Translations under genes and position numbers: made by a program
Notes under the pieces: model-generated
Databases searched by the model: none
Told to the model about the DNA's origin: nothing
The model's input: only the letters and a program-made list of their open reading frames with translations
Shown here: piece after piece, positions 1 through 32,000 of the stretch
How positions within the stretch are numbered: position 1 is the stretch's first letter
Layout: every line of letters begins with the position of its first letter
Assembly (NCBI RefSeq): GCF_002075285.3
Contig: NZ_CP021983.2
Coordinates: forward strand, 420,001-452,000
Length of the DNA stretch: 32,000 bases
DNA from: Halomicronema hongdechloris C2206
GTDB taxonomy: Bacteria; Cyanobacteriota; Cyanobacteriia; Phormidesmidales; Phormidesmidaceae
Direction: 5' to 3'

Positions 1-83
1 TATCTTGTCATATTTGCGGCCATTTCTTGGCAGATGCTGATAGCGTCTTGATATCTCCCAAGCACTGAGAAGGTGAGTAAATC

Positions 84-2063
84 ATGCCTCCCTTTCCCCT
101 TAAAATTCGACTTACTTGGAAGGATAGCGTTACCCAAGATACTCGAAATCCGCTTCTCAGCTTACCCATTGCACTGGGAAGCGAATTCTCAGCCATGCCA
201 GCAAATTTAGGGCAGTTGGCAGTTTCACGCATGACATTTCGAGATCCGATCGCCTCCAAATTTCATGCCTTTATTTATTTAGAGAACAATCAACCTGTCA
301 TCATTGATCAAAATACGCCTGCTGGAACCTGGATCAACAACGTTAGAGTTCAAAAACATATTCTCCGAGATCACGACGTTATTTGCCTGGGGAATCAAGA
401 GATTCGCGTCCGCTTGGTTTCTCAGGCTTCCTCGCCAACATCTGCCAGTTATCAATGCGCAAACGTTCCTCTCAATCCGCCAACGTCTCAACCTCAGACC
501 AAACCTAAATTTCCACCTGCGGCCTTCAAACAAGCTGAGTATGTTTCGCTTGACTACCTGGAGGAGACGGGGCGATTCAACCCCAGAAAAGATCAGTTCG
601 ACTACGCTGCCATTGGCGCAGGGCTGGGCAGTTACATTTGGGTAGACTTTCTTCGTATCTTTGGGGTGAAAGCAGAACGCATTGTGGCGTTGGGTACTCA
701 GGATAAGCCCTATGCCCGATATCAACAGTTGTGCCTGAATTCTCAAATTCCCCCTCACGAAAGACTACGCTCTAACTCTGACTCTTGCCCAGACAACATT
801 TGGGGGTGGCCCAGCTATGCCCTGAGAGAGTCCTGGCAGGATTTCTGGAAAGGACGTGTAAACCATACTCTCGAATCTCTCTGGCAAGTTTTTTCTGAAC
901 CCGTTCTTGCCGAAACTTATACGCCAAAATCCGGGAATGTTTTCAAGTCCATTGACCGAGAAGCGAACCGGATTGGATGGTCAGACATTTTTCGGCATGG
1001 CAGTGTCCGCGCCATTCGCAAAATGAGTGATGGCAGATATGCCATTGCCTATTCCCAAGGAAAAGGCCGATATGGTTTTGTAGTGGCGAAACACATTCAT
1101 CTATCAACAGGGTATCCCGGCATCCGACTGTTGAAACACTTGAAAGAATATCGAGATAAAACAAAGGATCTCAAATCTGTGGTTAATGCTTACGAGTCTC
1201 ACGAACATATCTATGACTCTCTAGTTGAGCAAGGCGGTACTGTGCTGATTCAGGGCCGAGGCATTGTTGCCTCCAGAATTCTTCAACGGATTTATGAGAC
1301 TTGCCAGAAAAGTTCTCACCGTATAGAAGTGATCCACATGATGCGGCGACCTATTGGCAGGAATGAGGGAAATAAATTTGGTCTAGCGCAGCGCTCAGTC
1401 AGCAATCACTTTGAATTACAACCATTCAACTGGCCGAAAGCTTGTTGGGGAGGAGACCTCCGGGACGTGTTGGAGAAGGCTAGTGACTCGGAAAGAACTC
1501 AACTCCTCAAAGCTTGGGGTGGCACAACTACTGCTGATCGCCGTGATTGGCAAAGGATCATTGCTTCTGGACTCCGAGATCAATGGTATCGGCCTAAATT
1601 TGGTTCCGTGAAAGAAGTTGAGCCTGCTGGTAGGCAGCTTAAAGTTACATATTCCGAAGTTGAAGGTGGCAAAGTTCAGGGAGTTGCCACTCGGGAAGTA
1701 GACTTCATCATTGACGCTACTGGTTTAGAAGCTGATTTGGAAGTGAGTCCTCTCTTAAAGGATTTAATTGATTGCTACAGCTTGCAACTCCTTGATAACG
1801 GACGATTCAAAATCTCGAACGAATTTGAAATTGCTGAGATGTGTTCCAAGCAGACGGGCCAGCAACCAGGGCATATGTATGCCTCTGGTGTAATCACACT
1901 AGGAGGACCGTACGCGGCTGTAGACAGTTTCTTAGGGTTGCAATATGGAGCTCTTCGCTCTATAGATAGCCTGGTAAAAAAACGGGCACCTGGTCTGCGT
2001 CGTCTCAATGGACTGGCTTCACTTTGGCAATGGTACAAGTGGGCTACTTATCAAAAACCATGA
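84..2063 (+). CDS. FHA domain protein fused to a two-dinucleotide-binding (FAD/NAD(P)) oxidoreductase-like domain
   Basis: ATG at 84 with GAAGGTGAG upstream. The N-terminal ~115 aa fit the FHA pattern (IALGSE..VSRMTFRDP..HAFIYLENN..GTWINNVRV..DVICLGNQEIRV). A Pro-rich linker is followed by the Rossmann motifs AIGAGLGSY and IQGRGIVASR. Confidence 0.8.
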   Translation: MPPFPLKIRLTWKDSVTQDTRNPLLSLPIALGSEFSAMPANLGQLAVSRMTFRDPIASKFHAFIYLENNQPVIIDQNTPAGTWINNVRVQKHILRDHDVICLGNQEIRVRLVSQASSPTSASYQCANVPLNPPTSQPQTKPKFPPAAFKQAEYVSLDYLEETGRFNPRKDQFDYAAIGAGLGSYIWVDFLRIFGVKAERIVALGTQDKPYARYQQLCLNSQIPPHERLRSNSDSCPDNIWGWPSYALRESWQDFWKGRVNHTLESLWQVFSEPVLAETYTPKSGNVFKSIDREANRIGWSDIFRHGSVRAIRKMSDGRYAIAYSQGKGRYGFVVAKHIHLSTGYPGIRLLKHLKEYRDKTKDLKSVVNAYESHEHIYDSLVEQGGTVLIQGRGIVASRILQRIYETCQKSSHRIEVIHMMRRPIGRNEGNKFGLAQRSVSNHFELQPFNWPKACWGGDLRDVLEKASDSERTQLLKAWGGTTTADRRDWQRIIASGLRDQWYRPKFGSVKEVEPAGRQLKVTYSEVEGGKVQGVATREVDFIIDATGLEADLEVSPLLKDLIDCYSLQLLDNGRFKISNEFEIAEMCSKQTGQQPGHMYASGVITLGGPYAAVDSFLGLQYGALRSIDSLVKKRAPGLRRLNGLASLWQWYKWATYQKP

Positions 2064-2479
2064 CACCAACATTACTCGGTCGCTGGCAGACTCGAATTCT
2101 CTTATTTGGCACTATTGGCCTATTAATCACAGCAATCTTTGCATTCTGCATTGTCAGTCCTGGAGGTACAGTCTTTTGGCAGGTGCTAGGTTATGTACTG
2201 CTGTTTGGCCTTCTCTGGGACATTCTTTACACGCTGCTGCAAAAGCTCCGCTGGGATCATGATTGGCCTGCTATTTTCCAACTGCTTGCCGGTATCTGGG
2301 AGGCTGTTTTTGTAGTGATGCTAGTTTCAGCAGGTATTTTGCCTGGAATTGAGTCGATTAATTTCGGCTGGTTTTTGGTTCATTACACTGCTGTTTGGTT
2401 AGGCATCTTTATTACTTCCCAATCATTAATGCGCATCTGGTTTCCTCGGTGGCGTTTCTATGGTGGCAGATGGTTGTAG
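2060..2479 (+). CDS. integral membrane protein (about 4 TM helices), translationally coupled to the FHA gene
   Basis: The ATG at 2060 forms an ATGA overlap with the TGA stop of the upstream gene (2061-2063). The track ORF starts at 2024. There are four long hydrophobic segments. Confidence 0.7.
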   Translation: MTPTLLGRWQTRILLFGTIGLLITAIFAFCIVSPGGTVFWQVLGYVLLFGLLWDILYTLLQKLRWDHDWPAIFQLLAGIWEAVFVVMLVSAGILPGIESINFGWFLVHYTAVWLGIFITSQSLMRIWFPRWRFYGGRWL

Positions 2480-2818
2480 AGGTTGAAAGATTTTGTCGTG
2501 CTATCCATCTGCGGCTTTGCTCTGGATTGGAAAGACTAGCTTTGCTAAGCAAGCATGTTCTAGTTTTCCCAGCAGTCCTTTAAGTAATTTACTTACTCCG
2601 AACTAATCTGTGGCCCCGCAACTCTGCACCCCGCTCAGCTAAACACTGCTCCCAACCGCGACGGTCAAAGATAGCTTTCGGATCATTGAGCAAGCCCCAT
2701 TTGCGCTCTTGTTGGCTGAGTTTGGCGAACTTGGCGTAGCCCGAATAGTCCTTTGTGATGAGCTGATCCTTTTGGGGCAGTAGAGGCGGGGTGTCCTAGT
2801 CGTAATCGCGGTAGCGTT

Positions 2819-3157
2819 CTATATGCGTCCCGTGGCCAAGAGTCGGTAGCCGACAGTCATCGATATCATCGACAAGAATAACTGCCAGAGGCTGGTGGGG
2901 TTGAGGATAGCCCGACTGCTCACAAATATGCAGAGAATGCCTGCGGCCACCAAGACCCAACCCAGATTTTTCAGGAAGCCCAGGGGCATCAAGATCAGCA
3001 GAAAGATGCCACCCACCAGCAAAAAAATGGAAGCATCGGCAGCAATGCCCCGCCACCAGTAGGGGCTGACGTTGGTGGTGAAGAAGATATTCTTGCCCAG
3101 AAAATAGATGCCCAACAGCATCAGGGCGAGACCAATAAGTTGCATCAGAAAGCGCAT
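2819..3157 (-). CDS. small integral membrane protein (about 4 TM)
   Basis: First ATG at 3157 (MRFLMQLIGL...). The track start at 3169 is TTG. The sequence is hydrophobic throughout. Confidence 0.6.
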   Translation of the reverse strand: MRFLMQLIGLALMLLGIYFLGKNIFFTTNVSPYWWRGIAADASIFLLVGGIFLLILMPLGFLKNLGWVLVAAGILCIFVSSRAILNPTSLWQLFLSMISMTVGYRLLATGRI

Positions 3158-3184
3158 GGGTATATCCAATAGATATGCAAAGAG

Positions 3185-3502
3185 TTAAGCCGAGGTATGG
3201 TTAGACCGATGTATCTGTGTCGCCAGCAGCAGCGGTACCGCCAGGCCCCCTATCAGGTTACCGAGCAACCACAGCCAGGAGAGGGAACCGCCAAATCCAT
3301 GGATATAGAATCCACGGCGGGTGGAGGACAGCAACGCATCCCAGATCAGATGGGCGCTGATGCCGACGGATAAACCAATGGCCCCGTCGCGCAGCAGGTT
3401 CACTAGGGTCCGCTGCCATGAGCTGTACCAGAGACGGCGGCGAGTGCGGCCAGGGCTGGTTCCAGCAGACCACATCGAGTGCAGTGGCCGATACCCTGGC
3501 AC
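3185..3502 (-). CDS. hypothetical membrane protein
   Basis: Open frame with a GTG at 3502 and an ATG at 3475. The C-terminal two thirds are hydrophobic (GAIGLSVGISAHLIWDALL, LSWLWLLGNLIGGLAVPLLL). It is co-directional with 2819..3157. No family recognised. Confidence 0.4.
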   Translation of the reverse strand: MPGYRPLHSMWSAGTSPGRTRRRLWYSSWQRTLVNLLRDGAIGLSVGISAHLIWDALLSSTRRGFYIHGFGGSLSWLWLLGNLIGGLAVPLLLATQIHRSNHTSA

Positions 3503-3771
3503 CGTTGCTTCACTGGCGGGTGTGCCATGTGTGGGACTGGGAGGAAGTGAATGCAGCCGCCGTCAACTGCGCCCAGCCGACGGTGAGTTTAATTAATGAC
3601 GAAGAGCTAGCGTGAATTCGGGAGCTGATCGCGGCGAAGACCTGGCCGGAGAAATGGGACGGGACAGAACATCGCGGCGACGAATGGCTGCCAGAGATTT
3701 TGTCGGATGGCAGCATACAACCGCTCTTATTCCCCAACCGCTAGGATAGGGACAACGATGGGGTTGGCAGC

Positions 3772-4422
3772 ATGGTTGATACGGCATCACGTCCACAGGG
3801 CATTGAAACCGATACCTGGGTACCTGCGACCTGGGAAACATTTGTGGCGCTGTGCAACCGACCCGATTTTGACAAAGCTTGGTGCTACTACGATAAGGGT
3901 TGGATGCGGATTGAGATGGCACCACTAGGGAGCCTACATGGGCGCGAAAATTCCGTGGTTTCAAAGGTCGTTTCGCTGTTTGCTGCCCTCAAGATGATTA
4001 GAGTTGTCGAGTTTCTGAGTACCTCTTTACGCAAACCGGGTGAACGTGAGGCACAGCCAGACATTGCCTTTTATCTAGGGCAGAAGTTTCAATTGCCTAG
4101 CCTAAACAATCAACCTATCGATATTGGAGTATATGGCCCTCCTCAACTGGCGGTAGAAATTGCTTCGACGACCTTGAGCGATGATCTAGGGCGGAAGCGA
4201 CTCCTGTATGAGCGGTTGGGTGTACAGGAATATTGGGTCGTGAATGTGGCTACGTCAGAGGTTACGGCGTTTGCTGTCGAAAATGGGGGAAGTTGGGAGA
4301 TTCGCGATTCCCGAGTTTTGTCAGGACTGGCGCTGTCGGTCGTGGAAGAGGCGATGCAGCGTAGTCAGACTGAGGATGATGGGGCACTGACGCGGTGGTT
4401 GATCCAAACGTTTCAAAAGTAG
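3772..4422 (+). CDS. Uma2 (DUF820) family endonuclease
   Basis: Typical Uma2 landmarks: WETFVAL, QPDIAFY, PPQLAVEIASTT..D, GVQEYWVVN. Confidence 0.85.
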   Translation: MVDTASRPQGIETDTWVPATWETFVALCNRPDFDKAWCYYDKGWMRIEMAPLGSLHGRENSVVSKVVSLFAALKMIRVVEFLSTSLRKPGEREAQPDIAFYLGQKFQLPSLNNQPIDIGVYGPPQLAVEIASTTLSDDLGRKRLLYERLGVQEYWVVNVATSEVTAFAVENGGSWEIRDSRVLSGLALSVVEEAMQRSQTEDDGALTRWLIQTFQK

Positions 4423-4442
4423 CGATCGCTCAAAATTGCATC

Positions 4443-4748
4443 TTAGTCATATTGCACGATCGCGGTCTGTAGAACGTCGTTTCTGAAATATCGACTCAAA
4501 TCGTTGGATGTTCGTAAGTCGACCTTGCGTTGAATTAGGTCAGAGAGTTCGAGTTCCATGCCAGCCAAGCGAATCAGTCCTGGGGTATGCTCCGGTTCGA
4601 ATTCAACCAGGAAATCGACATCGCTGTCCGGGCAAAAGTCTTCTCGCAGTACTGAACCAAAAAGGGATAGTTTGCGAATGTGGTGGCGCTGGCAAAAGTC
4701 AGCTAGAGCGGGTTTAGGAAGATTGATGGGAAGGGAATGATTCACCAA
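4443..4748 (-). CDS. MNT-type nucleotidyltransferase (antitoxin-like), no adjacent HEPN partner
   Basis: Motif LSLFGSVLREDFCPDSDVDFLVEF (GS...D.D). The start is TTG at 4748 or GTG at 4745, and the GTG forms a GTGA overlap with the dndD-like stop. Confidence 0.85.
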   Translation of the reverse strand: MVNHSLPINLPKPALADFCQRHHIRKLSLFGSVLREDFCPDSDVDFLVEFEPEHTPGLIRLAGMELELSDLIQRKVDLRTSNDLSRYFRNDVLQTAIVQYD

Positions 4749-6711
4749 AAGTAGCCCTCCTTGATTGCGGTCTGCCTCTGACTCGGATCATACTCCAGCA
4801 GATATTCACGTGCGATCGCACCCTGTGCTCTCAATTGCCCGACCTCTTCGGTGCGAATCTCGGTATCGGTAGAGAGGAGGATAACTTGGTGGCTGGCTTG
4901 GGGGAAGTAGCGCTCGACGAGGTGGCGGCGATGTTCGGAGTCGAGGCGACCCAGAGGGGTATCTATTGCCACGGGCAGCTGCCGACCTGAAACACTGGCG
5001 AGGCCCCGCAGGAAGGCGATCGCCAGGAGCTGCTTTTCCCCCGCAGAGAGGCATTGGATGGGGAGGAGGTCACCTTCGGTATCGTAAAGGTCGAGGCGGA
5101 AGGTGTCAGCATCAACCATGACCCGGTGAACCAGGCTGGATTTGTGGAGCAGCAGCAAAAAGTACTGAGTGATGGATTGCTCTAATTCGCCCAACTTCTG
5201 CTTGGTCAGGCGTTTACGAAATTCCACAAGGGTTTTTTGGACACGAGGCGCTGTTGCCAGCAGCGTATTATCTTTACTGGCGTCAATCGCTCGGAACCAT
5301 ATTCAGCCAGCTGTTTTCTCGAGGTTTCCTGCTGGCGTTCTAGCTCGGAGTAGCGGCGGCGATGGAGTTCGAGATTGAATTGACACTCGTTGAGCTGAAG
5401 ACGGGTCTGATCACGTTCTGACCTAAGGCGTTCGTAGTCTTCCGGAGAGGCAGCCTTGGCGAGTTTGGTCTCAATGGCGTCAATGTCATCGGTGAGAGTT
5501 TGAATTTCAATGAGATGGGAGTGGGCCAGCCGCTGTTCGGCGGCGAGTTGGTGCTGCAGGATGTGATTAAGCCGATTAAGCGCATCGTCGGAGGCTTGTA
5601 GCCAGGCATCGCCGTTGGCATTGGCGCTGAGGGTTTCGGCTTCCTGTTCGAGAAAGGTTTGAATGGTCTTTTTCTGGGTGGGTTTGAGCTTGAGCTGGTT
5701 AAGAACTTCGAGCAGGCGCTGATCGTGCTCGGTCAGGGCATCATGGGCAATGGCGGCTTTATGCTGGGCCTGTTCGTGCTGTCCTTGTTGAGCGGCCTCG
5801 GTCAGTAGGTCCTGGACGAGAGCCAGGGGTAGGGTCGAGGCAGCCAGGTCTTGGAGCACCTGGGTTTGGACTCTGATTTCAGTTTTATCGGCATCTAATT
5901 GGTCTTTGAGCGGGACGAGCTGTTCAGTGATGTGACCACCGCTGGCGAAGAAGCGATCCTCGGCAGTTTGTAGAGCGGTTGCGGCTTGGTCGAGGGCGTC
6001 TTGGTAATCTTCGAGGTCATCGGCTGCGGCTTGCAGGTCGGTTTCGACTTGCTCAATCTGGCGGCTGAGAGCTTGGAAGGCATGTTGAGTCGCTTCGTCA
6101 CCGAGTTCAGCCTTTTTGCGACTGACGAGAATAGTCAGGTCATTAGCCAGGCGATCCACGAGTTCTAGCCCCAACACAGAGCGAATAGCGCTGATGACGT
6201 TGGGAGGTGGAGTTTCTTGTTCGGTCAGTTCTTTGATTTGTTCACCATCAAAGAGGAACAGGTTGGAGAGGCCAACGGGGAGCCAGTCTTCGACCTGTTC
6301 ATCCCAGGTTTGGGTGAGAATTTCGTTGGGCCAGCCGTCGAGTTCGACGGTGAGGTCGTCTTTGGTGCCCCGTCGCCAGGTACGAATGACGCGGAGGGTG
6401 CCGAGTTTTTCGATGCCGCTGATGTGGAGCACGCGCTCGAATGCGAGTTCAATGGTGGCTTCGGCATCAGGTGGGGCTTGGGTGTTGACGCACTGAGCCA
6501 AGAAGTCGGCGTAGGGGAGGTTGCGGCGGCGATCAATGGGGGCACGCTGACCGTAAAGCACGAGACGGAGGGCATCCATGAGAGTAGTTTTGCCGCCACC
6601 GTTAAGCCCCCCGATGAGGATGATGGGTTGTTCAGGAGTCGGGCGCAGATCGAGACGATGGCGTCCGTGGTAAGGGCCGAAGTTTTGGAAAACGAGTTCA
6701 CGCAGAATCAT
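4742..6711 (-). pseudogene. dndD: DndD-like SMC/ABC-type ATPase, split by a frameshift into 501-aa and 161-aa ORFs
   Basis: The N-terminus MILRELVFQNFGPYHG...LIGGLNGGGKTTLMDALRLVLYG carries a Walker A, followed by a long coiled coil. The C-terminus LSAGEKQLLAIAFL...LPVAIDTPLGRLDSEHRRHLVERYFPQASHQVILLSTDTEI matches the DndD signature and D-loop region. The N-terminal frame stops at 5206-5208, and the C-terminal frame is open back to the stop at 5303-5305. Confidence 0.8.
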
Positions 6712-7162
6712 TAGCGATCAGCGGTATGAGGGTAATCCAGGGACGAAAGCGCTCAAAATCTGAAATGTTGTGAGTCAATAAGCTGGTGACATTGTTGGCG
6801 AGTAACGTCGCAACGATATTGGCGTCATGAATTTGTTTGCCGCCCACTTCAACTTGGTCGATCAGTTCAAGCAGCTTTGCAGTGACTTGGGCATTATCGT
6901 CAGCCACCAAAAAGGTGTTTTGCAGAAATTGGACTCTTTTCAAAACGTGAGACTGAGAAGGAGGGGTCGCAAAGGATTGCGGACGAGTAAGCGTCGCGAT
7001 GAACTCTCGCAAAACTTGACGGCTGATCCAAAGCGGAATGTCTTGTGTGGCTAAATCTTGAAGCTTGTCGATCGCGATCTGATGCCAAGGGGCGCTGCTC
7101 ACGTTGGCATAAATCAAAATATTGGTGTCGATAAAGACACCATTATCTTCCGAAGTCGCCAT
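6698..7162 (-). CDS. vapC: PIN-domain toxin (VapC-like)
   Basis: ATG at 7162 gives MATSEDNGVFIDTNILIYAN, and DANIVATLL occurs near the C-terminus. It overlaps the upstream antitoxin by 20 nt and the dndD-like start by 14 nt. Confidence 0.8.
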   Translation of the reverse strand: MATSEDNGVFIDTNILIYANVSSAPWHQIAIDKLQDLATQDIPLWISRQVLREFIATLTRPQSFATPPSQSHVLKRVQFLQNTFLVADDNAQVTAKLLELIDQVEVGGKQIHDANIVATLLANNVTSLLTHNISDFERFRPWITLIPLIANDSA

Positions 7163-7370
7163 ACATTTCCTCGCGGTGGAGTGAAAGGTCGGTCGGCCAG
7201 GGGCCATAGTCGTCTACAGGAAACTGGAGCGGTTGCTGGGTCTGCGGTTGACGAGGTTGAGCTTCTAGCACGATGACAACTTGGTATTCCCCGGCCTGAA
7301 TTTCAGGAGGTAAGGATAGGGTGAGTTGATGATCGGCGGTGACCGCAGCTTTTGTCTGGATAGTATGCAT
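7143..7370 (-). CDS. small antitoxin-like protein paired with the PIN toxin
   Basis: ATG at 7370 (MHTIQTKAAVTADHQLTLSLPPEIQAGEYQVVIV...). The track start at 7388 is TTG. Its position and its 20-nt overlap with vapC are typical of a type II TA pair. Confidence 0.55.
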   Translation of the reverse strand: MHTIQTKAAVTADHQLTLSLPPEIQAGEYQVVIVLEAQPRQPQTQQPLQFPVDDYGPWPTDLSLHREEMYGDFGR

Positions 7371-7402
7371 GGCGTAAACCGATGGCAAATGGATCTAACA
7401 GT

Positions 7403-7744
7403 CTATGCTTTGAGCGAATACAGCAGCGTGCGGCCCGGGGCGATCGCTTCTAAAAAGTAGGGATTTTTAATGGTTTGAATCTCAACCAGATCAATGGTGT
7501 ATCCCAGCAGGTCACTGAGTTCCTGCTTGAGGTCAAAAAAGCGATCGCTGGCCCCTTGAGGGGTATTGATGGCAAATTCGACGAGAAAGTCAATGTCGCT
7601 AGCGGTGTCGTTAAAGCGAGCGCTGGTGGCTGACCCAAAGATCTGTAGCTGAGCCACTTGATGGCGGCGGCACAGTTGCTCAATTTGCGATCGCTTGGCG
7701 GTAATTTCCTGAAGGATCGGAGAGGTTGTTGGGGGCTGGCTCAT
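7403..7744 (-). CDS. MNT-type nucleotidyltransferase, no adjacent HEPN partner
   Basis: ATG at 7744. Motif LQIFGSATSARFNDTASDIDFLVEF. Confidence 0.8.
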   Translation of the reverse strand: MSQPPTTSPILQEITAKRSQIEQLCRRHQVAQLQIFGSATSARFNDTASDIDFLVEFAINTPQGASDRFFDLKQELSDLLGYTIDLVEIQTIKNPYFLEAIAPGRTLLYSLKA

Positions 7745-7803
7745 GGGATCGCTTAATTCCACTCTCGATTGAGTCGGACTGGTTAGTCTAATCGTACTCA
7801 GTT

Positions 7804-8145
7804 TCAGCCGGGGGCTGACCAAATTTCAGGCGGCTCCAGGCGGCTTGGAAGGCGGGCGACATCGATGCTGTCGTCTGACTCCTCGGCGTCGCGATCCTTA
7901 TCGTTATGGGGGGTGCCGCCTTGGGCTTGTTTCATATCGCGGATGGCTTCGGCTTGCTGGATGGCGGCGGCTTTGGGCCGGGCACTGGTCTCGAAGCAGG
8001 CTTCCAGATCTTTGTAGACGCCAGTGCGGCGGCTCATGGTCTGGTATTTGCGTTCGGTGTCGAGGAGTTTGGCGAGGAGTTCGAGGTAGAGGGGGTCGTC
8101 GTCGCAGAGATCTTGGAGGATGGCCCAGGCGTCGGGGGTAATCAC
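7804..8145 (-). CDS. hypothetical protein with an acidic C-terminal tail
   Basis: A GTG start lies 2 nt after the stop of the upstream ORF. The frame is 113 codons long. No family assigned with confidence. Confidence 0.45.
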   Translation of the reverse strand: MITPDAWAILQDLCDDDPLYLELLAKLLDTERKYQTMSRRTGVYKDLEACFETSARPKAAAIQQAEAIRDMKQAQGGTPHNDKDRDAEESDDSIDVARLPSRLEPPEIWSAPG

Positions 8146-8147
8146 GC

Positions 8148-8456
8148 TTACTCCCTAGGCAAATACTTCACCAACGCTTTCATGACTTCTCCGGGTTGGA
8201 ACTGGAGCGGCCTGTCGGCGTTGGGGGCGCTGAGGAAGTCTGTCCACTCAAAGATTTCGGCAAAACCAAGCTGGTGCAGGGCCACGACGATCGCGCTGAT
8301 GGCAGGCTTGGAGCCGATGACGAGGATTTTGACGGGTTCGCGGTCTGGCTTGGGGTAGCTGTGAAGCTTGAGGGTGAGTTCGAGGTGGACTGGCCCTGAA
8401 CCTGTCGAAGGGTGGGCAGTGTGCTGAGGGGCAGTTTGGAAGGATTGAGTTTGCAT
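8148..8456 (-). CDS. hypothetical protein
   Basis: ATG at 8456 (the track TTG is at 8468). It is divergent from the XRE regulator and abuts 7804..8145. Confidence 0.5.
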   Translation of the reverse strand: MQTQSFQTAPQHTAHPSTGSGPVHLELTLKLHSYPKPDREPVKILVIGSKPAISAIVVALHQLGFAEIFEWTDFLSAPNADRPLQFQPGEVMKALVKYLPRE

Positions 8457-8462
8457 AAAAGA

Positions 8463-8534
8463 TGTCAACCACTAGGACGTTTTGAGGATGTTAATCGACC
8501 TCTAGGTTGACTGTCAACCACTGGGACGTTTGAG
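8463..8534. promoter_or_regulatory. candidate operator: two direct copies of TGTCAACCACTrGGACGTTT(T)GAG plus a perfect palindrome GGTTGAC-T-GTCAACC
   Basis: The direct repeats lie at 8463-8486 and 8512-8534, and the palindrome at 8505-8519. All sit in the divergent intergenic region between 8148..8456(-) and the XRE gene 8564(+). Confidence 0.45.
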
Positions 8535-8563
8535 ATAGGCTGATTCTCTGACAGGATGAGCGC

Positions 8564-8791
8564 ATGGGAAAGGCAGGACAAGCGCTCAAGCAAGTTTTGG
8601 AGGAATACGGCATCAGCCAGTACAGCCTCTCAGTTGCGATGGATGTAGAACGCAACAATGTTCATCGCTGGGTCAATGAGAAGCGTGACCCCACGGCTGA
8701 GACGGTAGTGGAGATCGTTCGAGCACTGAAAAAGCTCAACCCCGAAGCTTCAAAAGCCTTTGTTCAGATATATCTCGGCGACGAGCAGTAG
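8564..8791 (+). CDS. XRE-family helix-turn-helix transcriptional regulator
   Basis: 75 aa. ISQYSLSVAMDVERNNVHRWVNEKRDP fits an HTH_XRE motif. Confidence 0.8.
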   Translation: MGKAGQALKQVLEEYGISQYSLSVAMDVERNNVHRWVNEKRDPTAETVVEIVRALKKLNPEASKAFVQIYLGDEQ

Positions 8792-8797
8792 CAAGTA

Positions 8798-8897
8798 GGT
8801 TGGGTGGAGCGAACGCGCAACCCAACACCCCATGTAGCTTTGGCAACTTCAGTCTAATCCACCGTGGTTGGGTGGAACGTAGTGGAACCCAACACCC
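8798..8897. repeat. two REP hairpins (GGTTGGGTGGAnCG...AACCCAACACC) flanking the 3' side of the RAYT gene
   Basis: The copies lie at 8798-8828 and 8866-8897. A related hairpin GTTGGGTTTCGCTGCGCTGCACCCAA lies at 9517-9545 on the other side of the gene. Confidence 0.65.
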
Positions 8898-8913
8898 TCA
8901 ACCACAGCGTCTC

Positions 8914-9456
8914 CTACTCATACCCAATCTTCTCATCAAACTCAATCGCTCCACCCGCACCCCACTCTGCCGGATAACCCCCATCTTTGACATAGCGATG
9001 AAAGCTTGAATAGGGCCAGCCTTGTGGCGAATCGACTAGGCCATGTTTGACAGGGTTGTAGTGAATGTAATCGACATGATGGCGGAAGTCGGTTTCGTTT
9101 CGGATCTGGTGCTCCCAGAACCGACGCTGCCAGATGGCGTGTTCGCCTTTACTGCGACGAGAAGAGGACGGCTGTTGCCGATATGGGTGAGGGCACTGTC
9201 GGCTAAATCGAGCCTTGATCCTTTTCCAGCGAGATGAGAAGTCGGCATCTTCATCGGGCAGTGTCCAAATGCAGTGGAGGTGATCGGGCAAAATGACGAT
9301 GGCGTCGATGGTGAAGGGGGATTCGGTTTTGACGCTGCGGAAGGCTTGGCGAAGGAGTCCGATAGTTGAGTCGTTGTCGAAGAGGGATTGCCGTTGATGG
9401 GTGACGACGGTGAAGAAGTAGGTTGCCCCTGGAATTTTGGCGCGGCGGTAATGCAT
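8914..9456 (-). CDS. REP-associated tyrosine transposase (RAYT, IS200/IS605-like Y1 HUH enzyme)
   Basis: Contains the HUH motif LPDHLHCIW and the catalytic Tyr region VDYIHYNPVKHGLV. It is flanked by REP hairpins. Confidence 0.9.
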   Translation of the reverse strand: MHYRRAKIPGATYFFTVVTHQRQSLFDNDSTIGLLRQAFRSVKTESPFTIDAIVILPDHLHCIWTLPDEDADFSSRWKRIKARFSRQCPHPYRQQPSSSRRSKGEHAIWQRRFWEHQIRNETDFRHHVDYIHYNPVKHGLVDSPQGWPYSSFHRYVKDGGYPAEWGAGGAIEFDEKIGYE

Positions 9457-9548
9457 GGAGATAGTGATGAGTCCATGGGCTTAGGGTAGGCTGCATAGAA
9501 GGAAAGATATCGGTGCTGTTGGGTTTCGCTGCGCTGCACCCAATCTAC
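9194..9548. repeat. copy 1 of a ~355-bp direct repeat (RAYT 5' half plus REP)
   Basis: Aligns base-for-base with 12905..13260 (about 95% identical by eye, with one 1-nt indel). Confidence 0.85.
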
Positions 9549-9550
9549 TA

Positions 9551-10754
9551 GCGCGGCAAGGCTAAAATATTGGGTAAAAGGTCAAGAAGAATGCTGCTAT
9601 GCCCCACCCTGATAAGTACGTTGTCAATCTCAGCGAAAGTGAGCGAGAGCGCCTCAAAGACATTAGTCGCAACGGGAAAGCCCCTGCGAAGAAAATCCTC
9701 CACGCCAGAATCTTGCTTTTGGCTGACCAAACTCATCAAGAGGGCGGTTGGACAGACCAACGCATTGGGGAAGCAATGGGTCTCCATCCCTACAGCGTGG
9801 CTCGCATTCGCAAACGGTTTGTCACGCAAGGAGAAGCGCCAGCGCTCAATCGCAAAGTTCGCACCACCCCGCCTGTGGCCCCCAAAGTAGACGGTGAAGT
9901 TGAAGCTCAACTGGTTGCCATCTGTTGTTCTACGCCCCCTGAGGGACGTGCTCGTTGGACGTTAAATTTATTAGTCGATGCCTTGAAAGCCCGCAGCATT
10001 GTCACCGAAATTAGTCGCGAAACCGTGCGTCAGACGCTTAAAAAAATGAATTACGACCTTGGAAAAAGCAACGATACTGCATCCCAGAGAAAGACACGGC
10101 CCGCTTTGTAGCTCAAATGGAAGTCGTGCTGGACCTGTACACAGCGGAGCACTCGCCTGAAGAGCCCCTCATCTGCATGGATGAAGCGGCGATTGAGTTG
10201 CATAAGGATGTCTATCCATCTCAACCCATGCAGCCAGGTTCAGATGCCAAAGAGGATTACCACTACGAGCGCGAAGGGGTACGCGCGTTGTTCATGTTCT
10301 TTGACCCGATTCGCGGCTGGCGACGGGTGAGTAGCCGAGAGCATCGTACCCGCATCGATTGGGCCGAAGAAGTCAAACAATTGTTAGACGAAGATTATCC
10401 TCATGCTCGCAAGGTCAAACTCTTGTGTGACAACCTCAACACCCATCATATTGCCTCACTCTATGAAGCCTTGGATGCGGATGAAGCCCATCGTTTAGCC
10501 CGGCGATTAGAGCTGTTCTACACCCCACGCAATGGGAGCTGGCTGAATGTCACCGAAATTGAGTTGAGTGTCTTACAGCAGCAATGTCTTGACCGTCGGA
10601 TTGGCGATCCCATTACGCTTGAGCAAGCGTTAGCAGCTTGGCAACAGCAGCGTAATTCACAACAAGCAGGCGTTGTTTGGCGCTTTACCACTCAAGATGC
10701 CAGAATCAAGCTGCGCCGCCTTTATCCTAACCCAGCAAATTAGCCTTGCCACGC
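9551..10754 (+). mobile_element. IS630-family insertion sequence with a TA target duplication
   Basis: The terminal inverted repeats are GCGCGGCAAGGCTAA (9551-) and TTAGCCTTGCCACGC (-10754). TA flanks both ends (9549-9550 and 10755-10756). Confidence 0.9.
9599..10743 (+). CDS. IS630-family transposase; ORFA (9599..10111) and ORFB joined by a -1 frameshift on A7 at 10040-10046
   Basis: A -1 slip on CTT-AAA-AAA-A gives ...TLKKNELRPWKKQRYCIPEKDTARFVAQMEVVLDLY..., a continuous DDE transposase. ORFB carries DNLNTH...NGSWLNVTE. Confidence 0.85.
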
Positions 10755-10797
10755 TACTACAACTGCTATCTTGAGAGTGTTGTAGTGGGCTTGAGCC

Positions 10798-11010
10798 ATG
10801 CAAGATACTCTCAACATTCCTCTAACACCAGAACTAAGGTCCGCGATTGATCGCCTGACTGAGGCAGAAGGCTTATCACCGGAGGGATTAGTGCAGAAGG
10901 CCCTACAAGAGTTTGTCTTTGTGCATCAATTCAGGTCGCTACGAGAGCAGCTTTTGCAAAAGTCTCAGGCTGACTACACTGACGATGACATCTTTGAAAT
11001 GGTGTCATGA
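10798..11010 (+). CDS. small antitoxin-like protein (VapB-type position)
   Basis: 70 aa. Its stop forms an ATGA overlap with a PIN-type start (MILVLDTNVLI). Confidence 0.6.
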   Translation: MQDTLNIPLTPELRSAIDRLTEAEGLSPEGLVQKALQEFVFVHQFRSLREQLLQKSQADYTDDDIFEMVS

Positions 11011-11042
11011 TCTTGGTATTGGATACCAACGTTTTGATCTGA
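11007..11042 (+). pseudogene. vapC: vapC (PIN toxin) stub of 11 codons
   Basis: ATG ATC TTG GTA TTG GAT ACC AAC GTT TTG ATC TGA encodes MILVLDTNVLI*, a canonical PIN N-terminus. A shifted frame just downstream reads DTLLPRDFAAYEDRLAFD*, which looks like a PIN C-terminus and suggests an internal deletion. Confidence 0.6.
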
Positions 11043-11124
11043 TACCTTGCTGCCTAGAGATTTTGCGGCTTACGAGGATCGGTTAGCTTTTGATTAAAGA
11101 TGACTCTCTGTGCCGTTCTATAAA

Positions 11125-11173
11125 TGAATAAATTGGGTGGTTGAATAAATTGGGTGGTGGGCGTTGCTCACCC
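11125..11173. repeat. tandem 17-bp duplication TGAATAAATTGGGTGGT x2 followed by a GGGCGTTGCTCACCC hairpin-like motif
   Basis: The copies lie at 11125-11141 and 11142-11158. The motif TGAATnnATTGGGTGGTGGGC recurs at 12878-12898 on the other side of the HNH cassette. Confidence 0.7.
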
Positions 11174-11268
11174 TACTTTTGCTTAACAGGGCTAGGTTCA
11201 GTGCAAGTTCGATAGTTGCTTCTGGGTAAGCTAGACTCTAAACATCGGTCTTGTAGGGGATAAGCTGA

Positions 11269-11853
11269 ATGCCATCAAAAAGTCAGCTTCAAGCAACGCT
11301 TAAGGAAAAGTATGGCATTAATAAAAATATTACTCAACGTTTGAGTGCAGCAGACTGTGAAAACTTACTAAATCTTCTCGACACTCAATCCAGCGCGGAG
11401 AGGTTGGTTGAAGTATTTGTCGACAAGAACAACGAGCTTTCAAATAATAACCGCTACTTTGGTCAACGCCGAAGTCAGGCAGAGAAGAAGTTTGAGCGAT
11501 TACAAGCGGAACATCATCAGCTACAAAAGTCCATTGCTGAGCTAGAGGCTAAAAACAACAACTTAGGCGAGCGCAAACAGGGGTTATTCGAAGAACAACA
11601 GGCTCTTGAAGCTGAAATCAACAAGCTGACTTCCGAAAACAGAAATTTAAGCGTAAAAGTACAAAGTCTGACAACTCACAATGACGAACTTGTTACAGCT
11701 AATGACCAGCTCAAAAAAGATAACAAGGAACTTAAGAACATAGTCGATCAAATTCGCCTACGGCTAGCTCGCGATACAAAACTGCTTTTGCAATACGAAG
11801 ATAGCGAAATTCGTAAAGCGCTCATCCGCTTATTCCGCTGGACTTTAGGGTAA
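11269..11853 (+). CDS. coiled-coil protein with a short helix-extended-helix-like N-terminus
   Basis: AGGGGA lies 8 nt upstream of the ATG. Residues ~70-175 are heptad-rich (LQAEHHQLQKSIAELEAKNNNL...). The DNA is AT-rich, where long ORFs are unlikely by chance. Confidence 0.7.
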   Translation: MPSKSQLQATLKEKYGINKNITQRLSAADCENLLNLLDTQSSAERLVEVFVDKNNELSNNNRYFGQRRSQAEKKFERLQAEHHQLQKSIAELEAKNNNLGERKQGLFEEQQALEAEINKLTSENRNLSVKVQSLTTHNDELVTANDQLKKDNKELKNIVDQIRLRLARDTKLLLQYEDSEIRKALIRLFRWTLG

Positions 11854-11865
11854 AGGATAGTAGCT

Positions 11866-12294
11866 ATGGGAAGCAAAAAAAGTCAGAAGCGACTCTTCAG
11901 TGGAATGGGTTACCGTGAGGTTCAGCGGTCAAACTCTAACCGTAGAAGTAAATTGCCCAAACAAGATCAAAAATGGCTTAAAGATAATGGCTATAAAAAC
12001 GTTGGCTGGGATAATGTTATAAAACTCTACCAAAAAATTAATGACTTTTTATCCTCTTCTGATTTAGATGACCCTAGCTTAGAAGATCTATTTTTAAAGG
12101 CTGATAAAATTGGCAGTAAGTATCAGACTCAAGAGGAGATAAAAGCTTTTAACCAAGCTCTCAAGCTAGAAGTCGAAGAGATTTCTGATGAAATTGATAA
12201 ACAATTTCCTGATTCAGAATATGAGCTTTTAGATTACAGTCAGCATTCTGTCGGCAAAACAAGTAAAAAGGCTAATACAAAGCGTAAAAAGTAA
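11866..12294 (+). CDS. hypothetical basic protein that shares a segment with the N-terminus of the downstream HNH protein
   Basis: AAGGA RBS, 12 nt after the upstream stop. SLEDLFLKADKIGSKY (aa 71-86) resembles TLQDLFKLADKVGNRRY in the next gene. Confidence 0.65.
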   Translation: MGSKKSQKRLFSGMGYREVQRSNSNRRSKLPKQDQKWLKDNGYKNVGWDNVIKLYQKINDFLSSSDLDDPSLEDLFLKADKIGSKYQTQEEIKAFNQALKLEVEEISDEIDKQFPDSEYELLDYSQHSVGKTSKKANTKRKK

Positions 12295-12300
12295 TATTTT

Positions 12301-12771
12301 ATGAGTTCTTGTCCTATGTCTATGGAAGAAGAAAAAACGCTTCAAGATCTCTTTAAGCTAGCTGATAAAGTTGGCAATAGGCGTTACCACAAACTGACTC
12401 GTCAGGATCTTCAAGATTATCGAAAATTTGACTACTGGCGATATGTGAACGGTGATAGCGAATGCGGAACGACAGAGGAAAGTAGGCAATGGGCTAGAGA
12501 CAACTCAGAGCACTACTGCCCTGTATGTGGAGAACGATTCAGTAGGAATAATGGCAGAAGTATCGATCATAAATTGCCTCGTGCTCAATATCCCTGGCTA
12601 TCGCTAGATTTCAGAAACTTATGGGTGATTTGCCATCAATGCAATCAAGAAAAAGGAGAGATGCACTGGTATGAATATGAGCACTATATTTTTACTAGAT
12701 ATCCCGAAAGATACGAAGATATTGTATTCGCTAGGCCAAGACAACTCCTCAAACGCTCAAAATCTAAATAG
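12301..12771 (+). CDS. HNH endonuclease
   Basis: CPVCGERF...SIDHKLPR...NLWVICHQCNQEKG is a CxxC plus H-N-H zinc-finger nuclease motif. The gene starts 6 nt after the upstream stop. Confidence 0.8.
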   Translation: MSSCPMSMEEEKTLQDLFKLADKVGNRRYHKLTRQDLQDYRKFDYWRYVNGDSECGTTEESRQWARDNSEHYCPVCGERFSRNNGRSIDHKLPRAQYPWLSLDFRNLWVICHQCNQEKGEMHWYEYEHYIFTRYPERYEDIVFARPRQLLKRSKSK

Positions 12772-12877
12772 TATTCAAGTTTTCGACGTTTGTGATGGAT
12801 GGGGTTTATGGGAAGGATTGGGGATGTCGGCGCGAAGGGAAAGAGGCCGCGTTTGAGGATGAGGGGTTAGCGGTGGG

Positions 12878-12907
12878 TGAATGTATTGGGTGGTGGGCAG
12901 TGCCCAC
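12878..12907. repeat. REP-like motif TGAATGTATTGGGTGGTGGGCAGTGCCCAC (right-hand partner of 11125..11173)
   Basis: Shares TGAATnnATTGGGTGGTGGGC with the left copy and contains the GTGGGCA/TGCCCAC inverted repeat. Confidence 0.6.
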
Positions 12908-13168
12908 TGTCGGCTAAATCGAGCCTTGATCATTTTCCAGCGAGATGAGAAGTCGGCATTTTCATCGGGCAGTGTCCAAATGCAGTGGAGGTGATCGGGC
13001 AAAATGACGATGGCCGTCGATGGTGAAGGGGGATTCGGCTTTGACGCTACGGAAGGCTTGGCGAAGGAGTCCGATAGTTGAGTCGTTGTCGAAGAGGGAT
13101 TGTCGTTGATGGGTGACGACGGTGAAGAAGTAGGTTGCCCCTGAGGTTTTGGCACGGCGATAGCGCAT
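12905..13168 (-). pseudogene. truncated and frameshifted RAYT copy (5' half only)
   Basis: MRYRRAKTSGATYFFTVVTHQRQSLFDNDSTIGLLRQAFRSVKAESPFTID is followed by a 1-nt insertion (GATGGCCGTCGATGG versus GATGGCGTCGATGG in copy 1). IVILPDHLHCIWTLPDE..ARFSRQ continues in another frame, and homology ends at 12905. Confidence 0.85.
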
Positions 13169-13260
13169 GGAGATTGTGATGAGTCCATGGGCTTAGGGTA
13201 GGCTGGATGGAAGGAAAAATATCGGTGATGTTGGGTTTCGCTGCGCTGCACCCAATCTAC
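12905..13260. repeat. copy 2 of the ~355-bp direct repeat (RAYT 5' half plus REP)
   Basis: Same orientation as 9194..9548. Confidence 0.85.
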
Positions 13261-13443
13261 GAGAGCGATGCGATAGCACTTATAGTGTTCTTAAGAGGAA
13301 TGAATCATGCTTACACACCAGATGTAGGACTTGACTTTCCCGTACAATACCACCTAACAACGATAGGTGCATGCTCGTTCCATGCAGCATATAATTGAGA
13401 GGTACACATCTTTATTAATCAGAAGTGAGACAACGCTATAAAG

Positions 13444-14433
13444 ATGAAAATGAGCATACCAAAAGAAATTCAAGATTGTATACAAACTATATCAAACCAA
13501 CTTGATGCCGATCTATTACTTTATAGTGCAGACATTGATGAGGAAAATGCAGATATTTTAATAGAAGCCATTCGCAAAAAGGCTCCTAAGAGAGAAAATG
13601 TTGTCTTGATCTTAGCGACTTATGGAGGTGATCCGGATGCTGCTTATAGAATTACACGTTGCCTGAAGAGAGCGTATAGCAAATTTACATTGTTTATTTT
13701 TGGCTACTGCAAGAGCGCTGGCACTTTGATCGCCATTGGTGCTGATGAAATAGTTATGTCGGATCTTGCTGAACTTGGTCCTTTAGATGTCCAAGTCTTA
13801 AAAGAAAATGATTTTAGAAGATCTTCTGGTCTTGACTTACAACAAGCGCTTACTATTTTGGGCCATGAAACATTTAATGCTTTCGAAGTTGGCTTTCTTT
13901 CAACTATTTATAAGTCAGGTGGAGTTATTACCTCCAAAATGGCGGCTGATATTGCAAGCAATATGGCAATTGGGTTACTAGCCCCCATTGCTGGTCAAAT
14001 AGATCCTCTGAGACTGGGCGAACTTTCTAGATCTATGCAAGTCGCTTATGAATATGGGACAAGGCTAAACCCAAATATAAAAAAATCTATTAACAAGCTA
14101 GTCGCTGGATATCCATCTCATAGCTTCGTCATTGATAGAGAAGAAGCGCAAGAATTATTTCGGAATGTCCGTAAACCGACAGATGCAGAATCAATCTTGG
14201 AATCTGTATTGTATGAGTGTGCGAGATCACCTGCCCCTCAAGATATGATATTCTCCTTGGATGTTTCCCTAACGGAAGAAGATCAAGAATATCAGGAGCA
14301 CAAGCAAGCTGAAAATCTAGAGGAAGCTAATGAGCATGGAGGACAACATGAATTTAATGGAAAGAGGGAACATATCGATGATGCTACTTCAACAAATGAA
14401 TCGGTTGGAGAAGATAAAGCCGAGACAACATGA
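13444..14433 (+). CDS. SDH-family / ClpP-SppA-fold serine protease-like protein with an acidic C-terminal tail
   Basis: VVLILATYGGDPDAAYRITRCLKR...FIFGYCKSAGTLIAIGADEIVMSDLAELGPLD fits the Clp-fold serine protease core (nucleophile Ser in KSAGT). Recognised from memory of PF01972-like sequences. Confidence 0.7.
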   Translation: MKMSIPKEIQDCIQTISNQLDADLLLYSADIDEENADILIEAIRKKAPKRENVVLILATYGGDPDAAYRITRCLKRAYSKFTLFIFGYCKSAGTLIAIGADEIVMSDLAELGPLDVQVLKENDFRRSSGLDLQQALTILGHETFNAFEVGFLSTIYKSGGVITSKMAADIASNMAIGLLAPIAGQIDPLRLGELSRSMQVAYEYGTRLNPNIKKSINKLVAGYPSHSFVIDREEAQELFRNVRKPTDAESILESVLYECARSPAPQDMIFSLDVSLTEEDQEYQEHKQAENLEEANEHGGQHEFNGKREHIDDATSTNESVGEDKAETT

Positions 14434-14656
14434 GAAAGCATCTGGGGCTCTTGATGAAGATCAACGGTTAATCAGAATAAATGTCTTCAACCATAAAAAC
14501 TTTGATTTTGAAGGACAGAAAAGTAACAGTAAGTTATTGACGAGGGAGGAATTTGTTAGGCGACTAAACAATGTTGACCTTGATAAAATCAATTACGAGA
14601 TATCTTCCCGTAATAACACAAACAAAAGCAAAAATCAGGAAGCAAATGGAGATTAA
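14378..14656 (+). CDS. hypothetical Lys/Asn-rich small protein; start uncertain
   Basis: A 108-codon open frame (track 14330..14656) in AT-rich DNA. The in-frame ATGs at 14378, 14381 and 14396 all overlap the protease 3' end, and there is no ATG after 14433. Confidence 0.35.
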   Translation: MMLLQQMNRLEKIKPRQHEKASGALDEDQRLIRINVFNHKNFDFEGQKSNSKLLTREEFVRRLNNVDLDKINYEISSRNNTNKSKNQEANGD

Positions 14657-14747
14657 AGTCGATAGTTCCCTCGTCTATTCTTATGGGCTATTTAGGCTTA
14701 CTTGATCAACTCGCCTGAGTTTTGTCGATAAAATATTTCTCTAGGCC

Positions 14748-14926
14748 CTTAGTAGTGCAGAAACCTCAGACGAGTCTCATTTGAGACTAAGATGCGTTCA
14801 AAATCGTTCTCTGAAACCTCGAAAATAGGTGGTTGTGGCGCTTGATAACTGACAAAGGGCTAAGATGGCTCTTTTCATGAGATTCCTTTGGTAGCAATAC
14901 TTTCAGGACTGTTTTGCACCACTAAG
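14748..14926. mobile_element. 179-bp MITE-like element with imperfect ~16-bp terminal inverted repeats and a 9-bp target duplication
   Basis: The left TIR is CTTAGTAGTGCAGAAAC, and the reverse complement of the right TIR is CTTAGTGGTGCAAAAC. CTCTAGGCC is present at 14739-14747 and 14927-14935. Confidence 0.6.
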
Positions 14927-15148
14927 CTCTAGGCCTGAGCTCGAGGTATTCTGTATTGGCTAAATCAGGGGGCCAAGGGTCAGTCTGTTTTACCTTTCTT
15001 TCTTTTCTTTCGACTAAACCATAGTCGAAAAGGCCGTTTAGGAGATTTTTCGGAATCCTCGACATCCTTGTAAATGAAGGTTTTAGCACAACCATCCTCC
15101 ACTACTTCCACTAGAACACGCTTCCGTTTAGGAACGCTGGACAACAAA

Positions 15149-15988
15149 TTAGACATTATTCTTCGTCCTCCATAACAGTCGAATCGCCCCGCTTCTAGCT
15201 ATTATCCAGTCTATCGCCTCATCATGTAGCGACTTATCCTCCATCCTGAGTATATTATCAGAATTATCTGAGTCGATGGCAAGTAATCCTGCAATTGAAC
15301 CTTCTTGAAAAACTGCTGCCACCAGTACGACTTGTATATTTCTATTTATTAGGATTTTGTTTTCATCGGTCAAATGTCTATAGCTCGACGGCAAGGAAGC
15401 TGAATTGGCAAAGTTAATAAATTCTATGCGTTGTTTCTTGTTTTTTAGAAAAGTGTATCCGACTACACCTTCATTCAGACTGAATTTAGCTAAAAGCTCT
15501 TTCTCTGGAACATTTTTAGTCCTACAAACCATCTGAAACTTCCAGGCAAAGAAATTCTGTCTCACAGGAATAAAAATGGTGATTCTAATATTTTCACTAA
15601 GATGAAACTTCTGTCTAAATCTCTTCTTTAAAGCATTTAGTTCAATCGCAATAGCAGGTATGAGATTCTCCTCGACCACTATGGAAAGTTGACCAGCCTC
15701 TCTTTTAGAAGCTAAAGTATAAGACACCCAAGGTATAACGTATGATAATGAAATCACAATTATTGAAATTATAGTCGCCATTCGTTCATTCCTAAAAATT
15801 GTCCAGGAGTTGGGAATAGGACTACTTTCTTCCAGGAAAAAGGATTGAGTGTCGCTCAAGCTGATTATAATCAGTGTAGTAATAAAAAATAGAGAAAGTA
15901 GTACCTGAATAAAGTGAAATTTACGTAATAAATAATCGAGTTCATATTGGATGGTTTTTCTAATGCACAGCAAGTTGGATTTTGACAT
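15149..15988 (-). CDS. membrane protein: two N-terminal TM helices plus a C-terminal GAF-like domain
   Basis: ATG at 15988. The hydrophobic helices are FIQVLLSLFFITTLIIISL and MATIISIIVISLSYVIPWVSY. The C-terminal ~150 aa show a GAF-like pattern (IRITIFIPV, NEGVVGYTF, IQVVLVAAVFQEGSIAGLLAIDSD). Confidence 0.7.
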   Translation of the reverse strand: MSKSNLLCIRKTIQYELDYLLRKFHFIQVLLSLFFITTLIIISLSDTQSFFLEESSPIPNSWTIFRNERMATIISIIVISLSYVIPWVSYTLASKREAGQLSIVVEENLIPAIAIELNALKKRFRQKFHLSENIRITIFIPVRQNFFAWKFQMVCRTKNVPEKELLAKFSLNEGVVGYTFLKNKKQRIEFINFANSASLPSSYRHLTDENKILINRNIQVVLVAAVFQEGSIAGLLAIDSDNSDNILRMEDKSLHDEAIDWIIARSGAIRLLWRTKNNV

Positions 15989-15991
15989 GCC

Positions 15992-16258
15992 TTACTCTTT
16001 AACGGCAAATGGAGATCGATAAATTCTATCGATTTCAAATGTTAATCTAGTTAATCTTCTTTCCCAGGTAAGTTTTATTATTTTTATGTCCGCGAAAGCA
16101 ACCCATTCTTCATTTACCAATGGGATCGGAACATCAACTGGGAAAATTCGATACCCATCTTTTTGAGCCTCATATTGTTTGTTGAAATCTAAGTTTTCCG
16201 GATATCCTTGTGCTTTTCTGATTTTCAATATGCTGTTTACTTCGCATGGCATTCCCAC
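15992..16258 (-). CDS. small protein, DUF2584-like (tentative)
   Basis: A GTG start with AAGGAG 7 nt upstream gives MGMPCEVNS...KDGYRIFPVDVPIPL. From memory this resembles the Firmicutes DUF2584 family (MGMP...GYR.YP.D.P). Its stop lies 3 nt before the next ATG. Confidence 0.65.
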   Translation of the reverse strand: MGMPCEVNSILKIRKAQGYPENLDFNKQYEAQKDGYRIFPVDVPIPLVNEEWVAFADIKIIKLTWERRLTRLTFEIDRIYRSPFAVKE

Positions 16259-16426
16259 TTTTTTACTCCTTAAGAATTGCTTGAAGTAATGAGACTGATA
16301 ATATTTGATAATTAATATAATAGAAGGCTAGCTGTCGGTTATCTAAACTGCATGCTTTGATCTCCAGACCTCGCATATCAAGGAATTCGACTGACCAGTT
16401 TAGTAGTATAGCAGCTTAAACATTTT

Positions 16427-16664
16427 TTAGGTATTATGTACTCCCCATCTCTCCCGATGCCACCTCAACTCTTCCAAACTTGGCATAAACCTTTCCTCCC
16501 TCAGTAACTCAATCGGCTCTCCCTATAAACTCCATCTTTCCTTGACTTTCCACCGCTGCCTCCTCCCTAAAACGCTCCCAGGGAATCACAATGCGGTGAT
16601 CGGCATCCATTACATCGAGCTTTTTGAGAAACTTGATAGCCCTTTTACTGAATCGAACCTCCAT
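16427..16664 (-). pseudogene. chimeric relic: RelE/ParE-like toxin N-terminus fused to a decayed 3' tail of an HNH-nuclease paralog
   Basis: The ATG at 16664 gives MEVRFSKRAIKFLKKLD (RelE/ParE-type start), then ...RIVIPWERFREEAAVESQGKMEF, homologous to IPWDRFMEEAAVESRGMMAF of 18201..19142. After an indel, the shifted frame continues GEPIELLREERFMPSLEELRWHRERW to the stop at 16427. Confidence 0.6.
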
Positions 16665-16875
16665 GCTTCACCCAATCCGTTAAATCAATGGTTTCAGAAG
16701 CATCGAAATCCTTTGGAGAACCAACCTGAGTCTCTATCTCAGCTTGTTCCTCGTCGCTCACAAAGGGCATCAGGAGCTTACACAGGTGTAACCGTTCTTC
16801 CCGCAGAACTTCTCGCAGGCTGTCTTTGATCAATGCCTTCAATGTTTCGGAATTTAGAGCCTCTGTAGATTCCAT
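16645..16875 (-). CDS. small antitoxin-like protein (partner of the truncated RelE-like stub)
   Basis: 76 aa, acidic. It overlaps the downstream RelE-like start by 20 nt. Confidence 0.5.
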   Translation of the reverse strand: MESTEALNSETLKALIKDSLREVLREERLHLCKLLMPFVSDEEQAEIETQVGSPKDFDASETIDLTDWVKHGGSIQ

Positions 16876-17022
16876 CTGGATAATCCTGACACTTTGACTT
16901 CTATCGTAATCCAGTCACCCAAGGTGGGCACTGACCAGTATCAACACCTTGACCCAATCCCCCACCTCTCCCGATGCCACCTCACCCCTTCCAAACTTGG
17001 CATAAACTGTTCCTCCCTCGGT

Positions 17023-18252
17023 CAGGGCTATTTCATTCTAAAAATGGCCTTGAGGGTATCTAGACCAAACTTGCAGAGTCGTTCAGCCTGAGCCATATTG
17101 GCGAACTCGTTGGAGCGATAGAGGTTGAGCGCGAAGTTTCGAGCGACGGCGAAGATTTGCGGCAACTGGTGCATACGAATGCGCGAAGCATCTTCTCCCT
17201 GGGTCACATCCCGGATATGATGTACCTTATTTTCAACGCCCCAATAGCCCCGAATGCGCCGAGCCAAGGATTCCGCTGATTCTAAAAACGAGGCGACATA
17301 GTAGCGGGTCTCAGTTTCTAAGTGAGGCTGCCCGCCCTTCTTGAAGTGTCGCTCACTCTCCACTCGAATGAGCGTCTTCAGCCCTGGCCAGGGCTTGATG
17401 TTATCGAGGGTGGTGCATAGGCTAACGACCCGCTTCTCCAGTCGCCCATGCCCTTTACTGACCTCGGTGTAGCTGTCCTCAGCGATAAAGTTGGCCTGAA
17501 CGCTTTTGTGCAAGTTACCCTGATTGCCTTTGAGGGCACCCAAGTAATGATTGTCGGTGTCAAGGATGAGCTGACAGTTTTTTTTGGGTGCTAATCGCAT
17601 CAAAGGCTATCACCACCCCCTTCAGCGCCAGTTGCTTAATGAACTCGGGCAGGGCTTTGATTTCGTTGGTCTTGTGCTCTACCTGATAGGGCTCCAGAAT
17701 CAACCCCCGCTCCACCAGATAAGCACTGACCAATAGAATGGCGGGATGAGGGGGAGAGTCAGGATTGTCAGTCTCCAGTTGATACGACCCGCGTAAGACT
17801 TTGCCATCCACCGCTAAGGTTTCACCGGCTAACGGTTCAATGCCAAAGAACCGAGCCAAGGCCGCCGAATACTGTCCATAGTCTAGCTTTAGCAGCACCC
17901 GGCGAATCGTGCTGTAGGAGGGAAGACGGCCCTTGGGCGGGTTGAAGAGGTCAATCAACTCGCTGCGGTAGCTTTTGAGCCAGTCGCCAATGGCCAGAAA
18001 TCCACGATTACCGGCCGTCACCGCCAGGGTGAAGAGCGCCAGGCATAAGGCCATCTGATGTCGTTTGCCAGAGGCCTGACGGACATCTGGCAGGGCAACG
18101 AAGGCTTCGAGGATCTCGATGCGCTCTACAGCAGGCTCATGCCTCGAGTCGAGGGTAGTAGGGGTAGGGGGCAGACGCATAGACGCTAGGACCATTGGGA
18201 TTAGCCTGAAACTCTAGCATCTTTAGGTCCCCTTGAGAATGAAATGGCCCTG
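17023..18252 (-). mobile_element. ISAs1-family insertion sequence with a 9-bp target site duplication
   Basis: The inverted repeats are CAGGGCTATTTCATTC (17023-) and GAATGAAATGGCCCTG (-18252). The duplication TCCCTCGGT lies at 17014-17022 and 18253-18261. Confidence 0.85.
17028..18195 (-). pseudogene. ISAs1-family transposase split by a frameshift at an A8 run
   Basis: ORF1 ends ...AFDAISTQKKLSAHP* and ORF2 reads APKKNCQLILDTDNHYLGALKGNQ. A -1 shift on the CAAAAAAAAC run (plus-strand T8 at 17578-17585) restores DAISTQKKNCQLILDTDNHYLGALKGNQ, which matches the family pattern. Confidence 0.8.
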
Positions 18253-19142
18253 TCCCTCGGTAACTCAATCCGCTCTCCCCTAAACGCCATCATGCCTCGG
18301 CTTTCCACTGCTGCTTCTTCCATAAACCTATCCCAGGGAATCAAAATACGGTAGCTGTCATCTAGCCCAAACCAGCCGTGGTCGAAGGCCCAGTGGTGAT
18401 TTTTGCAGAGGGCGAGGCCGTTGACGAAGCGATCGTCGCGAAACTCTGAGAATGGCATGATGTGCGCCCCGTCTACAATGGTTACCCCATCCCAACTCAC
18501 CACCCGCACCTTACAGAACGCGCAGCGCTGGTCATACAGCTTCACCACATTGCGCCGAAAGGCGGCATTGCGGACAAAAATGCGGTCTTCATCCTTCAGG
18601 TCTTCTACATTGTAGATAGCCCCGCCGGAGTCAAACAGGGATTGCTGTATGAAGTCAAACTCGTCGTACTTAAACGACTCGGCGATCTCACTTTCCTTTT
18701 CAGGGAACCAGGCCTGAATCAGGATAGTAGTCAGTTCCTGGCGACTTTGGGAGGCTTGCAGCAATACAAACAGCTCTGGGTCCACATAGGCATACTTCAC
18801 TGCCGATCGCAGCGCTGATAGGCTTCTTAGCTTGACCCTGGCCTGAATCGTCGCCTCAAATCCTGGATTTGGCATCAGATACCAGAACTTGTCGCCCGTC
18901 AGATGGAAGAAGGGCAGCGCAATATTGGAGTGATGATCGCTGGAGACAAAGCGATGCCAGAACTTGAGGAAGTTGGCCGTTAGCTCTGGAGATAGATAAA
19001 TCTCATTGCGATGAATCTTGCCCTTCTCTAGCAAGTCGATAATCGTTAGCAGCAAAATTGGCTTGTGGGGGGCAACCCCCCGCGCCCGATCTACCCGTAG
19101 ATTTGCAAACTTCTTGGCATAGTATTGCAAATCCCGTTTCAT
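18201..19142 (-). CDS. HNH (HNH_2-type) endonuclease with an N-terminal DNA-reader-like domain; 3' end replaced by the IS
   Basis: The C-terminal CAFCKVRVV...VDGAHIMPF...NGLALCKNHHWAFDHGWF is an HNH motif. The N-terminal RARGVAPHKPILLL...LPFFHLTGDKFWYL is typical of type IV restriction-like proteins. The last 17 codons (18201-18252) lie inside the ISAs1 element. Confidence 0.8.
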   Translation of the reverse strand: MKRDLQYYAKKFANLRVDRARGVAPHKPILLLTIIDLLEKGKIHRNEIYLSPELTANFLKFWHRFVSSDHHSNIALPFFHLTGDKFWYLMPNPGFEATIQARVKLRSLSALRSAVKYAYVDPELFVLLQASQSRQELTTILIQAWFPEKESEIAESFKYDEFDFIQQSLFDSGGAIYNVEDLKDEDRIFVRNAAFRRNVVKLYDQRCAFCKVRVVSWDGVTIVDGAHIMPFSEFRDDRFVNGLALCKNHHWAFDHGWFGLDDSYRILIPWDRFMEEAAVESRGMMAFRGERIELPRDRAISFSRGPKDARVSG

Positions 19143-19165
19143 TACGCAGATCCCAGTACTGTTGG

Positions 19166-19729
19166 TCAGGCCTCTGTCAGCCTTTCCATATACATAGCGT
19201 ATGCTTCTCTAAAGTAACCAGGTGGATCTTGAAATTCATCTGTTTGTAAAATCTTCTTGATATCTTCTAGCTGTCCTGGAAACCAGCGTCTGACTAAGAT
19301 AGTCAACAGACTTTCTCGTGTCGAGGGGATTTGTAAAAAATCAAACAAATCCTCATCTAAGTAGGCATGGCTAATAGCCTTTTTTACCTCAGAGAAGGTC
19401 TTCAGCTTAATCTTGGCCGAGAGCACCTTCTCAAAGCCAGGATTTGCATACAGGTGCCAGAATTTCCCACTCTTCATGTGAAAAAATGGGCGAGAAATAT
19501 CGGGGTAGTGACGAGCCGATCCGAGATAGCTCCAGTTCTTAAGGAATGTTTGGTTCAGTTGTTGCGATAGTTCAATCTGATTCTGTCGGATCAGGCTGCG
19601 TTGAAACGATTCGATTACCGACAGCAGCAAGATCGGCTTGTGCGGCGCCACTCCATGGGCTCGATCTACCCGCAACCGCTGAAACTTCCTGGCGTAGTAT
19701 TGAAGGGCTTCTAATCGATCAGTAGACAA
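19166..19729 (-). CDS. paralog of the reader-like N-terminal domain of 18201..19142, lacking the HNH nuclease
   Basis: RAHGVAPHKPILLLSVIE...RPFFHMKSGKFWHLYANPGFE aligns with the downstream gene. It has a TTG start and no in-frame ATG near the N-terminus. Its G+C is lower than that of its neighbour. Confidence 0.6.
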   Translation of the reverse strand: MSTDRLEALQYYARKFQRLRVDRAHGVAPHKPILLLSVIESFQRSLIRQNQIELSQQLNQTFLKNWSYLGSARHYPDISRPFFHMKSGKFWHLYANPGFEKVLSAKIKLKTFSEVKKAISHAYLDEDLFDFLQIPSTRESLLTILVRRWFPGQLEDIKKILQTDEFQDPPGYFREAYAMYMERLTEA

Positions 19730-19885
19730 AAGACGCTTTGTGAGTACATAACCACGCCATCAGCATACGTCTGAAACGGCCCGGTTGATCCGTCGCCTGC
19801 CTGCAGTACCTTCACCAACTTTGCCTTATCTTTAATTCTGGTATCAGCCATTGTGCTTAAGGGTAGAGAGTGGTGGGTTGGTGGG

Positions 19886-20281
19886 TTAGGGGGTGGAATT
19901 CAGCACGGTCTCAACGGTAGTGTAGAGAGATTGTACTTGGGCGATCGCACCCTTGCGATCAATTGGTTCATCCAGAGTGTCCACTAGACCGTATCGAAAT
20001 TGAACTGCGAATGCGGTAAATTCCAGCAATGATCTAAACTCCGCTATTACGCTACAGTCTAGATTCTCCAAACGCTGCATTAATGCTCTCAAATCATGGG
20101 TATAAGGATATACATCTCCTAACCCTGCTAGCCACGCCTTTAGGGACTTCTCTGCCGCCTGCTGTACATGGAAGCCAAATATTTCATCTGCAAACTGCTC
20201 AAAATCTAACATTCCGGTGAGCGCTTGCAGGTCCCGATGGGCTGCTAGCAAGAGTTTCCTAGCTTGCTTGAGATCGCTCAT
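19886..20281 (-). CDS. HEPN domain protein (toxin of an MNT/HEPN pair)
   Basis: 131 aa. A helical HEPN-like pattern (AEKSLKAWLA...THDLRAL). It overlaps the upstream NTase by 23 nt. Confidence 0.8.
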   Translation of the reverse strand: MSDLKQARKLLLAAHRDLQALTGMLDFEQFADEIFGFHVQQAAEKSLKAWLAGLGDVYPYTHDLRALMQRLENLDCSVIAEFRSLLEFTAFAVQFRYGLVDTLDEPIDRKGAIAQVQSLYTTVETVLNSTP

Positions 20282-20612
20282 AGAGCACCTTACCTTCCTC
20301 TAGCGCCCTTGAGATCAGATGATTTCGACTATGTCGCCACTCAGCAATCTCATCAGCGCTGTACATGAGCACATCCGCAGGGATGCCAAACCTTCCCAAG
20401 GCATCCCAAACTTTAGCAGCTTCCTTACGGCGGCTGCGATGACGCCCAAATGCCTCGGCCTCAATCACCAAAAGATCAATATCTGAATCTGGCCTCGCCA
20501 CTCCCCTAGCCCGAGAGCCAAACATCACAATCTGCTCCGGGGCCACAGCCTGGACAATGGCCTGGGTCATCTGTTGCAGTAGCTCCGGTGTCAGCGTAGG
20601 ACTCGACATCAT
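20259..20612 (-). CDS. MNT-type nucleotidyltransferase (antitoxin of the MNT/HEPN pair)
   Basis: IVMFGSRARGVARPDSDIDLLVI. ATG at 20612 (the track GTG is at 20648). Confidence 0.85.
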   Translation of the reverse strand: MMSSPTLTPELLQQMTQAIVQAVAPEQIVMFGSRARGVARPDSDIDLLVIEAEAFGRHRSRRKEAAKVWDALGRFGIPADVLMYSADEIAEWRHSRNHLISRALEEGKVLYERSQAS

Positions 20613-20677
20613 CTCACCCCCTGGGGTTAATCTATCAGGCGCTGCCACCTGTTGGGGGCCGTAACCCCTGAGCCACA

Positions 20678-20905
20678 GTGACTCGCCCTGACGGCACAGA
20701 GGTGAACAACATGGTGTGGGCCAATGATGAGCATCAGGCCGAGGTAAACCCGGCTATCGATGAGTTCTGCCAACGGTTTCCAGATGCTCAACTGCGAGAG
20801 GCACCGCTGACTCGCTTAGCCGAGCGCATGTTTGATGAGGCAGAATTATCAGAAGAGGTAAATCACCCTATCCCGACTAGACGCCGTCGGGTCCGAGGAA
20901 GCTAA
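20678..20905 (+). CDS. hypothetical protein
   Basis: GTG start (an alternative ATG lies at 20711). Its stop TAA is immediately followed by the ATG of the next gene. Confidence 0.4.
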   Translation: MTRPDGTEVNNMVWANDEHQAEVNPAIDEFCQRFPDAQLREAPLTRLAERMFDEAELSEEVNHPIPTRRRRVRGS

Positions 20906-21541
20906 ATGACAACCAACACCCCTACGAGAAAGAGAAATTTCTCCAGTTTTTCTAAAAAAGAGGCCTTCAAACAGCTCGGCCTTACAGACTTGTTGCCCTG
21001 GACGATTGAGGCAGCCCCCATCCCCCCCAGCTCCTTTTTTCAAGAGCATTTTAAGCGCCTGCAGCAACACTTTGACCTGGAGAGCACAGAAGAGTCTAAA
21101 AAGCTGTTGATTGATGCCATCGCCAGCGAAGCCCTGGAAGGGATTGAGCGCGTCAAACTCTGGAAATCGGCTCCCCTAGAAGGGGAAATGACCTGTGGCA
21201 TTGCCGATTACTTAGGTGCAGAACGGAAGCGGTATTTAGAAGCGCCTTTTCTCTGCATTATCGAAGCCAAAAAGGATGACTTTGAGCAGGGGATGGCTCA
21301 ATGCCTGGTCGAAATGCAAGCCTGCCAGTGGGAAAATCAATGCCTGGGGCTGATGCCCGAGATTTACGGCATTGTCACCAACGGCAGCGGTTGGATGTTT
21401 TATCGGCTGGTGCCATCAGGGGAGGTCTATGAGACACTACTGTATTCCATCCATGATTTAGCCACCTTAATTGGCGCTCTCCATGAAGTCTTTCGCCAGT
21501 GCGAACGCAACCTGGACTACCCCTCAAAAGTGTCGGCTTAG
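20906..21541 (+). CDS. PD-(D/E)xK nuclease-fold protein (HsdR N-terminal-like)
   Basis: GIADYL...PFLCIIEAKKDDFEQGMAQCL fits a D...ExK...Q core. Confidence 0.65.
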   Translation: MTTNTPTRKRNFSSFSKKEAFKQLGLTDLLPWTIEAAPIPPSSFFQEHFKRLQQHFDLESTEESKKLLIDAIASEALEGIERVKLWKSAPLEGEMTCGIADYLGAERKRYLEAPFLCIIEAKKDDFEQGMAQCLVEMQACQWENQCLGLMPEIYGIVTNGSGWMFYRLVPSGEVYETLLYSIHDLATLIGALHEVFRQCERNLDYPSKVSA

Positions 21542-21554
21542 GAGAAAGAGCCCA

Positions 21555-22199
21555 ATGGTGCTAACCGTTAGCCGAGAGTACATTCAACTGCCGCCGGGTA
21601 GTGAAGTCACGCTTCACTATCAAACCTGGGCCGACTACGAAGCGCTGCTGGCCAGCCGCCGCGAGAATGCAGCCATCAAAATTCGCTTCAACGGTCACAC
21701 TCAACAGATAACGCTCATGGCCCCCATGGCCGGTCACGGCAATCGAATTGATACGTTAGTGGATCTGGTGAAAGCCCTACTGCGCCATCAAGGCCGTGAT
21801 TGGCATAGCTACGACCCGGTTACCTTAAAGAAGCTTCAAGAGGCAGGAGCTGAACCAGATGCCTGTTTTTATATTGAAAATTGGCAAGCAGTCTTGGGTA
21901 AGGATCGCATTGACCTGGCGACAGACCCCCCACCCGACCTGGCGATTGAGATGGATATGACCTCGTTGACGGACTTGGAGGTCTACCAAACCCTCGGTGT
22001 TCCTGAGGTCTGGATTTACCGGCAGGGACAGTTGAGCCTTCATGGGCTGACCGCTGACGGCTATGAAGACCGTGCTAATAGTCCGACGTTTCCGTCAGTG
22101 GATGTGAAGAATCTGCTGCCAGAGTACGTCGAGAGAGCCTGGGCAGCTGGTTCCAGCGTTGCCATGCGAGAGTTTGAACAGGTTCTCATATCCTTCTAG
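21555..22199 (+). CDS. Uma2 (DUF820) family endonuclease
   Basis: ATG at 21555. Landmarks are WADYEALL, EPDACFY, PPDLAIEMDMTS and GVPEVWIY. Confidence 0.85.
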   Translation: MVLTVSREYIQLPPGSEVTLHYQTWADYEALLASRRENAAIKIRFNGHTQQITLMAPMAGHGNRIDTLVDLVKALLRHQGRDWHSYDPVTLKKLQEAGAEPDACFYIENWQAVLGKDRIDLATDPPPDLAIEMDMTSLTDLEVYQTLGVPEVWIYRQGQLSLHGLTADGYEDRANSPTFPSVDVKNLLPEYVERAWAAGSSVAMREFEQVLISF

Positions 22200-22216
22200 T
22201 AGACCGTTGGCGCCGG

Positions 22217-22462
22217 ATGCCACCCAACTCGATAAAACGTCCTCGCAGGTCTTGGGTGGTCTGGGAAGAAGGCGGTCAATATCCCGATCTAATTATTGAG
22301 CTGCTCTCGCCTGCAACAGCCCAGGTTGACCATACCCTCAAAAAGACCCTGTATGCTGAAGCTGAAGCTACCCAAGCTCGCTTACAAGCCCAGCAAGCAG
22401 AAGACCGGGCCGCCCATTTGGCGAAACAGCTAAAAGCATTAGGCATTGATCTTGAAGAGTAG
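22217..22462 (+). pseudogene. internally deleted Uma2-family relic
   Basis: It retains only YPDLIIELLSPATAQVDHTLKKTLY (the Uma2 core strand) fused to the Ala/Gln-rich C-terminal tail ...LAKQLKALGIDLEE. Confidence 0.5.
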
Positions 22463-22493
22463 ACATAGACCCGGCGTGATCTGGTTGCGGCTC

Positions 22494-23210
22494 TCATCCG
22501 ACTGAAGTCAGGCGATGGGTATAGAGGGCGAGCCCCTGTAGGGTAAAACCATCTCGAATCTGCCCCTGGCTGATGCGCTGCCAGACTTCCTCGGGGGAGG
22601 CCAGAAACACCTGCTGAATCGCCTCGTCCCGCTGACGGCAGGCAGGATCGTAGTCGGTCACCGGCACATGATAGAAATGCACCTGGCTATCGGTGAGGCC
22701 GGTGTCGGTATAGGTGTGGCCCAGGCAGGTGGCTGCGCTGCCCAGGTAGCCGGTTTCCTCCGCCAGTTCCTTCAGGGCATTGTCTTGCCCCGAGACCTCG
22801 GCTTCGGCAAAGCCTCGCGGCAGGGCCACTTCATCGGTGCCGGTGGCATGGCGCTCCTGTTCGATCAGCACCAGATCCCCCAGGTTTCCCAGGGTGTCAT
22901 CGGCGATGGTGGCGACGATAACCACATTGACGCCGCCGTGTAATTGCCCCAGGGGAATCACCCGCAGATAGGGAGTATAGGTGAAACCCTGGCCGCGACC
23001 ATTCTCCACCAGGTCCACTACAAAATAAACATAGGGGGTCTTGGCGGTCACCCCCAAAGCCACCCCCGTCTCCGCCATGTAGGTCGCTAAGATCTGAGGA
23101 TCTTGGATGATGGGTCGCTGCTGCCGCGGCTGAAACAGCTGGGGATGGTCTGCCATTAGCTGGCAGTAACTGGCCAGGGCCTGGCGTTGATAGTCCGAGA
23201 GGGGGGCCAT
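22494..23210 (-). CDS. Nudix hydrolase (ADP-ribose pyrophosphatase-like)
   Basis: The ATG at 23210 forms a TAATG overlap with the upstream stop. The Nudix-box-like segment is LPRGFAEAEVSGQDNALKELAEETGY. Confidence 0.85.
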   Translation of the reverse strand: MAPLSDYQRQALASYCQLMADHPQLFQPRQQRPIIQDPQILATYMAETGVALGVTAKTPYVYFVVDLVENGRGQGFTYTPYLRVIPLGQLHGGVNVVIVATIADDTLGNLGDLVLIEQERHATGTDEVALPRGFAEAEVSGQDNALKELAEETGYLGSAATCLGHTYTDTGLTDSQVHFYHVPVTDYDPACRQRDEAIQQVFLASPEEVWQRISQGQIRDGFTLQGLALYTHRLTSVG

Positions 23211-24502
23211 TAATCGATTCCTTGGTCGGCCATCTGCATAGACACCTCCGGTAAGTCTTCGCCGCTGATGGAGGCGATTTTGCCCAGCAGTTCCAGGATA
23301 TCGTCCTGATAGAGTTCGGCATTGCTCTGCATCAGCTCGATGCTGTAGCTGCGATCGCAATCCAGTTGCCGCCGACCGATGTCATAGACATTCACCATCA
23401 ACTTAGCCGCATAGCCCTTCACCTTCTGAGGCAGGTAGCCGACGGCCCGATCCACGGTAAAGTTGGCCACCACATTGCCCAGGGGCGGCAACAGCCCCGA
23501 GCCCACCACGATCAACTTGCCGGCTAGACTCACCGCCAGGGACACATAGTTGCAATAGCGAGCCTCGGTATGGGGCCGTTGATACTTCAGATTGAACCAG
23601 TCGGACAGGGCCCGTTGGAAGGTATCAAACTCCGTCTGGAAGCCGTCGATTAGGGATAGGCACTGCAGCGGATTCTTCAAGATGTTGGCCTGGGCATCTT
23701 TGAAGGCATACCACTCCGGCAACTGCCGGATCTCGGCCACATCGGCCATGGTCAACTCAGACAACAGCGGTAGATTCATGCCCTGCTGCACCCGGGCCAT
23801 GAAAGTCCGCCGCAGGGAGGTGATCAGGTCCGGATCCGAGAGAATATCTTGAATGCTCTCGTGCTTAAAGACATTCACCCCGGTTTGGTCTTGCAAAGCG
23901 ATGCGGCTGGGCAATCCTGCCGGAGTGAAGGTGTAGCGCTTCAGGCGATCGGGCAGGTTGGTGTTGTAGACCAGATCGACGCATTTCTTCAATTCCAGGA
24001 CAAAAGGGTTCTCGGAGCCGGGTTTCCGGAATTGCCCCAGGGCGACACTGCCGCCAGGCTCAATGAACTGCTCCGCATAGACTTGGTTGCGACTGAGGAG
24101 CTTGTTGGCAGAGCTGAGTTCCATGGCCTGTTGGAAAGCATACTGGGCCAATTGCTTCAACCCCTGTTGGAGGGCCCGCAGGGTGTCGGGATTCGAGGAG
24201 GCATCGGCATCGCCGAAGAGTTCCTTAGCCATGGCAACACATTCCGACTCACCGAAGCTGGCAAACCGCATCAGGTTGTCGCTGAAAGCCCGACTCATGG
24301 CCCGGGCCGCCTGCTCATTGGCGTCATCCTCGGTGGCCAGGCGCACGCAGTAGATATCATCCAGCTCCTGAATCAGGCTCTTGAGGGCGCGGTCCCCCTC
24401 TTGCATCAGGTCAAACTCCAGCTGGTCCGTCAGGGAGGATTCCCGAAACAAAAAGGGCACTACCGCCCGCTGCCGCAACAACTTCGATTTGCCTTCAGTC
24501 AT
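23210..24502 (-). CDS. hypothetical 430-aa protein, no recognisable domain
   Basis: ATG at 24502 (MTEGKSKLL), 18 nt after the ABC exporter stop. It is translationally coupled to the Nudix gene. Confidence 0.7.
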   Translation of the reverse strand: MTEGKSKLLRQRAVVPFLFRESSLTDQLEFDLMQEGDRALKSLIQELDDIYCVRLATEDDANEQAARAMSRAFSDNLMRFASFGESECVAMAKELFGDADASSNPDTLRALQQGLKQLAQYAFQQAMELSSANKLLSRNQVYAEQFIEPGGSVALGQFRKPGSENPFVLELKKCVDLVYNTNLPDRLKRYTFTPAGLPSRIALQDQTGVNVFKHESIQDILSDPDLITSLRRTFMARVQQGMNLPLLSELTMADVAEIRQLPEWYAFKDAQANILKNPLQCLSLIDGFQTEFDTFQRALSDWFNLKYQRPHTEARYCNYVSLAVSLAGKLIVVGSGLLPPLGNVVANFTVDRAVGYLPQKVKGYAAKLMVNVYDIGRRQLDCDRSYSIELMQSNAELYQDDILELLGKIASISGEDLPEVSMQMADQGID

Positions 24503-24519
24503 CGATAAGACCACGACAC

Positions 24520-26301
24520 TCACGCCCCCTGCCGCACACCCATCTGCACCTGCCAGAGACTGGCATAGAGACCCCGGCACTGCAGCAACTCCTCATGGCT
24601 GCCCCATTCCACCAATTGCCCCTGCTCCATCACATAGATGCGATCGGCATTGCGAATGGTCGACAGCCGGTGAGCGATGGCAATGGTAGTCCGCTCTCGG
24701 GTGATCTTCTCCAGGGAGCGCTGGATGGCGGATTCGGTCTCGTTGTCCACTGCCGAGGTAGCCTCATCCAGAATCAAAATCGGCGGATTTTTCAAGATAG
24801 CTCGGGCAATGGACAGGCGCTGCCGCTGTCCTCCGGAGAGCTTCTGGCCCCGTTCTCCCACGATGGTGTCATAGCCTTGGGGCAGCTGTGCGATAAACTC
24901 ATGGGCCTCGGCAATCTCAGCTGCCTCCATGATCGCCTCGCGGCTAGCCCCAAAACTACCATAGGCAATGTTCTCAGCTACGGTGCCGTGAAACAGAAAC
25001 ACATCCTGGCTGACTAAGCCAATGGCCCGCCGCAAATCCCGAGGATCCAAATCCCGCAGATCGATGCCATCCAGGGTAATGCGGCCCTGATTCACCTCAT
25101 AGAAGCGCAGCAACAACTTCACCAGAGTGCTCTTGCCGGAGCCGGTAGAGCCGACGATGGCGATGGTTTGCCCCGCCGGCACCTTCAACGTAAAGTGCTG
25201 CACCACCGGCGTGCGGTCGGCATAGGCAAAGGTAATGTCTTCGAAGCGAATCTCGCCCCGCACCTGGCTCACGGGCAGTCGCTGCTGGCCTGGGGGGAGG
25301 GTGATCGGGGTCTGCAACAGGTCCATTACCCGGTTGGTCGAGGCCATGGCCCGTTGATACAGGTCTAGGGTTTCCCCCAATCGGGTCAAGGGCCAGAGCA
25401 GTCGCTGGGTCAGAAACACCAGCACGCTGTAGGTACCCACGGCCAGGTCCCCGGCTACCGTGGCCAATCCTCCATAGATCAATGTGGCCGTGAAGCCCAG
25501 CAGAATCAAAATTCGAATCAACGGAATAAAGGCGGCACTGAGGGTGATGGCTCGCCGGTTGCTTTGGCGGTAGGCCTCGCTCTCTTGGCGAATCCGCTCG
25601 ATTTCATAGGGTTCGGCGGTGAAACTTTTGATCGTCAGCATGCCGGCCAGATTGTTAGACAGGCGGCTGTTGAGCAGACTCACCCGCTCCCGCACCTCGG
25701 CATAGCGGGGAGCCAACAACCGCTGAAAGGCAATGGCGCCCCAGATGATGAACGGCATGGGCAGCATGGCCATCCAGGCCAAACCAGGGGCCAGCACAAA
25801 GAAGGCGCCGCCGATCAAGATCACCGTCGTGATCACCTGAATCACCTCATTGGCGCCCCCATCCAGAAAGCGTTCCAGCTGATTAATGTCGTCATTGAGG
25901 ATGGCCATGAGGCGACCACTGCTGCGGTCTTCGAAGTAAGCCAGATCTAGATCTTGCAGATGGCTGTAGGCATCCACCCGTAGATCCCGCTGTATGGTTT
26001 GGGCCAGGTTGCGCCAGAGCCAATCATAGGCATATTCGAAGGCAGACTCCAGGCTCCAAATCAACAGGGTGAGGATGGAGAGGACGATAAACTGGCTGCG
26101 AATGCCCTCAATGCCCCAGGTGGCGATCCAGGACTCTTGCTGCTTGACCACTACGTCGACGGCCAGGCCAATCAGGGCCGGAGGGGCCAGGTCAAATAGC
26201 TTATTCAGGACCGAACAGAGGCTGGCCAGCCAAATGCGTTGACGGTAGGCGCGACCGTAGATCAGCAATCGTTGTAGGGGATGAACCTGAGCAGACGTCA
26301 T
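24520..26301 (-). CDS. ABC exporter, fused permease/ATPase (MsbA-like half transporter)
   Basis: Six-TM N-terminal half. Walker [10 protein letters not shown], signature LSGGQRQR and Walker [10 protein letters not shown]. The probable ATG is at 26301. Confidence 0.9.
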
Positions 26302-26440
26302 AGGAAAAACCCTGAGAAATGCAGTAATCGAGAAAGTGGATGTTGCCGGAGTCACAGCAACAGTGATTCAGCATCGCACAATAGGGAAAGACGTCGAGGT
26401 TCTCGACCCATTGTCATTGCCGTCATTGCCAAAAAAATCC

Positions 26441-26764
26441 ATGGCTTGGAAAAGGGTTCGTCAATTACACAGCACACTGGCTCCCATTGTCCTACTGCCT
26501 CTGCTGGTTACGGTCGCCACTGGAGTGGCCTATCGCCTAAGCAAGAGTTGGTTTGGCCTTAGCCGTGATCAGGTCCACTTCCTCATGGTGATTCACGAGG
26601 GGGAATACCTGGGGGATATTGGAGAACCGATTTATGTGCTCTTGAATGGCCTAGGCCTGCTGTGGATGCTGGTTACCGGGGCAACCATGTGGTTTCAGAG
26701 TCTGCGCCGTTCCCCTTGGTTTCGTCGCCTAATCACCCGATCGTCGGTATCGCCGGATGGCTAA
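26441..26764 (+). CDS. small membrane protein, PepSY-associated-TM-like
   Basis: ATG at 26441 (MAWKRVRQLHSTLAPIVLLPLL...). There is a second TM near the C-terminus. Confidence 0.5.
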   Translation: MAWKRVRQLHSTLAPIVLLPLLVTVATGVAYRLSKSWFGLSRDQVHFLMVIHEGEYLGDIGEPIYVLLNGLGLLWMLVTGATMWFQSLRRSPWFRRLITRSSVSPDG

Positions 26765-26857
26765 GAGAAAGACTGCAGAAGGCAGAAGGGACATGCCTCG
26801 GTGAATGCTGCTGTCAGGGTTAAGGCACCTGAGGGGGCGATGGGTGAGCGCCTAATC

Positions 26858-27022
26858 CTAGGGTAAGGGCCAGCCGGACACCAGCCAGGACACCAGCCAG
26901 GACATAGGAGCGGGCGTCATCTCGCCGCGGAAGTCCAAAAGCTGCACCAGCAGTAGATAGCCGATGGCTAGCAGCAGAGAAATTACGCCGGTAATGATGG
27001 CGACAAGTTTGGAGCGGTTCAT
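26858..27022 (-). CDS. 54-aa single-pass membrane peptide (below the track cutoff)
   Basis: Translates as MNRSKLVAIITGVISLLLAIGYLLLVQLLDFRGEMTPAPMSWLVSWLVSGWPLP*, read by hand from the minus strand. Confidence 0.35.
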   Translation of the reverse strand: MNRSKLVAIITGVISLLLAIGYLLLVQLLDFRGEMTPAPMSWLVSWLVSGWPLP

Positions 27023-27076
27023 GGAAACTGGGAGAATCGGTATTCTTAAGATGCCATAAACCCTAGCCTGACACCT

Positions 27077-28063
27077 ATGAATGCTGCCTCGTTTTCATCA
27101 AGCCCTGCCGATGCGCCCGCCCGCCCGGTGGTGGTGCAAACCCATGAGTTGAGTAAGGTCTATCGAGCTGGATTCTGGTTAAATCAAGCCATCACCTCCT
27201 TGCGCCGCTGCTCTCTGACGGTGTATCAGGGGGAGACCTTCGGGCTATTGGGGCCTAACGGGGCGGGTAAGACGACGTTGCTGAAGATCTTACTGGGGAT
27301 GGTCCGGCCCACGTCGGGGCGAGTGCTGCTGTTGGATCATTCGGTGGATGACCGCCGCACCAAGCAACGCATTGGCTATTTGCCGGAAAATCCTTATTTC
27401 TATGACTTTCTGACCGGCTGGGAATTTTTGCAGTACACGGCGGGGGTATTCGGCCTATCGTCGTCGCTGCAGCGGCAGCGAATTCCGGCCCTGTTGGACT
27501 TGGTGGGGTTGGCCCGCAGCACGGTTAAGAAGAAGCCACTGCGGCAATATTCCAAGGGGATGTTGCAGCGCATCGGCATTGCCCAAGCCCTGATTAATGA
27601 TCCTGAGGTGGTGTTTTTGGATGAACCGATGTCGGGGCTAGACCCCATGGGCCGCTACCAGGTGCGGGAGATTATCTTGTCGCTGCAGGATCAGGGTAAG
27701 ACGATTTTCTTCAATAGCCATATCCTCTCGGATGTGGAGATGATTTGCGATCGCATCGCCATCCTGGACGGGGGAGAACTGGTCTGTGTCGGCGGTGTCA
27801 ATGAACTGTTGGGCATTGCCAACCAATACTTCGTCAAGGGCCGCGGCGGCACCCTAGATGTCCTAGAACAATGGCTAGAGGACCTAGACTTCCAAGGAGG
27901 TTACTGGCGCGGCTATCTCAAGGGAGAGCCCTACGACTTTATGGCCAGCCTGCAGCTGATGAACGGCAAGATCGCCACCCTGCAACTGGCCCGCCCTTCC
28001 TTGGAAGAATTTTTTGTACAGCGCATCCGCCAACGTCGGAATCAGCAGGGCGATCACAGATGA
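27077..28063 (+). CDS. ABC transporter ATP-binding protein (ABC-2 type)
   Basis: Walker A GPNGAGKTT, signature-like YSKGMLQRIGIA and Walker B VVFLDEPMSGLD. Confidence 0.9.
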   Translation: MNAASFSSSPADAPARPVVVQTHELSKVYRAGFWLNQAITSLRRCSLTVYQGETFGLLGPNGAGKTTLLKILLGMVRPTSGRVLLLDHSVDDRRTKQRIGYLPENPYFYDFLTGWEFLQYTAGVFGLSSSLQRQRIPALLDLVGLARSTVKKKPLRQYSKGMLQRIGIAQALINDPEVVFLDEPMSGLDPMGRYQVREIILSLQDQGKTIFFNSHILSDVEMICDRIAILDGGELVCVGGVNELLGIANQYFVKGRGGTLDVLEQWLEDLDFQGGYWRGYLKGEPYDFMASLQLMNGKIATLQLARPSLEEFFVQRIRQRRNQQGDHR

Positions 28064-28199
28064 GTGAGTGCTGTGATAACCTTACCGCCCATCTTTCCGT
28101 AGCAGCACACCATTAGCGACCTGATGCCCGGGGTTTCACACCATCAAACGTTTCCAACATCCTCTCAACCTATCTGCTGTGCCTACCGACGAAACTGAA

Positions 28200-28227
28200 G
28201 GGTGCTTGAGCAGTTTTGCCAGCACCC
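28200..28227. terminator. hairpin between convergent genes (GGGTGCT ... AGCACCC)
   Basis: A 7-bp stem with a 14-nt loop and no clean U-tract. Confidence 0.25.
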
Positions 28228-28241
28228 CAGCAAGGTAAACG

Positions 28242-29144
28242 TCAGACTGTCTGTCGCTTCAGCGCTACAGCTGCCAACCCACCTAGGGTTAACAATCCCA
28301 GCCCCGTAGCAGGTTCGGGGACATCGGGTGGATCATCCGTGACAGATCGGGTCTCGATGAAAACGCCGGAGTCCAGAATCGAATCGCTAGCGTCGGCGAT
28401 GGCCAACTTCAGCGTATGGGTGCCGGCAGAGAGTCCCAACGCCTGAGCCGTAAAGGTATTGGTAAAGCCGTCATATTCTAGATCGACGGTGGCCGGGTTG
28501 ATGTTCTGGTTGAACTGACCGCTGTTGGTGGTGCTGTTGACATTATTAATGGCGACCGGTGTAGAGGTGCCCGGAATTAGGGCAATGTTGACGCCATCCA
28601 GGAAGAAGCCGAAGACGTCATTGAATTCGCTGCCCTCAAAGTCAATATATTCTTCTGACCCAAAGACATAGTTGAAGAAGAGGTCACCGCCCTCCGATTC
28701 GAAGTCAAACTGCAGCACGGTGGCATCTTCAGTGACCGCAACCGGCAGCAGGGTATCTAAGTCAGGATCTCCGGCCAGCCCGTTGTCGGTGGAAGCGCCA
28801 GAAGCTACTTCATCAGAAGAATTTCCACTCCCAGCCACTTCCGGGGTGCTGCCGTTGCCATTGGGGCCTACCGCATCCGCCGCCAGGCCGTTGGTCAGAA
28901 TAATGCCGGTATCGAAGCCTAAGCCGGAGGAGTTGCCGCCGGTAAATAACCCGGAAGCACCACTGGCGCCGGTGTAGGTGATATTAGTCACTGAAATGCC
29001 AGGGCCCAGAATCTCATTGATCAGGGCATTTGGATCATCGGTGGGGGTAATGCTGATGGCCTGGGCAGAGGGTGCGATCGCACCTGCGCCGAGAAAACTG
29101 GCTGCACCAGCGACGAATAGTGATGGGATAACCCTAGCTCGCAT
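28242..29144 (-). CDS. choice-of-anchor-L domain protein with a PEP-CTERM sorting signal
   Basis: The signal peptide ends AQA. The core motif is FNYVFGSEEYIDFEGSEFNDVFGFFLDGVNIA. The C-terminus is VPEPATGLGLLTLGGLAAVALKRQ. ATG at 29144. Confidence 0.8.
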   Translation of the reverse strand: MRARVIPSLFVAGAASFLGAGAIAPSAQAISITPTDDPNALINEILGPGISVTNITYTGASGASGLFTGGNSSGLGFDTGIILTNGLAADAVGPNGNGSTPEVAGSGNSSDEVASGASTDNGLAGDPDLDTLLPVAVTEDATVLQFDFESEGGDLFFNYVFGSEEYIDFEGSEFNDVFGFFLDGVNIALIPGTSTPVAINNVNSTTNSGQFNQNINPATVDLEYDGFTNTFTAQALGLSAGTHTLKLAIADASDSILDSGVFIETRSVTDDPPDVPEPATGLGLLTLGGLAAVALKRQTV

Positions 29145-29458
29145 AAACCGTGAGGCTCCTAGTATTGCTATGAACACAACTTAGCCAGGGCCCGTATGGA
29201 TTAGGTGAAGTTCCTGAGAAATCTTTATGAAGCTCCCGGTTGGAAGATGAAGCTAACATGAATACTCGCTGGCCGACATATACAACTATCACCACTCAGC
29301 CCTAGGGAGGCACCAGTCTAGCTAGCTTTCTGCCTAGGCCGATAATGAAGCTGCTGCCCGTTGGCTGTCTGGCAACTGCGGTAGCACTCTGGGCAAATTT
29401 ACGATACTGCTGACGCTATATTTTTAAGGCTGCTTAACATCCCATAGAACGTAGGGAT

Positions 29459-29583
29459 GACTTTATGGCTAGCCTGCAGCTGATGAACGGCAAGATCATC
29501 ACCCTGCAACTGGCCTGCCCTTCCTTGGAAGAATTTTTTGTGCAGCGCATCCGCCAACGTCGGAATCAGCAGGGTGCTCGTTA
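29459..29583 (+). pseudogene. duplicated 3' end of the ABC ATPase gene
   Basis: 29459-29574 matches 27935-28050 with about 5 mismatches by eye. It reads DFMASLQLMNGKIITLQLACPSLEEFFVQRIRQRRNQQGAR*. Confidence 0.8.
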
Positions 29584-29614
29584 ATAGCTCACAGCTAATC
29601 GTTGCCGCCTGGGA

Positions 29615-31396
29615 TTAAGGCGATAGCTCACACAATACCTGCTCCCTGGGATGGAGTGCGGGCCGAGCCAAGTAATCCTGCAGCCACTCACAGCCTCGGT
29701 CCAACACCTCAGCCAATGACAGGTGTTCGACTGGGAGCATTCGAACGGTGCCAGTTTGGCTGACAGCGATGATGCGATTGCCCTCAGCATCGAAACTGAC
29801 AATTGCTCCGGTTCCCTGGTCATCACGAAATTCGGCGAGCTGTTGTCCTAAGCGATTCCAAAGCCTGATAGTACCATCTCCCGCGGCGGTTACTACATAT
29901 CGATCGTCTGGACTAAAATTAACGCTGGTGACCCCTTCTTTATGGCCACGCAACTCCGTTAACAGGGTTCCCGTCGAGCCCCACAAACGAGTTGTACCAT
30001 CATCACTAGCCGTTGCAATTGCCTTACCATCATGGCTAAACTTTATAGCCCAAATAGCATCTTGATGCCCCTGGACGTTAGCAATTAAGGTTCCCGATTT
30101 AGTCCACAGGCGCATAACCCCATCATTTCCTCCCGTCACCATTGTCTCCCCATCAGGACTAATATCACTGTCCCAGATGACGTCCTCATGTCCCTTGAGC
30201 TCAACGGTCAGATGGCTAGACAAGTCCCACAGTCTAGCCACTGGGTCAAAAGCTGTGACCAACAGAGCTTGACCATTGGGATGAAATACCGCACTACTGA
30301 CCAACCTAGAGGAATCGCGTAGCATCGCAATTTCTTTGCCCTCGCGGTTCCATAGCCGCACTGTGGCATCATCCAATGAGCCATCGTCACTAACATCCAT
30401 ACTCCAAACCGTACTGGTATGGGCATTAACTTTATTTCTTTCCTGAATGTTGTCAAGAATCGTCTTCAGGACTACCAGAGGCTGCGTTGTGGGATAGTCT
30501 TCTAAGGGACGATTATCATCCACTAGGGCCTTTAATTCTAGTCCATTCTCCATGGCACTGAGTAACGCATCTAGGGGAGCCGTTTCAAATTTACTCAGGG
30601 CATAATTGCTTTCTCGTTCTAGATAAGTGGCTACCTTGGCCTCTTCGAGTTTTAGGTTGGCTTTCTGTAGCTTACGAGACGCTTGAATCGTCAGGATGCT
30701 AACGGCTGTAGCTACACAGAGCGTGACTCCTAGCACAATGGAACCGAAGCGAACCATGTGCTTAGCTCGTTCTCCAGCTGCGACTAACCTACCGTTTGCA
30801 GCTTCTACTTCGGCACTCTTGGTGATATAGGTTTGGTGCTGTTGGGTGGGCAGCGGAGTATGGTCTTCCTGCCAGGCTTCTGTTAACCAACGTTCTGCTT
30901 CTGCTAAATCGCCCCCTCGCAATAGATAATCATCCTGACGGTGCTTCTTCTCCCACTCCAGAGCACGAACCAATAATCGAGTATGAGCTTTGATATGGAC
31001 TAAATCAGTGTTGAGGGTATTGACCAATGACTGAAAGGCTAACTTGAAGTCATGCTCCTCCTGGAAGAACAGCCAGTTGGTCCTGCTGATAGCTGGATGG
31101 ACCGAAGCCATATCAAACCCTTCCTGGCGCACAATTGGCACCAGTCGCTTATTGTGCTCAATGGCATGATCAATCTCTTGCCGACATACTGTTGAGGCAA
31201 TGGAATGAGGGCTGATGATAAAAATAAAGGTATCTGCAGCTTCAATTCCCGCCTGAATCTCAGCCCACCAATCAGCCGTGAGAGGAATATCTTCCCAGTC
31301 TACCCACGCATCATATTTGCTCTCGACTAGGGCTCGATTGAGAATCTGGACAAATTCCTTATCTTTGCGAGAATAGGAAATAAAAACATCAGTCAT
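29615..31396 (-). CDS. TIR domain - coiled coil - TM helix - WD40 repeat protein
   Basis: The N-terminal FISYSRKDKEFV...ADTFIFIISPHSIASTVCRQEIDHAI is a TIR_2-type domain with the conserved Glu. The hydrophobic helix is FGSIVLGVTLCVATAVSILTI. Six to seven WD repeats follow (GH..V....FSxDG...T...DGTxRLW). Confidence 0.9.
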   Translation of the reverse strand: MTDVFISYSRKDKEFVQILNRALVESKYDAWVDWEDIPLTADWWAEIQAGIEAADTFIFIISPHSIASTVCRQEIDHAIEHNKRLVPIVRQEGFDMASVHPAISRTNWLFFQEEHDFKLAFQSLVNTLNTDLVHIKAHTRLLVRALEWEKKHRQDDYLLRGGDLAEAERWLTEAWQEDHTPLPTQQHQTYITKSAEVEAANGRLVAAGERAKHMVRFGSIVLGVTLCVATAVSILTIQASRKLQKANLKLEEAKVATYLERESNYALSKFETAPLDALLSAMENGLELKALVDDNRPLEDYPTTQPLVVLKTILDNIQERNKVNAHTSTVWSMDVSDDGSLDDATVRLWNREGKEIAMLRDSSRLVSSAVFHPNGQALLVTAFDPVARLWDLSSHLTVELKGHEDVIWDSDISPDGETMVTGGNDGVMRLWTKSGTLIANVQGHQDAIWAIKFSHDGKAIATASDDGTTRLWGSTGTLLTELRGHKEGVTSVNFSPDDRYVVTAAGDGTIRLWNRLGQQLAEFRDDQGTGAIVSFDAEGNRIIAVSQTGTVRMLPVEHLSLAEVLDRGCEWLQDYLARPALHPREQVLCELSP

Positions 31397-31819
31397 CGCT
31401 ACGCATTGCCAGAGCGACTAGGACACCATTGGTTATGCAATGACGCCATTCTTTTCTTAGGAGCATATTCGCCAAACCCTAGTGAGATCTCTTGAACTCG
31501 ACAGTTGTCCTAAAGATTAGCGATACACTGTAGTACGATGAATTCCAGTAATCGGGGCCTGGTTGGCAGTAGACGCTGAATAGATATACATTAGCTAGGT
31601 GCAAGAATCCGGTAAGAAATGGCTGATATTTAACTCGGAACTTGTCTGAGTCCAAATCAAAACTATGACTTACAAGTGTCAGCCTGTGCCCCTCTTAGTA
31701 AGGCGGATTAGGGCTCTTCGCGCAGTGCTTTACCCAATTGAAACTTGCCACGGGAAGCCCAGCGGTCCCAAACGATGGTTTTCAGAGACGGAGCTTTTCC
31801 TATGGCGGCGTGGAGCCTA

Positions 31820-32000
31820 TCATCGCTGCTGTAGAGGCTTCTTTTCTGCCGTGAAGGCTTCCTTCGCCAGCTTAGGGGCTTTGTTTTCTGCGGTGGAGCT
31901 TTCCTTCGCCACCGTGGAGGCTTCGTTTCCTACTGTGAAAGCGTCTTTCGCCAGCTTGGAAGCTTTGTTTGTCACCCTGGAGGCTTCCTTCGCCGTCGTG
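31820..32000 (-). CDS. partial CDS (3' end only) encoding 7-aa repeats (AKEASxV-like)
   Basis: The minus frame is open from the window edge to TGA at 31820-31822 and reads ...AKEASRVTNKASKLAKDAFTVGNEASTVAKESSTAENKAPKLAKEAFTAEKKPLQQR*. It coincides with the 21-nt tandem repeats. Confidence 0.4.
   Translation of the reverse strand, partial: TTAKEASRVTNKASKLAKDAFTVGNEASTVAKESSTAENKAPKLAKEAFTAEKKPLQQR
31830..32000. repeat. tandem 21-nt repeats (at least 7 units) with an 84-nt higher-order period
   Basis: The units start at 31851, 31872, 31893, 31914, 31935, 31956 and 31977. Units 1, 2 and 3 resemble units 5, 6 and 7. Confidence 0.75.

Follow-up and report, generated by a model that had tools for sequence, protein, structure and literature searches.

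The described systems closest to the locus analysed here join a nuclease to a partner protein in several ways. Septu unites a small HNH effector (PtuB) with a non-catalytic partner, the PtuA ATPase, as do the PtuAB proteins associated with retron Ec78. Colicin and pyocin HNH DNases with their immunity proteins, and type II toxin-antitoxin (TA) pairs, place an HNH DNase beside a small acidic helical protein, and phage antitoxin mimics are a known counter-strategy. LmuB of Lamassu and JetC of Wadjet bring together a long coiled coil and a nuclease effector, and HK97 gp74 is an HNH accessory factor in portal/terminase packaging. To our knowledge, very few examples of cyanophage anti-defence have been characterised. 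The usual interpretation of domains fused to portal or MuF proteins is that they are effectors delivered by injection, and DarB is seen as an anti-restriction protein; a paucity of polyvalent proteins has been described in cyanobacteria (PMC5512222).

The three genes considered here, g1, g2 and g3, lie in a 32,000-nt stretch of Halomicronema hongdechloris C2206 (NZ_CP021983.2, positions 420,001 to 452,000; hereafter the window, in whose coordinates all features are given) and resemble these systems in part. We read the trio as a candidate cyanobacterial nuclease complex that would act on invading DNA and be countered by phage-borne copies of a module of g2, and we assign this reading a probability of roughly 0.4.

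An operon kept together across cyanobacteria

The cassette comprises three intact ORFs on the + strand in one common reading frame: g1 (11269..11853), encoding a putative scaffold protein of 194 aa, g2 (11866-12294), encoding a putative adaptor of 142 aa, and g3 (12301..12771), encoding a putative HNH nuclease of 156 aa. The co-directional layout with spacers of 12 nt (g1-g2) and 6 nt (g2-g3), as described in the original prediction, was reproduced; the alternative g3 starts M6 and M8 would widen the second spacer to 21 and 27 nt, respectively, like that of most homologues. The AT-richness noted there was also recovered, with a GC content of 0.39-0.42 at the trio versus 0.53-0.58 over most of the window. 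Recent horizontal transfer was rejected as its cause because the GC of the trio is below that of the flanking DNA in 83 of 83 loci, as is its GC3 in 77 of 80, both values staying persistently under those of the host genome across loci. Low GC and GC3 are common among conflict genes. An extended −10-like promoter element, TGGGTAAGCT, lies at 11223..11232 (+ strand), 36 nt upstream of the g1 ATG, and many related loci, from different genera, have a TGGGTA(A/C)ACT-type element with this spacing; the element, which a simple sigma-70 scan did not call because it has no −35 match, would serve as the promoter of the trio. An Rfam scan of the window returned no RNA family.

The question of whether g1 and g2 travel with homologues of g3 has a clear answer, as the order g1-g2-g3 is kept in 79 of 80 cyanobacterial genome loci, the lone exception being cut by a contig end, and g3 is always accompanied by the other two genes. 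The trio is thus conserved elsewhere, where the original prediction had allowed that it might not be. Matches to g3 occur in at least 204 species, and all taxon-naming records listed are cyanobacterial. Of 81 loci, 43 have a g1-g2 spacer of 12 nt and 68 have one of 8-14 nt, and dN/dS values of 0.04-0.27 across the three genes indicate purifying selection. The trio is chromosomal and nearly always present as a single locus per genome, and flank synteny is kept within genera. No phage genes, terminase, integrase or capsid genes adjoin it in seven annotated contexts. The immediate neighbours in the six annotated contexts outside the window are mainly housekeeping genes (e.g., ilvD, fur, coaX, gltX, thiG and chlB). 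The window itself holds a split DndD/PbeC gene, a TIR-WD40 gene and a PDC-S09-like ORF, as well as transposases. An SDH-type ClpP-like protease gene (13444-14433) and other low-GC ORFs of the window were considered as further members and rejected because none of them accompanies the trio in 85 loci.

As anticipated, the trio corresponds to no named system: profile searches against Pfam, NCBIfam and PADLOC gave no system match, and no description of the operon was found in the literature, including searches with locus tags and accessions. The trio is hence an undescribed operon kept together across cyanobacteria, in which g1 and g2 are annotated as hypothetical across sources and belong to no family even though the cluster is widely conserved and cyanobacteria-specific.

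The operon is near-universal in its clade and largely vertically inherited, which, together with its housekeeping neighbours, is atypical for defence; its distribution is core-like rather than patchy, and its sequence conservation is unusually high for defence genes. A cyanobacterial housekeeping role for the nuclease is a serious rival explanation. The products would form a DNA-metabolism complex acting, for example, on recombination, repair or segregation intermediates of a polyploid chromosome, with the coiled coil positioning the HNH enzyme on DNA, and the phage module described below would hijack or neutralise a host factor, no immune system being involved. Such a role accords with the breadth of species, with a sister cassette that covers Microcystis and Cyanobacterium, with the nearly always single chromosomal copy, within-genus synteny and neighbouring genes, and with strong purifying selection, a g1 length almost fixed at 194 aa and a conserved putative promoter upstream. 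It sits less well with the persistently atypical GC3, with the lack of any linked known repair domain or partner gene, with a modular build of a kind more often met in conflict systems (fusions, exchanged docking peptides and alternative N-domains of g1), and with the presence of the module on injected phage proteins, one of them DarB-like. We consider a housekeeping complex possible but doubtful, and continue to favour a complex directed at invading DNA.

Domain architecture and shared motifs

In g1, a small, conserved helical domain at the N-terminus (about residues 1-60) is followed by a coiled coil that varies between homologues (about 60-130) and then by a C-terminal segment that hardly varies (about 131-194, ...QYEDSEIRKALIRLFRWTLG). 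Its homologues come from cyanobacteria, the majority having a length of exactly 194 aa; dN/dS is 0.09-0.27, and alternative N-domains exist among its relatives. No Pfam, NCBIfam or PADLOC family was assigned to g1, its coiled-coil matches being sub-threshold only, and the helix-extended-helix-like N-terminus proposed originally was not corroborated by profile searches, which gave no HeH, SAP or Rho_N match. A g1 profile retrieved only compositional coiled-coil matches among PDB sequences, and the weak PADLOC matches to JetC and LmuB (E 6e-5 to 3e-2) are confined to coiled-coil segments and look compositional.

The CxxC/HNH nuclease ascribed to g3 was confirmed at the profile level, as the protein passes Pfam HNH (PF01844) with 31.2 bits against a gathering cutoff of 21.4. 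N-terminal helices (about 8-50), which are paralogous to the first part of the g2 C-module, precede a Zn-finger HNH core (about 70-125), in which both CxxC pairs (C73, C76, C111 and C114) and residues D89, H90, N106 and N115 are invariant among homologues. The AF2 model places a strand-strand-helix at 86-119, and Foldseek searches with this model returned only generic HNH domains, all at E>=5e-3, with PtuB chains among the weak matches; a g3 profile found nothing among PDB sequences. In PADLOC, the HNH core is closest to those of the defence proteins PtuB and PDC-M01B (E about 1e-11 to 1e-12). With dN/dS of 0.04-0.19 and its catalytic and Zn-binding residues intact, g3 has the appearance of an active Zn-finger HNH nuclease.

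The basic character attributed to g2 holds for its net charge (+5) and conceals a bipolar protein. Profile searches split it into an N-module (residues 1-62, 11866..12051, + strand; net charge +10, F.GM.Y..VQ..N...GYKNVGWDNV) and a C-module (residues 63-127, 12052..12246, + strand; net charge -12, SLEDLFLKADKIGSKYQTQEEIKAFN...IDKQFPD..E.LDYS), followed by a basic C-terminal tail of net charge +7 that, with the stop codon, spans 12247..12294 (+ strand). No Pfam, NCBIfam or PADLOC family and no known antitoxin family matched g2, the C-module had no Pfam match when taken separately, and a g2 profile retrieved nothing from PDB sequences. The AF2 model is extended (pTM 0.28), and Foldseek searches of PDB and BFVD with it gave nothing meaningful; the predicted extended fold is probably dependent on a partner.

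The related stretch reported in g2 and g3 was found at exactly the positions given. The g2 copy, SLEDLFLKADKIGSKY (residues 71-86, 12076..12123, + strand), falls on a predicted helix (72-85), and the g3 copy, TLQDLFKLADKVGNRRY (residues 13-29, 12337..12387, + strand), lies within another (8-29). BLASTP aligns them with 8 of 15 residues identical (E=0.001), and the best 15-mer BLOSUM62 score of 46 was reached by none of 2000 shuffles (24.3+/-3.7, maximum 43). The likeness is also seen in the DNA (75% identity over 36 nt) and between the two families, which profile-profile comparison with hhalign aligned over 32 columns (probability 89%, E=2e-6). Both proteins carry the core L-x-x-L-F-x-x-A-[DN]-x-[IV]-G..Y in 71 of 71 distinct locus pairs, these being the pairs from which both motifs could be extracted; covariation between the two copies of this internal (type A) motif was uninformative in the 71 pairs because the core positions are invariant. 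A reading of LEDLF/LQDLF as the beta-clamp-binding motif QL[SD]LF was rejected by inspection, since the Q lacks conservation and the register is shifted by one position.

Contacts between the products are suggested by a natural in-frame g1-g2 fusion, P0402. Its residues 1-120 correspond to a Nostoc-type g1 (46% identity, E=2e-30), its residues 95-175 to the g2 C-module (41%, E=5e-16). What it lacks is precisely the C-terminus of g1 and the N-module of g2, and an orthologue of g3 (54% identity) follows directly. The fusion physically links scaffold to adaptor. A sister cassette in Microcystis, Cyanobacterium and Symploca likewise encodes a coiled coil, an adaptor defined by the N-module and an HNH protein; here a co-varying tail at the C-terminus, common to adaptor and nuclease (KYPLL/RYQLL, RYPIL/RYPIL and KYKPL/KFKPL), takes the place of the internal motif. 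In Microcystis NIES-2549 this adaptor is MYAER_1008. The N-module is conserved in both cassette types whereas the scaffold C-termini differ between them, which makes a contact between the g1 C-terminus and the N-module uncertain. Separately, on a 981-bp contig (L096), a PD-(D/E)xK-like ORF without a Pfam match follows an N-module protein and may represent an effector swap.

The proposal that the shared segment acts as a docking module is supported, at the level of sequence, by its invariance in both families, the co-varying tail of the sister cassette and the natural fusion, and direct pairing of g2 with g3 would explain the motif as well as docking on the coiled-coil protein does. A scaffold–adaptor–nuclease complex of the three products is well supported by the same comparisons, its physical contacts being those we infer from them, and g2 may regulate the nuclease.

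The small, tightly spaced genes, with a putative antitoxin upstream of the enzyme, and the bipolar charge and extended, probably partner-dependent fold of g2 would also suit a tripartite TA-like module, in which g3 is a DNase toxin, g2 an antitoxin whose acidic C-region neutralises the toxin and whose N-terminal region is basic, comparable to colicin DNase/Im pairs, and g1 a regulator or sensor. The phage modules would then be antitoxin mimics, and they indeed consist of the acidic C-module only. This arrangement appears improbable, as the locus is nearly always single copy and largely vertical where TA loci tend to be mobile, patchy in distribution and present in several copies, the fusion carries the module covalently on the scaffold, and the motif is present in g3 itself, which suggests tethering or assembly and not occlusion of an active site.

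The g2 C-module in phage proteins

Outside the cassettes, the g2 C-module was found in six portal fusions (Portal_Mu or Phage_portal_3), in a DarB-like 2420-aa N6-MTase+SNF2 protein encoded next to a portal gene on a 103-kb phage-like contig, and in other large proteins on viral contigs. It is the sole part of the trio found on viral contigs: neither g1, g3 nor the g2 N-module was detected in IMG/VR (2.9 million viral contigs), 50,697 phage genomes contained no relative of g2, and cultured phages gave no match to g2 or to the phage-type module. The outcome that the original prediction named as contrary to its proposal, homologues that prove to be phage structural or packaging genes, consequently does not apply to g1 and g3 and applies to g2 only insofar as its C-module is an accessory module of portal fusions. 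The two IMG/VR portals bearing the module have S-CBS4, vB_AphaS-CL131 and Leptolyngbya phage Lsp-JY19 among their closest cultured relatives, and some of the phages that carry it are probably cyanophages. By analogy with described fusions, the C-module would ride on virion-packaged proteins.

A domesticated or selfish phage-derived element, be it a packaging-type HNH working with portal or terminase, with the motif as a portal or capsid targeting signal, or a homing-endonuclease cassette, would account for the portal fusions and the AT-rich cassette and has precedent in packaging accessories such as HK97 gp74, but it is very improbable in view of the viral searches, which were empty for g1 and g3 (IMG/VR) and for g2 (phage genomes), the absence of terminase, integrase and capsid genes near any inspected locus, the stable position within genera and the lack of signs of homing, i.e., multiple copies or insertion into conserved genes.

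The reading we prefer, a nuclease complex acting on invading DNA, would assign the parts as follows. The g1 protein would provide a coiled-coil scaffold, its small N-terminal domain serving for targeting. Joined to it would be g2, a bipolar adaptor or regulator, the probable points of contact being the invariant C-terminus of g1 and the N-module of g2. Two paralogous docking elements, the N-terminal helices of g3 and the acidic C-module of g2, would pair together or compete for one site, so that the scaffold would either anchor the nuclease or keep it restrained. Such a complex would amount to a restriction-like or abortive module that is constitutive and passed on vertically, and phages would deliver copies of the C-module on virion-packaged, injected proteins, leaving g3 sequestered or mis-tethered. 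The defence reading is plausible; the trio probably restricts invading DNA, and the phage C-module is probably an injected adaptor mimic that counters the complex, although it could instead recruit the host nuclease or bind a different host factor.

A more far-reaching version, which we regard as tentative and rather unlikely, sees in the trio a phylum-wide, vertically inherited innate nuclease complex whose assembly follows the code of a short docking peptide common to adaptor and nuclease. This interface would have diversified into two or more variants, type A with an internal helix and type B with a C-terminal tail. Cyanophages would have copied this code as an injected assembly mimic which, placed on portal, DarB-like and internal virion proteins, would disarm or hijack the host HNH protein at DNA entry. 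If so, it would represent a new class of defence and counter-defence built on mimicry of an assembly interface. Should the trio restrict foreign DNA, it would hinder phage infection, and possibly genetic transformation, in many filamentous cyanobacteria, and an immune module could be core and slowly evolving; through its sister cassette, the cluster also reaches bloom-forming Microcystis. The 57-residue module common to host and phage provides a testable handle on cyanophage anti-defence, and assembly through a shared peptide, together with the natural fusion, offers a ready interaction map for experiments.

Comparison with described systems

Homing endonuclease genes are a poor parallel for g3, which nearly always occupies a single locus per genome, with within-genus synteny, and always occurs with g1 and g2. 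Like HK97 gp74, a small HNH protein tied to portal and terminase, the trio has a link to the portal, made here by portal fusions with the adaptor module; unlike gp74, g3 is host-encoded, was not found in viral collections and is never beside terminase or portal genes. The phage proteins carrying the C-module have the same architectures as P1 DarB and polyvalent or portal/MuF-fused effectors (PMC5512222), with the difference that this module lies outside Pfam and is common to a host operon. Lamassu LmuB and Wadjet JetC possess ABC/SMC ATPase heads, whereas g1, at 194 aa, has none.

Colicin Im proteins show no sequence or fold match to g2, and in contrast to colicin and TA pairs the trio has a third, scaffold gene, a nuclease bearing a paralogue of its partner's motif, and a core-like, nearly always single-copy locus, which leaves it compatible with type II TA systems in architecture only. 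The match of g3 to PDC-M01B (E about 3e-12) covers about 65 residues of profiles of 210-366 positions, and neither g1 nor g2 matches PDC-M01A, which places the trio outside PDC-M01. The analogy with Septu drawn in the original prediction fails on membership as well: g3 matches PtuB1 in PADLOC over the HNH core only (E about 1e-11) and scores 16.1 bits against a cutoff of 150 for the PtuB equivalog (NCBIfam NF041761), and searches of Pfam, NCBIfam and PADLOC reveal no ATPase of the PtuA type in the trio. Its nuclease is partnered instead by a coiled-coil protein and a helical adaptor and, unlike Septu, the trio has a docking motif common to adaptor and nuclease, is restricted to cyanobacteria and is largely vertically inherited.

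Gene trio in the window and across cyanobacteria

The three genes of the trio, encoding a coiled-coil scaffold protein (g1; 11269-11853, 194 aa), an adaptor (g2; 11866-12294, 142 aa) and an HNH nuclease (g3; 12301-12771, 156 aa), are intact + strand ORFs separated, as had been noted, by spacers of 12 and 6 nt, and all three share one reading frame. The region is also AT-rich, with a trio GC content of 0.39-0.42 against 0.53-0.58 across most of the window. An extended -10-like element, conserved in many loci, is located about 36 nt upstream of g1 (11223-11232). Profile searches yielded only sub-threshold coiled-coil matches for g1 and no match for g2 in Pfam, NCBIfam or PADLOC. The HNH domain assigned to g3 scores above the Pfam HNH threshold; the start codon of this gene (M1, M6 or M8) is uncertain. 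The description of g2 as a basic protein applies to its ends (+10 and +7) and not to its middle (-12), making the protein bipolar (+10 / -12 / +7).

Close homologues of g3 number about 400 (62-92% identity), and all those with an organism name are cyanobacterial. Scanning one genome per species gave 204 stretches matching g3, a lower bound since this figure derives from exact peptide patterns. Among 80 retrieved g3 loci, all those with a taxon in their title are cyanobacterial, including Nodosilinea, Leptolyngbya, Coleofasciculus, Nostoc, Anabaena, Chlorogloeopsis and Chroococcidiopsidaceae. The expectation that the trio would be conserved elsewhere was upheld by tblastn, which recovered the order g1, g2, g3 in 79 of the 80 loci, the exception being cut by a contig end. 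The homologues of g1 and g2 are all cyanobacterial and all annotated as hypothetical. The g1 protein is nearly always exactly 194 aa long, with an almost invariant segment of about 60 residues at its end; the g1-g2 spacer measures 12 nt in 43/81 loci, and the g2-g3 spacer is variable. Values of dN/dS range from 0.04 to 0.27 for the three genes. The flanks are common within genera only, the neighbours in six other annotated contexts are ordinary metabolic genes, and Acaryochloris carries one copy of the trio on a megaplasmid. Because trio GC is below that of its flanks in 83/83 loci (mean -8.6 points), low GC is a property of the trio itself; GC3 is also lower (77/80 loci).

In the window, a shortened second copy (12905-13267; 93-98% identical) of a REP-associated tyrosine transposase (Y1_Tnp, 180 aa; 8914-9456, - strand) lies directly downstream of the trio, and REP-like hairpins (GGTGGGCGTTGCTCACC, GGTGGGCAGTGCCCAC) and tandem 17-mers (TGAATAAATTGGGTGGT) flank it on both sides (11125-11172, 12872-12907). 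This bracketing suggests REP/RAYT-mediated rearrangement around the trio in this genome. An IS630-type element with 30-nt inverted repeats (9546-10759) has its transposase split into an HTH ORF (9599-10111) and a DDE_3 ORF (10117-10743). Just upstream of the trio, a 70-aa ORF of ribbon-helix-helix or antitoxin-like appearance (10798-11010, +; weak phrog_5333 match, E=2.6e-5) did not recur next to the trio at other loci. A second low-GC stretch (13300-16500; 0.36-0.42) encodes a ClpP-like serine protease of the SDH type (13444-14433; phrog_21683, E=2.6e-81; Pfam SDH_protease) alongside family-less ORFs (14330-14656 and 15149-15988, - strand). In other genomes these ORFs show no linkage to the trio, and the protease and other low-GC ORFs of the window, never found with the trio elsewhere, were rejected as members. 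A DndD/PbeC-type ATPase (4742-6711, - strand) is divided between two ORFs (5206-6711, model positions 1-484, E=8e-142; 4742-5227, positions 501-659, E=4.5e-76) and is probably a frameshifted defence gene; a PDC-S09 match is located nearby (7403-7822, - strand). Conflict-type genes encode a TIR-WD40 protein (593 aa; 29615-31396, - strand), an HNH_2 protein adjoining a DDE_Tnp_1_assoc ORF (313 aa; 18201-19142, - strand) and a protein matching mad3/AriA models (27077-28063, + strand).

Peptides common to adaptor and nuclease

The stretch reported as shared by g2 (residues 71-86, nt 12076-12123) and g3 (residues 13-29, nt 12337-12387) was recovered by BLASTP with 8/15 identities (E=0.001), and the reported likeness at the DNA level amounts to 75% identity over 36 nt. 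The score of the shared 15-mer (46) was reached by 0/2000 shuffles (mean 24.3, sd 3.7, max 43), and hhalign of the two families aligned g2 65-96 with g3 7-44 (probability 89%, E=2e-6). Judged by sequence comparison, the similarity is not due to chance. AF2 places the motif inside a long helix of g3 (8-29; overall pLDDT 79) and in helix 72-85 of g2. The g2 model has an extended shape (pTM 0.28), in line with what a partner-dependent protein should show. Foldseek returned only generic HNH neighbours for the g3 model (Cas9 HNH, Gme HNH, Cap5, PtuB) and no neighbour for the g2 model.

A search of the g2 profile against 1.8 billion representative proteins revealed two modules: an N-module (residues about 5-62), which many small proteins also carry by itself at their N-terminal end, and an acidic C-module (about 67-125; consensus LEDLFxEADRIGNKYQTxEEIxAF...IDxQFPD..E.IDYS), which holds the shared motif. 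Searching with the N-module uncovered a sister cassette built like the trio, found in Microcystis aeruginosa (where its clusters have 199-348 members), Cyanobacterium sp. and Symploca. It encodes a coiled-coil protein (146-231 aa), an adaptor with the N-module (105-135 aa) and a third protein (126-176 aa) that passes Pfam HNH in the tested Microcystis-type and L134 forms and has no Pfam match in the Cyanobacterium type. The helix shared in the window trio and its orthologues is not common to this adaptor and nuclease; what they have in common is their extreme C-terminal tails, which co-vary by sub-lineage (KYPLL/RYQLL, RYPIL/RYPIL, KYKPL/KFKPL, LKLKYQ/IKSKYL). Because co-varying tails stand in place of the helix, we take a short peptide common to adaptor and nuclease to be a design principle that the superfamily has conserved, and this conservation provides the strongest support for the docking role put forward in the original prediction. 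An arrangement on a contig of only 981 bp (L096, 197-981) may represent an effector swap: the ORF after the N-module protein P0410 has a PD-(D/E)xK-like GRIDILT...EVIEVK signature, no HNH and no Pfam match.

In a natural g1-g2 fusion, P0402 (177 aa), residues 1-120 align with Nostoc-type g1 (46% identity, E=2e-30) and residues 95-175 with the C-module (41%, E=5e-16). The parts missing from P0402 are precisely the C-terminal segment of g1 and the N-module of g2, and the gene directly after it is a g3 orthologue (54% identity) retaining the N-terminal motif. P0402 looks like a clean in-frame deletion, since g1 and g2 usually lie in frame, 12 nt apart. The fusion argues that g1 and g2 work as one unit, in which the deleted parts may constitute a non-covalent joint. 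The N-terminal domain of g1 is of at least two unrelated types with a constant C-terminal segment: MPSKxxLQxxLKEKYGINKN, and a UBA-like MNKSQAIKLLESEAWTKADAMRAL in Nostoc loci (e.g., L070 5006-5539) and the fused variant (L094 912-1445).

Copies of the C-module in phage proteins

The C-module, strikingly conserved, recurs in unrelated large proteins: four Portal_Mu or Phage_portal_3 proteins in the representative library, two more portal fusions on IMG/VR contigs, proteins of 1572 and 1924 aa on viral contigs, and a 2420-aa N6-methylase and SNF2 helicase protein of DarB-like architecture on a 103-kb contig with a portal gene nearby. Domains fused to portal or MuF proteins are usually regarded as effectors that are packaged in the virion and injected, and DarB is given an anti-restriction role (PMC5512222). 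No Pfam family corresponds to the module, which cultured phage genomes also lack. Synechococcus phage S-CBS4, Aphanizomenon phage CL131 and Leptolyngbya phage Lsp-JY19 are among the nearest relatives in culture of the two IMG/VR portals, so the module-bearing phages are probably cyanophages, a host assignment based only on portal similarity. In several phage proteins (L088 6279-9428, L089 6159-8804; P0397, P0398, P0400) a Cys-rich stretch (e.g., KKTCKTGLSCGGTCISKSKVC) precedes the module and an LPxxVS+xLKPKKFD motif follows it; P0393 has two tandem C-modules.

Proposed function and relation to known systems

We propose that g1, g2 and g3 would form a scaffold-adaptor-nuclease complex, in which the C-module and the N-terminal helices of g3 would either pair pseudo-symmetrically or bind one site in turn, leaving the HNH domain tethered or restrained. 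Because phages carry the C-module only, on proteins that accompany the DNA into the cell, the most economical interpretation is that the phage copy would interfere with or exploit this contact, suggesting that the complex may target incoming DNA. The main rival is a housekeeping role in DNA metabolism, which is favored by the core-like, largely vertical distribution of the trio, its housekeeping neighbours and its slow evolution. A TA-like module is less likely, as is a phage-derived or packaging element: the concern that the homologues might be phage structural or packaging genes holds for the C-module in portal fusions and not for g1, g3 and the N-module, which have zero relatives among 2.9 million viral contigs.

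The putative DNA-targeting complex is, as anticipated, not a named system. It lacks the ATPase of Septu (g3 scored 16 bits with the PtuB model, cutoff 150), the A partner of PDC-M01 and the ATPase head of SMC-like scaffolds, and it does not qualify as a packaging HNH or a homing endonuclease; literature searches turned up no description of the operon. Its sole class membership is the HNH superfamily, and we class it as a system of several genes whose effector is an HNH protein, the unusual features of which are a putative shared docking peptide, phylum-wide conservation and a phage-borne copy of the adaptor module.

Follow-up and report, generated by a model that had tools for sequence, protein, structure and literature searches.

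A translationally coupled three-gene cassette of cyanobacterial chromosomes encoding a DUF2584 protein, a two-TM membrane protein with a predicted GAF fold and a 58-amino acid protein

The Bacillus subtilis protein YtmB (PDB 2NWA) is a structural-genomics protein of no assigned function that belongs to the Pfam family DUF2584 (PF10763), and no relevant literature on DUF2584, PF10763 or ytmB was found in the searched library. Stand-alone GAF proteins can work purely through partners, as is the case for NreA, which controls NreB, and the GAF domain of PDE6 binds the small basic P-gamma subunit. The TM effectors of the Pycsar and CBASS systems consist of N-terminal TM helices and a C-terminal ligand-binding domain, which is of the cNMP-binding or SAVED type, and type II toxin-antitoxin (TA) systems are compact translationally coupled operons with a small first gene and mobile or TA-rich surroundings. 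Each of these shares some features with a locus of Halomicronema hongdechloris C2206 and lacks others.

The locus lies on the minus strand of a 32,000-nt stretch (NZ_CP021983.2, positions 420,001-452,000), which we call the window. The initial annotation had described it as a two-gene operon. Both of those genes are real and adjacent, but a third conserved gene, encoding 58 amino acids, had been overlooked, and the unit comprises three translationally coupled genes, a cassette that cyanobacterial chromosomes conserve as a whole. Its features are the following, in window coordinates.

16317-16345, minus strand: weak sigma-70-like promoter candidate 5' of the cassette, TAGATA-17-TATTAT (consensus scan, 9/12 matches; tentative)
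16266-16271, minus strand: Shine-Dalgarno sequence AAGGAG, 7 nt 5' of the gene 1 GTG (direct sequence reading)
15992-16258, minus strand: gene 1, soluble 88-amino acid DUF2584/YtmB-like all-beta protein, GTG start at 16256-16258
15149-15988, minus strand: gene 2, 279-amino acid membrane protein of no database family, ATG start
15713-15913, minus strand: gene 2 membrane region, with TM1 (residues 26-46), external loop (47-70) and TM2 (71-92) (Kyte-Doolittle)
15152-15598, minus strand: gene 2 predicted cytoplasmic GAF-fold domain, residues ~131-279 (Foldseek, AF2)
14980-15156, minus strand: gene 3, 58-amino acid protein XM38_004240 (conserved downstream ORF)

The GTG-initiated 88-codon ORF with AAGGAG 7 nt upstream and the 3-nt spacing before the 279-codon ORF are present in the sequence as first described: the TAA stop codon of gene 1 is followed by ggc and then by the gene 2 ATG. 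The start of gene 3 overlaps the stop of gene 2 by 8 nt (ATGTCTAA). This arrangement is maintained, as the gap between genes 1 and 2 is 3-6 nt in 11/13 lineages and the overlap of genes 2 and 3 is 8 nt in 10 of the 13. A Shine-Dalgarno-like GGAG or GAGG is found at the equivalent position in homologous loci. Comparison of the homologous cassette loci revealed no upstream motif common to different genera, and no shared upstream regulatory motif or terminator was evident. In the public annotation the gene 1 product has 86 amino acids and that of gene 2 only 210, with a start at Met70. The longer ORFs of 88 and 279 codons are supported because their N-termini are conserved in the homologs; the RefSeq model for gene 2, truncated at Met70, lacks TM1 and the conserved loop.

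The gene 1 product had been called DUF2584-like, and this identification held: it matches PF10763 with 33.1 bits (cutoff 25) over residues 1-76, and its profile matches 2NWA with an E value of 1.8e-7, an MGMP.E.N N-terminus being present in both proteins. The AF2 model (pLDDT 88.3) has the fold of 2nwa (Foldseek E 1.2e-6, TM 0.68/0.74), so that YtmB and gene 1 have family, N-terminal motif and fold in common. More than 160 DUF2584 homologs were found, with 70% mean column identity; the N-terminus MGMPCEVNS is invariant and the MGM start is kept in 40 homologs. Unlike YtmB, the cyanobacterial protein has two other genes linked to it, though not throughout the family. Residues Y29, E34, I39, V41 and D77 distinguish cassette copies from solo copies, and were discarded as cassette-specific marks since they are inseparable from phylogeny.

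The product of gene 2 has 30 full-length homologs at 47-64% identity, with 68% mean column identity, and an exhaustive HMM search of 1.84 billion proteins returned 59 family representatives that form one compact family (a single 4065-amino acid match was spurious). No match was found in Pfam (E<=1), NCBIfam, PADLOC or PHROGs. The protein is organized as an N-terminal helix, TM1, a conserved external loop, TM2, a long helix and the GAF domain. The two N-terminal TM helices proposed initially correspond to the only Kyte-Doolittle windows above 1.6 in the N-terminal half, at residues ~26-46 and ~71-92. The 24-residue loop between them (47-70) carries the conserved sequence DTQSFF..SPIPNSW, and D46, S49, F50 and F51 are invariant in the 30-homolog alignment. 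Family means of K+R are 5.8 (residues 1-25), 2.2 (loop) and 7.9 (residues 93-130), which gives an N-in/loop-out/C-in topology with a cytoplasmic GAF domain.

The GAF-like character suggested for the C-terminal ~150 residues was borne out by the AF2 model (pLDDT 87.8), in which this part has a GAF fold. The predicted order of secondary-structure elements in residues 131-276 (helix-b1-b2-a-b3-a-b4-b5-helix) is that of GAF domains, and the top 40 Foldseek matches in the PDB are all GAF domains, the best being 4mmn (TMt 0.74); 3trc, PDE6 GAFs, NreA and bilin-binding GAFs were also matched. The Pfam models GAF, GAF_2 and GAF_3 have no sequence match to gene 2, and the family profile has none among PDB sequences (E<=10), solved GAFs included; the predicted membership of the GAF superfamily is a matter of fold, not of sequence. 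The C-terminal end carries the conserved sequence RLLWR[MT]KNNV, and there is no enzymatic or DNA-binding output domain beyond the GAF fold. The GAF domains that bind cNMPs (PDE2/5/6, CyaB1/2) carry the NKFDE motif, NK..F...DE. Alignment inspection of the close and wider family revealed no conserved F-x3-D-E or NKFDE, and a GAF of the cNMP type was rejected; position 208, a D in the window, varies, and N210 is the only conserved residue there. The absence of known ligand motifs from the domain speaks against reading gene 2 as a receptor.

Since 4mmn is the free methionine-R-sulfoxide reductase (fRMsr) of Thermoplasma, and S. aureus fRMsr was matched too, the domain could be a membrane-tethered enzyme of this kind. 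We regard this as very improbable: the GAF domain has a single conserved cysteine, C155, instead of a catalytic and resolving set, this residue is not kept by all members of the wider family, and no sequence-level similarity to any PDB chain was found. On the basis of the one conserved cysteine, the fRMsr identity was rejected.

Gene 3 codes for a conserved core, LVEV.EDGSAKTF[VI]Y, which is beta-hairpin-like, followed by a variable basic tail. A homolog is located directly downstream of gene 2 in all intact cassettes, and the family has at least 138 members, all of 33-98 amino acids. Searches of Pfam, the PDB and PHROG gave no match. The HicB antitoxin label that JGI gives to the homolog P0261 has no Pfam or PDB support. 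The tail was considered as an amphipathic membrane-targeting helix, and this was dismissed when its hydrophobic moment proved no higher than that of shuffled sequences.

The cassette was found in cyanobacterial chromosomes only. Neither the GAF-TM protein nor its divergent relatives were found in the plasmid, phage or IMG/VR collections; DUF2584 was absent from plasmids and IMG/VR, with faint matches only in phages. All three window proteins are closest to those of the same loci (L001, L033, L034 and L040), so the three genes were inherited jointly. The two families of the initial annotation had been expected to be conserved neighbours, and this is correct in one direction: DUF2584 is directly upstream of gene 2 in every intact cassette and in 5/5 genome loci for which upstream sequence was available. 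The linkage is asymmetric, since solo DUF2584 genes and DUF2584-free GAF-TM relatives both occur. In a metagenome sample seeded with DUF2584, from which the linkage counts were taken, there were 25 solo loci, 9 intact cassettes and 7 loci with GAF fragments, and decay was verified at two loci, L035 (in-frame deletion) and L031 (truncation). Such frequent gene loss is also compatible with a costly effector, which weakens a receptor reading. Some of the divergent relatives without DUF2584 keep a partner similar to the third protein; at L076 a gene 3 homolog follows the GAF-TM gene (hhalign 74% probability, E 2.8e-5).

These associations bear on whether the cassette could be a TA-like addiction module, in which the membrane GAF protein would be the toxin, DUF2584 the antitoxin and gene 3 a co-factor. 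As in type II TA systems, the larger gene is preceded by a small one to which it is tightly coupled; the GAF-TM gene of the main clade is never seen without DUF2584, orphan copies of which are common, and the window cassette lies among mobile and TA debris. However, there are three genes, the first of which is autonomous outside the cassette, the divergent GAF-TM genes do without DUF2584, and the cassette was not found on plasmids. The solo DUF2584 genes are not decaying orphans, because they form whole conserved clades and the family also occurs in Bacillus as YtmB. In addition, no toxin or antitoxin family was matched in Pfam, NCBIfam or PADLOC. We therefore consider this explanation improbable. 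The 25 solo loci and the Bacillus occurrence also indicate that DUF2584 is not merely a module component, and its strong conservation both alone and in Bacillus suggests that it has a function of its own; no alternative conserved neighbour of the solo genes was found.

The G+C content of the cassette is 36.7% compared with 53.0% for the rest of the window, and its GC3 is 29-37% vs. 43-74% for the flanking ORFs. The low-G+C DNA had been judged foreign at the outset and the values agree with this; a 37% G+C island in a 53% window implies that the cassette was acquired horizontally. Its flanking genes differ in every genus. Restriction-modification (RM) or mobile genes adjoin 4 of ~11 independent cassette loci: the window, L004 (GmrSD and a transposase), L015 (type I RM and a type V-K CRISPR-associated transposon) and L017 (type I RM and an integrase). 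In four or five loci, among them L001, L005, L008 and L044, the flanks are housekeeping genes. In Microcystis the cassette follows acnB and is itself directly followed by variable defence or TA genes; in Synechocystis acnB is co-transcribed with slr0666 (PMC7336809). Among the divergent relatives, L077 and L078 have Abi_C and YaaC as neighbours and another lies within a primase/HTH block. The contexts of the window, L004, L015, L017 and L077/L078 suit a conflict system no less than a regulator, if not more.

With such neighbours, gene 2 could be a membrane-disrupting effector of abortive infection, triggered by the binding of a small molecule of phage or stress origin to the GAF domain, with DUF2584 and/or gene 3 as sensor, adaptor or inhibitor. 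The architecture of gene 2 parallels that of the Pycsar and CBASS TM effectors, with N-terminal TM helices and a C-terminal domain whose fold belongs to a ligand-binding class, and the patchy, horizontally moved and often decayed cassette, the RM, mobile, Abi_C/YaaC and primase/HTH surroundings and the variable genes downstream in Microcystis would all be in line with defence. In contrast to those systems, the putative sensing domain is a GAF, the only partners are proteins of 88 and 58 amino acids, and no cyclase or CD-NTase is encoded in or beside the cassette; the Pfam and PADLOC scan of the cassette agrees with the initial statement that a signal-generating enzyme is missing. As had been anticipated, genes 1 and 2 have no PADLOC match (E<=1; PADLOC-DB v2), and there is no PHROG match. 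The cassette, which is chromosomal and restricted to cyanobacteria, is missing from the plasmid, phage and IMG/VR collections. Both the GAF-TM and DUF2584 proteins are conserved to an unusual degree across orders. PADLOC-model matches are equally frequent in the surroundings of solo DUF2584 genes and of cassettes (209 vs. 223 families) and some flanks are housekeeping genes, which gives no support to the enrichment near defence genes that had been put forward for testing. We consider a defence role rather unlikely.

A related view, which we hold unlikely, combines both ideas: the GAF-TM protein and its 'TFVY' partner, the gene 3 product, would constitute an undescribed self-contained membrane conflict module for abortive infection or addiction. 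The GAF domain would be the sensor of a small molecule, and killing or arrest of the cell would fall to the TM region acting with the basic partner; DUF2584 may have been recruited in cyanobacteria as a trigger or brake, and the Abi_C/YaaC and primase/HTH neighbourhoods of the divergent members could represent the ancestral habitat. The evidence does not single out the cassette as a phage-defence or TA system, and the sensor/effector or TA idea of the initial annotation is possible, not favoured.

The explanation that we prefer, tentatively and as possible rather than probable, is that the cassette encodes a GAF receptor, dispensable and anchored in the membrane, which works by way of its small partners. 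Gene 2 most likely codes for such a receptor because it is a GAF protein without an output domain. Whether the small partners are bound or released would depend on the ligand state of the GAF domain or on a signal from the conserved external loop. The gene 3 product may be the older, dedicated partner of the GAF protein, because it is present in every intact cassette and at the DUF2584-free L076, and DUF2584 could be an autonomous protein whose activity is modulated by the module in the main cyanobacterial clade. NreA, which acts with NreB/NreC, and the PDE6 GAF, both found by Foldseek, likewise have a GAF fold without an output domain of its own; here the small partners are encoded beside the GAF gene, one of them with a basic tail. 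Gene 2 is unlike both in its two-TM anchor, its conserved external loop and its lack of sequence similarity, and the likeness would concern how the proteins act and not the families they belong to. With low confidence, we consider the module accessory, i.e., dispensable, often lost and occasionally transferred, and neither core housekeeping nor recognisable defence, because of the proportion of intact, fragmentary and solo loci, the decay, the genus-variable flanks and the low G+C content.

The families of the gene 2 and gene 3 products have no database model, and gene 1 encodes a DUF whose structure has been solved; no literature on any of the three families was found in the searched library. 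The cassette provides DUF2584/YtmB with its first consistent genomic partners, and it is carried by cyanobacteria that form blooms or serve as models, such as Microcystis, Nostoc and Lyngbya. Should the GAF domain bind a metabolite or nucleotide, gene 2 would code for a receptor of minimal design that lacks an output domain; should the cassette prove to be toxic or to protect the cell, a new conflict system would have been found. It is a compact membrane GAF module that can be tested, and is better described as a well-defined unknown than as a surprising mechanism.

The low-G+C region contains three consecutive ORFs, all of them intact:

15992-16258, minus strand: gene 1, an 88-aa DUF2584 ORF with a GTG start and AAGGAG 7 nt upstream
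15149-15988, minus strand: gene 2, a 279-aa ORF (GAF-TM) with an ATG start 3 nt past the end of gene 1
14980-15156, minus strand: gene 3, a 58-aa ORF (XM38_004240) with an 8-nt overlap with the gene 2 stop

The start, ribosome binding site and 3-nt gap described in the initial annotation can be read directly from the sequence. Matches at 100% identity confirm Halomicronema hongdechloris as the source of the window. Genes 1 and 2 are real and adjacent; 30 full-length gene 2 homologues (47-64% identity, nearly all 276-284 aa) are conserved from end to end including the N-terminus. The proposed two-gene operon was nevertheless incomplete, because a third conserved gene overlaps the end of gene 2. 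A gene 3 homologue is found at the same position in every intact homologous locus. Its family comprises at least 138 proteins, none of them a fusion and all 33-98 aa long, in which the core LVEV.EDGSAKTF[VI]Y precedes a basic tail of variable sequence; neither Pfam nor PDB gave a match. Genes 1 and 2 are separated by 3-6 nt in 11 of the 13 lineages compared, and genes 2 and 3 overlap by 8 nt in 10 of them. This conserved position and spacing indicate a three-gene cassette that is predicted to be translationally coupled.

Public annotation gives gene 2 as 210 aa starting at Met70, which removes the N-terminal helix, the first transmembrane segment and a conserved loop, and gene 1 as 86 aa starting at Met3. 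Family conservation supports the 279-aa and 88-aa models instead; the GTG start of gene 1 is favoured because the N-terminus of the DUF2584 family is an invariant MGM.

Gene 1 matches Pfam DUF2584 (33.1 bits, threshold 25), as had been suggested, and its AlphaFold model (pLDDT 88.3) is all-beta. The only significant PDB relative, by structure and sequence alike, is Bacillus subtilis YtmB (2NWA), a functionally uncharacterised protein solved by structural genomics, which shares both family and fold with gene 1. Gene 2 had no match in Pfam, NCBIfam, PADLOC or PHROGs, the PADLOC result being the one anticipated. In its AlphaFold model (pLDDT 87.8), an N-terminal helix precedes two long helices, and a further long helix connects to an alpha/beta domain that begins near residue 131. 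The two transmembrane helices proposed earlier correspond to hydropathy segments at residues 26-46 and 71-92, and a highly conserved 24-residue external loop has the sequence DTQSFF..SPIPNSW. Judged by how charged residues are distributed in the family, this loop lies outside, and the N-terminus and the C-terminal domain are predicted to be cytoplasmic. The call of a GAF-like domain was right at the fold level, since Foldseek matches in PDB were GAF domains only: fRMsr (TM 0.74), PtsP-GAF, PDE6 GAFs, NreA and bilin-binding GAFs. Comparison with GAF models and solved GAF structures gave no sequence-level match, and the NKFDE cyclic-nucleotide motif is absent from the domain. The fRMsr cysteine set was also sought and is missing, which makes an enzyme of the fRMsr type highly improbable.

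When 1.84 billion representative proteins were searched exhaustively with the family profile, just 59 GAF-TM representatives and no remote families were recovered. The named sources, Tolypothrix, Scytonema, Nostoc, Microcystis, Pseudanabaena and Lyngbya, are all cyanobacteria. Neither GAF-TM nor its divergent relatives were found in plasmids, phages or IMG/VR. The same searches with DUF2584 gave only faint matches (E 1e-3), to ORF221 of Bacillus phage 0305phi8-36 (EF583821.1 133131-133379, tblastn) and some Listeria phage records; one BFVD fold match, A7KUZ5, was obtained with Foldseek (E 1e-5, TMq 0.72), and we infer that it and ORF221 are the same protein, a relative of DUF2584/YtmB encoded by a phage. 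A literature search found no paper on any of the three families.

As proposed, the first two genes are conserved neighbours, with DUF2584 directly upstream of GAF-TM in all five genome loci that include upstream sequence. Linkage was also assessed in 53 metagenome loci, for which DUF2584 was the only search query and which were then sorted by HMMs for all three proteins. The cassette was intact in 9, GAF-gene fragments lay downstream of an intact DUF2584 in 7, DUF2584 was solo with at least 1 kb of downstream sequence in 25, and 12 were uninformative (short contig or incomplete DUF2584 match). The fragments represent genuine decay in five loci (L027, L031, L035, L050 and L051); in the two inspected directly, L035 has an in-frame deletion of GAF-TM residues ~71-243, and L031 has a truncated GAF-TM gene and has lost gene 3. 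All invariant residues are retained in solo DUF2584 genes, which form whole clades and have no other conserved neighbour. DUF2584 must therefore function independently, and genes 2 and 3 are dispensable. The divergent GAF-TM relatives from the representative search (loci L073-L078) are wholly without DUF2584. In L076 an overlapping downstream ORF is a gene 3 homologue (hhalign probability 74%, E 2.8e-5), and matches downstream in L074 and L075 are suggestive only. From these comparisons GAF-TM and the small 'TFVY' protein seem to form the older unit, to which DUF2584 would have been added in the main cyanobacterial clade. A toxin-antitoxin-like module, which we consider quite unlikely, is also at odds with the independent existence of DUF2584 and with GAF-TM genes that lack it.

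G+C content is 36.7% in the cassette and 53% elsewhere in the window; GC3 is 29-37% in the cassette and 43-74% in flanking ORFs. The cassette lies within a low-GC block of about 5.7 kb, bounded by IS and repeat debris, that also includes an SDH ClpP-like protease and a trio of genes for a coiled-coil protein, an unknown and an HNH nuclease; the initial description of foreign DNA beside IS and toxin-antitoxin debris was accurate. The closest relatives of all three proteins come from the same Pseudanabaena-type loci (61-65% for GAF-TM, 50-53% for gene 3). Together with the low-G+C island, this indicates that the cassette arrived as a unit by horizontal transfer. Other elements in the surroundings are:

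8914-9456: IS200-like Y1 transposase ORF
9599-10743: IS630-like pair (HTH_32 and DDE_3)
11269-14433: the plus-strand trio (194-aa coiled-coil protein, 142-aa unknown, 156-aa HNH nuclease), then the 329-aa SDH ClpP-like serine protease (phrog_21683, 2.6e-81); these genes could form a distinct cassette of phage-derived or defence-like type
12962-13168: another, truncated copy of the N-terminal part of the Y1 transposase (52 aa at 90% identity), within the low-GC block
16443-16505 and 16960-17022: 63-nt repeat (90% identity) at the right GC boundary
16497-16597: duplicated 3' end of the HNH_2 endonuclease gene, matching 18253-18352 at 81-93%
16645-16875: RelB-like antitoxin fragment
17028-18195: two-ORF IS4-type transposase, bracketed by the 63-nt repeat and the HNH_2 3'-end duplication
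18201-19142: 313-aa HNH_2 protein resembling the phosphorothioated-DNA-binding restriction endonuclease model (102 bits, below the 180-bit cutoff) and also matching a PADLOC HNH model
19886-20648 and 21471-22199: HEPN/nucleotidyltransferase (MNT-type) pair and Uma2-family putative endonuclease

Flanking synteny is absent across genera. Among the homologous loci, housekeeping genes flank the cassette in L001 (DUF3120, PDH E2), L005 (CzcD, Ffh), L008 (purB-type lyase, RsmF) and L044 (LipB, RidA). Restriction-modification or mobile genes flank it in the window, in L004 (transposase, GmrSD), in L017 (type I RM, DnaB-like helicase, integrase) and in L015 of Lyngbya aestuarii (1-5420), where a Tn7-like element lies directly upstream and a type I RM HsdR gene is likewise upstream; neighbours of the element match the PADLOC Cas12k, TnsB, TnsC and TniQ models (type V-K CAST). 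In Microcystis (L011-L014, L021-L028) the site is fixed after acnB and the genes beyond vary by strain, being defence or toxin-antitoxin genes (AAA_15 and OLD-TOPRIM in some, BrnT/XisI in others). In some strains the Microcystis GAF-TM gene, called at 236 aa, aligns with the family profile only beyond position 22-30, perhaps because its N-terminus is disrupted. An acnB-slr0666 dicistron has been reported in Synechocystis sp. PCC 6803 (PMC7336809); given the place of the Microcystis cassette after acnB, slr0666 could be a candidate family member. A divergent solo GAF-TM gene (protein P0179, on 8 contigs) adjoins Abi_C and YaaC family genes in L077 (1338-3424), and another lies inside a primase/HTH block.

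Such island contexts and Abi_C neighbours, along with the frequent gene loss, would fit an effector of the abortive-infection type. However, the cassette proteins match no defence model, a signal-generating enzyme is lacking, the cassette is absent from mobile replicons and its sequence conservation is high. The enrichment of defence genes near homologues that had been envisaged was not demonstrated either: when about 100 neighbours of cassettes and, as a control, about 100 of solo DUF2584 genes were scanned against PADLOC, the two sets matched similar numbers of defence models (209 against 223 families), and therefore no cassette-specific defence association was shown. We regard such an effector as unlikely.

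Since gene 2 has no output domain, we tentatively favour a receptor acting through partners, GAF-type sensors of this kind being the closest class. The GAF protein would be anchored in the membrane and bind or release small partners; gene 3 would be its dedicated partner, and DUF2584 an otherwise autonomous protein modulated by the module. The structural part of the earlier interpretation therefore stands, while its framing as a self-contained two-gene sensor/effector was only partly right. The cassette is real and conserved, with three genes and defined folds and topology; among cyanobacteria it behaves as an accessory, mobile unit. With lower probability it could instead be a new conflict module.
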